This document shows positions 1-64,000 of a DNA stretch of 64,000 nt, piece after piece (the stretch's first letter is position 1; the number at the start of each line of letters is the position of its first letter). Under the pieces are notes generated by a model. That model was given only the letters and a program-made list of their open reading frames with translations, did not search any database and was not told the origin of the DNA. A program made the translations under genes and the position numbers. Source of the stretch: Giardia intestinalis (taxonomy: Eukaryota); assembly GCA_000002435.2 (NCBI GenBank), contig CM018791.1, one strand, 5' to 3'.

Positions 1-2153
1 ATTGGCTTGTTGTGAGTTCTTGCATATTTAATCGATAACATAAGGCCGTTAACACCAATGTCTCCAAACCCACCAGGAAGAACAAACCCGTGGGCCTCTT
101 GTAGAATGTCATCACAGTTCTTTTCATCAAGAGCTGTGGGATCTACCCACAGGAATGCGAATGGCTTATCATGGTAGTATTTGTGCATAGTAGCCCGCAG
201 TGCTTCCAGGATAGAGAGGTAGGAGTCCTCTCTTGCAACAAACTTCCCGACAATTGCTATAATGCAGGGAAGATCCAAATGCTTAAGGGTCATTTCATGG
301 CGAAGAGTTTTTGCTTGGGCTGCACTTGCAAGCATCTGCTGCAAACTCGTCTCGACTTCCTTTTTCTTCAGATTTTCAATGCGCAACTTTAAGTGTCCAT
401 CAGCGTTCGAGGGGTGATGATGCTTTTTGAGCTTCAGTGTTACGTGGGTACTTCTATTACGTACAGATGCGGAGGACCCAGAATTATGAGCCAAGACGAT
501 TTCTCCAGGAACTTCACTGGTAGACTCACTTGGGCCTTGCAATTCTGAGTGAGCTGTCGGTGTGTGCGCGCAGGAATCTGTGCAGTAACTATGGCCACTC
601 TGGTAGCTCTGGTAGCTTTGATGGCTTGGTAGGTCTTTTGCCGTAGCTGTAATCAAGGACCCAAGGGGCATATTGGTGTCTTTCTCTGCAAGAAAGGCAT
701 CTCCATAGTTCTTGACCATCTTTGCCACGCTTTTGGACCCAAAGTATTTCTTCTGTGAACTTAAGTGTGACTTATCAGCAATAGTACTAGTGTCAGACTC
801 GGAATCATACAGTGCCATGTCCGAGATGACCTCTTCGGAGTGGTCCTCGTCATATATGTTGGACGCCAGGCGCATGTGCGTTAACTTCTGGCTTATAGAC
901 TTGCAGCAGAGATCAGTTGGGGATGCCAAATATGTAAAAGTTGCCTCTGTGATGGCCTCATTGACATCCAGCAAGTGTGAATTAAGGGTACAAATGGGGC
1001 ACACTTCTGTATTCTTTGCGGTCCCACATATCATGCAGATGGCACCAAAAATGCCTTCAGCTGCGTGATCCTGCTCTTCAGTAATGTTCGCCAGAGCGTT
1101 ATCGAATCCTCTGAGCACCTCGTCCCCCAATTCCACCACCTCTTCGCGGTCCACCCTCATCTCCACGAGGACATTCCCAAGCGCCTCCATCTGACCCGTG
1201 CATTTGGCCATCTCAATAGCTTTCTTCATATCTGTTTCAGCTGTTAACGCGCTCTCATCAGTGAATGAAGGAAGAACCGCCATCGAGCTGACCAGCTCTG
1301 TTGCAGACTTGGCAGCAAAGGCCTTGAACGCCCAAGCTTTGTTCCATTTGGCAATGAGCTCTTTCAGCATTATTTTCTCGTCAGACATTCCTTTAGCGTC
1401 TACTCGCGTTGCATTGATGGTGTATTCATCGTCCAAAATGTCTGTGCTATTTAGGTTCTGAAGTTGTATGAGGTAGTCCGGGGCGTACCCGCAGAAAAGC
1501 TGCATTATCTCTGGCTTGATTGCATCAGGATTTGCTGTGGCCATCAAAATAATGATGCTGCCTCGCTGCGGAGCAGATGGAGGTGGATCTTCACTGCAAC
1601 TCAGAGACAGCAGCCTCTCGATGGTTCTAGTAAAAATTTGGGTTGAGGGTTGGCGCACACCGCCCCCAATCTCAACGATACGAATGGGGATTTCATAGGA
1701 ATTCATACCTGAAGAAGGTGGATGCTGCAGGGTGGGCTCCATCTGGATGTACGTAACAAGGTAATCCAATAGGTCCTCTTCGAAGGTAAGCCGTGTAAAC
1801 CCGGTTTCCTGTTGCTTCGCCTGTTGAATGTACAGCTGCTGAATGGCCTGTCCAAGGGTTAAACATGACGTTCGCGGCAGCTCTCCCGTTATACTTCTCT
1901 CAATGATCCCCACGTCATAATCCACCTCGCCACCGTCCCATGTGATGAAGGCCTCACCCTCCTTCTCTGGAGAAAGATTTCCAAAAGTTAAAGATAGGGT
2001 TGTGGAGAGCTTTAGGTACGAGAAAGGGATTCTTTTCTGGTCTAGATAAGAGGCCAGATAGGCCGACAGAGCTGTTGTCTTCGCATTGTAGTCATCTGTG
2101 AGAATGAAAATAAAGCGCTGGACGCCCTTCGTTACATCTGCAGAAAGAGGCAT
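1..2153 (-). CDS. CTP synthase, 3'-truncated by the window edge, with a long low-complexity insertion
   Basis: Reverse-strand translation from the ATG at 2153-2151 reads MPLSADVTKGVQRFIFILTDDYNAKTTALSAYL..., with an in-frame stop just upstream. ...FITWDGGEVDYDVGIIERS... and ...IVEIGGGV... match the CTP synthase synthetase domain. The end of the window, ...SYLSILEALRATMHKYYHDKPFAFLWVDP...AHGFVLPGGFGDIGVNGLMLSIKYARTHNKP, matches the glutamine amidotransferase domain (human [31 protein letters not shown]). There is no stop before position 1. About 200 aa of Ser/Gln/His-rich insertion precedes the amidotransferase domain. Confidence 0.6.
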   Translation of the reverse strand, partial: MPLSADVTKGVQRFIFILTDDYNAKTTALSAYLASYLDQKRIPFSYLKLSTTLSLTFGNLSPEKEGEAFITWDGGEVDYDVGIIERSITGELPRTSCLTLGQAIQQLYIQQAKQQETGFTRLTFEEDLLDYLVTYIQMEPTLQHPPSSGMNSYEIPIRIVEIGGGVRQPSTQIFTRTIERLLSLSCSEDPPPSAPQRGSIIILMATANPDAIKPEIMQLFCGYAPDYLIQLQNLNSTDILDDEYTINATRVDAKGMSDEKIMLKELIAKWNKAWAFKAFAAKSATELVSSMAVLPSFTDESALTAETDMKKAIEMAKCTGQMEALGNVLVEMRVDREEVVELGDEVLRGFDNALANITEEQDHAAEGIFGAICMICGTAKNTEVCPICTLNSHLLDVNEAITEATFTYLASPTDLCCKSISQKLTHMRLASNIYDEDHSEEVISDMALYDSESDTSTIADKSHLSSQKKYFGSKSVAKMVKNYGDAFLAEKDTNMPLGSLITATAKDLPSHQSYQSYQSGHSYCTDSCAHTPTAHSELQGPSESTSEVPGEIVLAHNSGSSASVRNRSTHVTLKLKKHHHPSNADGHLKLRIENLKKKEVETSLQQMLASAAQAKTLRHEMTLKHLDLPCIIAIVGKFVAREDSYLSILEALRATMHKYYHDKPFAFLWVDPTALDEKNCDDILQEAHGFVLPGGFGDIGVNGLMLSIKYARTHNKP

Positions 2154-2582
2154 GGGAAGCTAAGTTTTAGGAGCTAAGTTTTAAGATGTAAATTTTCTAC
2201 AAAATTGAGACGGGCTTATAGACTAAGGCTAAGTCTTTCTATGACAAAGCGGGTCCACACTCTTTAGAACCTGAGCTATGGCAAAGTAGCACAACGCTGG
2301 CCATAAAATATCACTTGAGAAATTGAACGTTAGTTGTGTGGAAGGTTAGTATGTGAAAGCAGAGTGTATATTTTTTGAGGAACACACTACAGATTAGGTT
2401 TCGCCCAACTGTCCTCGTTCCTAGCACGAAGCCCACACCATAATTGCTAAAACGGAAACGACAATTCAATATTTCAACTCAATTTTTCGTTAATCAATAA
2501 TTTAGCATAATGAATTAAAATATGAAAAAGGTCAGCGGCGATAATCTAGAGTTAATCTAGGGTAATACAGGGAACTGCAAAC

Positions 2583-3167
2583 ATGTTCCTTTTATCCATT
2601 CTCTGGCTTCCTGCAGTGGTCTATTCCGTTGAAACGACGATAACTCAGGGAGAGAGGCTCTGCTTTGTAGAGGAGCTCCCGACTGGTGTGAAGCTTCAGG
2701 GCTCGTATGGAGCGAAGAGCCCAGTGGAGTTTCCTGTTTCAGTGACTATCTTGTCGCCAAACGGAACACTGTATCGATCCGACGATATCCCAGAAGAAGC
2801 CCGCTTCTCTTTTTCTGTGACAACGAGTGGCACATATCAACTCTGCTTTATAGGCCAAGTCCGGCGCGAAGGACAGAGGTCTCGGTATATATCGATTAAC
2901 CTTGACGTAGGGTCTGTCTTTGGATCATCTTCGACATCTGATGTTGATGCAAACAAGCTCCCCCTCATAGAGTCTATCGTTTCAGATATGAAGGAGGTCA
3001 AAGAGGACTTTTCTTACATGAAGCACCGAGAGTTGTTTCTCCGTGCTCGGATCAAGAGACTTGCCACATCCGTCATGATGGTGTCTACCCTTTGCGTTCT
3101 AGTTAGCTGGGCTGGTATGATTTTGATAGGTCAATGGACGCGTATAAGTGTCAGGAAGCACATGTGA
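2583..3167 (+). CDS. p24/emp24 (GOLD-domain) cargo receptor family protein
   Basis: The 194-aa protein has an N-terminal signal peptide (MFLLSILWLPAVVYS), a GOLD-like beta region, a short coiled coil and a C-terminal transmembrane helix with a short tail (…VMMVSTLCVLVSWAGMILIGQWT…). This is the typical p24 architecture. Confidence 0.6.
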   Translation: MFLLSILWLPAVVYSVETTITQGERLCFVEELPTGVKLQGSYGAKSPVEFPVSVTILSPNGTLYRSDDIPEEARFSFSVTTSGTYQLCFIGQVRREGQRSRYISINLDVGSVFGSSSTSDVDANKLPLIESIVSDMKEVKEDFSYMKHRELFLRARIKRLATSVMMVSTLCVLVSWAGMILIGQWTRISVRKHM

Positions 3168-3301
3168 GCGCATCAAGCTCTCCTCTCCCTGTTGAAGTGC
3201 TGTGAGATGGACATGTATGGTGGGGTAGTGTACGGTAGAGTAAATCCAAAATTCAAGATTTAAGAACAAGGAGGCCAAATTTTTAGATATTGCTGTTCCT
3301 A

Positions 3302-4621
3302 ATGGAGCCTGCTGTGGATTCTGTTGACCGCGATAAACGGGGTGAGTGGGGTGATCCCACGCAGGACGTTAGCCGTGTTGGCCATGTTGGCCTCTTAAAT
3401 CTAGGTAATACCTGTTTCATGAACAGTGGACTCCAGGTTCTTTTGTCAAGCAAACACCTTATAGGGGCGATTATGAAACTGAGAGAACGAGAACAGAGCG
3501 ATTTCAATGGGACCCGTGTCAACGGCAGGGAAATGCAAGATGCCTTTCAGAACCTTATTGATGCATCAAGAGGCAACATGACAGACATTTACAGGCCTGA
3601 TAAGATAAAAGACGCTGCATCAAGACTGAATAAATCCTTCAGGGGGTATGGACAGCAAGATTCATTTGAACTTATTCAAACAGTCCTGGATGGATTGGAG
3701 AAGGAGACAAATAAAGCAAAGGAGGTACCATACAAATTGCTAGACACAGATGGAATGGGGTACAGCAAGGCACAAGAGCTGTTTCGAGAGCACCACCACA
3801 TGAAGTACGACTCGCCAATCACGAAGGTCACATGCACGGAGCTTGCCAAGTGCGTCATGTGCACGAAGTGCCGCGCCAAATCATACTCCTTTTCCTACTG
3901 TCAAGCACTTCTCTTGGACCTGCCCATCAAGGAAAGTAGAACTGAAGTGAAGAAAACGAAAAAGGACGAAAAACAGGATCGGGGTAGTGGTAATAGATTG
4001 AGTCTCAGTGCACTCATCAATAACTCAGAAAAAGTATACACTGTGGACAACTACTACTGTGCAAAGTGCAAGACTCACCAGCGCGTACATGTACGGGAAT
4101 GGATATCCGAGCCAGCCAAGTGTCTTATCATTCAGCTCAAACGCTTCAGAAACGAGGGACACAGTGTGCTTCCTCGGTTTCTCTGGAGATACAGTAAGAA
4201 CGACTCGTCCGTCGAGTACGAGGACACGCTGGAGATACAATCCCTCGAGTTTGAGCAAGATGGTGTCGAAAAAGATGACATGCAGCCTGACAGGGCATAT
4301 TCAGGATCTGAGGTGGACTCCAGTGCAGATCCGACTGTCTGGGAGACCCCGTTGCATGACGATAGTAGTAGTGAGCACGTAGTGCAAGGAATGATAGCCA
4401 CGGCACTAGACGCTAAGGCACCGCATGTCAGAAGCTACAAATACCGGTACCGAGGGGCATCTTTGCACTCTGGAGGTCTGGGCGGCGGACACTACACAGC
4501 ACTCTGCTACGGCTGCAACGACAAGTACTACTACTGCAACGACTCGAGCGTCACAGTAGTGGACAGAGGAAAGTTGGACACCCGTGCATATGTGCTTCTG
4601 TTTGACAGGGTGGATTGCTAG
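3302..4621 (+). CDS. ubiquitin carboxyl-terminal hydrolase (USP/UBP, peptidase C19)
   Basis: The Cys box GLLNLGNTCFMNSGLQVL and His box GGLGGGHYTALCYGCNDKYYYCNDSSV are both present. The track ORF begins at a TTG at 3290, and the first ATG is at 3302. Confidence 0.7.
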   Translation: MEPAVDSVDRDKRGEWGDPTQDVSRVGHVGLLNLGNTCFMNSGLQVLLSSKHLIGAIMKLREREQSDFNGTRVNGREMQDAFQNLIDASRGNMTDIYRPDKIKDAASRLNKSFRGYGQQDSFELIQTVLDGLEKETNKAKEVPYKLLDTDGMGYSKAQELFREHHHMKYDSPITKVTCTELAKCVMCTKCRAKSYSFSYCQALLLDLPIKESRTEVKKTKKDEKQDRGSGNRLSLSALINNSEKVYTVDNYYCAKCKTHQRVHVREWISEPAKCLIIQLKRFRNEGHSVLPRFLWRYSKNDSSVEYEDTLEIQSLEFEQDGVEKDDMQPDRAYSGSEVDSSADPTVWETPLHDDSSSEHVVQGMIATALDAKAPHVRSYKYRYRGASLHSGGLGGGHYTALCYGCNDKYYYCNDSSVTVVDRGKLDTRAYVLLFDRVDC

Positions 4622-4631
4622 AAAATCGAGG

Positions 4632-5876
4632 CTAGACCTCGCCGATGTATGGGATATTGTCATACTCTCGTGGAATCGGTAGATTGTAACGCATCAACAA
4701 TGCTTCCTCCAGTTTTCTGATGCTTATTCCGTCTATTAGCTGCGGGCGAACGTGCATTGGAAAGTTCTGCGGGGTGTATTCTTGCTCCTGTTGTGGCCTA
4801 TCTTTATTGCAGATTTCAAAGTCTGTGACGTGAAAGAAGAATGACATTCTGATCCAGTAATCTACCAAGAAATATATGCTGTATTCTATGCTGTCCGTTG
4901 GGATGATGCATTCGAGCTCTCCTATGCGCGACTCTGTGCTAGAATCTGCGTTATAGAAATCTAATACACCTCTTGGGTTGCTGCCTTGAGATGTGGACGC
5001 GGTATCTTGTAGCTTGATCCACCCCTCTGTGACGAGCCTCATAAGGTATCCGTTTCTAATGTGTGTCATCACCTCATATTTATATGGCAGATTGTAAACC
5101 AAAATCTGCACCCAGTTTATGCAAGGAATGATGGAGAGCTGGTGGACATCCAGCTGCTCTGTTGTGAGGCGCGGAGGCATCTGGGATAGCGCATATACTC
5201 GCGGCAGACGTAGAACATCTGCAAATCTGACATGTAAGCGCAGACCTTCGCGGATGTGAACCGTTGTAAGGCTCTTGGCATATCGTGAAAGGACAAGGGA
5301 CCGGCAACCACTCCCCAGCTCAGACTTGGAGACATAGTGGAGAAGAAGCTTAGACTTGAACTTTTCTACTTCATTGCTTTCGTCGTAGCTCCTAGAAACC
5401 CGCTCCCCGCCTCTCTCTTCCTTCATGGCAGAGGCCTTCAATGAGTAGAGAAGATTCTTCATAAGGGGGTAGTCGCGGGCAATGGTGGACTTGTTCAGGT
5501 ACGGATCCATTTCGAAGACCTCATCTGCTCCAATGCAAATGTCGCGGTTTATGGAGCGGAGAGTGCTAGAAGAATCATAGACAAAGATACTATTCAGAAT
5601 AATCCGTGCCAGGATCAGGTTCAGGCCTCGAGAGAAGAGAACCATGGCCGCTGGATGAATAACACACCTGTTGGCATACTTGCCGCCTGAGGAAATTCTC
5701 CGGAGCCTATCCATTGATACAATAGGAAGCGCCTGAACCAAGAAGCTGAAATACTTGGCTTCTGGGACTAGTTGATGGAACTTTGCAGGATATAATTTGA
5801 CCCCCTGGGTGCCCTGTTTTTCTTGTTGTGCTTCGCTAGAAGCCTTGGATTGCTCCATTGGTTGTGTTTCAGCCAT
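4632..5876 (-). CDS. hypothetical protein
   Basis: A long minus-strand ORF that ends 10 bp from the convergent USP gene. The track start at 5879 is a GTG, and the first ATG is at 5876. I recognise no domain with confidence. Confidence 0.4.
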   Translation of the reverse strand: MAETQPMEQSKASSEAQQEKQGTQGVKLYPAKFHQLVPEAKYFSFLVQALPIVSMDRLRRISSGGKYANRCVIHPAAMVLFSRGLNLILARIILNSIFVYDSSSTLRSINRDICIGADEVFEMDPYLNKSTIARDYPLMKNLLYSLKASAMKEERGGERVSRSYDESNEVEKFKSKLLLHYVSKSELGSGCRSLVLSRYAKSLTTVHIREGLRLHVRFADVLRLPRVYALSQMPPRLTTEQLDVHQLSIIPCINWVQILVYNLPYKYEVMTHIRNGYLMRLVTEGWIKLQDTASTSQGSNPRGVLDFYNADSSTESRIGELECIIPTDSIEYSIYFLVDYWIRMSFFFHVTDFEICNKDRPQQEQEYTPQNFPMHVRPQLIDGISIRKLEEALLMRYNLPIPREYDNIPYIGEV

Positions 5877-6515
5877 CACTGATCAAAGGCACTCAAATCC
5901 GGAGACAGGATCCTTTCAATAAAGTAAAGGGATACTTTCTGAAAATGAAAACTCTGCAATTTATTAATAAAATGAGACTTTTAAGTTTAAAATAAATTCT
6001 ATTAGATTGAAAGGCAACGAAAAGTTAATCTAAAACAAAGTTTGTCTTTTAAGTTTATCTTTTGCGATCTTGTATTACTGTACATGAAAGATCGGCAAGA
6101 AATAAAGAGGGAAGAGCTACTGGTTCAAGACTGTTAAAAAAGCATGGTGAAGTTGGGAAACATTCAGGTCACACACCACCAAAGGAAATCATGGTCTTGG
6201 TGTTCTTTAGTAAAGAGTGCTATTACGCATGCAGCCTGTAACACTTCATAGTGCAAGTTGGAGGTGACTATGTCCACATCTGCAAATAGAGCTGGTAGAA
6301 GTCGAGCAAAACAGCATATTCTACATTATATCACAGTCTATTAGCTCAATCAAAGAAGATACCGTGCAGAATCTTTGTTTCCAGTGCTTAGAAGATAAAG
6401 ACAAGGCTCTTCTTAAACGCCTGACAATGGCAGACTTAGACCGCTTCACTAGGGTGTCACAGATTGCAACCTTATTGCAAATATATGGAACGAATCAACA
6501 AAAGCTGTCGAGTGT

Positions 6516-9500
6516 TCAGTACTTTGCACGCAATAGTCTCTGCTCGTTTCCCTCGACTTCTTTTGTCAATGCCTGGAGGTAATTCATTGTCCCTTGCGCT
6601 GCCGCAGTTAGCTGATCAATCTCCTCGATGTTCCTTGAAATGTCCATCCAGCGTATGTTGCTATGGGGCCTGTGCTTCGCTGGTACTTCTGGACGCTTAG
6701 GAGCTGCTGCATGGAGGTACTGTGCCATGTTTCTATAGTCTTGAGTCCCCAGATCTATCCCGGAAGTAGAGATACCTGAGCTAAAGATGGGCGGCGTGTT
6801 GTCTTCTAGCCCTATATTTGAACACATTTGGTGGTTAACAGGTTGCCGAGGAGGATACGGGTCATTTATGCTTAACGTGGAGCCATTCGCCATGGACGAG
6901 ATCTCGATGCTCTGTACCTGAGGCTGCATTCTCGTTTGCTTTTGAGGTGCTGGTTTAGAACTTGATGCTTGTGACGATGGCTGTTCTAGTTTTTCCATGT
7001 CCTGAGGCTTGGCCTGTGCATAGGGTTGTTGTTGAAAAGCTGGTGGTACCTGGGGAGTCGATATGACTTGAATGGCAGGGTAGTTTGGAAGATTAAGGTT
7101 TCCTCCATACGGTTGAAGCTGCGAAACAACATGCTGAGGTTCTAGAATGCGGGGTTGATGAATAGCTAAAGAACCGGCAGAGTGTCCTGGTACACCTGCG
7201 AAAGGCATATGAACAGGTAGGGTTATGGCATTTGGTCCTGGAGCTGTGGGGAGATATGCAGATTGCGGACGGATTTGAGAGGTAGTTAAAACTGAAAGTG
7301 GGCGCTGCGCCGAGCGACTCGATACTGGACGTGAAAGCTGAGGTCGAAAACTATACACAACAGGCCTGCTAACATTAGAAGTAAGGGAATACCCTGGGTT
7401 TGGAGGCAGATTATTGGCCCTGTTGTAGCCATAATGCATTGGCGGAGGAATCTTTACAGAAGGAGGCTGTGGATAGAATGGAAAAGGTGGTGCTGGTGCT
7501 GGCACCGAGGTAGGAGCTGGCGCTGGAGGTCCTGCAGATCGTGGCGGTGGGGGTAAGGGTGGAGGCTGTGACGGATGCTGGCTCAGAGGAATAGAGGATG
7601 GTGGCAGTGGCGGTGGCGGTGGTAGTGATTTGGCATGTTGCAGGGGATTGATTGAAATAGGGCTGCGCTGGTTCTTAGACGTTGGAGCAGTGATATCTAA
7701 CTCTGATGCTATATGCTTCTCAATAGCTACGTCATCTATCTTCACTGCAGATGTGCTCAAAACCTCACCAATCTCAGGACTTCTATTAATATGAAAATCG
7801 TCCATGTCAAGGACACGTTCTTTGCTTATGAGGGGAATCTTTGCCTCAAATGGAACATCGTGGCTCCTTGTGACGTCTTGCCTTGGTTGTTGATGCTTCG
7901 CCTGGGAAGTAGACCCAGAGGGCTTTGGCTGTAAGACCTCAGATGCCTGGTCAGGCATTATATAGTAGCTTATCTCCTTGATGGAGTCGCGCTGGGGACC
8001 ACACATTCTACTCAAAGCATTTTGATTGGTCTCCAACTCACTACAGAGTCTCTCAAGATTGGACATCTTGCAGACGTAAATATTCATAATTCTGCGCTTT
8101 TCATTCTCGTCCACTGGAGACTGATCTATAAGCGATGCACTCTTCGAGCAAGTGACAGTTTCAAGTGCTTTACTAGATATGGCAGAGAAGGAGGTAAGGA
8201 AACAACGAAGCAAGTGAATAGCCACTGAATAGTATCCCTCTCTGGCTAAGAGGAAAATCCCATCTTCTAGTCTACCTATTGCTAGGAGGAGAAGCGCCAC
8301 ACAAAGTGGTGTAAACAATGGCTGGATAGTAGGGGGCAGATTGTCAACATAAGTCGTATCAGGAAATGTAAATGAATAGCGTACTCGGCCTGCAATGCCG
8401 AACGAACTCAGAGGTGCAGCAGGCGGTGGTCCACAGTGGCATCGAGGCTCTGTATAAACATGTCTTTGAAACGTTAGGAGATAATTGAAATCAGGTAGTA
8501 CATTGTATGCTGTCACATAGAGCAAGAAGAAAATGAGTGAATCTAGGAGGGTGGTATCTGCCCTTGCACGCAGAGTTAAAAGAAAGTCAACGTCGGCATG
8601 CGCCAGTGGCGATCTGTCCTTCGCTATATCGCAAATAGCCAGCACCTTGGCGAGCACGCTGCACTGTACCTCTGTGAGGTGCGCCGTAGATGAGGCTGTC
8701 TGTATAGCGGTATCGGAAAAGCTTGGGCTCGGTCCGCAGTAATCAGAGTCTCCAGAAAGCCTCAGGAGATATGCAACAACTGCAAGAAAGCGGCCCGTTC
8801 TCCCAGCTACGTATGCTGCATACAAGACTTGCGCATGGGTAGGAGTAGAAGACTCCTGTGCAACTGCTAGAGATTTATGAGTTGTCATGCGGCAACCAAT
8901 ATCTTGGGGCCAAAAGGGGTTGTAATCCCTGATTACGTTGAGCACTGATTGAAGGTAGAAACGGTTGCAAGGGCCATTGGGGGCATCAAGTTTGCAGATA
9001 GATGTACCTGTGAACAGGTAGCCATATGAGTAAATAATAGACTCTGGAACAAAGCGCGATTGTCCTCCTTCAGACGCACCCACAAAGCGCTTCTCTAAAG
9101 TTAGGCTGGAACTCTGCAACACAGAAAAGGGTTCCAAGGATGGAAAGTATGCATTGATAATATAGAGTGGTAGAAGCGGAACTGCCACGTTTTTTGGCTT
9201 ATTAAAAGACCCAGAGGAGCTTGTATAATTCTGAGGTACCAGTATGGAGAGCATCTGCACAGCAGCACTGTCAAGAAAGTAGAACTGGAGTTGTTTTGCC
9301 AATGCATGAATACACAATAGAAAGAACGCCGCTTTTTGTACAAGTTCTCTGTGAGCAGGGTCCTTGGCTTCAAAGCAAAGTGCTTGGTATACACAATTAT
9401 CATATGTTAAACAGCAATACCCACAAGCTAGAAACAAGCATGTGGACGCGGGAATTGTATAGCCCACAGATCCAATACTCTTGTATGGAAGTTGGTGGGG

Positions 9501-12077
9501 CTGGCTTGGTGCAAGAAGGTGAGTACGAGCAGCGATGAGGGCATAGCTAGTACGGGCGAATAGCGCTGTAAGCTTTAGTAATGATGTGGTCATAAAACAC
9601 AACGTCTTGGTGTATTTAAACGCATCCTCAGTGGAGATGGTGGGCTTGGATGTGCTCTCTGCGCCGTCAGAGTCCCCCGTAAAGATGTCACTGCTCTCAC
9701 TAGAAGTGGTAAGAGAACCAGAGGCCCGAGAGGAAAATAGAACTGGGTAGCTGCCTAGCTGCTTATAGAAAAAGGAAAGGATGTTGTTGTCAAAGGATGA
9801 AGCAATTGATTCGGCAATGATCATATATGTCTGCTCAGCAGCCACTAAGGATATGGACGAAAGCTCTTTCGTATATCGGCGCCGAAGTATATTCAGCGGA
9901 ACAAGCACAGCTTCACACGCATGGCTTCCAATCGCTGAGTAGGCACCAGAAGCTATCTTAGCCAAGTGACAATCATAGTTTGTTGTCTCTTGGTAGTCAG
10001 CCGAGGTGGCAATCAGGTCAAACATCGTCTTTACAGTCATACCAACCTGCGCTCCCAAGGCCTGGAAGAATAGTAGCACCTCTGTTGCAACGCCTAGCTC
10101 ACGCACGCTGTCAGAGGATTGGTTGGGGTTGAGCTCATCACTGAGCCCTTCCTGGAGCTCCTTTGCCTCAAGAGGAGAGGAAGAAAGCAGGAGCTGCTTA
10201 AGCAATCTATAGCTTTCAAGAGTATAAGAGAGAAAAGATATTGTATTGATTTGTGGAGTAAACTTTGGATTGGCCATATAATTGTTACTTCTATCTAGAT
10301 TGATATGTGCCGATACAGGAGGAGTCTCACGTACCAGCTGGCAAGCAGAAATGGTGTGAGTGGACAGCGCCCATCGCTCTGGGTATTCAATCGTAAGCTT
10401 GTTGAATGGAAGAACTATCTGGAAGATGGTTAGCTTGTGTGCAAATCTGAATGCCAGGAAGCGTCCACCAAGGAACTCAAAGCTAATATCTTTGCCAGCG
10501 AGAGAGCTAGATGATGTTGCAAAAGATATCATGGGTCCGCTGGCGACAGCTGCGGAAGTGATATCCTTCAGGTCGACACGAAATAAAACCCCATAGATGG
10601 CACCGAAGATGAAGACTCCGGCGTATCTCATGCAGTAAATGGCTCCGTCAAGACTCCAGCTGATGCGGACAGGCTCCAACGAACAGGAGCGAAGTAGGTG
10701 AGGCATATAGGCCTGCATAATTGCGTGCAAATTGTGGGTCATCACATATGACCCGTTATCTGTTTCTAACCATTGTACGTAGCTGCTTAACAAATTGCTA
10801 AAGTGTGCATCAAACGATGGCATGAGTTGCAGGCAATTACACCGACACGGCATGGGGACTGGTTCATTAGAAGCCTTCTTCTCCATTACTGTGCCCAGAT
10901 TCGTGTTCGGAACAATGGACAGACTTGGCAAAGGTTCACCCTTAGAGTCCATTTCTAGACCAGCTGAGGAGCAGCCTCGACACCCATGTGAGGCACGAGT
11001 GTCCTGTCGCTGGCGCGCACCCATAAAATGGTTGGCTGGGGACCAGCTCCAGGCCAGCTGTCTGACACGCCTTACTGAATTGTTGACATGTAGCACAGGA
11101 ATGCTGAAATGTAGCCCGCTATACACCAAGACAGCAAAGGCTCCAAATGGGGAGATGGAGCAGCTAAGAGAAAGAGGCACTGTGGAATCAAAAGTCACTC
11201 GGAAGGTGATCGTTGGCATCTGACGGAGAGTCCAGGTCCTCCTCACACCGCCTCGCAATGCCAAATCGTCAATGGTGCAAGGAGAGCAGGAATAGATACA
11301 CCTCTCTAAGCTAAGCTCTGTGTGACTGCCAACCGCCCGAACCACGATTAGAGTAGAGTCACACTGCAGATAGTTATCGGAGTCAGGAGGAAAGCAGCAA
11401 TCGTATGCAACAACGTAAGGAGCCGCCTGCGCTTTTGATTCTCCGCAGTGCGATAGCATGCTAAAGGGGCTTGTGAAGAAGTAAGTGTAAGGCCTTCCAG
11501 GCAGAAACTCCACGTGGTCAAGAATGGCCACCTCCCCGCTTTCGTGGATGATGCAGATATCCCCATAATCACTAACAGAGCAGGCTATGATGTCGTCCTC
11601 TGGTGATAGTATAGGGCATCTAAAGCTCGCGGCATGTAGACGTGCGTTACGAGGGCGCATTTTGAGTAGCTTATGATAGAAGCGCTCTGTGTTAATGGTA
11701 GATATCGGAGTCTTTGTCTTCCAAGGCGGAATAATTAAGACCAAGTCTGAATGAAGAATGATGGAATGGTTGCAGAGGATAGAAATATTGACACTTTTGT
11801 TGGGTGAAATGGCAGTCATCTTGACCAAATTGTAGGGAACGCTGGACATTAGCAACGAGCTGATCAAGCGGATGGCTACTGGCTCCTGAGGGTCATAGCG
11901 GTCTTCAAGGCGGGCATCCCCAGGTGACCATGTCGTGATATGTGTCGAGAAGTAGGTGCCCAACAGGAACTGCGCCACTGCTTGGGGATCTGCGTCCTGG
12001 CACATGAGACTCCGGTCAGTGGGGGTCATGAGTTGCTCGAGAGCCCGGATGTAGAGCGGCTCTGCTTCTGAAGTCAT
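6516..12077 (-). CDS. large hypothetical protein (1853 aa) with a C-terminal proline-rich tract
   Basis: An uninterrupted 5.5-kb ORF with an ATG start at 12077. Near the C-terminus it carries a poly-proline tract (…PPPPPLPPSSIPLSQHPSQPPPLPPPPRSAGPPAPAPTSVPAPAPPFPFYPQPP…, about nt 7440-7650) and a short C-terminal coiled coil. No catalytic motif recognised. Confidence 0.5.
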   Translation of the reverse strand: MTSEAEPLYIRALEQLMTPTDRSLMCQDADPQAVAQFLLGTYFSTHITTWSPGDARLEDRYDPQEPVAIRLISSLLMSSVPYNLVKMTAISPNKSVNISILCNHSIILHSDLVLIIPPWKTKTPISTINTERFYHKLLKMRPRNARLHAASFRCPILSPEDDIIACSVSDYGDICIIHESGEVAILDHVEFLPGRPYTYFFTSPFSMLSHCGESKAQAAPYVVAYDCCFPPDSDNYLQCDSTLIVVRAVGSHTELSLERCIYSCSPCTIDDLALRGGVRRTWTLRQMPTITFRVTFDSTVPLSLSCSISPFGAFAVLVYSGLHFSIPVLHVNNSVRRVRQLAWSWSPANHFMGARQRQDTRASHGCRGCSSAGLEMDSKGEPLPSLSIVPNTNLGTVMEKKASNEPVPMPCRCNCLQLMPSFDAHFSNLLSSYVQWLETDNGSYVMTHNLHAIMQAYMPHLLRSCSLEPVRISWSLDGAIYCMRYAGVFIFGAIYGVLFRVDLKDITSAAVASGPMISFATSSSSLAGKDISFEFLGGRFLAFRFAHKLTIFQIVLPFNKLTIEYPERWALSTHTISACQLVRETPPVSAHINLDRSNNYMANPKFTPQINTISFLSYTLESYRLLKQLLLSSSPLEAKELQEGLSDELNPNQSSDSVRELGVATEVLLFFQALGAQVGMTVKTMFDLIATSADYQETTNYDCHLAKIASGAYSAIGSHACEAVLVPLNILRRRYTKELSSISLVAAEQTYMIIAESIASSFDNNILSFFYKQLGSYPVLFSSRASGSLTTSSESSDIFTGDSDGAESTSKPTISTEDAFKYTKTLCFMTTSLLKLTALFARTSYALIAARTHLLAPSQPHQLPYKSIGSVGYTIPASTCLFLACGYCCLTYDNCVYQALCFEAKDPAHRELVQKAAFFLLCIHALAKQLQFYFLDSAAVQMLSILVPQNYTSSSGSFNKPKNVAVPLLPLYIINAYFPSLEPFSVLQSSSLTLEKRFVGASEGGQSRFVPESIIYSYGYLFTGTSICKLDAPNGPCNRFYLQSVLNVIRDYNPFWPQDIGCRMTTHKSLAVAQESSTPTHAQVLYAAYVAGRTGRFLAVVAYLLRLSGDSDYCGPSPSFSDTAIQTASSTAHLTEVQCSVLAKVLAICDIAKDRSPLAHADVDFLLTLRARADTTLLDSLIFFLLYVTAYNVLPDFNYLLTFQRHVYTEPRCHCGPPPAAPLSSFGIAGRVRYSFTFPDTTYVDNLPPTIQPLFTPLCVALLLLAIGRLEDGIFLLAREGYYSVAIHLLRCFLTSFSAISSKALETVTCSKSASLIDQSPVDENEKRRIMNIYVCKMSNLERLCSELETNQNALSRMCGPQRDSIKEISYYIMPDQASEVLQPKPSGSTSQAKHQQPRQDVTRSHDVPFEAKIPLISKERVLDMDDFHINRSPEIGEVLSTSAVKIDDVAIEKHIASELDITAPTSKNQRSPISINPLQHAKSLPPPPPLPPSSIPLSQHPSQPPPLPPPPRSAGPPAPAPTSVPAPAPPFPFYPQPPSVKIPPPMHYGYNRANNLPPNPGYSLTSNVSRPVVYSFRPQLSRPVSSRSAQRPLSVLTTSQIRPQSAYLPTAPGPNAITLPVHMPFAGVPGHSAGSLAIHQPRILEPQHVVSQLQPYGGNLNLPNYPAIQVISTPQVPPAFQQQPYAQAKPQDMEKLEQPSSQASSSKPAPQKQTRMQPQVQSIEISSMANGSTLSINDPYPPRQPVNHQMCSNIGLEDNTPPIFSSGISTSGIDLGTQDYRNMAQYLHAAAPKRPEVPAKHRPHSNIRWMDISRNIEEIDQLTAAAQGTMNYLQALTKEVEGNEQRLLRAKY

Positions 12078-12245
12078 GTTTCAATGCAGCTGCCACTAGC
12101 GGAAGAAAGAAGCCTAGAAGTGCAGTCTCTCTGGTAGCTCGAACGCCTCGAAGGTGGCAGATATTTGATGGTGCTTTTGAGATATAGTCACATTTGAAAT
12201 GAAAAATTTACACAAATACTTGCAGGAGCTACGTCCTGCGTTGTC

Positions 12246-15200
12246 ATGCAGCCCTCGCTCAAACGATCCACCAACATAAGTAGTCTGGCATCACGGCAAC
12301 GTGTGTACGTGAAGATCTTTCAACGATTGCGACCGCACACGCTCATTCACCTCATAACGACATCCCAAACGTTTTATACGCTCGTTACCAACTATATAAA
12401 CAGTGGTTCATTAACCTATATTGCATCGGAAAGCCATCAAGCAGAAGATCTCCGAGCATGGCTTGGCCTGTTGAAAGTGCTCATGATATCTCCAAAGACT
12501 AGCCTAGTGCTCCCCAGATTCTTTTCCGTCACCAACATTTTAATGGAAAACCTAGATCGTCAGTACTACATCTCCTTGCTGCTCGAAGTAGTGACAGGAC
12601 TTTTATTGCGGTCGAAAACCTTTCTTTCAGAATTGCATTGCAATCTTGATTTAAGCTGCGACATTCTATTCAAGATCTTGCAAGAATTGAACCTCCGCGT
12701 GCTTGTCTTTCACCGACCCTACAAAGAGTTGTCTCGAGAATACTATCTAGAGTTCAATAGAATTTTACAATCCTTTACATTAAGCACCGATAGTTTCTGG
12801 AATAGCGAGTACAGCTCTAATCCGCAGATCAAGGCCCTGGATGACGTTGCCACAGAGGTGTTCCACGTCTGCCGCAATCTGACCTCTCTCACTATACCGG
12901 CACGTGTCATGGATTTCATTCTGCCAAACAGCCTAGAAATGCAAATTCTCGACGAGGACTACGAGATCAACCTGACTCATCTTTCAACGGTACTTGTTGT
13001 GCGGGCTGGAGACCTTGAGCACGAGCGTGTTCTTTCCCTGCAGTGCCACTTCTACAAGCATCTCCTCTCGCTGACACTCGACATGGAACAAATCCCAGGT
13101 GTTAATCACCTCTTCCTGACGCACAGACATCTCCAGCGACTCGCTTTATATTCCTCAACTGGATTGGTGGAATGTCCACTGCTGGTGTTCCCCTCGCTGC
13201 GGAAGGTTACCATAGAGCTCCGGCCTTTAGAGCAAGAGCATGCGGGTGTTGACAAATTCATAGGTGTATTCTTGACTATGGAGGCATTCATCTCCCTGTT
13301 TGCTAATTCTATCAACATATCATACATAAATGCAGTGTATTCGGACCAGATAACGAAAACGGACATCACAGAAAAGTTATATGGTTTACGATATGAATCT
13401 CTAACATTTCTGCGGTTACGGTTTTTCCCAGTCAAGTCGGAGGAGCTGGAAAGGCACGGGATAACATCTGCAGCTCTTGCACGTCTTGCACACAAGATGC
13501 CACGACTCCGAAAGCTGACCTTGTCTGGCTTCAGAGACATGCTTGGTGACACTCACGTGGCATGCATTCTGAAGAGCTGTCCTTTCTTGGAAGAACTATC
13601 TTTAACGGGTAGACATGACGTACTCCCTAACACCAAGCCATACATCTGCTCGTGCAACACACAGCTTCTGTGGCATTCGCAGTCGGAGACAGCTGAGTCC
13701 CTGGATGGGTCAAGTGAGCACTCGACTGTATACACTGCATATAACCGACACTTCCATCGAGAGGCGACATGTAAGTCTAGCATGTTGGTTGCCGCAGAAC
13801 ATCCCCCCTGCTGGACAGGACCTGCCGAAGAATCTCAGGAGCCGGCTAGCCCCTATCTCACATCCAAGCTCGCCGTTCTAAAATTGAAACAGATCTATAT
13901 CACCGACGTAACCTTTATCAATCTGTATTTGCTAGGGGCCGGAGACAGTTTGAAAGTACTATGGATTGATGCACTTCCACGCATATCTTCTATTGGTGTA
14001 GGTTTACTGATTAATCAGGTGCTGCTATATGGACCTCTGTTAACCACTCCTGTGCGCCAGATCCCCACCCAGCCAGCAGATTTCTCTGACCAAGTATACA
14101 CCTCTCTGACCAAACGTGCCCTCTCAGAACACAATGAGAGGTACGTAAGGGGGCTGTGTTCGGATTTGTGCTCGGATGCAGAGTCGATTGAGGAGTCTTC
14201 GCCAAGCTCACATTCAGAGTGTACAACGACGATCACTCCTACGCATGATAAAGCCAGTGAAGCACTCGACAACTTAACTGATTGTACGGCCAAAACCAGT
14301 ACCGCACTTAGCACCTCTTTTGATATAGATTCCCTATCAGCTATTTACAAAGAGACAGTCTTGACAGAAAGGGTTAGAGATTGGTGGGTCAAACGACTTC
14401 AAAGGCTGGACAAACACATCTGCAGATACCAAGAACTTTTGAAGGCACAGCGGGACAGGCAAACCCTACTTAAAATCACAAATCTATCCTTCAGCGACTC
14501 ATATCTACCGCTCTATCACGTCCCCAAATATGATATTGCATTTATAAGCGAGTCTGAACCTGTCATTGATAGCAGTCAGCCATATATAAACTATGTAAGT
14601 GGCCCATATGATCAATTAGAGTACGATGCTGTACTAACTATGTCCTCATTCTCATCGCTAGACAATGAAAAAGATAAACCTCAATCTGACTCTCTTCATG
14701 CCAATTTGTCGACGCATAGATTTAACGACTCCGTTAGTCATATAAACGTTGGACTCAAAGGTTCGTCAGAAGCGTACAGTCCACACATGGCCTTTGTCAT
14801 CTTCAGGACAAAGCATCAACCGTTTATCTCTATGCGCTATCCTCGGCTCAATGCCGATTCAATATACTCTCTATTTAGTGCGCATGGGGTATGTCGACGA
14901 ACCTTCAAGAAGATCGTGGGCCAGAACAATACAGGTACTCTCGGGGCCCAGTACCGCATCGTATATGATTCGGCCTTACAGACTGTAAGTACGATTGAGT
15001 GGACGTCATTCACCCCGCTACAATCAAGAGACATCTCCATTGCTGATGCGACGTTTTTTCCACTGGCGCATAAGCTAGCGAAAGATAAGACAATGCCTCT
15101 TCCTGCTACCCTGTTGTCATGGATCCTCTCGGAATACTTTGAGTCTAGTGCTCTTGAAAAGGTCAGCGTGGCAAACTGCGAGTTGGTAGATGGTAACTTA

Positions 15201-15449
15201 GTAACGTCACTGGCTACAACAAATACGCAGTCACTCCACTCTCTTCAACTGAAGCTCCTTTTCCCCGTTCATCACACAGCGTTCCATACCCTTGTCCTAC
15301 ACCACAGCCACAGCCTAAGGTACCTCTATCTACTTCCCTTCTCTTCCGAATCGGAAAATGAAAAATTTATTGATGCGGTGAAACAGATCTCTAATATACT
15401 CACGATAGATTTAGATTGGAAGACGGAGAGGAGCCTTCTATTTATTTAG
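12246..15449 (+). CDS. hypothetical protein, possible F-box/LRR-like
   Basis: A 1067-aa ORF with an ATG start. The N-terminal stretch VYVKIFQRLRPHTLIHLITTSQTFYTLV resembles an F-box. The internal segment …MPRLRKLTLSGFRDMLGDTHVACILKSCPFLEELSLTG… resembles cysteine-containing leucine-rich repeats (FBXL-type). Confidence 0.35.
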   Translation: MQPSLKRSTNISSLASRQRVYVKIFQRLRPHTLIHLITTSQTFYTLVTNYINSGSLTYIASESHQAEDLRAWLGLLKVLMISPKTSLVLPRFFSVTNILMENLDRQYYISLLLEVVTGLLLRSKTFLSELHCNLDLSCDILFKILQELNLRVLVFHRPYKELSREYYLEFNRILQSFTLSTDSFWNSEYSSNPQIKALDDVATEVFHVCRNLTSLTIPARVMDFILPNSLEMQILDEDYEINLTHLSTVLVVRAGDLEHERVLSLQCHFYKHLLSLTLDMEQIPGVNHLFLTHRHLQRLALYSSTGLVECPLLVFPSLRKVTIELRPLEQEHAGVDKFIGVFLTMEAFISLFANSINISYINAVYSDQITKTDITEKLYGLRYESLTFLRLRFFPVKSEELERHGITSAALARLAHKMPRLRKLTLSGFRDMLGDTHVACILKSCPFLEELSLTGRHDVLPNTKPYICSCNTQLLWHSQSETAESLDGSSEHSTVYTAYNRHFHREATCKSSMLVAAEHPPCWTGPAEESQEPASPYLTSKLAVLKLKQIYITDVTFINLYLLGAGDSLKVLWIDALPRISSIGVGLLINQVLLYGPLLTTPVRQIPTQPADFSDQVYTSLTKRALSEHNERYVRGLCSDLCSDAESIEESSPSSHSECTTTITPTHDKASEALDNLTDCTAKTSTALSTSFDIDSLSAIYKETVLTERVRDWWVKRLQRLDKHICRYQELLKAQRDRQTLLKITNLSFSDSYLPLYHVPKYDIAFISESEPVIDSSQPYINYVSGPYDQLEYDAVLTMSSFSSLDNEKDKPQSDSLHANLSTHRFNDSVSHINVGLKGSSEAYSPHMAFVIFRTKHQPFISMRYPRLNADSIYSLFSAHGVCRRTFKKIVGQNNTGTLGAQYRIVYDSALQTVSTIEWTSFTPLQSRDISIADATFFPLAHKLAKDKTMPLPATLLSWILSEYFESSALEKVSVANCELVDGNLVTSLATTNTQSLHSLQLKLLFPVHHTAFHTLVLHHSHSLRYLYLLPFSSESENEKFIDAVKQISNILTIDLDWKTERSLLFI

Positions 15450-15815
15450 CGGGCTGCTATGCTGTGTACCCAGTACGCTGGTTTATAAAAATATCCTCTC
15501 TAGATCCCCGCAAAATTGATGTTAAGGCAATAAATGGTATGAAATATTAAAACTTTTAAGGTTTTTTTGCAATATTGAATTGTAATTTTGATTAGTAAAT
15601 TGAAGTGGATAGAATTGTATAAAGAGTGGAAGGCGAGTAGATTGCAGACCACTTTTTACAATCCTGTGTCTTTATCTTAGAAGATTTAATATGGCGCCAA
15701 GGCAATACATGGTTTAGCACTGAAGGCTATAAGTAAATGCTTAACGATAGTCATACTGTACTGTGAACCTGAACCGAAAAAACTAACTTGAGCCAAAAGA
15801 AGGGTGCAGGAGAAA

Positions 15816-18800
15816 ATGAGAGGCTCGTCTCCTTCACAATATAGGAAAACTGGGTTGAGTGCACAGCTTGCTGCACCCCCACAGCCACTCCAAAGACCTG
15901 AAGACTGGGCTTTACCAGACAGCCAGTCTGCCGCTCGCGTCAACGCGACTAGAATTCCAGAGCATTATTGGCGGGTTCCTAAGGATACTCTGACATACGT
16001 TAATGGTGTACCTATGCGACAAACAGATGCCGACACAATTTTTCCATCGAGTGAGCCGCGGACAGAGGCAGAGCGTTTATGGTTGTACAACTTTTCTTCC
16101 GACGTCCTGAGTCATGTGACAGGCCGTGCGTCATACTTAAATCTCAACAAAGAGGGAGACATTCGATTTGTACTGCACGGGATTAATCTTCTCCAAATCT
16201 TCTGCTTTGAAATATCGCGACATGTGGCCTGCATAACGCTTGACAAGCAGACGTATCCTTATGAGAAACTGGCTGAACTACTTGTTTCTATCTCCCACTC
16301 ACTCCAAGGCCTAAATGAGAATCTGACCCATTACGCAGCAAATGAGGCATCACATGCGCCATTACTATCGGATCTTTCTAACTTTTATCGATACACTAGT
16401 CCGGGAACAGATATCACTAACTTATATGCAGACGTCCGATCAACCACAGCCATAGACACAGAGACATCATTGGCCCTTATAACAGAGTTAGAGCGGCGTC
16501 TCAGCGAGGAAAAGGAGAGCGCGAAGAAGCGCGAGACTGAATTAGAACAACGAATCAAGTCCCTAGAATCAGAGCTTGCTGCCCAGAAGAAGAACTCCTC
16601 CCGGTTAGAGCTAGAGCTCAGTGCCACCAAGACTATCAGAACAAACATCACATCAACACACTCATTAGGGAAGGGCCTCAGTGCTAGCGCGAGCAATTTG
16701 GCCCAAGGCTCCTCTGCCCCAGGAATATCTGCAGAAGATTCTTTAACAGACCTGAAGCCCCATGCGGCAAGAAAGCCACATAGCCTGAACACTGATATGA
16801 TAACAACGAACATCTACTCCTCATTTGCCCCAGCTCCAGCTCCAATGACTCAAGCATCTTCCTCAATCAGACTTTTGCCCCAAAACGTCACAGATATATA
16901 TGGGAACATTAGCACAATGTCTATGCAGCGTAGCCAGCCTCGTGGAGAAGGAGCAGTCCTCCAGCGCATCAGCGAGATGCCGGTTTCACACAATCTCACC
17001 GGGCAGCAGACTCTTGGAGACGGTGCTGATTACACGGTGCTACGTAGCTGCACAGGTGGGTCTCAAAGGATGCTTGATCGCTTTGGAAAGCGAGAAGCTG
17101 ACCTGGATCACGTAGAGACTGTCCCAAGCACGCTTGAGGTGTCCAACTGTCGTGACTCCAGCAGGATTGAGCTCCATAGCGGAAGGACAGACCCGTCACA
17201 GAGGTCGTCAGCCATCTTTCAAACTATAGGCAACCTAATGTCTGCACAGCTAACGGCGTCACATCGCATTCCCAGTCGTCCCCAAACGGCCCCAGACCCA
17301 GAGTATCCTAGTCTTTCTTACAGGAGCACACAAGAAATCGGGCCGTCCGTCAATTCATCAATAGATATAACAAGGTTACAACGGAAAAACTGGGCTGATG
17401 TAACAATGAAAGACACCAGAGGGAGGGCATCTGAAAAGCTCATCAACAGCTCCGGACACCAAGACGTACCTGATCCCACCGCTACTCTTGTTCTTCCAAA
17501 GGGCTTAGCAAGCGCTGCATCCAAGTTTTTAGGGGCTATCATGAGCCTTGATGAAGATGACGCCTGGAGGCTGGAGGCCAACCTAACCCGTCAACTGACA
17601 AGGAATACATTAGACACGCCCTTAGCAGGAACTTACAATAAGGACCTTGGCCATGTACTGCTACGACAATCGAATGATACCCAAGCCTTTTCATTACTTA
17701 ATCCTATATGCATGTCACACGAAAAAGCTATCGGAGAAATAGATTTATCTGCAGATAATTTCAGAATTACGTTTCGAGCTATTCCAGAAGTAGCCTCGGG
17801 GCAGAAATCACTTTTTTCCGGCCAAGTCGCACAAGGTTGGACAGACGATTATTTACAGCAATATATGCGTGAAGTGGATCTTACCAATACTGGCACACAT
17901 TCGTCTCGACCGCTACTGCTCAGCGGCCATTCTAATTCCTTGCCGGCCGCGTCTTCATCCCTCGCTGTCTTCAACAACTCGATTGAATCAGGAATAGTAG
18001 AACCCCAACATACTCTTCCACAACCACTAAAGTCTGCTGTTGGACGTCATATTCCCATCCTGAGCAAAAATCGCTATATAAACCCTGAGGTGAGGCCCAA
18101 GACTAGTTTGAAGCCAGCAAGAATGTCCAAACGTTCCTCTACCAGTACATCACCAACAAGGCATAATATGTCTACTGACCCCGTGGCTGAGGTAGAGGCT
18201 GACAATCTTCCTCCCAACCAGTCAGCGCACGAGTTCATTACCGAGGCAGATGCGTTCCAGGGGATGATAGCTCTGGGAGAAAAAGATATGTCGCCAGCAC
18301 TTGCAGATCCCTCTGCACATACAGTTACATGCAGAACTCTTTATTCTAAGACGCGAGCAGAGCTACACACTATTTATCGACATATCTACTCCTTAAGGAG
18401 CACAGGAAGTGACACCTCAGTGGCTGATCGAGGCTCAGAAGAAAAGATCCTTTTGCAACCTCGCTACATAAGCCAGTATACAAAGATAGTTGATGCCCTG
18501 CTGCAAACAGAGAACGGATTGCAATCAATCCCCTTCATAAAGGGCCCATCTTATCTAGAGTCACAGTATGGACAGAGTGATCAGAAGAAGGAGTCTATCA
18601 TGCTTCTAACACGAAAGCTCTTTTGTAGTGACTCAATTTTCTCATTCACTACCAATGATAACATTTTTCAGGCTTTGAACGAGCGTATTGCTACTGTTTC
18701 TCAACAAGAGCTCCGAGACGTTTTATGGTGTGACTTTCTCACACAATGGAATTCACTGACCAACGGTATTACTGGACAAGAGACAAAGCAAGCTGCCCTA

Positions 18801-21200
18801 ATATCGAGATGCCTTGAGAACATGTGCCGAAAGTGGGACATACTGCCTCTTATCAAGCTCATTCTATGCTACAAGTTCGACTTACACACATCAATCCGTT
18901 TAGACGACCTAACACTCTTTAAAACCGGGAATAAAAATGGATCTAGTTCTGTGATGCAAATGTTTACACATCCAGGATTCTTTTCTGGGGCAAGCAAGAC
19001 ATATTTCATGGGTCTATCTAAGACCACGCATCTCTATAAGATCCTAAAGCCATCTATGCGGGTATTTTGTGCAAAGCTGGACTCAGCAGCTTCTAGAACA
19101 GCATCTCATGCTAGTATCAAGTCTACTACACAAGCTAGAATAAGTGTAGAGGAACAAAAGGGCCTTATGCATCTACGATCAATCGTTTCAAGTATTGGTT
19201 ATGTACTTCTCGATCTACGCGCAGTTTTGGGGATTATTCATGAGCTGATCATTCAAAGGCATGCATCTTGTGAGCTTTCTGCCAAAAAGGACGCTAGCTA
19301 CAATCCTATGGACAGGTTTGTTCTTGAGGTCTTCATGCACCACAATTCTATGGATATTGATAGAACACATCGCGCACTAATTTCTTTTCTTCTTAGCATT
19401 CAAGTCTATGTTCTCTGTGATCATCTATCAGAGGATTTTGGGGCAGAGTGTAAAGATGAGGACAACCAATTGGATAGTCTCTGGCCAGGTTCTAGGCACA
19501 GCCCGACACGTCCACTTTCTATAGCCTCGCATGCAGGTGCAATGTATAAACTGAATGAAGCTGGTGAATCCGATGAAGATGAGACATCTCTTTTCGATGA
19601 TCCTGTCCTGGATGACGCACCCGTGAAAGTCAGGCCAGCATCAGAGGCATTAGGCATCTTCCAATGTAACGAGTTTCTTCTCGTATTTCTGGAAATGCTT
19701 TCTTCGTCAGATCACGTCATCACTGAATACCTCTGTTATTCCTATATAATGCTCCATGAATGTAGTGGCGCCAAATATCCCTATCCATTTATCGGCTTAG
19801 ACTCGGTACTCTTGTTGATTAGAAAGCTGCTTCCAGAGCTTCCAGGGCCATATTTTGCATTACTGAATTCGTCGCTCAAACACATAGCTGTTACTGATAG
19901 GTGTGATGCGCCCGTATTAGATGTAGGCACTGTGCTCCGCATACTAGGCTCTCAAAAACGTATGGTGCGACTTATGCTTATGAATGCAGTCGCAGAGGAG
20001 TACGGCCGCTTGCTCACCAAGGAGACTATTCCGCAAGCAGGACCTTCTCTCGAAGACATCCCTAGAGCAATAGAATCTGGGGACAGATTGATACCAGATA
20101 CCACCTCTCCAATGACAGCTGGAGGTCGTCGTGATCCGACAAAGAAACCCAAGTCGTCGATCAAACAAAAGCGAGAGAACAAATCCATCGATGAGTTGAA
20201 GACGTCCTGCTACCTCGACGTCCCAATCACCTATGAGAACTTTGTCACGGTAATCTCTAAGACAGGAGGCGCTCTTTTCCCAGCAATGACTGCTAAATAC
20301 TATTATGCTGCAATGTGGAATGCAGCTGTCGACAAAGCTGAGTCTACTTCCACGCGTCCATCTACATTAGGATCGGGGTTGGAGCCTGGGTCCCACATCA
20401 GTTCAAGCATGCCATCCCTAAGACGTATCTTCTCTATACTTCCATATGTTGCATACGAGCCATTTCCTTGTCTGTTCAAGATCCTCTCTCGGAAAAGCAA
20501 ATTATTCTCTACGCAAAGACTTTACTATGGGCATGAGGTAAGCGCTCAGCATGATATCCAGGCCCTTGTGCTTCGGTATGCCCTGTGTGGAGATAGATAT
20601 GGGCATATTCAAGAGCTTCGAGGAACTCTCAAAACCATTGTCTATGAGCTGGAGGCTCCAGTCAAGCGGCTTGTTTCCATGTTGACATGTGAGGCTAATG
20701 GATTGGCATACAATATGGAGCCATTTTATATATCTGCGCGTTTGTCTGGCTCCATCACCACCACCACTACCAGTGTTTCAACTGTCTGCTCCCCTGAAGC
20801 TACTAAGTGCTCTATTAGCTCTCTATCTTATACAATGCCAGCTAGGAGACACCTCTCTGCAATGGCTATGCAGCTGACCGCACTTTATGCCTCAGCAAAG
20901 CTCACCATTGGAGACAACTCGCTTCCAGACGACGCTTTGGTGGATGTCATCAGCACAATAAGAGAACTTAGCATTCAGATGCACATATCTTACCAGTCCT
21001 TGCGTCCTTTCAACAGCAGCATCACTGGGCTCCTATATGAATTACAAGACCGATTACAAGGTGTTGTGCGCTGTGACTCTTACTTGTGCAAAAATGTTAC
21101 AGCTGAAGAGATGCTTCGGGAAACTTTGGGCGTTGACAACATCAGTGGGCCACTGGCACGGATACTGGGCATGGCACGCAACTCCATACATATCCAGTAG
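15816..21200 (+). CDS. large hypothetical protein (~1794 aa) with an N-terminal coiled coil
   Basis: The track ORF starts at a GTG at 15804, and the first ATG is at 15816 (AAAATG context). A coiled-coil segment reads ERRLSEEKESAKKRETELEQRIKSLESELAAQKK. No recognised catalytic domain. Confidence 0.45.
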   Translation: MRGSSPSQYRKTGLSAQLAAPPQPLQRPEDWALPDSQSAARVNATRIPEHYWRVPKDTLTYVNGVPMRQTDADTIFPSSEPRTEAERLWLYNFSSDVLSHVTGRASYLNLNKEGDIRFVLHGINLLQIFCFEISRHVACITLDKQTYPYEKLAELLVSISHSLQGLNENLTHYAANEASHAPLLSDLSNFYRYTSPGTDITNLYADVRSTTAIDTETSLALITELERRLSEEKESAKKRETELEQRIKSLESELAAQKKNSSRLELELSATKTIRTNITSTHSLGKGLSASASNLAQGSSAPGISAEDSLTDLKPHAARKPHSLNTDMITTNIYSSFAPAPAPMTQASSSIRLLPQNVTDIYGNISTMSMQRSQPRGEGAVLQRISEMPVSHNLTGQQTLGDGADYTVLRSCTGGSQRMLDRFGKREADLDHVETVPSTLEVSNCRDSSRIELHSGRTDPSQRSSAIFQTIGNLMSAQLTASHRIPSRPQTAPDPEYPSLSYRSTQEIGPSVNSSIDITRLQRKNWADVTMKDTRGRASEKLINSSGHQDVPDPTATLVLPKGLASAASKFLGAIMSLDEDDAWRLEANLTRQLTRNTLDTPLAGTYNKDLGHVLLRQSNDTQAFSLLNPICMSHEKAIGEIDLSADNFRITFRAIPEVASGQKSLFSGQVAQGWTDDYLQQYMREVDLTNTGTHSSRPLLLSGHSNSLPAASSSLAVFNNSIESGIVEPQHTLPQPLKSAVGRHIPILSKNRYINPEVRPKTSLKPARMSKRSSTSTSPTRHNMSTDPVAEVEADNLPPNQSAHEFITEADAFQGMIALGEKDMSPALADPSAHTVTCRTLYSKTRAELHTIYRHIYSLRSTGSDTSVADRGSEEKILLQPRYISQYTKIVDALLQTENGLQSIPFIKGPSYLESQYGQSDQKKESIMLLTRKLFCSDSIFSFTTNDNIFQALNERIATVSQQELRDVLWCDFLTQWNSLTNGITGQETKQAALISRCLENMCRKWDILPLIKLILCYKFDLHTSIRLDDLTLFKTGNKNGSSSVMQMFTHPGFFSGASKTYFMGLSKTTHLYKILKPSMRVFCAKLDSAASRTASHASIKSTTQARISVEEQKGLMHLRSIVSSIGYVLLDLRAVLGIIHELIIQRHASCELSAKKDASYNPMDRFVLEVFMHHNSMDIDRTHRALISFLLSIQVYVLCDHLSEDFGAECKDEDNQLDSLWPGSRHSPTRPLSIASHAGAMYKLNEAGESDEDETSLFDDPVLDDAPVKVRPASEALGIFQCNEFLLVFLEMLSSSDHVITEYLCYSYIMLHECSGAKYPYPFIGLDSVLLLIRKLLPELPGPYFALLNSSLKHIAVTDRCDAPVLDVGTVLRILGSQKRMVRLMLMNAVAEEYGRLLTKETIPQAGPSLEDIPRAIESGDRLIPDTTSPMTAGGRRDPTKKPKSSIKQKRENKSIDELKTSCYLDVPITYENFVTVISKTGGALFPAMTAKYYYAAMWNAAVDKAESTSTRPSTLGSGLEPGSHISSSMPSLRRIFSILPYVAYEPFPCLFKILSRKSKLFSTQRLYYGHEVSAQHDIQALVLRYALCGDRYGHIQELRGTLKTIVYELEAPVKRLVSMLTCEANGLAYNMEPFYISARLSGSITTTTTSVSTVCSPEATKCSISSLSYTMPARRHLSAMAMQLTALYASAKLTIGDNSLPDDALVDVISTIRELSIQMHISYQSLRPFNSSITGLLYELQDRLQGVVRCDSYLCKNVTAEEMLRETLGVDNISGPLARILGMARNSIHIQ

Positions 21201-21310
21201 CTTTTCTTTCTCTGCGCTATCTCTGCCATAGTATATTGTTTTATCTTTTTGTGCACATTAGTTTACACCGGTTCTGTAAGTTCAATTAGGTCATGTTGTA
21301 TACTAGCGGA

Positions 21311-22009
21311 CTACTCTGGGAAATCAAACTCACTATCTCTCGGGGAGCTTTCTGTTACGCTCAACCCTGCAGTGGCTTGTGACATGTAAGAAAGGCTCTC
21401 TTCCCTTCTAATCTTTATGCGGATTTTCTGAAGGTAGGACTCCACGTTTTGGCGGGTAAGATTGGGAAATTCGTCCTGAATTAGGTTCAGAATGCGGGAA
21501 GGGGTAGCCCTTGTGACTCCGAGTTGGTATATGGCTGCGTCTGCCTTCTTCCTGAACGCCTCTGTCCATGAGAATTTGGTCTTAGCTGGAGCGAGAGACA
21601 TTTGCGGCACTATTCTGTTATATATGTTTAATAACTCCATTAGGACGCTTTGGTTCATCATGTCACTATAGGTTATCATGCTTTCCTCAGTGTGCGTGAC
21701 TATTGCCACAATCTTTCGTAGTGAGTGCAGTAACTGGGCCACTTGTTCGACAGTTACGCCATTTCGTGCAAACTGGGTACACAATGGACAACAGGAGGTT
21801 ACGGCGATACTTGAATCGTGGCTGTTGATGGATAGCTCTTGGGAGACTACCTCTGTTTTGGATGGAATGATACTGCTGTTCTCTAGTCTATCAGTCTTTG
21901 CTTTTTGTGCTTTCATGTGATAGTACGCCATACGCACCGCGACGTTCTTGCTGGTAAGGCTAGTGCTCTTCCTAATTCTATTGTCCTTTTTTGCACTTGA
22001 CTCGGGCAT
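21311..22009 (-). CDS. Myb-like (SHAQKYF/GARP-type) DNA-binding protein
   Basis: KFSWTEAFRKKADAAIYQLGVTRATPSRILNLIQDEFPNLTRQNVESYLQKIRIKI matches the single-repeat Myb SHAQKYF class (…SHLQKYR). ATG start at 22009. Confidence 0.5.
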   Translation of the reverse strand: MPESSAKKDNRIRKSTSLTSKNVAVRMAYYHMKAQKAKTDRLENSSIIPSKTEVVSQELSINSHDSSIAVTSCCPLCTQFARNGVTVEQVAQLLHSLRKIVAIVTHTEESMITYSDMMNQSVLMELLNIYNRIVPQMSLAPAKTKFSWTEAFRKKADAAIYQLGVTRATPSRILNLIQDEFPNLTRQNVESYLQKIRIKIRREESLSYMSQATAGLSVTESSPRDSEFDFPE

Positions 22010-22407
22010 CTAATAATTGAAGTGTTTTTTCTCGCTAGTCAAGTACCATCCAAGCCTATCGATTGGATTGTTTATTTTTAAAAAGGATCAATCATAGACA
22101 ATCTCGGTTTTAGTGTAAACAGAAAAGCGAAGGAACAGGTCCGAGTGACAGGTAGGTAACTCCTCTATGTCTCTTGGTGTCAATCTATCATCTACAGACC
22201 TCTTTTCTGCAAAGAGTTCGTAACAGTTAAGACTGACAAGTAAGAATACTTAGACCGACAAAATCGATTGAATCGACAAATGCACTCAGCCCAAGTGTGC
22301 TCTCTGGCTCTTATGTTTACTGATGGTACAGATGCATGCCATATGTACACACTAGGATGGGCTCTGCTTAGAGTAATGGTAACTATATTGGTGCTACACT
22401 ACTAGAT

Positions 22408-24558
22408 TCACCCTACCAGACTCATGATGTCATCTTCTAGGACGTGGCGGTAGTATTGTGTCTTCGGCATGTGCATACTTGCTAACTTGGATTTGTGGTC
22501 GCGAATTGCACGCACCAGTGCGTCTCCAGATGGAATCGGCAACGCCAGGCGGCAATTGATGCCGGGAAGAACAAGCGTATCCTCAGAACCATCCGCTTTT
22601 CTAGCTACTCCACAAAATGAGATCATATCTTTAATTATCCCTGGTATGAACTGAGCGCCTTGATCAGATGTTTCAAATATCCAATGTGCGTCTCTCGAGA
22701 AGATCGTGAGGACTTTGTAACGATTTTGGATCTGGTAAATGTCATCCAATGGAACCGCACTGGCACCATCTAGCTCGTAGTAGTCTATGTGGATGGGGTA
22801 CGTGCTCAGCAATTTGTTCTGGTAGTAAACTGCTAGGCGACAATACCGGATACAGGCCAACTCTAGAGACGAAGGAGAAAATCGTGCCTCATCATCCTTT
22901 TCTACCAAGTAGTCTGGGTCCTCGAATCGCCCAATCTTCTCTGTGCACTGTTCAACGCTTATTCCAAGCAAAGTGGTGTAAAACCAGATGATCCTGGCTA
23001 TTATAAAATACATTACATAGTAATAAAACGGCACCTCGGTCTTGTAGAGATAGCCTGCGGGCTCGAAGAGACGATAGTACGGAAGTAAGCCAAACTCGAG
23101 AGCCCAGCATCCTAGGAGACAGCGAAGCCTTTCGTATGCTTTCCTCGTTTTATCATTCACTGAGAAAGCACTCTTGATTGTGTCTAACTCTGTAAACCAG
23201 ACCATGAAATGACTATAACAGAACTTTCTATAAATTCTGTCCAAATTGAGGACATTTCCCAGTGAGGTGGCCATGGCCAACCTGGATAGTGTGTCAGATG
23301 CCATATTAACTACATCGTTAATAGACCTGGATAGAGACTTGCAGAGCAAACTATCTATCCGGCGAACATATTCTATTGCTTGCAGAGTAACAATAGAGCG
23401 ATTAACACTATAGAACGTGGATAGCTTCTCCACAATGGTAAAGGGCCGCTTTTGAATGCACAACTGATAGACTGATAGGTATGCATCTTTAAAGAAATCT
23501 ACACCGTTCCCCAGTTCGGTTAACATTGCAAAAAAGAATTTTCGAGACGAGTCCATGTACCTATAGATACCCTCAGGTGAGAACTGTGTAGAAAGAGGCT
23601 TTTCTTTTTCAGGGAGAGTCCTGGAGTCCAAGCGTGCGATAGTGTAGACGGCGTAAACCTTAGAGTGGTACATATTATTATGATAGTAGTTGGACAAGTA
23701 CTTTGAATAGTTCAGCTCATGCAACCAGGAAAAGGATAGGTCAAGGGCCTGAGTAAGGTGCATAATATCTTCAAGGAGCTGAGAGGAACGCTTGGGAGTG
23801 ACACCGTTGGCCACGCCCGCGGTAACTATCTGAATCAGAACAAAAAGACTGGTCTGGTAGTATGCTGGAACATCTTTCCGGGACTTTTCTTCCAGATTTA
23901 GGACTTTTATAAACACTCCGTAGGGGAAAACCGCACTATATCCATCATAAAAGATCGACTCTATCTCTGAAAGACTGAGGTACATGGCGTAGTGCAGTAG
24001 ATCAAGATTATAATCATCGTTGTGCTTGCATTTTGCGGCAGAAAAGGCATTCCTGTGGATTGAACCTAATAAGACAGCAGATAGAAGGATTGCATAGACG
24101 GAGAATAAAATATAAAGTTGAGTATTTGTTATGCCTGGTATGGATGAGCGTACGTATGCCAAGAGGGTACTTTCTGTTTCCTGCGCCGCCTTCTGCACCG
24201 TCTCGCTGGAGGCCCTTGCTTTAAGATAACTTCTTAGCAGGTCAATAGCTTGCGCAACAATGCCATGATATGAGAGGGACACGGGGACCATGGACTCCGT
24301 GAGGCAGAAGAAGTCACAAAGCACCCCATAGACTGCCTCTTCAGGCGTCAAGGCGCTGATCAGCTGCGTCAGGGAGAGGCGAGTGTCCTCGTCTTTCAGG
24401 CAGGAAATGGCATCAAGCGCCGGGTTTCCATACTCTGGCACTCTGAGGGCTTCTGAGAAAGACAGTGATGGGCTCATAAAATAAGTCTTGGGGGTGAGAT
24501 TGGCAGCAGAAGTGAAGAAGTCGGTAGTGACATCAATAAGCTTTTCCGGCTCGGGCAT
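22408..24558 (-). CDS. hypothetical protein (716 aa) with an integrase-core-like C-terminal motif
   Basis: ATG start at 24558. The C-terminal segment …IHIDYYELDGAS…KVLTIFSRDAHWIFETSDQGAQFIPG… weakly resembles an rve/DDE integrase catalytic core (D…D-x-G-x-x-F). The rest is unassignable. Confidence 0.35.
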   Translation of the reverse strand: MPEPEKLIDVTTDFFTSAANLTPKTYFMSPSLSFSEALRVPEYGNPALDAISCLKDEDTRLSLTQLISALTPEEAVYGVLCDFFCLTESMVPVSLSYHGIVAQAIDLLRSYLKARASSETVQKAAQETESTLLAYVRSSIPGITNTQLYILFSVYAILLSAVLLGSIHRNAFSAAKCKHNDDYNLDLLHYAMYLSLSEIESIFYDGYSAVFPYGVFIKVLNLEEKSRKDVPAYYQTSLFVLIQIVTAGVANGVTPKRSSQLLEDIMHLTQALDLSFSWLHELNYSKYLSNYYHNNMYHSKVYAVYTIARLDSRTLPEKEKPLSTQFSPEGIYRYMDSSRKFFFAMLTELGNGVDFFKDAYLSVYQLCIQKRPFTIVEKLSTFYSVNRSIVTLQAIEYVRRIDSLLCKSLSRSINDVVNMASDTLSRLAMATSLGNVLNLDRIYRKFCYSHFMVWFTELDTIKSAFSVNDKTRKAYERLRCLLGCWALEFGLLPYYRLFEPAGYLYKTEVPFYYYVMYFIIARIIWFYTTLLGISVEQCTEKIGRFEDPDYLVEKDDEARFSPSSLELACIRYCRLAVYYQNKLLSTYPIHIDYYELDGASAVPLDDIYQIQNRYKVLTIFSRDAHWIFETSDQGAQFIPGIIKDMISFCGVARKADGSEDTLVLPGINCRLALPIPSGDALVRAIRDHKSKLASMHMPKTQYYRHVLEDDIMSLVG

Positions 24559-24699
24559 CCTCTTCTGTCAACGCAAGTTAGTGAATCCTAATCAATAATT
24601 TGCAAAACAAATACAAAATATTTTGCAATTTTAATTGCTTGCAAATGACCAGTAATCTAGGTCTTACGCACTTGGGGGGTCTGGCAACTTCTTGCCGGG

Positions 24700-25902
24700 A
24701 TGAATTGCTGCGGCGGGAAGCGGGGCTCCAGGATCTTTGTTAATCGGTCTGTATCCCCTATGCTGTCGTCCTCTTTAGATGAATCAGCTGTCATCGAAGA
24801 GAAGTGTCAGTACACATTAGTCCCTCTAGAGGATCTCGAGGTGGAGCGGTGCTCCTCAGATCTCTTCCCACAGTCGTCCACTTTATTATCATCCTCATCA
24901 GTAAGCGCAACTCCTCCTTGTGGGCCTCCTTTACTTGAATTCGACAACAGTAGGCAACCGAGCACCTCTGCAAGTACGCAGTGCTATATACCATCCCAGA
25001 ACTCTGATTTCCCTGCACAAGGTAGCGTTCTTCATAATCCTGATCACTCCATCGGCGAGGTTTCTTCTAAAGAACCATACTCGGTGGATGAACACGGAAA
25101 TCAGCTCTATCCCACGGACTCCAAGGGCCGTGAATACTATGCCTCTGCTGATGGTAACGAAATCTATGCCCTGGATAACTGTGGTTGCGAATATTATGCA
25201 AAGAGAGCAGATTCTCAGGAATATTACGCTAAACTTGCCAACGGAGACGAAAGGCTGGCCAAGAATAGTTTGGGAGATGAGATGTACGTGACAGATTTGA
25301 ATCATATGGAGTTATATCCTCACACGGCGTGCGGAGACCCTATTTTCGCTAAAGATGCTGACGGGAATGAAATGTACGCTTATTCTGGAGAGCTTAGGCA
25401 AGAGATATATCCGTGTGATCAGCGACGCTGGCAGGTCTATGCACGCCTTGCCACTGGCGCCCAGGTCTATGCCAGAGCTGCAACGGGAAGCGACTATTAC
25501 GCACAGGATCCATTTGGAAGCGAAATCTTGGCTAAGGATGACAATGGGTCAGAGTATTATGCATGCGACGGTGCTAACAATGAGTTCTATCCATTAGATG
25601 CAATTGGGAACACGATTTATCGTCGTGCGCTAGAGAATGGGAGGGAGTTCTACGCCCGTGCTAAAAATGGCGACGAGCATTATGGAAGCAACGCATTGGG
25701 TGATGAGATCTATGCGACTGATGAGTCTGGGAACCAGTACTATTCATCAGACTTCACAGGTAGACGCATATATGCCAAAGACCGTCACGGCCTTTATTAT
25801 TCTGCACATTCCATTACAACACAGAGCACCCACACTGTTGCAGATGACAGACAGGCAGCAGTGGACGAGGACCCAGTACAACTTCTCTCTGCAAGTAATT
25901 AG
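24700..25902 (+). CDS. decapeptide-repeat protein (~24 tandem 10-aa repeats, consensus D-x-x-G-x-E-[IY]-Y-A-x)
   Basis: After a 120-aa N-terminal region (MNCCGGKRG…), the protein is a run of decapeptide units: DEHGNQLYPT / DSKGREYYAS / ADGNEIYAL / DNCGCEYYAKR / ADSQEYYAKL / … / DESGNQYYSS / DFTGRRIYAK. Confidence 0.5.
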   Translation: MNCCGGKRGSRIFVNRSVSPMLSSSLDESAVIEEKCQYTLVPLEDLEVERCSSDLFPQSSTLLSSSSVSATPPCGPPLLEFDNSRQPSTSASTQCYIPSQNSDFPAQGSVLHNPDHSIGEVSSKEPYSVDEHGNQLYPTDSKGREYYASADGNEIYALDNCGCEYYAKRADSQEYYAKLANGDERLAKNSLGDEMYVTDLNHMELYPHTACGDPIFAKDADGNEMYAYSGELRQEIYPCDQRRWQVYARLATGAQVYARAATGSDYYAQDPFGSEILAKDDNGSEYYACDGANNEFYPLDAIGNTIYRRALENGREFYARAKNGDEHYGSNALGDEIYATDESGNQYYSSDFTGRRIYAKDRHGLYYSAHSITTQSTHTVADDRQAAVDEDPVQLLSASN

Positions 25903-25958
25903 CCAGTCGTCAAGTGCATTTACACCTTAAATTGTGTTTTCAATGACTTGTCACCGTT

Positions 25959-28900
25959 TCATGTTTTCGAGAAGCTTCGGGGGGACTTCATGCTCTTAGA
26001 GAATGAGAAAGAAAAGGTCCCACTCTTGGAGTTGTTATTAATCCTGGAATATGTAGTTTTAGGCGTCATAGTCACTGCACACTCTTCATGCCCTGCAGTG
26101 GACGCCCAGTCCTGCGCCGTTCTTCCGTTTGTATCAGTAATGTTTCCTTCAATCTTATTAAGAAGCGCGCAAATAGATTTGTGCCCATTCATTGCGGCGT
26201 ACATCATGGCGGTATATCCATCGTTGTCCTGCATGCCACCCTCGACCTTCATGAGGGCTTTCACCAGAGGCAAGTTACCCTGCTCTGCGGCCATCATCAT
26301 TGCGGTTTTATTGTCGATGTTTTTCAGGCCGGCCTCTAGTTTCACAAGGGGCTTCGCCAAAGGTATCTGGCCGCTTTCCGCTGCATACATCAAGGCCGAC
26401 GCCTGAGTATCAGGTGTTTGAATAGCGCATTCGGCTTTAGCTAACAGTTTCACCAGTGCTGGCCTATTGTTCAGAACAGCGTGCATCAACGCCGTGTGAC
26501 CATCTTTGCTCTGCATTTTGGCCTCATGTGGAAGCAGTAACTTTAAGGCCTTGCCTTGGCCATATCTAACAGCGGATATAAGGGCGGTCTCGCCGTTTTT
26601 CATCGTCATCTTATTCTCCATTAAGAGAAGTTCTTTGGTAATCTTCACGTTGCCATTTCGTGCTGCATACATGAGTGCGGTGTCACCGTTAGCGGTCTGT
26701 TGCTTTGCATACTCCTTCAGTAAATCTTTGACCAGCTTGACGTCATTGTTCTTGGCGGCCTTCATCAACGGAGTCATTGTCATGCTGACTGCATCAGCGG
26801 TCTCTAGGGCTTCGTCAGCCTTATCAATAAGTTGCGCAGCAAGCTCACACATGCTCTCACCTTGGATAGTTGGGTCCCCCTTGCTAACGTACACGTGATG
26901 TAAGTAACCCCCAGATGCCTTGATTCTTTCGCCTTCTGCAAAGAATGGCCCATTTGCATATGAATATCTCGATCGGAGAGACGTGGCAGTTGAGTCAGTA
27001 GAGTCCTCACACGTACTGGAATCCTGCACTCTTGTCGCTGCCTTGCAGAGCTCTTCATCAAGAGTAGGGCTGCAGGGCGCAGAGGGATTCAGGTTTTCTA
27101 CAATCACCTCATAAAGAAGGGTGCCATCCTGTACCTCTTGCTCAGTCGCAGTGGGAAGCCGGGGAAGGGCGTTCATGAGCTTTTCTGCTGTCTTCTTGTC
27201 CTTGCATATCACCTCAACTACAGATGGATCAGCGGCTACTTGGTCGACAAGCATGGGATCTGCGACAATCTCTTTCAGCACCGAGTCGTCTTGAGATAGA
27301 ACTGCCACTACGTCCGGATACAAGCAGGTCTTGCGGAGCAGCTCAGGATTCATTGTCAGGGCAGACACTAACTCTGGATTGCCTACCAGCGCATCAAAAA
27401 GCTTGTCTGACGACAGAAGCGCCTCTAGCAGATTCTCGTTGTCAGATAGCAGCCTCCCCAAGGAAGGATTAGACTGAACAGCCATAGACAGTCTTTTGTT
27501 CTTAGCCATAGCATTCTGAAGCGCAATAGAGTATGGAGGCTCCTCCATGATAGACGGAGAAGGCTCTGGTGAAACATTTCTGTCAATATGAGACGAGGCA
27601 ACAGGCGTGGACACTATCCGCTTAAACCTTTCCTCATCCTCACCATCTATGAGGTGACCATCATCTCCATCGTCTGTTCTACTTATGTACTCTATAAGCT
27701 CCTCAACACTCTGCCCAATATCCCCGACCTCACTGAAGTACGAATTCTGAGATATCACAGAGGTGGTGCTGGACGACAGGACCCGGAGCTCATCGGTCAG
27801 GCGTTCTATTCGCGCATCAATAGCACGCTCCCAGTTGACGTTTAGCTTTCTCAGTTCTTCATCATCGTTGATTATAGTTTGAAGCTCGCGCATAGCACGC
27901 ACAAGGTTATCAGTCTTCTTGTTGAGCCTCAAAAGCCCTGGTCGATTCTCTATGAGAGTTTGGTGGATTGCTTGAATCTTATCTGTCAACTTCCTTTGAT
28001 AGATTTCTGCTAGCTTACTTCTTGTGCTAGCAGACATCAGCAAGTGGGCGCCAGAGTCAGACTCACGATTACTTGACTTATAACCACCGGTAGGAGAAAA
28101 GTCCGGTTGTGGAATCCGGCTTCTGTGAAGACCGGACTGGCTATCCATCATGCTTCCGCGAAGATTGGCGCCCGGTGTGCCAGCCATCCGCGGAGTCGCG
28201 CCCGAGACACTGCTTCTGAGGGCGTTGCCGCTTGTGCTTCCAGCGCGGCCTGACTTCGGCGTTGGATATCGAATGTTGGATCCATTGTTTGTTGGATAAT
28301 GCTGCTTTTGCGTTTCTGCTGCGATTTCGTCAAAGGTCTTGCCACCACGACCGCCGAGAGGCTTCCACGGACTGGGTTCTTCTTGCCTACGCCCAGATCG
28401 GGATGTGGACCCTTTACCTACGCCTCGAGGCGAAAAGGCTTCTTGCTCATGACCGGCAAATCCTGTTGGAGGCCTCTTCGTGCTTCCAGCTCGTGCCGAG
28501 GACACAGTTGATCCGGAACGCTGTGGGGCGCTTTTCATCTGTGACACAGAGCTCTTACGTCTATTTGCAGAAGAGCCCTTCGCCATTTGTGCCTCAAGCT
28601 TGTCTCTGTGCTGGTTCATCAAGACTATATCATTATTAAGAGTATCGATTTGGTCTTCCAGGGCCTTCTTTTGGGCAATGTTACCTGGCGCACAATCTCT
28701 TGCCTCCATGATCCGGCGCTCGAGGATGGCAAGCTTGTTGTCTATCTCCTGGTCTAGGACCTGTTTGAGAGTATCTGGCGAGATTCCTGGGGACTGCGGA
28801 CCCTGCTGACTTACGGCCGACGGTATCTTACTAGAATAGGTTGGGGCCTTGGTTGTCGACAAGCGCAGCGACTCCCCGCTCTCCTTTATGAACTCCGACA

Positions 28901-29429
28901 AGTAAGACAGAGCCTCGGGATTATCCCGTATAGTAGCGTATATAAGTGCAGATTGACTGTCCATGTCGTAAATCATGTTTGTGTGGGTGGTGAGCGCGCG
29001 CATAGCCTCGACAGCATTTGCTTCGGCTGCAAGAGCCAGTGCGGTGCGCCCGAGGGAATCCACGTCGTAGCGCGTTTCGGGCATCAGTCTCCGAATCACG
29101 GAGGAGCAGTCATTCATAGCGGCGATCATCAAGGCCGTCTGGCCATCCTTGTTGTGGAGATGTCCCTCTAAGGCGTGCAGGTGCTTGGCTCCGTCTGCAA
29201 AGTCTATTTTCGAGGCAATCATTAGGGCAGTCTCTCCATCGTTGTTGAATATGCCTGACTCGAGAGGGGCAAGGAGTTTTACCATTTGGATATCCCGGGA
29301 TCGCACTGCCAGCATAAGCGCGGTCTCCCCCTGTGCATTTTTAGTTCCCTGAAACGTTTTCATGTTTTTAGATACGGCGTTATGACTCCGATCCTTTATG
29401 GCCTTGAACCAGTCGCTCGCGGTTTGCAT
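25959..29429 (-). CDS. ankyrin-repeat coiled-coil protein (Giardia 'protein 21.1'-like)
   Basis: Ankyrin repeats sit at both ends (…GETALMLAVRSRDIQMVKLLAP…, DGQTALMIAAMNDCSSVIRRL…; …NGDTALMYAARNGNVKITKELL…, NGETALISAVRYGQGKALKLLL…, DGHTALMHAVLNNRPALVKLL…). A central coiled-coil/low-complexity region (…LKQVLDQEIDNKLAILERRIMEARD…) lies between them. Confidence 0.65.
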   Translation of the reverse strand: MQTASDWFKAIKDRSHNAVSKNMKTFQGTKNAQGETALMLAVRSRDIQMVKLLAPLESGIFNNDGETALMIASKIDFADGAKHLHALEGHLHNKDGQTALMIAAMNDCSSVIRRLMPETRYDVDSLGRTALALAAEANAVEAMRALTTHTNMIYDMDSQSALIYATIRDNPEALSYLSEFIKESGESLRLSTTKAPTYSSKIPSAVSQQGPQSPGISPDTLKQVLDQEIDNKLAILERRIMEARDCAPGNIAQKKALEDQIDTLNNDIVLMNQHRDKLEAQMAKGSSANRRKSSVSQMKSAPQRSGSTVSSARAGSTKRPPTGFAGHEQEAFSPRGVGKGSTSRSGRRQEEPSPWKPLGGRGGKTFDEIAAETQKQHYPTNNGSNIRYPTPKSGRAGSTSGNALRSSVSGATPRMAGTPGANLRGSMMDSQSGLHRSRIPQPDFSPTGGYKSSNRESDSGAHLLMSASTRSKLAEIYQRKLTDKIQAIHQTLIENRPGLLRLNKKTDNLVRAMRELQTIINDDEELRKLNVNWERAIDARIERLTDELRVLSSSTTSVISQNSYFSEVGDIGQSVEELIEYISRTDDGDDGHLIDGEDEERFKRIVSTPVASSHIDRNVSPEPSPSIMEEPPYSIALQNAMAKNKRLSMAVQSNPSLGRLLSDNENLLEALLSSDKLFDALVGNPELVSALTMNPELLRKTCLYPDVVAVLSQDDSVLKEIVADPMLVDQVAADPSVVEVICKDKKTAEKLMNALPRLPTATEQEVQDGTLLYEVIVENLNPSAPCSPTLDEELCKAATRVQDSSTCEDSTDSTATSLRSRYSYANGPFFAEGERIKASGGYLHHVYVSKGDPTIQGESMCELAAQLIDKADEALETADAVSMTMTPLMKAAKNNDVKLVKDLLKEYAKQQTANGDTALMYAARNGNVKITKELLLMENKMTMKNGETALISAVRYGQGKALKLLLPHEAKMQSKDGHTALMHAVLNNRPALVKLLAKAECAIQTPDTQASALMYAAESGQIPLAKPLVKLEAGLKNIDNKTAMMMAAEQGNLPLVKALMKVEGGMQDNDGYTAMMYAAMNGHKSICALLNKIEGNITDTNGRTAQDWASTAGHEECAVTMTPKTTYSRINNNSKSGTFSFSFSKSMKSPRSFSKT

Positions 29430-29564
29430 GACTTTTTATTCAATATTTCAAATTTTCGCTTCTGAGCAAGCAAATTTGCGCGGACTCCGTGTAGCACGCC
29501 AGGATTCGACCGTGTGACATGTGCATGGAAAACCAGCCATTCTAATTGGCCTTTTATTGACCTT

Positions 29565-30887
29565 TTATTCCAATATATTGTATCCGGATGCAATCTGAAG
29601 CAGAGATTGAATCAGGTGTATTGCCACTGAGAGGGCATCAACCGCAGGGGACTCTATCGTGAGGGGTGGCTTGCCAACAGAAAGACCACTTTTCTCTAAA
29701 ATGTTTTTCAATTCTATCAAGTTTTTAATTTCCCTGAACGGGCTGCTGGCAGAGTAATCACTCATGCACAGATGAATCGCACTAATGCAGTGCATGCAAA
29801 GCTCTGTAGTTGTCTTTTCAGTAAGGGGATTTAGAGGATCATCCCCTAGCGTCTGTTTGATAAATGAGAGCAATCCTGATCTTAGTTCCTCTTGGAACGT
29901 ACAGTCTGATTGCTCGGCATAGGAAGACATGTCATTGGAATAAACTGATCTGCGACCCTCCATCTGGAATTCTGACGGCTCCGGGGTTATAGGAGTCGTA
30001 GTTACACTGGGGGTACTACAGATATTATTACAGGTATAACTGTAAGGGCAATGCAATCGCAAAATCAGCGACTCAGAAGCGGGATTACCGTACGTTAGTA
30101 TTTTCAGTTGAGGTGAAAACGTATCACGGGCATCCAATAGTTGCCTGCAACCTTTTGTTCCTATGTCGTTGTGGTTTAGATGCAGCTCACGCAACGGTCT
30201 ATTTGATCTGGAGGCAAGCTCTATGAACTTTCGGAAGTGCTCCATGTGTTCGTCGCACAAATTGCAATTACTCAACTGCAGTATTTCTAATGCAATGCAG
30301 CGATCAAAGATGGCGAGCAGAAGATCATGAATGGACTTAGAAGTAAACCTGAAAGAACCGGAGCAGGATAATTTGCTGAGCTGGAGAAACGATACGGGAG
30401 ATTGTGTAAACCAATCTATCATAAGGTAAACCTCATCCTGCAGCAAGCGATTCCCAGCCAGATTTAAACACTTCAGGTTTCTAGACTCCTTGATGCCTTC
30501 AAAGATTATTGCCAAAAGGGTCCTTGTGAGTTTGCATCCTTCAAGGTCCAGGCTATGAATAGGGGTATACAGCCGGCGGACCTTACGAGCCTTACTTCCC
30601 GCTACTGGATTTTCAGCTATCGATTCATGGGATAGCCGCTGTCTGATTGCAACGGCCATTTCCTTTGTTAGATCAACTGATTGCATGCTAATCTTCCCGT
30701 CTTCATCGCTAATAAGCAGATTCTGAGAAGATGCACGTTCCAGTGTACAGGATGTAGAACTAAGACCTGAAAACTCTGAAGAAGCAGCTTTAGGCCTCTT
30801 ATTGGACTTAGACTGAGCAGGGTAATTGGCGTAAAAGAGCGGGATAATGCTGTCTCGGATGGTATCAACTGGTTTCCATGGCTGCAT
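29565..30887 (-). CDS. leucine-rich repeat protein (ribonuclease-inhibitor-like LRR)
   Basis: RNI-type LRRs: …LDLEGCKLTRTLLAIIFEGIKESRNLKCLNLAGNRL…, …LQLSNCNLCDEHMEHFRKFIELASRSNRPLRELHLNHNDIGTKGCRQL…. The track start at 30905 is a TTG, and the first ATG is at 30887. Confidence 0.5.
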   Translation of the reverse strand: MQPWKPVDTIRDSIIPLFYANYPAQSKSNKRPKAASSEFSGLSSTSCTLERASSQNLLISDEDGKISMQSVDLTKEMAVAIRQRLSHESIAENPVAGSKARKVRRLYTPIHSLDLEGCKLTRTLLAIIFEGIKESRNLKCLNLAGNRLLQDEVYLMIDWFTQSPVSFLQLSKLSCSGSFRFTSKSIHDLLLAIFDRCIALEILQLSNCNLCDEHMEHFRKFIELASRSNRPLRELHLNHNDIGTKGCRQLLDARDTFSPQLKILTYGNPASESLILRLHCPYSYTCNNICSTPSVTTTPITPEPSEFQMEGRRSVYSNDMSSYAEQSDCTFQEELRSGLLSFIKQTLGDDPLNPLTEKTTTELCMHCISAIHLCMSDYSASSPFREIKNLIELKNILEKSGLSVGKPPLTIESPAVDALSVAIHLIQSLLQIASGYNILE

Positions 30888-30906
30888 GGCACAAGTAAGA
30901 AGCAAA

Positions 30907-31908
30907 ATGGCTTCTCGGCTGATCGCTTTAAAAATGACAGTAGAAGCGGAGATCTTAGAAAGGCACCCTGCGCGGGAATGGCTTCCAAAGGGACACTCCT
31001 ATGACCACAAGAAGATACTACCAAGCCTTTCAGCCGAGATTTGCGGATATCTACAGTACAAGGCACCACCGCCGGATCGACAAAGGCAGGTACAAAGGCT
31101 CTTACAGAAGCTAGAGGGAAGGATTCGGGCTTCTGAGATATTTAGGGGCTATATTTCTACGTCTGGGCCGTTGCTGCGCGTCGTAGGCAGCTATGCCAAC
31201 GGAACAGCATCATGCACGTCCCCCATCGATGTTTGTGTGCTGATCATTACACCAAACTCTATGGAAACGGTTGCCGATCCCAAGCTTTGGTTTGCATTTT
31301 CTAAGATACTCTTAAACACAGGGTATACCCTTGTCTCAACACAGTTTTATCAGTCTATTGTCAGAACTGTTGTGGTGCATACTGAACTGCCCGTGGCACT
31401 TCACTTTTATTATCATGGGAAGGAGCTCATGAACAATACAGAGCGTGCCATCCAACTGTTCAAGGAAAGCCCATCTCTTCAGCAACTGCATTGTCTCATA
31501 AAGGCCATTTGTAGACACAAGTGCATACATGGGTTCACTCATGGAAACATTTCTTCTCACTATATTTTTCTTTTGATTCAAGCCTTCGCACTAACCCTCC
31601 TCCCCAAGCAACTCACGGAGACTGTCGGCAGCTTGCTTATCCTCTTCACCAATTTTATCTCTAACTACGATGAATCTATCTATTATGCAGACGTGCACAG
31701 CGGCAACATCTTGTGTGAACAAAAGATACACCGAACAGAGCCGTACTTTGAGGTACGTTCTGCTTCTTTTTATGACATGCACGATGTTCCATACAAATAT
31801 TGTGTGTTTAAGGATACAATGATGGAGATATCCCGGCTCCTGCGGCATTACGAGTCGCCAGGTGTGGCAGCACCAATCAGCATAGTATTTGAGCTTTGTG
31901 GATTCTAG
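30907..31908 (+). CDS. nucleotidyltransferase (non-canonical poly(A) polymerase / Cid1-GLD2-TUTase family)
   Basis: The pol-beta nucleotidyltransferase motif is present in LLRVVGSYANGTASCTSPIDVCVLI (GS-x9-D-x-D). A PAP-associated-like helical region follows. An ATG also exists at 30847, but it would overlap the 5' end of the divergent LRR gene, so 30907 (AAAATGG context) is preferred. The 3' end overlaps the convergent gene 31905-34085 by 4 bp. Confidence 0.5.
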   Translation: MASRLIALKMTVEAEILERHPAREWLPKGHSYDHKKILPSLSAEICGYLQYKAPPPDRQRQVQRLLQKLEGRIRASEIFRGYISTSGPLLRVVGSYANGTASCTSPIDVCVLIITPNSMETVADPKLWFAFSKILLNTGYTLVSTQFYQSIVRTVVVHTELPVALHFYYHGKELMNNTERAIQLFKESPSLQQLHCLIKAICRHKCIHGFTHGNISSHYIFLLIQAFALTLLPKQLTETVGSLLILFTNFISNYDESIYYADVHSGNILCEQKIHRTEPYFEVRSASFYDMHDVPYKYCVFKDTMMEISRLLRHYESPGVAAPISIVFELCGF

Positions 31909-34085
31909 CTGCAGAAGTATATCCCAGCATCATAGACAGCTACCACCATTGTTTTGTCTAATAGACAAGCGAACAGTGGGCGTCCCTCTGGACACTCCAC
32001 TGCACAACGAGGATGCAACATTAGAGGGCCAATGGAACCAGGGGAGGCTGCTGTGGTAGCGTTACCAGCTAGGTCTTCTATGTCGTTCAAGGCGTAGAAG
32101 CTCACCTGACCGTACCTATTACAATCTATAAGCATATTCATACCACCAACCGGAGACAATCTCATGGTGCACTGCACGTCCATGAATGACCATGACGAGC
32201 AGGGCGTTGCTTTCTGATACTCGTATCTTCCTCGGCTCATATTTACGATGATCCATTGATCCAGCTGGTGAACTGCCAGAACAGGGTATTCTAAGTGCCG
32301 CAGCACTGACTCGCACGTATACTCAAGCTCAAAGAACTTAAGTCGGCCTGAACACACTTCTTGTAGAGCAGAGACTATACTTTTGTAAAACGTGCTGTGA
32401 TTCATGACAGCCTGTGCTGCAGCGGTCTGTTTTGGAAAGATATTGACTAGACTGCCATCTAACACGTCCTGCTTTAGATGCTCCAATTCTAGTAGGAAGT
32501 CTGGGATGTAGTGCCCTTTGTAGGCTGTTAGGTCTAGCGTTGGTTTGCTAAGAAGCTCTAATGATAGCTCATAGAAGCTGTACCCATCCAAAGCTGACTT
32601 AATGCAAAAGCGGACGGAACCAGATGTCTTTTCTTTTGACGGTATCTGTACTATACCTTCGATGTCCCCGTACGCACGTATAAACCCATGCATGAGGACA
32701 GGGCTGAACATCGTGCCCTCCAGCTGGCATTCTGCTGGATGACACTTGTAGACTGGCAGGCGAGACCCGTCTATCCCCACTATCGATTCGTTCTGATACG
32801 TGCTGAGAGCGCTGGTGTAAAAGCGCGTATGAGGGCGACAATTGCACGCTATACCGCTATCATTGGCAAGGGCAAGCAGGGCAACAGGAATATGATAGAG
32901 ACAAATGCAATAGTCGTCTCCTCCAACTAGCAGTGTGAGAAACTCTCTGGATGTCTTTGTAACGGTTGACTCAGCCGTTTTACTCGATTGCATTAGCCAA
33001 CAAAGACAAGATGCGATATCGGGGGTGCAGCCCAGATGGCTATTGCGTTCGAACGATGATTGTAAATATACTATGGAGGGGTTTGCTTGGGGGCCGAAGC
33101 AAGTCACATATTCTCTAGGGATAGGTCTTGGCTTCGTACTTCTCTTGAGTGGACGTGGTGAAATGTTCAGCTCGGCACTGAGGTATAAGTCCACTGAAAG
33201 ATTTGACGCTTGGGCAGCTGCTTCTACGGCTTTGGCAAGATATTGGCCGTAAATTTGTTCGCAAGAAGCACAATGCCTTGGTGGCGAATGGTACATGCTG
33301 TATATTCTGTGGTACGTCTGCTCCGTGGTCAGCTTTTCCAATGAGCTCTCATCCATGCGGACAGTTTCGTCGAGAACCATCTGGGCTGGAGCATTGACGT
33401 GTGTAGATCGCCTCTGTCGCCGACCGGCTTGTCTCTGAGCAAGGTACCCCATGTGGTCCAGTAGGTCTGTGAAGTGATCGTACACAACAGAGCATCTACA
33501 CGTAACGTTCGCCTTCTTATAGTCTGGCTGGAAGACACCGTACCCACTTCCCTTTAGGACGGCTAGGACGGTGAAGGTCTCTGTGCTTAGTATCAGGCAT
33601 GCACCGTTATCCAATCCCGCTGCGAGCAAGGGGTACTGTGGACAAAGGCAGAAAGATATGCAGTATATGCTGTTGTCCCCGTTGATTGCGGGGCTCACGT
33701 GGGTCTTTAGGGACGGATGCGCCACATGTATGTACCTATCGGGTGGTATGCGAGCACCTTTACCCTTTACCTGGGATGTCTCAATAAGGGATGCAATGCT
33801 GTTGTACAAAAGAAGAAGTCCGTCCTCAGTTCCCAAAACAAGAGAATCACATCCCTGGTATCTGTATGTAGCAAGACACGCAACCGGGTGCTCTACATTT
33901 ACCTGACACAGGACATTGGCCTCAGCAGTTATCGCGGAAACGTAGTTTCCATGTGCAAAAATAACATAGCTTCCTAGAGCAATTGGGACCGTGCTAAGCC
34001 CTGGTACCTCGACAAAAATACTAGGAAGAGCTGGTAAACCCATATTGTTGGGATCGGCAACCGTGATCTGTGGACGAAGCATCAT
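31905..34085 (-). CDS. hypothetical protein (726 aa), possible beta-propeller
   Basis: ATG start at 34085. WD-like strands (…LLAAGLDNGACLILSTETFTVLAVLKG…, …DGLLLLYNSIASL…). No catalytic motif recognised. Confidence 0.4.
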   Translation of the reverse strand: MMLRPQITVADPNNMGLPALPSIFVEVPGLSTVPIALGSYVIFAHGNYVSAITAEANVLCQVNVEHPVACLATYRYQGCDSLVLGTEDGLLLLYNSIASLIETSQVKGKGARIPPDRYIHVAHPSLKTHVSPAINGDNSIYCISFCLCPQYPLLAAGLDNGACLILSTETFTVLAVLKGSGYGVFQPDYKKANVTCRCSVVYDHFTDLLDHMGYLAQRQAGRRQRRSTHVNAPAQMVLDETVRMDESSLEKLTTEQTYHRIYSMYHSPPRHCASCEQIYGQYLAKAVEAAAQASNLSVDLYLSAELNISPRPLKRSTKPRPIPREYVTCFGPQANPSIVYLQSSFERNSHLGCTPDIASCLCWLMQSSKTAESTVTKTSREFLTLLVGGDDYCICLYHIPVALLALANDSGIACNCRPHTRFYTSALSTYQNESIVGIDGSRLPVYKCHPAECQLEGTMFSPVLMHGFIRAYGDIEGIVQIPSKEKTSGSVRFCIKSALDGYSFYELSLELLSKPTLDLTAYKGHYIPDFLLELEHLKQDVLDGSLVNIFPKQTAAAQAVMNHSTFYKSIVSALQEVCSGRLKFFELEYTCESVLRHLEYPVLAVHQLDQWIIVNMSRGRYEYQKATPCSSWSFMDVQCTMRLSPVGGMNMLIDCNRYGQVSFYALNDIEDLAGNATTAASPGSIGPLMLHPRCAVECPEGRPLFACLLDKTMVVAVYDAGIYFCS

Positions 34086-34108
34086 CAGTCAGGCTTTTAA
34101 ATTATCAC

Positions 34109-34900
34109 ATGCCAGAGTGTCTGAGGACCTGGTCCATCCCCCTAACAGTAGACCAAAGCTTCGTCTTGGTGGCCAAGATTACAACAGTCCTAGAGTTGCC
34201 CGTTTTAGATAACCGCCTAACAGACCCCACTGTGCCCCACTCCATTGCTGAAGTGCAACTGTTTTTACGTCCTCCTGCTACCTCTTTGGAAGAAATCTGT
34301 AATGTAACCACAGGCCACGTCTATACAGTAGTGGCGCTGTTTGATGCCCAGGGTGAGTCTTTAGTGCTGCGGGCTGTGATGAGTCGTATTGCTACCGCCC
34401 TGACTCCCTACCTTATAAGTCAGAGAGACGAATACTTATCGGTCGAAGAACTGTTCTCTGCACTCCAAAAGGAGCATGGGACATCCTTTAAGATACAGAA
34501 GGAAAACCTTGGGACTATCCTTGTGGCCCATCTGCCTCAACTTGCTAATGCCAGACTACGGCTGAATATGTTATTAGAGATTCAGCAGCTTATGGATGCA
34601 CTGGCTTCTCTGACGACCTCCACTATAGTGTTTCTTCAAGGATTGGCGAAACACATGATTAACACTCTCGACTCGGGAGAACTACCATTGAGCACCCACA
34701 TCATTAAAGAAGTCGAACAAGCACGTGAAGCCTTGAGGACTATTGTTGATCGTTGCCGTGAATCCGGGGTTCTGTATACGAGGTATGGAGTCGAAAAGAT
34801 TTGTAAGATTCGGAGGTCACTTGAGTTGCTATCCTCTGAAGCCCTTCTCGGAAGGCCTTTAGAGATGAGGGAGGAACAAGGAACAAGTAAATGGGGTTAA
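34109..34900 (+). CDS. hypothetical protein
   Basis: The track ORF starts at a GTG at 34070, and the first ATG is at 34109. 263 aa, no recognised domain. Confidence 0.35.
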   Translation: MPECLRTWSIPLTVDQSFVLVAKITTVLELPVLDNRLTDPTVPHSIAEVQLFLRPPATSLEEICNVTTGHVYTVVALFDAQGESLVLRAVMSRIATALTPYLISQRDEYLSVEELFSALQKEHGTSFKIQKENLGTILVAHLPQLANARLRLNMLLEIQQLMDALASLTTSTIVFLQGLAKHMINTLDSGELPLSTHIIKEVEQAREALRTIVDRCRESGVLYTRYGVEKICKIRRSLELLSSEALLGRPLEMREEQGTSKWG

Positions 34901-34945
34901 AATTTAAATTATCAATTCAAGCTAGACAGAGTGGCCAGGGCCTTG

Positions 34946-37048
34946 ATGCAGAGTGAACGGAGTAGAGCAAACTATCACACCGGACAGAGCATCCCGCTGA
35001 CAAGAGAGCACGATTCGTATAGAACGGACCACTGCCCCGTTCCGGTCAAAGCGAAGATACATGGTGCAGAGCTCATTGCTAAGGAGAAGATCCATATCAA
35101 CTGGGATGATTCTAATTTTGATAACTATTTCTATGATGACAATGATGACTCGCGGAATATGTGTGATAATGCTACCTCTAAATCTCCTGCTCGAGCCGTC
35201 TCCATACCAAGGTACACTGTAATTTATTCAACAGGAACGACTAGTACATCTTTACGCAGCAGCATTGATGAGCCAGGGGTTGACTTACAAAAGAGAACCA
35301 TGGCCGGGGAGCTGAATTCTATTGACTCGAACTCCCTCTCTCAAATGACTGGTGAGATGATCATTCAGGAACATACAACTGCGCCTCGAGCAGCGGGTCC
35401 GCGGCAATTTTCACACAAAGGTGTACCAATGGTCAGCGTGCCCAGGACCGATCATTCGTCTGAAAGGAATTCCACGCAAAACATTGTCTCTCACGATACA
35501 GTATCACGCGATAGCTATGCAGATTCTGTGCCTGTTGCTTCTTTCGAAGTAGGGTACCGACCAGAGGCCTTTCCTAAAGAGCGGCACTGTCTCTCTCGTG
35601 GGTCCCGCTCAAGCTCATCCCATGCAGATACAGAGCGGTCAGCCTCACCAAACAAACAAAGACCACAAGTTGCACATCAATCCACACCATGTATTCCTGA
35701 ACATTCTATTAAAAACACATCAGCACCCAATCAAATGTACCTACCTGGAAGCCCTAACACATCGTTTCGTGAGATAAAGCCACCAGCAGTTGAAGTTGTA
35801 CATTCTAGAAACTCTGCTGGCACTACTCAGCGGGCATATCTGGCTACTTCTAACTCTCCGCCTCATCCTACGCCTGCTGCGGTAGCTGCACCTACACCGG
35901 CTCCTCAGCAGCCTCACGGGCAAGGTACTCATGTGCAGGTTCCTAAGCAAGCATACATCACCACTTTTAGAAGCTCCCTCTCTACTAACATGTCTCTGAC
36001 AAGTGATAAGCCGTTGTCATCTAGATCTCCTCACCGTATTTTCAATCGTGAAAAGAAGCCTGGTGCATCTGAGCCACTGGCTACCAATAAGGCAGGAATA
36101 CCTCAGCCTTACCAACATCCTCCGCAGCCAATCCCGCAGCAGTATCCCACAGATGGACCTCTACCTGGCACCTATAGTGATCAGGTTCAATCACGTGCCG
36201 TATCTGAGCGCTTGACTCCACGAAGATCACTGATTTCAACAACAAATATCAACGCACTTAAGCTCCAAGACGCCGTTCGCCAAGCAGACGAGCTACATTC
36301 ACATGCTTTGAAGCAATCGTACACCAAGCGTTCTACATTAGATGATCCATATTCAGAAACACTAGCAAGGGCAGAAGCCATCCTCTCACCAAAACGCGTA
36401 ATCCCAGCCACTCACGGAGGAGCACACAGCAATCCTCCTATTCTTCCAACCAAAATAGAGCCGACCACTGGCTCTGCTATGCCACAAATCGTCGATATTA
36501 ATAATAGAATCAAGGAGGCAATGACAATTGCTCGCAATGCTTTGTCCAGCCAGCAATCTGACAACAGTGCACGGAACAGCGTGTCAAGTCCTATTAGAGG
36601 GGTCTCTCCTATCAATCCAACATACGCCTCTGCTTCCACTTTTGCTTCGCCGATGTCTCCTGCCGGAAGGAGGCAGGCATTTCCAGCCTCCGAGGGAGTT
36701 TCCCCGTCTCTTCAACTTGCTAAGAAGTACATTGATGTAACAGGTGTTGCACGGATCAATTATGAACGCACAATGTCTCCTTCACGTGGAGCCAACAGTA
36801 ACATCTCTGCAGAGATGCTTTCGCATCGTGTGGTCGCGGATTCTTCATTTCGATCATCGGTGCACCACTATCCTCCATCACGTACATCTAATGCTCGTCC
36901 AAGTGTAGATGAGACGGAAACAGCTAATTACTTCACTTCACGGATAGCCATACAACGAGATGGAAAGCGGGTTCCTTCGTCCACTCAAAGTCTAACTATA
37001 AAGGCTCCGTCTCCATCTAGAGGTAGACAGTACACACCACTTTATTAG
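34946..37048 (+). CDS. Ser/Pro/Thr-rich low-complexity hypothetical protein
   Basis: The track start at 34931 is a GTG, and the first ATG is at 34946. The sequence is dominated by S/P/T/Q-rich tracts (…PHPTPAAVAAPTPAPQQPHGQG…). A possible AGTGAAA-type polyadenylation signal follows the stop. Confidence 0.4.
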   Translation: MQSERSRANYHTGQSIPLTREHDSYRTDHCPVPVKAKIHGAELIAKEKIHINWDDSNFDNYFYDDNDDSRNMCDNATSKSPARAVSIPRYTVIYSTGTTSTSLRSSIDEPGVDLQKRTMAGELNSIDSNSLSQMTGEMIIQEHTTAPRAAGPRQFSHKGVPMVSVPRTDHSSERNSTQNIVSHDTVSRDSYADSVPVASFEVGYRPEAFPKERHCLSRGSRSSSSHADTERSASPNKQRPQVAHQSTPCIPEHSIKNTSAPNQMYLPGSPNTSFREIKPPAVEVVHSRNSAGTTQRAYLATSNSPPHPTPAAVAAPTPAPQQPHGQGTHVQVPKQAYITTFRSSLSTNMSLTSDKPLSSRSPHRIFNREKKPGASEPLATNKAGIPQPYQHPPQPIPQQYPTDGPLPGTYSDQVQSRAVSERLTPRRSLISTTNINALKLQDAVRQADELHSHALKQSYTKRSTLDDPYSETLARAEAILSPKRVIPATHGGAHSNPPILPTKIEPTTGSAMPQIVDINNRIKEAMTIARNALSSQQSDNSARNSVSSPIRGVSPINPTYASASTFASPMSPAGRRQAFPASEGVSPSLQLAKKYIDVTGVARINYERTMSPSRGANSNISAEMLSHRVVADSSFRSSVHHYPPSRTSNARPSVDETETANYFTSRIAIQRDGKRVPSSTQSLTIKAPSPSRGRQYTPLY

Positions 37049-38263
37049 CGCACGACAGTGAAAACTTATAGGAAGCATTTTTATTATTTTTCAGGATTGG
37101 TATACTGGCATATAGTGGGCATTTTTGTTAGTGTATTTTTGTTGGTAAAGGCCAGTACTAGGTAATTGATTGTGGATGATGGCGCACTCAGTCTAAAGCA
37201 ATCTAATATCTCTTAATTAATTGCCGTGCTGACAATAGATGATAAAAGCTAAATCAACTGCCACAAGTGCGATCATCCCAACCCACCCCACCGCCCAACA
37301 ACCCACCAGCTGACCTGGGACCACGGCTGAATGGACATAGAGAGACGGTCCCCTGATAGACGGGAGCATTGCTAAAAAGAAGCGACGACCTGGGTCTGGC
37401 CACCGTGAAGGAAGACCAAGAAGAGACACTACTTAGGGTAGACATACCTGCGAGAGGTCTGGAACCCTGAAATGACTGACGTGTATACATAATCTGGGTA
37501 CGCTGCACGAAATGGCAAAGAAGCGCACCAAGCTCTGGATGCACTAGTAGAGGGAAACCTCTAGCATGTCGTCTACAACTAGCCTTCGTTTTCAGACACG
37601 ATTAAAAATTGAGCGAGACTTACTCGTGAGACCTCTGGACCACGCCCCCAGGCGGGCTCAGCACAGCACGAAAAGCTCCTTAAGTACATGCATTTATTCT
37701 GTGCCCTAAACGATGAGGTAACTTTCTTGGCTATGGCTGAGCAAGCAGCTTAGTTTGTGCTGATTCTTAGGCTTACACTAGCACTGCTAAGGTCTACTAC
37801 TTGCACTTCTGCCTGATCTTACATTTCCAATGACATCCGTTGGCCTAAGGACATTCCTGGCATTAAAGCCCGACAAAGCCTAGTAATGATTATGTGATGT
37901 GTTCCTCTAAGCTATGTGTGACTATACTAAACCACCTACTGTTCAGATTTATAGCCGGCACGCACCCGTGTCAATGTGAATAGGGATGCTGCCTATTGCC
38001 CAATAAATGGAGTACACTTTGTGAGAGTGCTTTTACCACTTTGAATGTTAAATAGGGGTTCCGATTCCTGCATCTGTAGGTCCCTATAATAACCACGCTA
38101 GTTGGACATATTTCGGATGAAAACTATGTAGTCAAATGATGTTTATATTACTGTGATAAGCCCTTAATTCTTAAATTAGATGAATCAAAGCTGACACTAT
38201 TATTTGTCTGTGGTTTGAATACAGATACTATAGGAATATGAGATTGTTAAACGGCTAGCTTCA

Positions 38264-41200
38264 ATGTTACTAGGGATTGTTCTTCTTTGTGCAGCTGTGC
38301 TAGCTAAAGAATGTGTGCCGCAAATTTCTGGATGCGCCGAATGTGATGAATCGACTGGAACCAAATGCACGCGCTGCGACCCGGCCGGCAACACGCCCTT
38401 CCTGATGGAGACGACGCCGGACGGCGGGGAGGGCACGTGCGTCGGGGACTGCACACAGACCCCGGGCTATTACGGCGACGCCAGCGACGACCAGAATAAG
38501 AAGTGCAAGAAGTGCAACGCCGCCTGCGCAGCGTGCTCTGGCGCAGAGGCCACGAAGTGCACGCGCTGCGACCCGGCCGGCAACACGCCCTTCCTGATGG
38601 AGACGACGCCGGACGGCGGGGAGGGCACGTGCGTCGGGGACTGCACACAGACCCCGGGCTATTACGGCGACGCCAGCGACGACCAGAATAAGAAGTGCAA
38701 GAAGTGCAACGCCGCCTGCGCAGCGTGCTCTGGCGCAGAGGCCACGAAGTGCACGCGCTGCGACCCGGCCGGCAACACGCCCTTCCTGATGGAGACGACG
38801 CCGGACGGCGGGGAGGGCACGTGCGTCGGGGACTGCACACAGACCCCGGGCTATTACGGCGACGCCAGCGACGACCAGAATAAGAAGTGCAAGAAGTGCA
38901 ACGCCGCCTGCGCAGCGTGCTCTGGCGCAGAGGCCACGAAGTGCACGCGCTGCGACCCGGCCGGCAACACGCCCTTCCTGATGGAGACGACGCCGGACGG
39001 CGGGGAGGGCACGTGCGTCGGGGACTGCACACAGACCCCGGGCTATTACGGCGACGCCAGCGACGACCAGAATAAGAAGTGCAAGAAGTGCAACGCCGCC
39101 TGCGCAGCGTGCTCTGGCGCAGAGGCCACGAAGTGCACGCGCTGCGACCCGGCCGGCAACACGCCCTTCCTGATGGAGACGACGCCGGACGGCGGGGAGG
39201 GCACGTGCGTCGGGGACTGCACACAGACCCCGGGCTATTACGGCGACGCCAGCGACGACCAGAATAAGAAGTGCAAGAAGTGCAACGCCGCCTGCGCAGC
39301 GTGCTCTGGCGCAGAGGCCACGAAGTGCACGCGCTGCGACCCGGCCGGCAACACGCCCTTCCTGATGGAGACGACGCCGGACGGCGGGGAGGGCACGTGC
39401 GTCGGGGACTGCACACAGACCCCGGGCTATTACGGCGACGCCAGCGACGACCAGAATAAGAAGTGCAAGAAGTGCAACGCCGCCTGCGCAGCGTGCTCTG
39501 GCGCAGAGGCCACGAAGTGCACGCGCTGCGACCCGGCCGGCAACACGCCCTTCCTGATGGAGACGACGCCGGACGGCGGGGAGGGCACGTGCGTCGGGGA
39601 CTGCACACAGACCCCGGGCTATTACGGCGACGCCAGCGACGACCAGAATAAGAAGTGCAAGAAGTGCAACGCCGCCTGCGCAGCGTGCTCTGGCGCAGAG
39701 GCCACGAAGTGCACGCGCTGCGACCCGGCCGGCAACACGCCCTTCCTGATGGAGACGACGCCGGACGGCGGGGAGGGCACGTGCGTCGGGGACTGCACAC
39801 AGACCCCGGGCTATTACGGCGACGCCAGCGACGACCAGAATAAGAAGTGCAAGAAGTGCAACGCCGCCTGCGCAGCGTGCTCTGGCGCAGAGGCCACGAA
39901 GTGCACGCGCTGCGACCCGGCCGGCAACACGCCCTTCCTGATGGAGACGACGCCGGACGGCGGGGAGGGCACGTGCGTCGGGGACTGCACACAGACCCCG
40001 GGCTATTACGGCGACGCCAGCGACGACCAGAATAAGAAGTGCAAGAAGTGCAACGCCGCCTGCGCAGCGTGCTCTGGCGCAGAGGCCACGAAGTGCACGC
40101 GCTGCGACCCGGCCGGCAACACGCCCTTCCTGATGGAGACGACGCCGGACGGCGGGGAGGGCACGTGCGTCGGGGACTGCACACAGACCCCGGGCTATTA
40201 CGGCGACGCCAGCGACGACCAGAATAAGAAGTGCAAGAAGTGCAACGCCGCCTGCGCAGCGTGCTCTGGCGCAGAGGCCACGAAGTGCACGCGCTGCGAC
40301 CCGGCCGGCAACACGCCCTTCCTGATGGAGACGACGCCGGACGGCGGGGAGGGCACGTGCGTCGGGGACTGCACACAGACCCCGGGCTATTACGGCGACG
40401 CCAGCGACGACCAGAATAAGAAGTGCAAGAAGTGCAACGCCGCCTGCGCAGCGTGCTCTGGCGCAGAGGCCACGAAGTGCACGCGCTGCGACCCGGCCGG
40501 CAACACGCCCTTCCTGATGGAGACGACGCCGGACGGCGGGGAGGGCACGTGCGTCGGGGACTGCACACAGACCCCGGGCTATTACGGCGACGCCAGCGAC
40601 GACCAGAATAAGAAGTGCAAGAAGTGCAACGCCGCCTGCGCAGCGTGCTCTGGCGCAGAGGCCACGAAGTGCACGCGCTGCGACCCGGCCGGCAACACGC
40701 CCTTCCTGATGGAGACGACGCCGGACGGCGGGGAGGGCACGTGCGTCGGGGACTGCACACAGACCCCGGGCTATTACGGCGACGCCAGCGACGACCAGAA
40801 TAAGAAGTGCAAGAAGTGCAACGCCGCCTGCGCAGCGTGCTCTGGCGCAGAGGCCACGAAGTGCACGCGCTGCGACCCGGCCGGCAACACGCCCTTCCTG
40901 ATGGAGACGACGCCGGACGGCGGGGAGGGCACGTGCGTCGGGGACTGCACACAGACCCCGGGCTATTACGGCGACGCCAGCGACGACCAGAATAAGAAGT
41001 GCAAGAAGTGCAACGCCGCCTGCGCAGCGTGCTCTGGCGCAGAGGCCACGAAGTGCACGCGCTGCGACCCGGCCGGCAACACGCCCTTCCTGATGGAGAC
41101 GACGCCGGACGGCGGGGAGGGCACGTGCGTCGGGGACTGCACACAGACCCCGGGCTATTACGGCGACGCCAGCGACGACCAGAATAAGAAGTGCAAGAAG

Positions 41201-42523
41201 TGTGCAGAAGGCCAAAAGCCTAATACTGCAGGAAATAAGTGCTTCGTTTGCCCAGATGCTAACTGTGAACGATGTGATCAGAGTGATGTCTGCGCTAGAT
41301 GCAGTACCGGCGCACCACTGGAGAACGGGAAATGCCCCGCCGCCACGCCGGGGTGCCACTCCAGCTGCGACGGATGCACCTCTGACGCCATGACGAACCA
41401 GGCCGACAAGTGCACTGGCTGTAAAGAGGGACGGTATCTAAAGCCAAACCCTGCAGCTGGGCAATCGGGAACGTGTCTTACTGCTGAAGAGTGCACCTCC
41501 GATAAGACGCACTTCACCAAGGAGAAGGTCGGTGACTCGAAGGGGATGTGCCTCCCATGCAGCGACGCAACACACGGCATCGCGGACTGCAAAAAGTGTG
41601 CCCTCAAAACGCTCTCTGGAGAAACAGAATCGACAGTTGTGTGCTCTGAGTGTACTGACAAATGGCTTACTCCTTCGGGCAATGCATGTTTAGAACAGTG
41701 TCCTGCTGGAACATATCCTAACGATAACAATCTTTGTACTCCTTGTCATGATACCTGTGCAGAGTGCAATGGCAATGCGGACGCTGCTTCCTGCACGGCT
41801 TGCTATCCTGGGTATTCTCTCCTGTATGGATCTGGCACAGCCGGAACATGCGTCAAGGAGTGCACTGGTGCGTTCGGCGCCAACTGTGCAGACGGGCAGT
41901 GCACGGCTGACGTGGGGGGCGCGAAGTACTGTGCCCAGTGCAAGGACGGGTACGCCCCGATCGACGGGATCTGTACAGCAGTGAAAACTGGGAGAGACGC
42001 GAGCGTATGTACGGCGGCAGGCGGGAAGTGCACCAAATGTGCAGGAGAGTATACTCTCATGTCGGGCGGGTGCTATGGTGTGGCGAAGCTTCCTGGCAAA
42101 TCGGTTTGCACGCTTGCTAACAATGGAAAGTGTACTATGTGTGCTGCAAATAGCCAGGCACCTGTGCAAGATAAGTGTCCGGAGTGCTCTGAAGGCTGTG
42201 CAAAATGCAATGATTCTAATGCCTGCACTGAATGCCTTCCTGGATACTATAAGAACAAGAGCAGCGCTTGTATACCATGCAGCAAAGATAGCACACCAAT
42301 CACTGGCGTGCCTAATTGCGTAAGCTGTGCTCCTCCAGCTGGTGGCAATGGCGGTCCTGTCCTCTGTTATCTCATGAAAGGTGCCGACAACACCGGCGGA
42401 AGCACGAACAAGAGCGGCCTTAGCACAGGCGCCATCGCGGGCATTTCCGTCGCTGTGATTGTTGTTGTAGGAGGCCTTGTGGGCTTCCTTTGCTGGTGGT
42501 TCCTCTGTAGAGGAAAAGCGTAG
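38264..42523 (+). CDS. vsp: variant-specific surface protein (VSP) with internal tandem repeats
   Basis: Signal peptide MLLGIVLLCAAVLA. More than 100 CXXC motifs, and a GGCY motif (…YTLMSGGCYGV…). One C-terminal transmembrane helix (GAIAGISVAVIVVVGGLVGFLCWWFL) is followed by the invariant VSP tail CRGKA and the stop. About 14.8 identical 64-aa repeats (KCTRCDPAGNTPFLMETTPDGGEGTCVGDCTQTPGYYGDASDDQNKKCKKCNAACAACSGAEAT). The VSP extended polyadenylation signal lies 7 nt after the stop. Confidence 0.9.
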   Translation: MLLGIVLLCAAVLAKECVPQISGCAECDESTGTKCTRCDPAGNTPFLMETTPDGGEGTCVGDCTQTPGYYGDASDDQNKKCKKCNAACAACSGAEATKCTRCDPAGNTPFLMETTPDGGEGTCVGDCTQTPGYYGDASDDQNKKCKKCNAACAACSGAEATKCTRCDPAGNTPFLMETTPDGGEGTCVGDCTQTPGYYGDASDDQNKKCKKCNAACAACSGAEATKCTRCDPAGNTPFLMETTPDGGEGTCVGDCTQTPGYYGDASDDQNKKCKKCNAACAACSGAEATKCTRCDPAGNTPFLMETTPDGGEGTCVGDCTQTPGYYGDASDDQNKKCKKCNAACAACSGAEATKCTRCDPAGNTPFLMETTPDGGEGTCVGDCTQTPGYYGDASDDQNKKCKKCNAACAACSGAEATKCTRCDPAGNTPFLMETTPDGGEGTCVGDCTQTPGYYGDASDDQNKKCKKCNAACAACSGAEATKCTRCDPAGNTPFLMETTPDGGEGTCVGDCTQTPGYYGDASDDQNKKCKKCNAACAACSGAEATKCTRCDPAGNTPFLMETTPDGGEGTCVGDCTQTPGYYGDASDDQNKKCKKCNAACAACSGAEATKCTRCDPAGNTPFLMETTPDGGEGTCVGDCTQTPGYYGDASDDQNKKCKKCNAACAACSGAEATKCTRCDPAGNTPFLMETTPDGGEGTCVGDCTQTPGYYGDASDDQNKKCKKCNAACAACSGAEATKCTRCDPAGNTPFLMETTPDGGEGTCVGDCTQTPGYYGDASDDQNKKCKKCNAACAACSGAEATKCTRCDPAGNTPFLMETTPDGGEGTCVGDCTQTPGYYGDASDDQNKKCKKCNAACAACSGAEATKCTRCDPAGNTPFLMETTPDGGEGTCVGDCTQTPGYYGDASDDQNKKCKKCNAACAACSGAEATKCTRCDPAGNTPFLMETTPDGGEGTCVGDCTQTPGYYGDASDDQNKKCKKCAEGQKPNTAGNKCFVCPDANCERCDQSDVCARCSTGAPLENGKCPAATPGCHSSCDGCTSDAMTNQADKCTGCKEGRYLKPNPAAGQSGTCLTAEECTSDKTHFTKEKVGDSKGMCLPCSDATHGIADCKKCALKTLSGETESTVVCSECTDKWLTPSGNACLEQCPAGTYPNDNNLCTPCHDTCAECNGNADAASCTACYPGYSLLYGSGTAGTCVKECTGAFGANCADGQCTADVGGAKYCAQCKDGYAPIDGICTAVKTGRDASVCTAAGGKCTKCAGEYTLMSGGCYGVAKLPGKSVCTLANNGKCTMCAANSQAPVQDKCPECSEGCAKCNDSNACTECLPGYYKNKSSACIPCSKDSTPITGVPNCVSCAPPAGGNGGPVLCYLMKGADNTGGSTNKSGLSTGAIAGISVAVIVVVGGLVGFLCWWFLCRGKA
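38366..41202 (+). repeat. tandem repeat, 192-bp unit x ~14.8 copies, apparently 100% identical, GC-rich, in frame inside the VSP CDS
   Basis: Period 192 nt. Identical alternative-frame ORFs recur at 38503, 38695, … 40999. Repeat identity begins at about 38366 (tgcacgcgctgcgac) and breaks at 41203 (tgT instead of tgC). Confidence 0.9.
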
Positions 42524-42529
42524 ATGTGT

Positions 42530-42544
42530 ACTTAGGTAGTAAAC
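42530..42544 (+). promoter_or_regulatory. VSP-type extended polyadenylation signal ACTTAGGTAGTAAAC
   Basis: An exact match to the Giardia VSP 3' consensus ACTYAGRTAGTRAAY, containing the core AGTAAAC poly(A) signal, starts 7 nt after the TAG stop at 42521-42523. Confidence 0.8.
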
Positions 42545-43390
42545 GTATCCACGTGGTGCAGTGAGCCGCGGTGACGCTTGAGCTTCCAGTGCAGATTGTT
42601 CATTAGATAGCCATGTGTCACTCTTTCAGCGAGTGGTAGCTATTCAGTAAGAGTTCACGGTGATCGTAGTCTTCCAGCTCTCTTCACGCAGTGGAACTAC
42701 CGCCCCTATTTGATAAGTGACAAGATCAAGCGTGTCACAGTGTCTGGCCAGAATGAAAACAGGTTATGCATAAGCGAGTGACAATAGCTGCTAAACCAGC
42801 TTTTAGGATGTCTGGTAATCGCTGTATTCAGAACACAGCAATCTGAAGCAATTGCTACTCTCACAATGCTAACCCAGTTTAGAGAATCAACGTTAGCTCA
42901 CCTATGTTTGAAGCATTGCCAGAGTGCGGACTCAATCCGTTACTTTTCCATCGGTTTCCGTTATGCCATGCTCTTCAAAATGAGCAAGTTATTTGCTCCA
43001 GCTATTCCTAGCAGATGTCCCCGACTGGCTATATCTTTATCCTTCGCTAACAGATCCACCAACAAAGGCACATCCCTCTTACTGTTTAGGATTACCAATG
43101 CGTTGCTGCTTTATCACTTTTCACTGACCAGCCCTTTGATAGTGTTGGAGAAGGCTTTACTTGTTGGTTACTGCAACAATCTGCCAAGTGTACATACCAT
43201 GCAGCGGAGTGCTTCTTCTGTAGCCTTGTGCTGTGCTATTCCTACACTAGCCTAAGCATTGTTTTTATCTTGTGTCGAGAGTATCGCATTATCTATTCTC
43301 GAAGACTCCAGGTCCTGACAAAGTACACACCAGTAAACCACCTCTCCACAGCGAGTTATCCCAGCAACCAGCCCAAAAAACCTCGCCTTC

Positions 43391-44035
43391 ATGTTTGTCG
43401 TTGCAGCCAAGCGCTGCTCCACCTCCGAGGAAGGGGGACTCGAGACGTTCATCGGCCGCCAGATCGACGCCGCAAAGGCGCCTGCAAGGGCACATGTACT
43501 CGTGCGATCCGGTACGGATGCTACATTGCTTAAACAGACAGCCCTAGCTGAAAACAAAGCAGGATCTATGGACGTAGGATGTTACCATACGAATCCACTC
43601 ATAATCCCAGCTAAGCAGAGCTCTAACGCATATCTTTCTACAATTCACTTTCCTCCTGACTCTAGTCGAGAGCCCGAATTGAAAAGGTCTTATCAATCGA
43701 ATCCCACAGCTTCTCTGCGCATCTATACTCCCAATTATTCTACAAGTACACTTGATATACGTTCCGAAAAGACACATAAGCAAGCTTCAAATTCAGCCTT
43801 ACAACCTGTACTCCCAAAGAGTGCTAAGCGGTGGGCTATTCAGCGTAACGGAGAAGGTAAAAGAGACCCTGACTCAACGCGACTTGGTCTAAATGTCCCC
43901 GCCGGCACATCAGCTCTTGAGCTCAAAACTAAGGAAGAACTGTTGTTGTACTTAAACGATGTAGAACAACGCCTCAAGTCAGCTCTGGATGACTGCCTCC
44001 CGGCTCTGATGGAGTCCACGCCCAATGTAAATTAA
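43391..44035 (+). CDS. hypothetical protein (214 aa), weakly supported
   Basis: An ATG-initiated ORF in a region otherwise covered by overlapping short ORFs on both strands. No recognised domain, so it may not be coding. Confidence 0.25.
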   Translation: MFVVAAKRCSTSEEGGLETFIGRQIDAAKAPARAHVLVRSGTDATLLKQTALAENKAGSMDVGCYHTNPLIIPAKQSSNAYLSTIHFPPDSSREPELKRSYQSNPTASLRIYTPNYSTSTLDIRSEKTHKQASNSALQPVLPKSAKRWAIQRNGEGKRDPDSTRLGLNVPAGTSALELKTKEELLLYLNDVEQRLKSALDDCLPALMESTPNVN

Positions 44036-44069
44036 CCGCCAAAAAAACTAAGTAGAATTCGTCCAAAAA

Positions 44070-47000
44070 ATGTCTGCCCCGCCTGATTCTGCGTTTGCTA
44101 CTATACTCACCCCGACTGCGCTAGGCTCCATCAACCAAGAGGTCCGTGACGCTATTATGGCCCTCCAGAGTGAGTTGGAGAGTGAAAGAGAACGGGCCAG
44201 GAAGTTCGAGAATCAAGTTGCGGTCCTCTCTAGCAACGATCCCAGTGGGCTCTACAATAAATACATAGACATGGAAACTACGAGCGAACTGCTCAAGCAG
44301 GCCGTTCAGAAGGCTATCGAGGAGCGGGAGGCGCTAGAGAAACAGTATCAGAGTCTCAGAGCGGACTTCAGCTCACTTCAGGCGGATCTCGCAGCCAAGG
44401 AGGAGACACTACGGTTTCTAACGGACGGCAACGATGCCGCTAAGCAGCTGTCTATGGCCAATTCGGAGATCGCCGCCTTAAAGCTTGAAATATCAGATTT
44501 GGACGGTAACTTGAAACGCCTTACAAATGATGCGGAGAGGTTGCGCGGTGAATGCGAAGATCTCCGCGGAGAGAATGAGAACTTGAAGAATGCGCTCCAT
44601 CGTGTAGACGAGACCATGACAAATATCCGCAGCCACCAGGATAGCACAGCACCTGGCTCGACACACGGAAGTGCCTATGATGGTAACGAATTCTACAGGC
44701 CGCCGACGGGCAGGGATACCAAGTCTGATGACACCGATGCACCAGATTACCAGAAGCTGTACTTACAACAGAGCGATCAGATCTCGTCTCTTCAAGCAGA
44801 GCTTGAGAAGCTTAGATACCTTGCTAATCCCGATGACCAGTACAGCAGTAACATTGCGTCTTTGAATTACCAGGTGCACAAGCTGTTCGAGGATAATAAG
44901 AAGAGCCAGGTACGTATCAGCGAACTCACTGCTCAAAAGGAAGCCAGCGATGCGATAATTCACAGCCTGGAACAAGAGCTTGTTCACCTTCGCTCCGGAT
45001 CTGCTGCTGGATCTGCTGACCAGGCAGAGTTAAGTAACCTTCGAAACAAGCTGACGGCGACGGAAATAGAGCTTCGTTCTAAGAAACAAGAGGTCGAGAC
45101 TGCACGAAGCGAGAAGAATGCCATGGGGGCGGACTATTACGCACTCCAAGCTGAAATAGAGCAATACAAGAAGCTAGAGCACGATCTAAGCGTAGATGTG
45201 ACGCTTCTCCGCCAGCAGTTGGCTGAAGCGCGCGGGCAGGCTCCCGAAACAGGTGCTCTCCAGGCAGAGCTTGGTAATCTTCGTCAACTTTCTAATCGTC
45301 TCGAGCAAGAACTTCTTGCGCTCCGAAAAGCTCTTGGGAGCACTGGTATCACTGGGGTCGAGATTCAACTTAAGCGCAAGGACATAGAGATCGCTCGCTT
45401 GAATGAACGGGTCGAGCTACTTCTCAATACGTCTCCGGAGGCTGGCGATACCGTTGATAATCTCTCACGAAGATTGATGAATGTTCAGGAGGACCTCAAG
45501 ACCAAGGAACAGTTGCTTTCGAACTACGAAAACCACCTGACTGCAATGAACGGAGTGACACCGGATAAAATCGAGGAACTGACCTCTCAGATCAACACGC
45601 TAACTGCGCAGAACAGCGAGTTCGCTCATATGTTAAGCCAGCAAGGCCGCGGTCAGGAGGTCGAGATCATTGAAGGAAAGAATGCACGAATCAAAGAGTT
45701 GGAGGACGCAATCAAATCTTACAAATCTATAATTGACAATCTCGTAACCGCCAACGTTGCGTCAAATAAAGAGGTCAGCCAGATGAGTGAGGCCCTTGTT
45801 CTTCATGAGCAGACTGTCGCATCTCTCGCTGAATCTCTGCAGACAGGAATGGCCCTGAGGCTCGTGAATGCTCCATCAGATCAGCAAGCGCCAGCTACTA
45901 TTGGGGGCGATGCTCTTCCACTAGTAGTGCCAGATGAATATAAGATTCCGGATGAGGTCAAGCAGAGCTCCGATCCCAAGGTTCTGCGTGATGCGCTTCA
46001 AGCGACAGAGCAGATTATAGCCAAACTTTACGATGAAAATGTATCCAAGACACATGACATCGAGCAACTTCATGATGCTTTGAAGTCTCACGAGCACGCA
46101 CTCGTAAGCATCAGGGAGGCTAACTTAGCGAAGGATCAGGAAATCGACCAGCTCAATGATGCGTTAGCTCACCAGGAAAAGACAGTTGGGTCTCTTGTTG
46201 CCACACTTTCACCCCGATTGGGAAATTCGGCCATCCGTGACCGGGATGGGCTCATTCAGATGGGCAGCCCGGTCTATGATTACAGTGACATGCCCCCATC
46301 AGAGGCTGAGTTGGAGATGCTTAGAGAAGCTGTGAAGCATGCAGAAGATACGATCGCTGCTATGCGTGAGGCCAACGCCGCCAAAGACAAAGAGATTGAA
46401 GAACTTGGTCAGGCCCTAGCTCTGCAGGAGCAGACTGTGACCTCACTCTGCCAAACACTTTCTCCCAGTTTTACCGTGGGACCTGGAGCTGTTTCTTCTG
46501 AAGATGAGGGTCCGCTTGACAACCGCATCAAAGTGCCCCCTGAGACCTTGGAGAAGCTCCGGGACCTTGAGCACGAGAACGAGAAACTTAGGCACGACAT
46601 GCAGTTGCTTCAGAACCTTGAGAAGTACCTTCCAGGCGGTCATGTTTACGAGGAAAACGTGGAGAAAGGCGACGCCGGTGCTAATATGGCTTACTTACTT
46701 GCACACAAGGACGTCGAGCTGGAGAACCTCAACACAGAGCTTAAAGACCAGCAGGATGAGATAAAGCGTCTCAAGGAGGCTATGTTCTCGCGCGAGGAAG
46801 TCATCGCTAAAGTTTCTTACATCGATGCCAACAAGTCCAAGGAAATTGAAGACCTCCACGAGGCTATGCGAAAACAGGAGGAGATCGTTCAGAACCTCTG
46901 CGCTTCCCTGTCTCCAGATCTTACTGCAGCCATGGCGATGCAGCCGCGAAGTGGAGATGCCCCTGACGCTGATGATGCGAGACCTAAGTACAACATGGAG

Positions 47001-47642
47001 GAGCTTATTGCGGAGTTGCAGAAGAAGATCTCCGAGCTGGTGGGCGCTGAGCGCGTAGCCGAAAAAGACGCAGAGATCGACCGCCTCAAGAAGCAGCTGG
47101 CTTATCAGGAGAACCCAATTCTCGAACGCACCGCTATTAACGAACTTATGGAAAAGGAGACACACATCAAGAAGCTCCAAGATGTTATTGAGCGCCAAGA
47201 CAGGGTTATCGATGAGCTTAAAAACACTGTGATCCATCGCGAAAATGAAATAAACAACATGTCCAGTGCAAAGGCCAAGATAGAGCACGTCCTAGACCTG
47301 CAGGAGAAGAGTGGCGAGGCATCGAGGGCGAAACTTACAAACCTTTCAGAAGCATTGGCCAAACAAGAGAATCTGGTTGACCGCCTGTTGAATTGTCTCT
47401 CACCAAGCCAGCGCGAAACGTTCCTCAAAGAGGAGGAAGAGAGGAAGAAGCTGAAGGCAGCACGTGAGGAGGAGTTGGCCAATACAATCCGCGATCTCCA
47501 GGAACAGCTTGACCGGGCCAAGAATGAGGGAGGATCTACTAAGGAGGCGAGTGCGCTTCTTACGAAGGCGTCGGGCAAGATGATCCAATGGTTCAAGGAG
47601 CGCCCTAAGGACATGCCGAACGCCCTGGATATTTTTTCTTGA
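44070..47642 (+). CDS. long coiled-coil protein with about six internal 45-aa repeats
   Basis: ATG in an AAAAAATG context. Coiled-coil heptads run almost throughout. The recurrent motif is [AN]xxK[DS]xEI[DE]xLxxALxxQExxVxSLxxxLSP (e.g. ANAAKDKEIEELGQALALQEQTVTSLCQTLSP; DANKSKEIEDLHEAMRKQEEIVQNLCASLSP). Confidence 0.6.
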   Translation: MSAPPDSAFATILTPTALGSINQEVRDAIMALQSELESERERARKFENQVAVLSSNDPSGLYNKYIDMETTSELLKQAVQKAIEEREALEKQYQSLRADFSSLQADLAAKEETLRFLTDGNDAAKQLSMANSEIAALKLEISDLDGNLKRLTNDAERLRGECEDLRGENENLKNALHRVDETMTNIRSHQDSTAPGSTHGSAYDGNEFYRPPTGRDTKSDDTDAPDYQKLYLQQSDQISSLQAELEKLRYLANPDDQYSSNIASLNYQVHKLFEDNKKSQVRISELTAQKEASDAIIHSLEQELVHLRSGSAAGSADQAELSNLRNKLTATEIELRSKKQEVETARSEKNAMGADYYALQAEIEQYKKLEHDLSVDVTLLRQQLAEARGQAPETGALQAELGNLRQLSNRLEQELLALRKALGSTGITGVEIQLKRKDIEIARLNERVELLLNTSPEAGDTVDNLSRRLMNVQEDLKTKEQLLSNYENHLTAMNGVTPDKIEELTSQINTLTAQNSEFAHMLSQQGRGQEVEIIEGKNARIKELEDAIKSYKSIIDNLVTANVASNKEVSQMSEALVLHEQTVASLAESLQTGMALRLVNAPSDQQAPATIGGDALPLVVPDEYKIPDEVKQSSDPKVLRDALQATEQIIAKLYDENVSKTHDIEQLHDALKSHEHALVSIREANLAKDQEIDQLNDALAHQEKTVGSLVATLSPRLGNSAIRDRDGLIQMGSPVYDYSDMPPSEAELEMLREAVKHAEDTIAAMREANAAKDKEIEELGQALALQEQTVTSLCQTLSPSFTVGPGAVSSEDEGPLDNRIKVPPETLEKLRDLEHENEKLRHDMQLLQNLEKYLPGGHVYEENVEKGDAGANMAYLLAHKDVELENLNTELKDQQDEIKRLKEAMFSREEVIAKVSYIDANKSKEIEDLHEAMRKQEEIVQNLCASLSPDLTAAMAMQPRSGDAPDADDARPKYNMEELIAELQKKISELVGAERVAEKDAEIDRLKKQLAYQENPILERTAINELMEKETHIKKLQDVIERQDRVIDELKNTVIHRENEINNMSSAKAKIEHVLDLQEKSGEASRAKLTNLSEALAKQENLVDRLLNCLSPSQRETFLKEEEERKKLKAAREEELANTIRDLQEQLDRAKNEGGSTKEASALLTKASGKMIQWFKERPKDMPNALDIFS

Positions 47643-47663
47643 GTAGCACTTGGCGCTGATCGT

Positions 47664-47670
47664 GTTTACT
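47664..47670 (-). promoter_or_regulatory. AGTAAAC polyadenylation signal for the RdRP gene
   Basis: The minus-strand sequence reads AGTAAAC about 33 nt downstream of the RdRP stop, matching the canonical Giardia poly(A) signal AGTRAAY. Confidence 0.5.
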
Positions 47671-47702
47671 CGTTCAAGCGTGTAAATATATTTTCTCTGT
47701 AG

Positions 47703-50700
47703 CTAAGAGCGTACATTCACAAAAGGGATTATCTCAGGACTCAGGGCATGCATGTATTGGTGCCTGCACCGAGCAAAGGCCTCGCAGAGCTCAGGGCCGC
47801 AGATGTCCCAGACAAGCTGGCATATCTGCAACGCCTCAACATACCTTCTCTGAACAAAGGGATAAGATCTAGCAAATCGGGATGATCTGAGATTGGGAGA
47901 CTCGTTGATTTTTACCAACGAGCTGCGTGTAAAGAAGATAGGCTGCAAGGAAATATCAATACCGCTATGACTATCTTTGATGGAGAGTTTTCCCGTGGGG
48001 AGCAGTGTATGTGTTGGCCGCATCTTTTGGGGGAAGATAGATGCTTGCTGGTTGTGTGTAGGAGATGCATCGTCTAATACGCTACTAGATGACTCTCTGT
48101 AGCTCCCTGTGCTATTCTCACTGATCTTCTCTGTGCCAGTTTCACTTTGCTCACTGGGAGCGGGCGTATCTTCAGAGAGGATTGTAGAAAAAGTCTTATC
48201 AGATGTCGAATAATTAGAAGAGGGCGTTGTACCACTGGAAGTATTAGTAGCGTTAACACATGTCTGGATCATACTGTTAAGTTGCTCCTGGAGGACCAAA
48301 ACATCTTCCCCATTAAAGGTCTTTATGATCAAATCTTCGTGGATCATGCAGAGCGGCTCTTCTATACCGGCTTTGGCGGATAGATTCCTTGAAACTGAAA
48401 TGCGGTATGATTCAGAAAATGTATTTTGCTTAGTCAAAGCAGAAACAGGCACCTCCTGCAAGTCTCGGGGCTTTGATTGCAATAGTGTCAGCTGTGCGTT
48501 AATAAAAGATTTCCACGCGTTTTCCCATAGCCATACGGTGTTATCGTTTAAACTAGGCCTAGAGAATGCAATAGTTGGATTGGTCATGGACACAGGCCAA
48601 TTGCAAGGGAGCTTGTTGACGAAAAGGTGATGTGCGAGACACATATCATTGCCATTCTCGTTGGAAGACTCATGTGAAAGTGGTACTACAGAAGGCAGCG
48701 TAGAGACCTTTTTCTTGGTAAGTGATTTGAGGCACTTGCTAATGTCAGAAAAGGCTGGAACGCTAGAAAACCCGCCCAGCTTGCACTGAGCTTCTTTTTC
48801 TTCTTCTGATAACGGAATACCTGTAACAGAATATCTATTGCATAGAATAATTGGGGGAGGAGTCTGGGTTTTGTATGAAGGCAGATCTGTATGCCTGCTC
48901 CATACCAAACGGTCGTTTGAAGCCACAGATATTCCAATTAAGGCACGGTTGGTAGCTATGCTCTCGAGATACTGGACAACTGAACCCTCAGCATCAGACT
49001 TGTAAGCAAAGTGCATCTGACTGTCAAGAAGTGATGGAAAAGCAGTTCTGGATCTGTGTTCTCTATCTCTACGAGGAGTATCCGGCTTGTACTCGCTAGA
49101 TGATGTTTGTGACATGTCATCCGTGCCTTCCGATGCACCGGTTGACCAAGTTGAAGGGCCGGAAGCAGAGTTAGCGGAGCTCGGTGTCGCTTTCGCTGGG
49201 GTTCTCGACCTACTATCTGAGTAAACATCCTTAAGTTCTAATGTCCCATACATCTGCTCACAGTACCGTATCGTAGGTAGCAGTTGTAGTAATGCGTAAG
49301 TATAAAATAAATAATACAGGATGACAGCTCGCGCCCGACGCTCCTCATCCGATACGCCCTTGCGCATCTGTGACGAATACACCGACGTCATCCGTGAGTA
49401 ACCAGAGCCCTTAATGTCTGTGTGAAACTTCCCTCTTCGCGAGAGGGAATTGAAGTCTGCAATCACAGAACCAAAGATATGTACTGAGATATCTATCTGA
49501 CGTCGAAACACACTGTTTTGTATTCCCAGAAGCATAAGAGAATCCTTTGTAGAGACCTCAGTAAGCTGAGATAAATCAAGAGAGAGGGAGGCTAGAGAGG
49601 CTGCCATGCTGGTTTCGATACTATCTTTAATTTTGATTAGGTTTAGCGGCAGAACTGTGGACACTGGGCGGAGAGTATCCACAATAGCCTGGAAGAATGG
49701 TTTCTCTTTGTGCTCAATGCACTTTCGCAGTATGCTGACAGAATTATTTTCTCCTGCTGCTAATAGATTATAGATGGATCCGGCTACAGATTTAGAGTGG
49801 TAAATTATCTTATTCTTAAGTCTGAGCCAGTCGTTATCGGTAGGATAGAGCAGCCCAGTTATGGTGTTTCCTATCATCCAGTTAGGTACGAGGGAGACTC
49901 GTGAGAAGGGAAAGTTGGGGTGCGCCTGCGTGTCTGTAGCCTGGTTAGAGACTTGGGAGGCTCTCTTTCGAGAGCTAATAAGTTGAGCTAAAGCAGCGTG
50001 TGCACTTGCAATTGCCGAGAGAGACATCTTAGCCTTGGGCTTTTTTGTATGCACATGTTCGGCAACCTCATTAGTCGCTACATCCTTACGGCCAGGAGAG
50101 TTTTGGTCCAACTTATAGCCGTGTTTCTGAAGAGATATTCGCTTAGTATTGTTTTTTGCACGTGCCTTAGAGTATGAGCTTGATGAGAGTGGATTGACGA
50201 GAGAGCTTTCACGTAATTCTGGTTCCAATCCATGCTTTAAGCTGACGTGCTGAGGCGATTGCACTTTAAGATGTGGTTCAGGTTCATCAATAGAACCATC
50301 CGATCCTTCCGTATCGCTGAAAATGAATCTCAACGATCCATCTTCGCCACGCGAGCCATCACTTTCATCGGAAGCGGTGCTTGAAGAATTGGTTGATTCG
50401 TCTGGCTGGGTTGAGGCAGAGTCTGCTAGCTCATTAAGGCACGTTGCGTATACATCTGTAGTATAGTGTGTTATCTCATCAATCCTAGTGCCGCAGTCGC
50501 TTAGAAAGTCCGAAGACTCACTCAGATAATTTTCTTCCAGGTCTTCCTGTGATGATTGACACAGCTTTTTGAATGATGGGGCAAGAAGTTTGCGCACGCA
50601 CGATACTGCTTTTCGACGCCAGCCAGTCTTGTCTGCATCTATTGCAAAGAAGAACTGCCGCCCCAGTTCCATAGTTAGTGGGTGGCTATAGCCAAGCATA

Positions 50701-53700
50701 TCCCCAACTATTTTAAGTTCAGACCCTATCCTTCCAATCGTCTTATCAAAAAATGCACCGGATACCCACTCAAGAATGAATGCTTCTCTGAGTATTAGCT
50801 CTACTGGTTCCATATTGATTTTAGAGTAAAGTAGCTTTTTGCTCTCTAAATCGACACCCCGCGAGCATTGGTCTTTGAGGACTGCGCTGACGTAACTTTT
50901 CCTAAGCAAACATGATAGATTGTAAAACTGTTCTAATTTCAGCTCTTGTAAAAATGGCCAATTTGATGTGCCACTGTCTATGGTATCACTCTCAATCCGT
51001 AGCAGATTGCCTAAGCCTGCCTCGATGTCCCTTAGATCTAAAGCATGTGCATCTATTTCTCCCGGATTTGCCTGAAAAGAAGCTGGCTCATATTCGCGTT
51101 GAATGGTCCCTAAAAGGGAGGCGTCCCATGAGACCCAATAGATGTCACCATCCAGGTCGCTGCCTGAAAGGCAATCTGTCATCGGACGACCTTCATAATA
51201 CTTTGGAAAGCAAATCACTCCTCTGTACATTCCCCTGATAGCTTCTTGTGCTACAAAGGATGGCAATACGGGCTTTAAATTCTGCCTGGACGCTTCCCGC
51301 CTGAGCCTTTCAAAGATGTTGACTGCGTGGTAAATTCGGACATCGCCACGATAAAAGCAGGGGTTTTTTGCTACGACTACACGACCCTCGACACAAGAGA
51401 TATTTAGTCCAACAGCAATATCAGATATCTGTAAGTCCAGATCTGGTGGTAGTAACGCTTCCTGCTGTGTGTCATTAGACATTGCCTTAAGATGTGTTGC
51501 TGCGGCCCATTTAGAGATGGATAGCGGCTCCTGCAACCCGACATACACCTCCCCCTCCTTCAAAAGGTCAAAACAATCGTAAACTCCAACGAATATCCGC
51601 GAATCTGGTACATAAAACCGCATATTTGCTTTCATACTACGTAGCTGCATCATTTGCAGCTTCATAAGAAGAAACTGAAGACAGGGCTCTGTAATGTCCA
51701 CGCCAGCCATCAGCATTTGGAGAATAAGCTTCCCGGAAGAACTATGAGATGCTCTACTGACCAACTGATAAAGATCTGCTTGGTGTCTGCAGCGGTCCAC
51801 GGGCTCCAGAAACAGAAGCGTCTTTTGCAAATCTTGATAAACCAGATTGAGAAAGACATCATCCGGAACGCCCATCTCTGATAGTAGCACAATAATCTGC
51901 ATATTTATCATCCCCTTTGACGGCTGCGCCACTCTGAGGATTTCTAGCGTCTGCTGGGTCTCAGTGGGATTAGGGATGCTGAACTTAACTTGAGACTTAT
52001 GGAACAGGATGGTCCTGGGTGGCAGAAGAGCGTTTAGAATGAGCACTCCCTTTGTGCCGGCCCAGCGCATTTGCACTGCAGAAGGTACCTGAATCAAATT
52101 TGAAGCTGTCTTCAAATTTGGTTGGAGATGTGGTACAGTGTGTTCACTGTCCTCGTTAGTATCAGCGAATCCATTATCATAGTATGTTTCTGTATCCTTA
52201 TGCAGTTGCTCGATCTTAAGCTTGTCCAGACAAAGGGCTATCTCGAGCATGAGATCGTAGCTTATCTCTCCTGCGCCATCAGTAAAAACGTAGCCATTAT
52301 ATTCCTTATCTGATACAATCTGCACATCCTCTTCCCTTACCTTTATCGTAGGTAAGGACTTACCAAAACATAGGCCTCTTCGTGTGCATATCTTGCAGGC
52401 CTGGACCTCCTTAATATCCCCGAGCCAATTTATTGCAAACTCGCGGAAGATAACAGCACGTGGACGCATAAACTTGTTCAGAATAGAGTCCAAATGGTCG
52501 ATGCTGGGAAGAATTGGTGATACGTAAAACGTGTAAAGCTTGGAGCTCAGATTGGCGTAAAAGGACTGATAGTATTTAAAGTCTCTGATAAAAGCAGTAA
52601 AGCGCTGCATATATCTATACATTAATTCATAGTCTGGTGCCCTAATAAACCAGCACTGTTGCTCCTTGAGCTGTCCACTCCCTTGTGCATAGTAAACAAA
52701 GACTGAACCACCGAGATAAACACCAGTTGTCAATATATTATAGATTGCTCGTTTTAATACAGATGAATGGGACGAGCGTGCAAATCTCCTGTTGGTTAAC
52801 GAAGGAAATCCGGCCCTAGCAATCGAGTGCTGTATTCTCTCTTCGATCATGACGGGCTTCTTATGTACCTTATGCCTTCGTTGAGCTGGTGATCCTGTGC
52901 GGTCAGGTAACTCAGCTCCATGTCTTCTGCTGTAGGGGCTCACAGATCTCTGCGGTGGTAACGAGGACGATGATCGTGGAACGGCAAACTCTACTCGTAA
53001 GAGGTGGCGCGAACCGAACTCACGAAGATGCCGAGAAGACATTTCAAGAATGGGTGTCTGGGGTAGAAGCAGCGCATAGACCCGCTCTTTTGTTGCAATT
53101 ATGACTATGATAACTTTGAAGACTAAGGCACTGATATTTTTTGGGTTTGGGGCACCGAGAACAGACCTGAGGCGAAGAGGCGAGTGGATGTGGGGGCCAG
53201 ACATGGTTGCAAAGTGATCGAGATGAGTAAATAAACCCAGCTCAAACAGATTGGAATGCGAAGCGTCTGTTCTGTCATCGGTATATACCGAGAAGACGCT
53301 ACTATACGAGTCCTTGCTTACGGTGCTGGTATTGATGTAAATTAGAGCTTGTTTGTGCTCTCCTTCCAACTGTCCATTGTGTAGTACAACTAGGTCGTCA
53401 AGCACTTCTTGTGCATAGATGGGATCAACTTTATGACACTCTGTGACCAGGTAATTGTACGCAGCTAATAGTAGCGAAATCTCGTCTTCATCATTCTCTA
53501 TTGCTGAGACTTGTAAATCGTACAATTGGATAATTATCCGCGATTGATCTAGCGCCCTAAATCCGGCTGAGTTGAGATGGAACTGGTCAAGTGCGTATCT
53601 CAGCGGAAATGATAGACTAAGCAGTGGAAAATCAAAGCCTCGTGGAGGAAAGCACCCCGATGGCGCAATGTATGGATATTGAGCATGTAGTTCGGACGCA

Positions 53701-53708
53701 GAGGGCAT
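47703..53708 (-). CDS. RNA-dependent RNA polymerase (cellular RDR/QDE-1-type RdRP)
   Basis: The 2001-aa protein carries the cellular RdRP catalytic signature …CLSGSDLDGDIYWVSWD… (DxDGD). Upstream of it is the conserved …GRVVVAKNPCFYRGDVRIYHAVN… (KNPC-hPGD-hR). ATG at 53708. A 51-bp spacer separates it from the divergent gene at 53760. Confidence 0.8.
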   Translation of the reverse strand: MPSASELHAQYPYIAPSGCFPPRGFDFPLLSLSFPLRYALDQFHLNSAGFRALDQSRIIIQLYDLQVSAIENDEDEISLLLAAYNYLVTECHKVDPIYAQEVLDDLVVLHNGQLEGEHKQALIYINTSTVSKDSYSSVFSVYTDDRTDASHSNLFELGLFTHLDHFATMSGPHIHSPLRLRSVLGAPNPKNISALVFKVIIVIIATKERVYALLLPQTPILEMSSRHLREFGSRHLLRVEFAVPRSSSSLPPQRSVSPYSRRHGAELPDRTGSPAQRRHKVHKKPVMIEERIQHSIARAGFPSLTNRRFARSSHSSVLKRAIYNILTTGVYLGGSVFVYYAQGSGQLKEQQCWFIRAPDYELMYRYMQRFTAFIRDFKYYQSFYANLSSKLYTFYVSPILPSIDHLDSILNKFMRPRAVIFREFAINWLGDIKEVQACKICTRRGLCFGKSLPTIKVREEDVQIVSDKEYNGYVFTDGAGEISYDLMLEIALCLDKLKIEQLHKDTETYYDNGFADTNEDSEHTVPHLQPNLKTASNLIQVPSAVQMRWAGTKGVLILNALLPPRTILFHKSQVKFSIPNPTETQQTLEILRVAQPSKGMINMQIIVLLSEMGVPDDVFLNLVYQDLQKTLLFLEPVDRCRHQADLYQLVSRASHSSSGKLILQMLMAGVDITEPCLQFLLMKLQMMQLRSMKANMRFYVPDSRIFVGVYDCFDLLKEGEVYVGLQEPLSISKWAAATHLKAMSNDTQQEALLPPDLDLQISDIAVGLNISCVEGRVVVAKNPCFYRGDVRIYHAVNIFERLRREASRQNLKPVLPSFVAQEAIRGMYRGVICFPKYYEGRPMTDCLSGSDLDGDIYWVSWDASLLGTIQREYEPASFQANPGEIDAHALDLRDIEAGLGNLLRIESDTIDSGTSNWPFLQELKLEQFYNLSCLLRKSYVSAVLKDQCSRGVDLESKKLLYSKINMEPVELILREAFILEWVSGAFFDKTIGRIGSELKIVGDMLGYSHPLTMELGRQFFFAIDADKTGWRRKAVSCVRKLLAPSFKKLCQSSQEDLEENYLSESSDFLSDCGTRIDEITHYTTDVYATCLNELADSASTQPDESTNSSSTASDESDGSRGEDGSLRFIFSDTEGSDGSIDEPEPHLKVQSPQHVSLKHGLEPELRESSLVNPLSSSSYSKARAKNNTKRISLQKHGYKLDQNSPGRKDVATNEVAEHVHTKKPKAKMSLSAIASAHAALAQLISSRKRASQVSNQATDTQAHPNFPFSRVSLVPNWMIGNTITGLLYPTDNDWLRLKNKIIYHSKSVAGSIYNLLAAGENNSVSILRKCIEHKEKPFFQAIVDTLRPVSTVLPLNLIKIKDSIETSMAASLASLSLDLSQLTEVSTKDSLMLLGIQNSVFRRQIDISVHIFGSVIADFNSLSRRGKFHTDIKGSGYSRMTSVYSSQMRKGVSDEERRARAVILYYLFYTYALLQLLPTIRYCEQMYGTLELKDVYSDSRSRTPAKATPSSANSASGPSTWSTGASEGTDDMSQTSSSEYKPDTPRRDREHRSRTAFPSLLDSQMHFAYKSDAEGSVVQYLESIATNRALIGISVASNDRLVWSRHTDLPSYKTQTPPPIILCNRYSVTGIPLSEEEKEAQCKLGGFSSVPAFSDISKCLKSLTKKKVSTLPSVVPLSHESSNENGNDMCLAHHLFVNKLPCNWPVSMTNPTIAFSRPSLNDNTVWLWENAWKSFINAQLTLLQSKPRDLQEVPVSALTKQNTFSESYRISVSRNLSAKAGIEEPLCMIHEDLIIKTFNGEDVLVLQEQLNSMIQTCVNATNTSSGTTPSSNYSTSDKTFSTILSEDTPAPSEQSETGTEKISENSTGSYRESSSSVLDDASPTHNQQASIFPQKMRPTHTLLPTGKLSIKDSHSGIDISLQPIFFTRSSLVKINESPNLRSSRFARSYPFVQRRYVEALQICQLVWDICGPELCEAFARCRHQYMHALSPEIIPFVNVRS

Positions 53709-53759
53709 AAGCCCAGATTATCCTGTTTTGTCTTAAAAAATCTAGATAGAGCGAAGCGC

Positions 53760-56237
53760 ATGAATGAGGATGACGGGCTATCGAGTCTAACGGTGCTTGT
53801 CCTATCTGATTTGAGCGGCGACGATCGCAAACTGACACTTCTATTAACAGAATTGATCAGGAGGCGGCAACTTATCGATTGCATCTTTGTCACCGGAAGC
53901 TTAACAAACGGAGACCCACGGCAGTTTAACAATACTGACTACATAGCTGAAGTTCTAGTGCGCTACAAAGTCGTCCTGCAGACACTCCGGCAGATCTCCC
54001 CATTAGTTTATTTTGTCCAGGGAGCCAATGACCCCGTGCTGACAATAAAAAAGCTATCATCTGGCACTCAAGCAGAGAGTATGGTATTAATGAGGTACCC
54101 AGATAATAACGAGTGGTGCATGGACGTCTCCTTCCAGGCAGTGAGACTCGCATCAAATCTGGTTATTGTTGGCTCTTCAGGGTCCAGCGCATCACTAGAT
54201 TCGTGTGCCAGAGAAGCATATGATAATGGTGCCGACATTCTATGGTCAGATACAATGAAGCAGGAGCTGACTGACACAGACGACCAGAAAGAGACAACCC
54301 CGTCCTCCTCTTCTTCTTCCCCGACTTCATCTTCTACCAGTCTACTACAACGGCTTCTAAACTTTGAGCTCCAGGTTACACTGTTTGATGTCTTGCGATC
54401 AGCACTTCTGGAGTTGAACACAGTTCAACCGTCTTCAGAAGCATTTCTGCATAATATACCTGTGACTAACACAGTGCAATCTGTTCTAAAGGACGTAGAC
54501 CCTAGGCTTTTCTACACGACACGGACGCCTGACGAACTCCGTGCTCTAATTACATATAAGCACAGCACAATGGCTGAACCGTTCAGACATAGGCATATGC
54601 CCAGCGGCTCCAACAGCTGCGTACAAAGGCAATCCCAGCATCCACCCTATCCTTTTGGCCCTTTCTTCTATCCTTATGTTCTTTATGAAGGCCTAAGTAA
54701 CTTTAACTCCTACACAACTGACGCCCTGACACTGGCGATTCAGTATGCTCAATCATTCAATGATTATGTGGTAGACACATCTGCTGAGAGAGATTCATTT
54801 TTGACTTATAGCAGAAGATCTGCTGCGTGGATGAATACACACCTTCTACCCCAGCTTTATGAACCCCTGCCAGCAAAGCTTTCTCGCCTTAGTGATGTGT
54901 CTGGACAAGCGGCTCGAAGCCTTCGCCCCACGTTTTCTTCAGACACCACAACAGGGCGCGTCAATCTCTCCCTGCACTATTCTCTTGACATACTACAGGC
55001 GCATACTACTTTTCATGACGAACCAATGGCAATCTTCATTAAATTCCTTTTGAATCCCAGTTTGTTAAACCCTACAGAGAGCATGTACATGCGGATTTAT
55101 GGGCCATTGTTCTGTCATAGCGTAGACTCTTTGCCAGGCAGCGCCTTCCAGAAGCTAGTAGCCTCATCACCTATTGAAGCAGATCATTTTGTGTCTTCCA
55201 CCGCAGTGTATTCCGATGAGGGCACAGATATCTTATCCCTAGCAACGCCGGCCAATAATGCCATGGACGATATGCTCAAGAAAGAGTGGATGATGAAACA
55301 CACTATTGTAGCTATTAGAGATGGAACTTCTCACGATTTGCATGATCTTTACAAGGAAACGTGTGATATCGTTGATGAATTCTCCTCATCAAGCGACGCA
55401 TCTGCACACAGCACGTCAAAGTATATTCGCTCCATGTCCACGCATTACGTAAAGACTCTGTCGAACCCTTCTAGCACCACTGCTTCACTTGTATCTAGTT
55501 TTACAGACGAGGGTGCTGTGAGTACTGTAGATAGTAGTTCCTCTGCAAAACTTAGCTTCTCCCATTCGCCAGTACTAGCTCCCATCACTCTGCTGGCTAA
55601 ACCTCGTTCCAACTTTGTCTCTCCGAGCAACGTACAGAACTATTCGTCCTACTTAAAGCCAAATAGAATAAAGGAGTCTCCACAAAGTCCCTCCAGCTGC
55701 CTACCAAAGTCACTATCTGTGCTCCCCAAGCTTGGCGAGTCTGCTCTATTCAAAAAAGAGTCTCAAACTAAAGATAAGGGCATGCGAGGCTGGCTTAAGT
55801 TAGCTCCAAATTTATATGATTATTTGCCAAAATCTTGGACAGATTGGTCCAACCTCATGCAATGCACGAGCAACGAATTGTCACAGCTCTATTCATTCAA
55901 TGCGTCAAAGGATTCCGTAATTCTCTTAACACATCAGGGGCCAGCTGGATCGCCCACCAGCTATGAGTTCGATCGAGACAAAGGAGAGCTCCTCGAAACA
56001 GGGTCATATGGTTTGCGTGAGCTCCATTGTGGGAGGCTGAATGTCTTACTCCATGTCCATGGTCGCGCAAGAAGGCCTCTAGTACGACTTTATGAAGTAG
56101 ATGATGTCATGGTATTCAACCCCGGTACATTCCGCGATGGGCTCTATGGTATATTGGAGCTCAAGAGAAAGGCCGGCATCTGGCAAGTGTCTTCAGCCTC
56201 AGTCCATAAGCTCATGGCAGAGATTGGGAGTGCTTGA
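53760..56237 (+). CDS. hypothetical protein with degenerate calcineurin-like metallophosphoesterase motifs
   Basis: Split motifs are present: VLVLSDLSGDD (motif I-like, with the His missing), IFVTGSLTNGD (motif II-like), VYFVQGANDP (GNH[DE]-like), LLTHQGPAG and LHVHGRARRP (GHxH-like). The protein ends …VFNPGTF…. About 600 aa of unassigned sequence lies between the N- and C-terminal motif groups. Confidence 0.35.
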   Translation: MNEDDGLSSLTVLVLSDLSGDDRKLTLLLTELIRRRQLIDCIFVTGSLTNGDPRQFNNTDYIAEVLVRYKVVLQTLRQISPLVYFVQGANDPVLTIKKLSSGTQAESMVLMRYPDNNEWCMDVSFQAVRLASNLVIVGSSGSSASLDSCAREAYDNGADILWSDTMKQELTDTDDQKETTPSSSSSSPTSSSTSLLQRLLNFELQVTLFDVLRSALLELNTVQPSSEAFLHNIPVTNTVQSVLKDVDPRLFYTTRTPDELRALITYKHSTMAEPFRHRHMPSGSNSCVQRQSQHPPYPFGPFFYPYVLYEGLSNFNSYTTDALTLAIQYAQSFNDYVVDTSAERDSFLTYSRRSAAWMNTHLLPQLYEPLPAKLSRLSDVSGQAARSLRPTFSSDTTTGRVNLSLHYSLDILQAHTTFHDEPMAIFIKFLLNPSLLNPTESMYMRIYGPLFCHSVDSLPGSAFQKLVASSPIEADHFVSSTAVYSDEGTDILSLATPANNAMDDMLKKEWMMKHTIVAIRDGTSHDLHDLYKETCDIVDEFSSSSDASAHSTSKYIRSMSTHYVKTLSNPSSTTASLVSSFTDEGAVSTVDSSSSAKLSFSHSPVLAPITLLAKPRSNFVSPSNVQNYSSYLKPNRIKESPQSPSSCLPKSLSVLPKLGESALFKKESQTKDKGMRGWLKLAPNLYDYLPKSWTDWSNLMQCTSNELSQLYSFNASKDSVILLTHQGPAGSPTSYEFDRDKGELLETGSYGLRELHCGRLNVLLHVHGRARRPLVRLYEVDDVMVFNPGTFRDGLYGILELKRKAGIWQVSSASVHKLMAEIGSA

Positions 56238-56305
56238 CAGCTACTCTAAGGCGCATTGCCTTTGTTGTCATACCAATGTCAAAAAAGTTCTTCTGAATTT
56301 AAAAA

Positions 56306-59013
56306 TGCTCCCATCCGACTTCCATTCGGATCACTTCAATGAGCACGCAAATGCCGCGGCGATTGAGAGGATCTTGAGCTCTGCCTCCTCGCGCCCTGAC
56401 GGGCTCCTCTATGAGTACGAGGCGTATGAGCTCTTCGAGCTAATCGGCATCAAGGTCCCCGAGTTCAGATACTTCCCTCTGCATTCGTCCCTGGCCTCCC
56501 AGATCAAGACCTTCATGAAGCCCAACCAGAAGTACGTCATCAAGTGCCACATCCCCGGGTGCCTCCACAAGACGGACATCGGCGGGATCATGCTCTTCAA
56601 GGACCGCTCGAACATCGAGGCTGACCTGGAGCCGTTTGTCAACAAGCTCAAGAGCGCCGGCCACAACCTCGAGGGTGTCATTGTTGTCGAGATGGCGAAG
56701 TTTTATGACAGTGGGATGTCAAACGGCGAGCTTCTGATCTCTGTCTTTGAGGACAGCAGTTTTGGCCCGTGTCTCTGCTTTGGCCTTGGCGGTACAGCCA
56801 TAGAATACTATGGGGACGTTATGAAGCAGTCCATGTCCACCGTTTTCCTTCCGGTCTTCTTGAACCTCAAGGAGTCTAAGCCAGCTCTTGCAGCCATAGA
56901 GCGTCTTCCAGTCACACAGTTCTTGCTGGGCGAGGTCCGTGGGAGCAAGGCGCAGGTCAGGTCCTTCAAGGACATCGTGAGCCCCCTCGCTAACCTTGCT
57001 GAATGCGTCAGGTACTATTCGAGATTCAATCCCAAGTCTAGATATGTTGTTACGGAGTGCGAGATCAATCCCACGGTCGTTGAGAAGGGTACTGGCTCCC
57101 TTTTGGCCCTTGATGGCGTTGTCCGCGTCGCCGTTAATCCCAACTTCGGGAAGCCGGCCCGCGAGATCTCCCTGTACAAAGTTGCAAAGCCGCTTTACAA
57201 GATGGGCTATCTCTTCGCCCCGCGCTCTGTCTGCTTGGCGGGTGTTTCTACCAAGGTCGAGTACAACCCCATGACGGTTGTCTGCAAGAAGTTCCTCAAT
57301 CTTCCTGATGAAATGAGACCCGAGATAGTTTGCATTCATCCCACAGCCAAGGAGATTTTTGGAAATAAGGTTTATCCGAGCATTTCAGCTATGATGGAGG
57401 ACCGCAAGGCCTGTGGCCTCGGCAACGTCGATCTGACTGTCGTTGGTATTCCAGCTGCCTCTGCTGGAGCGATGATGCAGGAAATTATTGATCTGAATGC
57501 AACCAAGGCTGTCTTTGTCATGTCCGGCGGTTTTTCTGAGACGGAAGCGGGTAAGGAGAGCGAAGATGGACTCAAGAGGTCTCTAGCTGCATTCGGGAAC
57601 GACACAGAGCGCCGCATGATCATCAACGGCCCGAATACTGTGGGCTATAAGTTCTCATTCGATGTACCCGATGCTGACACAATAGACAGATTGAAGGCGG
57701 AGGGGAACCATCTCGATGCGTTCAGACTGGAGTATCTTCACGACCCTGCCACCCATCTCGAGATCAACACCGTTTTCCTTGCTTCTTACAAGTCTTCTGG
57801 CCTTGAGCAAAATGGACGCCGCAACTGTGCGTTGATTGCCCAGTCCGGCGCATTCATGATCTCGCGCATTGGGGATCTTGCTAACCGTTGCAGGCCGCGC
57901 TGCTGCGTTTCTGTTGGAAACCAGCTCTGTCTCTCTGCGACTGACTGCTTGGAGTGGCTACTGGACGAGAACATTGCCAGGGATGCTGGCTGCACAGATG
58001 AAAAGCTTCTTTCTCTCGAGCGCTACAAGCCAATGATGAAGGTTATTGGCATCTACTCCGAGGGCTTGAACCCATTCGAAGGCATCCGCCTTATCTATCT
58101 GATTGCCAAGGCAAGGAGTCAGGGGAAGATCGTCATAATCTACAAGGCTGCGCGTACCGCTGAAGGCAGCTCTGCAGTTGCTGGCCATACAGCCGCGTTG
58201 GCAGGCAATTACAACGTCTTCAACGAGCTGGTCGACATGGCCGGCGGGTACAACGCCACCTCTGCAGACGACTTTGAGGATGCGTACTATACGGCTACGT
58301 GCATCGTGGATAGGCTAGGATCCCTGGATGCTGCTGTCCTAAGGCGCGAAAGGGCTGCGAAGGATAATCCGGCGCCGCCAGAGGTTGACTCTCATGGGCA
58401 CAAGAAAGCAGCCCCGAATCCTTCTGCAACCTGGATCAGCGGGCAGTCCAACGCCGGCTACGAGAAATGTGCAATGGCAGATCACATGTTTGCTCTTTCA
58501 ACGGTCAACTGCTCCCGCTACCTTTCACTTCCGCAGTTCGATGAGCCGTCGAAGCTGAAGATTGCCGAGCTTTTCAATAAGTATAAGGTCGGGTCAGTCG
58601 TTGACATTCAGGACATCCTGGACACGACCGCTATTCTTCCAGATCTTGCGTATGACGAGATTTCGCGCGCTCTTCTCTCCAGTCCCGCGGTGGACGCAGC
58701 CGTCATCGGGCTCATCTCCGAGACGCACGTCATTTGTACATTGGGCGGTGAGTATGGTGCTAAGTTCAATGAGGATTGCGTAGCGAATAAGGAGTCTGTT
58801 GTCAACAGGTATATTAACATTTGGCATGACCCTGCGCTCCAGAAGCCGTGGGTGTTCTGCAACGCTGGTGGTTGGAAGTATGACGAGCTGAAGGCTCACA
58901 TGACAGCCTGCGGTCTTCCTGTTTTCCCTCAGGTGGATCGCGGCTCAAGGGCCCTGACTGGAATCATCAGGTGTTGGCGTGGGCGTGACTGCCTCTATAC
59001 GCCTCACGATTGA
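56306..59013 (+). CDS. NDP-forming acyl-CoA synthetase family protein (ADP-forming acetyl-CoA synthetase-like)
   Basis: ATP-grasp segment: …YEAYELFELIGIKVPEF…VIKCHIPGCLHKTDIGGIMLF…. CoA-binding/Rossmann segment: …GNVDLTVVGIPAASAGAMMQEIIDLNATKAVFVMSGGFSETEAGKE…. Phosphohistidine loop: …GKIVIIYKAARTAEGSSAVAGHTAALAGN…. The track ORF starts at the ATG at 56101, inside the upstream gene. The start at 56306 (AATTTAAAAATG) is preferred. Confidence 0.6.
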
Positions 59014-59079
59014 TTTTCCAGGTGTAAATAAGGGCATTAGTTTACATACCGAGGACGACAGGATTGGGAGGCGTTGGCT

Positions 59080-60666
59080 TTAGGTGACTTCGTTCTCCTC
59101 ATACTGAACGATAGCAAAGCAAAGGATGTAGGATATTACACAGAGGATGAGGGTGCTCTGCTCCGAGACTGTCTTGGTAGTGCAACGAGGGGATCCGTAC
59201 TTATAGATCTCATATATGATCTCTTCGACAGACCCGCTCAGAATCTGGAGGTAGACTAGAAACGTTGTTGAAAGGTACAAGCACGTACGGGGCTCCAGCT
59301 CGTGGCAAATCTGGGAAAGGACACTGCATAACATTTGATAGACCGACGAAGGGATGTGGGGGATGTGGAGGTGGCAGCTCTCCAAGTTGGTAATTGCCCT
59401 CAGGGCGCCTGGGTCCGCCCCTGGGGTGCACTGAAAACTGATGTAGACAGACGGTACCACCGTTGTCGCAATGTATAGGGCGTCATCGGCCGTGCACGGT
59501 TCCTCACAGAGGGAGAACAGGTTCTGAAGGTCTCTAGAGGTAAGCTTGTCATTACAGCGCGTCAGGTCCAACCCGTCTGTTAGAAGAGAAAGGAACTTGA
59601 TAAAGTGCTTGAACGCTTGAATATGTGCTGCACCACTAATGTATCTTCTCAACGTAGTTAAGAAGCGCACCAGCTCAAAAATCTGGAGAGAGCTATTGCG
59701 GAAAACAGGCTTCTGAATGAGCTCTATCATTCCAAGGCATATGTTTCTAAGTGTGTCGGAGGAAAATGGAGGAATCGTCCCAGAGTCATTCTGAGACGTT
59801 GATGCAGACACAGACGATGATGAACCCAGGATTCTGAGGCTGTGGTACAAGTTCCACTGGAATGCAATGGAATCATATAGTCCAAGGAAGGTTCCCATTT
59901 TAGGTTTAGCATTAACAACGTACTTAGAAACGATCGTGCCAATGAAATTAGAGAAGTCAGTCAGTACCTGGGGGTTACGGCTAAAAGCGTCATCCACGAC
60001 GTCCAGGCCATTATCGCGATAGATGTTGTACTTGTAGTTATACTGCTTTATCTGCACCAGTGTCCGATTAGGTATAGTCGCGAGAATACGCTCGTCAATC
60101 CTACCATTGATGGCCTTATGTCGCACAAACCTCAGATAAGCTGAGTGCTCCTCGTCGCTCCAGACCCGGCGAGGTGCGCGCTTCACTGGCTGCTTTCCCT
60201 GGTTACCAGACAGCATTGCAGCATCAGCGGCCGCGGCGCCCCGGTCTCTTTTCTTCATCTCCAACCGGCTTGGCTTGGAAATAGTAAACCCCGTTCTGTC
60301 GTTACCACTGTTGGCACAGTCCTCTGACAACAGCGCACCTTTCACTGCAGGATCAGAACCGGTAGCATCAATAACAGATTGCCTAAAAGGCTGGACAGGG
60401 ACAGGAGCAGAAGTGGGGGCAGCCATCTCATCTAGTGTGGCCGCCTGCGGAAAGGACAGCACAGGTTGAAACGAAGGAACAGCCATGCCCCACGCTGGCA
60501 CTGCAGCCTGAGAGGACCCCTCTACAGGAAACAGCGGGTACAATGGAGAAAGCCCGCCATTGGGGTTTGCTGAAAATCCAAACGGCGGCGCCAACACGGT
60601 CTGAGATAATACACATGCTTGCTGATCTATAGATGACGTGTTATCATGGAGCTGACACGTGCTCAT
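59080..60666 (-). CDS. Myb/SANT-domain DNA-binding protein
   Basis: The single Myb/SANT repeat is RRVWSDEEHSAYLRFVRHKAINGRIDERILATIPNRTLVQIKQYNYKY (W-x2-EE…G…W/I…RT…Q). ATG at 60666. The N-terminus is Pro/Ala-rich low complexity. Confidence 0.5.
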   Translation of the reverse strand: MSTCQLHDNTSSIDQQACVLSQTVLAPPFGFSANPNGGLSPLYPLFPVEGSSQAAVPAWGMAVPSFQPVLSFPQAATLDEMAAPTSAPVPVQPFRQSVIDATGSDPAVKGALLSEDCANSGNDRTGFTISKPSRLEMKKRDRGAAAADAAMLSGNQGKQPVKRAPRRVWSDEEHSAYLRFVRHKAINGRIDERILATIPNRTLVQIKQYNYKYNIYRDNGLDVVDDAFSRNPQVLTDFSNFIGTIVSKYVVNAKPKMGTFLGLYDSIAFQWNLYHSLRILGSSSSVSASTSQNDSGTIPPFSSDTLRNICLGMIELIQKPVFRNSSLQIFELVRFLTTLRRYISGAAHIQAFKHFIKFLSLLTDGLDLTRCNDKLTSRDLQNLFSLCEEPCTADDALYIATTVVPSVYISFQCTPGADPGALRAITNLESCHLHIPHIPSSVYQMLCSVLSQICHELEPRTCLYLSTTFLVYLQILSGSVEEIIYEIYKYGSPRCTTKTVSEQSTLILCVISYILCFAIVQYEENEVT

Positions 60667-60834
60667 TCAGCCAAGCAAGTTTTTTATTTTAGAACGTATT
60701 TATATTCATAGAGTTATTTGAATCACCAAAAGGTGCCATCATCCGCAACGGGTTTACTGACAGGTTTTGGAGAACACTGAGTGCATGATGAGATAAACGC
60801 CATAAATGTAAGTTAGCCCGTACTGTGAAGGGCT

Positions 60835-63396
60835 TTATTTATCGTTTTTAGAAATAATCTGTGAGATATTCAAGAAATACAAGCACCCTTCACTGTCGCC
60901 TGCAACAAGAATTGGCGCCGGAGATACCGGCAGAATGCAGAGTGCGGTCACCTCACCAACACTAGTTGTCAAGCTGACCATAGAACCTAAACCCTCATCC
61001 TTAGCCAAGAAGATTGCGCCCGATTGTGTTCCAATAAAAAGAGTGCTGTGTACTTCGTCATACAGCATTGCTAACACGTTTCCAACGAGTGGATCGATAG
61101 AAATGCTGACAGGGTCATTCAGCTCCAGACGTCTGATACCTCCCTGGCGTACATCACAGACATTCACACTGTATCTATAGCATGTATTCTTATAGGAGAT
61201 AAATACCCACTTGCTACCGGCGCAGATACGTGGTTGGATGCCTAGCTCCCATGCCTCTATGTAATCTGTGAATTCACATTCATCCCTGGCACTATTTGCT
61301 GATTTGAATGGCTGCAAATGGACGACGTCGTGGGTTCCAGTCCCTACATCTATATTATATACTGATACTGTCCCTTGTTCTGTTATGGCGGCGACGGTTA
61401 CGCATGTACACCCAAGGCAGCCTGGGCGTTTAGCAGGAGTGACATCTAGAAACACAGCTTCAACATAGCTTTCACCGTAGATTGGTTTGGCAGAATATAT
61501 CTTTCTAAACAGAAATTGCGTTCCTGCTCTATGTGACTTATCGTAAGATGGCTTATAAACTTCCCAGAGCACCATGGTATCCTCTGTAACACGCCCAGCA
61601 ATAGATAATGTCACAAGATAGGCGCCATCTGGACTCTGGCACAGCCCCATGCAGTTACTCCCAGGAAAGTTGCAGCACTCTGCAATTTCAGGGAACTGCG
61701 TTGTTCCATGGAGAAGTCTATCCTCTGACGAGGTGTTGTATCCTTCTGCAAGATCCAGAAAATGGGAAAACCTTCTCAGGTCGTCGAGAGCAAAGACTGG
61801 AGGTCGCACAAAGGAACTTGTCGCTACTTCTCTCTCTGTCCAGAGTGGTGAAACAGTGAGCGAAAGTTGTGCTGGCATCCCTGCTATGGGATTTGTCACA
61901 AATACATTGTCTGTATTGGACTTCGTAGATCCGCTCTCACTTTCGAAGGGACCTCGGAGCCATCCGGGCACAGTAATGATACGGAGGACGTTCTCGTCTC
62001 CAACCATTGCGAAGCTCTGTTGATTGCGAGGCTCTAGAGCCAGGATGTCAAAGATTGAGCAGCCATGAATGACACACCAACAAAGGGGGAGTGTTTCAAA
62101 GGAGACCAGGACGCGGAAATCAGAAGAAGACGCTGATAACACAAGGGTATTGTTCAAAGATGCTATAGAGCCTGCGGAATCAGTCATAAATAGGCTCTGT
62201 ATCCGACTAATTCTTCCTGTGTGACTTTCTGGAATGTTATACCGAACAAACCTGCACTCCTGTACATCATTGCATCGAGAGTAGGCCACCAAGGCGCCGT
62301 CCCCAGTTATCCCAACGATATACTCTGTCGTGCCCGCAATCGAAACGAATCCCCGACCGATTTCTGTTTCTATCGTTCCAAGTACCTGAAGGTGCGTCGC
62401 GTCTATGTGGCCATCGCTTTTGGTTATTGTGTACATATTGATGATGCGATCGCTTCCACTTGTGCACAACAACGTAGGTGATAGTATAATAGAGCTCATC
62501 ATTTGGCCACTGTGCAATGGTAAAGTTGTTAATGAATAAATGGTCAAGAGCTGTACGTCAACAAAGAGTAAACGAGGCTTTGAGTAGAGAAGCGTTACTA
62601 GAAGAAGGAAGCCCGTTCCATGCGAGGAGAGAGCATCACTCAGAAATTCTGAGGAGGTGTCTGCGGGGAGGGCCGATAAGCTTGTGACGGCACAGCGCGC
62701 CTCAGCACCAAGGCTCGCGTTTATTGCAGCAGTCTGAATGGGGGTAATGACTCGATTGGCAAGATCAAAAACATACGTGTAGAGAGCACCAGTAATGGTT
62801 CCAAAGGCAAACAGAACAGTACTTGTATGGGAGCTATTATCTAATATTGAAACTACGCAGGATTCTGCTATCTGTGGCCATGGAAGACCAATCTGGCCTT
62901 CCCGATTCGACCCTCCATACCGATATGTGATAGAGTAAGATTGCGTACTGATGAGTAGCACCAAGCAGCCTGTAAGATCTGTGATAGTTACGACAATGAT
63001 GCTGTGGACAGCGCTGACCTGACACGAAATGGAAGTGATGGTACTGGATGTAACAACAACAGGTGCCATAGCAAGGTGAAGCATGGCACTGCCTTCTGTG
63101 ACATGCAAACAACAGACCCCGATGGATCCATCACTAGCTCCGAACACTAAGTGTGTCCCATGGGACGCGATAGCAGTAAGCTTTGATGGGAATGCAACCA
63201 CTCGCGTATGCGATGCCATAAAGGGTGGGACCATTGATCTCACAACAACTGATCCCCCAAGCACAAACACAAGCCAATCCCCGATAAGTTGATGACCGTT
63301 CCGAATCGCTCTGGGGGAGGCATTCATTCGAAGCATACTGGTTCCACCACTCTGCAAACCTACTAGGCCGTCCTCATCCTGTCTCTGTTGGCCCAT
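60835..63396 (-). CDS. hypothetical protein (853 aa), beta-propeller-like
   Basis: ATG at 63396. Repeated beta-strand-rich blades (…LVFGASDGSIGVCCLHVT…, …TLFIGTQSGAIFLAKDEG…, …ILVAGDSEGCLYFLNISQ…) suggest a WD40-like propeller. No specific family recognised. Confidence 0.4.
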   Translation of the reverse strand: MGQQRQDEDGLVGLQSGGTSMLRMNASPRAIRNGHQLIGDWLVFVLGGSVVVRSMVPPFMASHTRVVAFPSKLTAIASHGTHLVFGASDGSIGVCCLHVTEGSAMLHLAMAPVVVTSSTITSISCQVSAVHSIIVVTITDLTGCLVLLISTQSYSITYRYGGSNREGQIGLPWPQIAESCVVSILDNSSHTSTVLFAFGTITGALYTYVFDLANRVITPIQTAAINASLGAEARCAVTSLSALPADTSSEFLSDALSSHGTGFLLLVTLLYSKPRLLFVDVQLLTIYSLTTLPLHSGQMMSSIILSPTLLCTSGSDRIINMYTITKSDGHIDATHLQVLGTIETEIGRGFVSIAGTTEYIVGITGDGALVAYSRCNDVQECRFVRYNIPESHTGRISRIQSLFMTDSAGSIASLNNTLVLSASSSDFRVLVSFETLPLCWCVIHGCSIFDILALEPRNQQSFAMVGDENVLRIITVPGWLRGPFESESGSTKSNTDNVFVTNPIAGMPAQLSLTVSPLWTEREVATSSFVRPPVFALDDLRRFSHFLDLAEGYNTSSEDRLLHGTTQFPEIAECCNFPGSNCMGLCQSPDGAYLVTLSIAGRVTEDTMVLWEVYKPSYDKSHRAGTQFLFRKIYSAKPIYGESYVEAVFLDVTPAKRPGCLGCTCVTVAAITEQGTVSVYNIDVGTGTHDVVHLQPFKSANSARDECEFTDYIEAWELGIQPRICAGSKWVFISYKNTCYRYSVNVCDVRQGGIRRLELNDPVSISIDPLVGNVLAMLYDEVHSTLFIGTQSGAIFLAKDEGLGSMVSLTTSVGEVTALCILPVSPAPILVAGDSEGCLYFLNISQIISKNDK

Positions 63397-63485
63397 ATCT
63401 CAGCTCAATCTGTCTGCGTAACAAAAATGAAAAGGACATTTTAATAAAAGGACATTTTAATAAATAATGCAATCCATTTTAAGTG

Positions 63486-64000
63486 ATGAGCGAGGACAGT
63501 GGTGGCCCAAGCCGTGCCTGTGCCATCAAGGTTTATTGCCGGATACGGCCCATCATCGACCAAGAGACAGCAGTTATAACTGGTGACTCCCGCAGCAGGA
63601 CGCTTACTCTAACATCACCGGGGACTGCAACAAAGTGCTATCGCTTCGACCACGTCTTTGATAGCCACGCAACGCAAGCCGATGTGTTTGCGAAGGTTGC
63701 TAAGGACGTCATCCAGCGCGTGCTGTTGGGTTTTAATGGCGCTCTATTAGCCTATGGAGCAACCTTCAGCGGTAAGACATACACTGTGTCAGGCCCACAT
63801 TACTCTTCATCAGAGCGTGGCCTTATTCCCCGGACAATCAGCTATTTGTTTCAATTCTTTGAAGAATCAAATTCCCCAACGTTTACGATTGAGAACTACT
63901 CTATTAGCATCTCTTTTGTTGAGATTTATATGGAGAAGCTGCGAGATTTGCTAGCAGCGCCTAGCGTTGCTGAAGGGGAGCCGTCACAGGACCTGCATAT
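63486..64000 (+). CDS. kinesin motor-domain protein, 3'-truncated by the window edge
   Basis: MSEDSGGPSRACAIKVYCRIRPI…CYRFDHVFDSHATQADVF…GFNGALLAYGATFSGKTYTVSGP…GLIPRTISYLF…ISFVEIYMEKLRDLL carries the kinesin P-loop GxxxGKT and the motor N-terminal signatures. The ORF runs to the end of the window without a stop. Confidence 0.75.
   Translation, partial: MSEDSGGPSRACAIKVYCRIRPIIDQETAVITGDSRSRTLTLTSPGTATKCYRFDHVFDSHATQADVFAKVAKDVIQRVLLGFNGALLAYGATFSGKTYTVSGPHYSSSERGLIPRTISYLFQFFEESNSPTFTIENYSISISFVEIYMEKLRDLLAAPSVAEGEPSQDLH

What the first reader, a model, noticed from the sequence alone, without database searches (positions are those of the whole stretch)
47703..53708. RNA-dependent RNA polymerase gene about 5 kb from the repeat VSP
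The 2001-aa ORF has the cellular RdRP catalytic motif (DLDGDIYWVSWD) and the upstream KNPC…GD…R motif, so it is an RDR-type enzyme. In Giardia the RNAi pathway (RdRP, Dicer, Argonaute) has been implicated in silencing all but one VSP. Finding the RdRP gene in a convergent arrangement one gene away from a VSP is therefore a notable physical linkage, though it may be coincidental. The RdRP also has its own canonical AGTAAAC poly(A) signal.
Basis: partly seen in the sequence, partly recalled or inferred. Interest (0 to 1): 0.5.

Follow-up and report, generated by a model that had tools for sequence, protein, structure and literature searches.

The report
Known Giardia RdRP gene near VSP
This is the already known RNA-dependent RNA polymerase gene of Giardia intestinalis WB. 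Its position about 5 kb from a surface-antigen (VSP) gene looks like ordinary inherited gene order, not a functional coupling.

Summary
ORF 47703..53708 (-) encodes a 2001-aa cellular-type RdRP (Pfam PF05183, E=1e-83). It is 100% identical to the annotated Giardia intestinalis WB RdRP, GL50803_102515. Both catalytic motifs are present and align to Arabidopsis RDR2. The AGTAAAC signal lies 33 nt after the stop, and a published 3'-end dataset lists one cleavage site and a 46-nt 3' UTR.

The repeat VSP (GL50803_137752, 38264..42523 +) is convergent and 5,179 bp away. Two genes lie between them, not one.

The suggested synteny test gave a mixed answer. A VSP sits at this position in assemblages A-I, A-II and B. 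In E (P15) it is present but inverted in the draft contig. Two more divergent Giardia lineages have no VSP here: the flanking genes abut and the RdRP motifs are intact.

With 133 VSPs in 12.6 Mb, about 10% of genes should have a VSP this close. Read-through from the RdRP would have to pass four AGTRAA signals and two genes. The published RNAi model has the enzyme acting in trans on all VSP mRNAs.

Verdict: a known gene whose linkage is inherited synteny and most likely coincidental. Low interest.

The parts
47703..53708 (-). RdRP coding sequence, 2001 aa plus stop (GL50803_102515; KAE8303209.1 / XP_001710276.1 / AAM73688.1)
   Evidence: ORF list and translation. 100% identical to the annotated Giardia RdRP. 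Gene id.
50562..53060 (-). Pfam PF05183 RdRP domain, aa 217-1049
   Evidence: E=1.2e-83, 282 bits; aligns to A. thaliana RDR2 (7eu0), E=6e-21.
51336..51368 (-). KNPCFYRGDVR motif (aa 781-791)
   Evidence: Aligned to KNPCLHPGDIR of RDR2. Identical in assemblages A, E, B and divergent lineage X1.
51123..51158 (-). Catalytic DLDGDIYWVSWD motif (aa 851-862; the DxDGD metal-binding aspartates)
   Evidence: Aligned to DLDGDQFFVSWD of RDR2. Identical in A, E and B; DLDGDLYWVSWD in lineage X1.
47706..50561 (-). C-terminal ~950 aa of the RdRP with no recognisable domain; Ser-rich stretches; less conserved than the catalytic half
   Evidence: No Pfam hit at E<=0.1. Identity per 100 aa between A and B is 42-74% here, against 66-91% in the N-terminal half.
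47664..47670 (-). RdRP poly(A) signal AGTAAAC, starting at 3' UTR nt 33
   Evidence: AGURAA is the Giardia poly(A) signal (PMC9014877).
47657..47702 (-). RdRP 3' UTR, 46 nt to a single validated cleavage site. The coordinates are inferred from the published UTR length.
   Evidence: Supplemental Table 1, sheet 'Singles', of PMC9014877: GL50803_102515, utr_length 46.
44070..47642 (+). Intervening gene 2: coiled-coil protein GL50803_10167 (1190 aa). Its published 52-nt 3' UTR would overlap the RdRP 3' UTR by about 38 nt (47657-47694).
43391..44035 (+). Intervening gene 1: hypothetical protein GL50803_15137 (214 aa), conserved in every lineage examined
43120..43161 (-). Two minus-strand AGTRAA hexamers (43161-43156 AGTAAA; 43125-43120) in the spacer between the VSP and the 214-aa gene. 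A third lies at 43649-43644. Any RdRP read-through transcript would meet these before reaching the VSP.
38264..42523 (+). VSP GL50803_137752 (1419 aa), a CRP170-like VSP. It has 14.8 identical 192-bp repeats at 38366-41202, a CAATGTT initiator context, and its own AGTAAAC at 42538-42544.
53709..53759 (.). 51-bp divergent spacer between the RdRP start codon and the start of GL50803_23884 (53760..56237 +). Presumed shared promoter region.

Best explanation
The locus is the single, already described cellular-type RNA-dependent RNA polymerase gene of Giardia intestinalis WB (GL50803_102515).

By homology to RDR2 and QDE-1, the enzyme uses the aspartates of its DLDGD loop to copy single-stranded RNA into complementary RNA. 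In the published Giardia model it makes antisense RNA on VSP mRNAs. The duplexes are diced, and all but one VSP are silenced. This is a diffusible, trans-acting activity, so it does not depend on where the gene sits.

The gene lies in a compact, collinear block: 705-aa gene, VSP, 214-aa gene, coiled-coil gene, RdRP, 825-aa gene. The neighbouring VSP (GL50803_137752) is one of the many dispersed VSP genes. It was gained in, or before, the common ancestor of assemblages A, B and E, or else lost in the other lineages. Its nearness to the RdRP is inherited synteny with no functional coupling.

Shown here: gene identity, motifs, gene order, and the synteny pattern. Taken from the literature: RdRP activity, the knock-down phenotype, and the 3'-end position. 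Inferred: absence of cis coupling.
For: Identity:
- Pfam RdRP E=1.2e-83.
- 100% identity to the annotated Giardia RdRP; gene id.
- Alignment to RDR2 structures places KNPC..GD.R and DLDGD on their RDR2 counterparts.
- The motifs are invariant or nearly so in four lineages.

Trans-acting model and knock-down phenotype:
- PMC5707882 and PMC8957917.

Synteny:
- A-II DH has the same layout and the same 5,179-bp gap (L005).
- Assemblage B GS_B has a VSP on the same strand, 6.2 kb from the RdRP 3' end (L015).
- In P15 the homologous VSP (53% identity) lies 7.8 kb away but inverted.
- In two divergent lineages (L010, L011, L019 and L012) the ortholog of the 705-aa gene is followed after 511 or 1102 bp by the 211-aa gene. 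There is no VSP or VSP remnant. The contig that reaches the RdRP (L010) still carries its catalytic motifs.

Chance:
- 133 VSPs plus 208 pseudo-VSPs in 12.6 Mb, spread over all chromosomes (PMC7000408).
- 1-exp(-2 x 5179 x 133 / 12.6e6) = 0.10 for one gene. The figure is about 0.24 counting pseudo-VSPs, and about 0.28 for any of the three RNAi genes.

No read-through path:
- The RdRP mRNA has a single validated cleavage site and a 46-nt UTR.
- The median Giardia 3' UTR is 59 nt.
- Four minus-strand AGTRAA signals lie between the RdRP stop and the VSP.
Against: - A VSP has been kept at this position in three assemblages, although VSP repertoires and VSP-adjacent synteny are generally unstable (notes that synteny breaks at such families). 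Some constraint cannot be excluded.
- No strand-specific RNA or small-RNA data over this VSP were examined here.
- The assemblage identity of the VSP-less lineages was not verified.
- Dicer and Argonaute neighbourhoods could not be checked.
Confidence: 0.9

Rival explanations
1. Cis coupling by convergent transcription. Transcripts that read through the RdRP 3' end continue about 5 kb on the minus strand and become antisense RNA to VSP GL50803_137752. This would seed dsRNA or siRNA production, either for this VSP or, through sequence similarity, for the CRP170-like subfamily.
For: - The two genes are convergent in A-I, A-II and B.
- Antisense transcription and antisense poly(A) sites are common in Giardia, and some are attributed to run-through from the opposite strand (PMC3610916).
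- Small RNAs map to both strands of some VSPs (PMC2817412).
Against: - The RdRP is listed with a single cleavage site 46 nt after its stop, at a canonical AGTAAA.
- Two expressed plus-strand genes and three further minus-strand AGTRAA hexamers lie in between.
- The VSP is inverted in the P15 contig and absent in two lineages.
- The published model needs no cis antisense source.
Confidence: 0.04
2. Chromatin coupling. The VSP brings VSP-type chromatin (gene-poor, epigenetically regulated) close to the RdRP, so that RdRP expression responds to the state of the VSP locus.
For: - Regions around VSPs are reported as gene-poor and more variable.
- Epigenetic control of VSP transcription has been proposed.
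- The linkage is retained in A, B and E.
Against: - The RdRP is described as constitutively expressed.
- The RdRP promoter is at the far end of the gene, about 11 kb from the VSP, in a 51-bp divergent spacer shared with another gene.
- Two ordinarily expressed genes lie in between.
- The VSP is absent in two lineages.
- No direct data were found.
Confidence: 0.03
3. The 2001-aa ORF is not a functional RdRP. It would be a decayed or repurposed homolog, which would make any link to VSP control moot.
For: Half of the protein (aa 1050-2001) has no recognisable domain and is poorly conserved.
Against: - The ORF is intact at about 2000 aa in A, B and E.
- The catalytic motifs are conserved in every lineage examined.
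- The mRNA was detected with a poly(A) tail.
- Knock-down gives a multi-VSP phenotype, according to the literature.
Confidence: 0.02

Closest known systems
Giardia intestinalis WB RdRP, GL50803_102515 (XP_001710276.1, AAM73688.1; partial AAK97084.1)
   Same: Identical sequence over all 2001 aa. Same neighbours in the published gene order: VSP_137752, 15137, 10167, 102515.
   Different: Nothing. This is the same gene.
Arabidopsis thaliana RDR2 (PDB 7eu0, 7roz) and other cellular RdRPs such as QDE-1 (5fsw); Pfam PF05183
   Same: Shares the RdRP domain. KNPC..GD.R and SG.DLDGD..(F/W)VSWD align residue for residue. The inferred mechanism is the same: RNA-templated RNA synthesis at the DxDGD aspartates.
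   Different: - Only about 24% identity to non-Giardia homologs.
- Long insertions within the domain: 833 residues span 550 profile positions.
- An extra C-terminal region of about 950 aa with no known domain.
- No RRM was detected at the N-terminus.
Natural antisense (convergent-gene) siRNA loci, such as plant nat-siRNA pairs
   Same: The genes are convergent. The RdRP and coiled-coil mRNAs probably overlap by about 38 nt at their 3' ends (inferred).
   Different: The VSP does not overlap any RdRP transcript. 5.2 kb, two genes and several poly(A) signals intervene. No small-RNA evidence was examined.

Membership tests
Cellular (eukaryotic) RNA-dependent RNA polymerase, RDR/QDE-1 family (Pfam PF05183) | RdRP domain profile match above the curated threshold | tested here: met
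   282 bits against a gathering cutoff of 23.8, E=1.2e-83, aa 217-1049.
Cellular (eukaryotic) RNA-dependent RNA polymerase, RDR/QDE-1 family (Pfam PF05183) | Catalytic DxDGD (DbDGD) motif with three aspartates | tested here: met
   DLDGD at aa 851-855 aligns to DLDGD of RDR2. Conserved in four Giardia lineages.
Cellular (eukaryotic) RNA-dependent RNA polymerase, RDR/QDE-1 family (Pfam PF05183) | Upstream KNPC..GD.R motif | tested here: met
   KNPCFYRGDVR at aa 781-791 aligns to KNPCLHPGDIR of RDR2.
Cellular (eukaryotic) RNA-dependent RNA polymerase, RDR/QDE-1 family (Pfam PF05183) | Double-psi beta-barrel catalytic fold | not tested
   No structure was predicted. It is inferred only from sequence alignment to solved RDR2.
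Cellular (eukaryotic) RNA-dependent RNA polymerase, RDR/QDE-1 family (Pfam PF05183) | RNA-templated RNA synthesis activity | not testable with these tools
   Reported for the Giardia enzyme by Prucca et al. 2008, as summarised in PMC5707882. Not verifiable here.
Giardia variant-specific surface protein (the neighbouring gene) | Pfam VSP domain, CXXC-rich ectodomain, C-terminal transmembrane helix followed by CRGKA | tested here: met
   PF03302 E=2.9e-70. The sequence ends ...FLCWWFLCRGKA. Annotated as VSP GL50803_137752.
Cis natural-antisense / convergent-transcription silencing pair (RdRP transcript over the VSP) | Transcripts from the two genes overlap in antisense | tested here: not met
   - The stop codons are 5,179 bp apart.
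- The published RdRP 3' UTR is 46 nt with a single cleavage site.
- Two genes and three more AGTRAA signals lie in between.
- Direct RNA data over the interval were not available.
Cis natural-antisense / convergent-transcription silencing pair (RdRP transcript over the VSP) | Arrangement conserved wherever the system operates | tested here: not met
   Convergent in A-I, A-II and B. Inverted in the P15 contig. VSP absent in two divergent lineages that retain the RdRP-side gene order.

The most novel reading that the evidence does not exclude
The VSP kept beside the RdRP gene in assemblages A, B and E could be a cis-linked sentinel. Rare read-through or chromatin spreading would then tie RdRP output, or antisense priming of the CRP170-like VSP subfamily, to the state of this one VSP locus. 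The lineages without the VSP would regulate antigenic variation differently.
Probability: 0.03. Interest if true: 0.6.

Novelty: already known. Interest (0 to 1): 0.08.

Why it matters
If the linkage were functional, it would give a physical entry point into how Giardia selects one VSP for expression, which is still unresolved. The evidence instead indicates a known gene in an ordinary syntenic block, so it adds nothing new to that question. The useful by-products are a checked map of this locus across Giardia lineages and the correction that two genes, not one, separate the RdRP from the VSP.

Tried and rejected
- I first recalled the RdRP locus tag as GL50803_2867. A literature search found nothing for it. 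The supplement of PMC9014877 and PMC11427974 give GL50803_102515, so the recalled tag was dropped.\n- I suspected the repeat VSP was vspA6/CRP170, which has 195-bp repeats. Tandem Repeats Finder gives 192 bp, and PMC7332775 lists GL50803_137752 as a CRP170 homolog, not CRP170 itself.\n- I tried to verify that runs ERR3333378, ERR3333379 and ERR3333381 are the dog assemblages C and D. The paper gives only the project number PRJEB32663, so the assignment remains unverified. I call these lineages X1 and X2.\n- I tried to see whether Dicer (GL50803_103887) and Argonaute (GL50803_2902) are VSP-adjacent, using the gene-ordered UTR table. Neither is in the stored part of the table.\n- An Rfam scan and a tRNA scan of the whole window found nothing.\n- Pfam at E<=1 on the C-terminal 951 aa of the RdRP found no domain.\n- Short-read assemblage B contigs (L002, L013) end 714 bp past the 214-aa gene and show only a VSP-like fragment with in-frame stops. 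The GS_B contig L015 was needed to see the actual VSP.
Full report
**1. What is in the sequence**

The ORF list gives a single 2001-aa ORF on the minus strand at 47703..53708. Its translation contains VVAKNPCFYRGDVRIYHAV and SGSDLDGDIYWVSWDASLL. The first motif lies at aa 781-791 (window 51336-51368) and the second at aa 851-862 (window 51123-51158).

Pfam assigns aa 217-1049 to PF05183 (RdRP) with E=1.2e-83, 282 bits against a cutoff of 23.8. A sequence search of the PDB finds Arabidopsis RDR2 (7eu0, 7roz; E=6e-21), further RdRP chains (7w82, 7w84) and QDE-1. In the RDR2 alignment, KNPCLHPGDIR and SGGDLDGDQFFVSWD line up with the two Giardia motifs. The enzyme assignment is secure.

The remaining 951 C-terminal residues have no detectable domain.

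After the TAG stop, the minus strand reads ...CGAGTAAACACG... The AGTAAAC starts at 47670, which is nt 33 of the 3' UTR.

**2. Identity of the locus**

The protein is 100% identical to 'putative RNA-directed RNA polymerase [Giardia duodenalis]' (KAE8303209.1, XP_001710276.1, AAM73688.1). It lies on a 1.97-Mb contig of strain WB.

[quoted passage not shown] PMC11427974 names GL50803_102515 as the Giardia RdRP. The gene has been in GenBank since the early 2000s (AAK97084.1, AAM73688.1).

The published model has a constitutively expressed RdRP making antisense RNA on VSP transcripts. Dicer and Argonaute then process the duplexes. Knock-down of RdRP or Dicer gives trophozoites that express many VSPs (PMC5707882; PMC8957917).

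**3. The neighbourhood**

The VSP at 38264..42523 (+) is 1419 aa. It has a Pfam VSP hit and a CRGKA tail. It carries 14.8 perfect copies of a 192-bp repeat. It is a homolog of CRP170, not CRP170 itself.

It is convergent with the RdRP, and the two stop codons are 5,179 bp apart. Two genes lie between them, not one:
- a 214-aa gene at 43391..44035 (+);
- a 1190-aa coiled-coil gene at 44070..47642 (+).

Both are annotated and conserved in every lineage I examined.

On its other side, the RdRP start is 51 bp from the divergently transcribed GL50803_23884. The rest of the 64-kb window contains no other VSP, no Rfam family and no tRNA.

**4.

| Lineage | Locus | VSP at this position |
|---|---|---|
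| Assemblage A-II (DH) | L005 | Same order and strands, same 5,179-bp gap, 597-aa VSP |
| A-type metagenome scaffold | L004 | 531-aa VSP, same layout |
| Assemblage B (GS_B) | L015, AHHH01000124 | Plus-strand VSP, partial at the contig end, CRGKA tail, 50% identical to the WB C-terminal part. It ends 1.9 kb before the 214-aa gene and 6.2 kb from the RdRP 3' end. A short VSP-like fragment with in-frame stops lies on the other strand in between. |
| Assemblage E (P15) | L001 | Homologous 530-aa VSP (53% identity over the non-repeat part), 7.8 kb from the RdRP 3' end, on the same strand as the RdRP, so inverted relative to WB |
| Divergent lineage X1 | L010, L011 (ERR3333381, ERR3333379); L019 (SRR17450160, 24-kb contig) | None. 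The ortholog of the window's 705-aa gene (34931..37048; 57% identity) is followed after 511 bp by the 211-aa gene. |
| Divergent lineage X2 | L012 (ERR3333378) | None. The spacer is 1102 bp. No VSP, CRGKA or Cys-rich ORF. |

In P15 the VSP is bracketed by a 389-nt, 100% complementary inverted repeat (22700-23088 and 25404-25792) that runs to the contig end. This may be a real inversion or a draft-assembly artefact.

The 214-aa protein of X1 and X2 is 54-64% identical to its A, B and E orthologs. The X1 contig that reaches the RdRP (L010) keeps KNPCFYRGDVR and DLDGDLYWVSWD.

These two lineages are probably the dog assemblages C and D. I could not verify that.

So the linkage is inherited within A, B and E along with the whole block. 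The orientation is not fixed, and the RdRP persists without the VSP elsewhere.

**5. Is the proximity more than chance?**

The current WB assembly has 133 VSPs and 208 pseudo-VSPs in 12.6 Mb, 'all over the chromosomes' (PMC7000408). The earlier analysis gives 8-29 vsp genes per Mb depending on chromosome (PMC2996952).

Treating VSPs as scattered points, the chance that a given gene has a VSP edge within 5,179 bp on either side is:
- 1-exp(-2 x 5179 x 133 / 12.6e6), about 0.10;
- about 0.09 if the 19 duplicated pairs are each counted once;
- about 0.24 if pseudo-VSPs are counted;
- about 0.28 for at least one of the three RNAi genes.

This is not a surprising coincidence.

**6. Is there a plausible cis mechanism?**

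Giardia uses AGURAA as its poly(A) signal, with AGUAAA preferred, and the median 3' UTR is 59 nt (PMC9014877). That paper's table of genes with a single validated cleavage site gives these UTR lengths:
- RdRP: 46 nt. This places cleavage at about 47657, 8 nt after the AGTAAA hexamer.
- VSP: 28 nt.
- Coiled-coil gene: 52 nt.

To become antisense to the VSP, an RdRP transcript would have to ignore its own signal. It would then cross two expressed genes in antisense and pass three more AGTRAA hexamers, at 43649, 43161 and 43125.

Antisense transcription is common in Giardia (PMC3610916), so rare read-through is not excluded. Nothing in the sequence favours it. I had no RNA data for the interval.

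**7. Conclusion**

The enzyme call is correct. The gene is already known. The linkage to a VSP is best explained as inherited gene order, with a prior chance of about one in ten.

The residual novel reading is cis coupling through read-through or chromatin. It is not excluded, but I put it at a few percent.

Noticed in passing
L001:22700-23088 and L001:25404-25792 (P15 contig ACVC01000108.1): The P15 VSP homologous to the window's VSP is inverted relative to WB. It is bracketed by a 389-nt, 100% complementary inverted repeat made of the last 14 nt of the VSP CDS plus its 3' flank. The outer arm runs to the contig end. This is either a recent inversion or inverted duplication, or a draft-assembly artefact.
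   Followed up: partly
window 38366-41202: The VSP repeat array (192 bp x 14.8, 100% identical) varies in copy number between records. The old WB model XP_001710273.1 is 1035 aa and the current one is 1419 aa, a difference of exactly six 64-aa units. DH has 597 aa, an A-type metagenome scaffold 531 aa, and P15 530 aa. The shorter figures probably reflect both real variation and collapse in short-read assemblies.
   Followed up: partly
window 38300-41359 (-) and 38304-41144 (-): Two very long antisense ORFs (1019 and 946 aa) lie opposite the VSP repeats. The region has GC 0.63 against about 0.47 elsewhere. The ORFs are most simply a by-product of a stop-free repeat unit copied 15 times.
   Followed up: no
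window 47657-47694: The published 3' UTR lengths (RdRP 46 nt, coiled-coil gene 52 nt) imply that the two convergent mRNAs overlap by about 38 nt at their 3' ends. This would be a short natural antisense pair involving the RdRP's own transcript.
   Followed up: partly
window 53709-53759: Only 51 bp separate the start codons of the RdRP (-) and GL50803_23884 (+). This implies a very compact shared or bidirectional promoter.
   Followed up: no
L015:2194-2499 (-) and L013:68-373 (-): Assemblage B carries a short Cys-rich, VSP-like fragment with in-frame stops on the opposite strand, between its VSP and the 214-aa gene. It is similar to residues 46-79 of the P15 VSP (E=7e-8). It is probably a VSP pseudogene remnant, which hints at past rearrangement at this spot.
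   Followed up: partly
window 47706-50561 (-): The C-terminal 950 aa or so of the RdRP have no recognisable domain and include Ser/Thr-rich stretches. They are much less conserved than the catalytic half (as low as 42% identity between A and B per 100 aa). Even so, the reading frame is kept open at about 2000 aa in A, B and E.
   Followed up: partly
window 56101-59013 (+) versus 53760-56237 (+): The mechanical 970-aa ORF for the ATP-grasp / CoA-ligase protein (ADP-forming acetyl-CoA synthetase type) overlaps the end of the preceding 825-aa gene by 137 nt. The P15 ortholog is called at 902 aa, so the true start is probably a downstream ATG.
   Followed up: no
L009:5551-10189: In one metagenome scaffold (ERZ28584860) the RdRP is split into 437-aa and 1074-aa pieces. 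This is most likely a frameshift or assembly error, not a real disruption.
   Followed up: no
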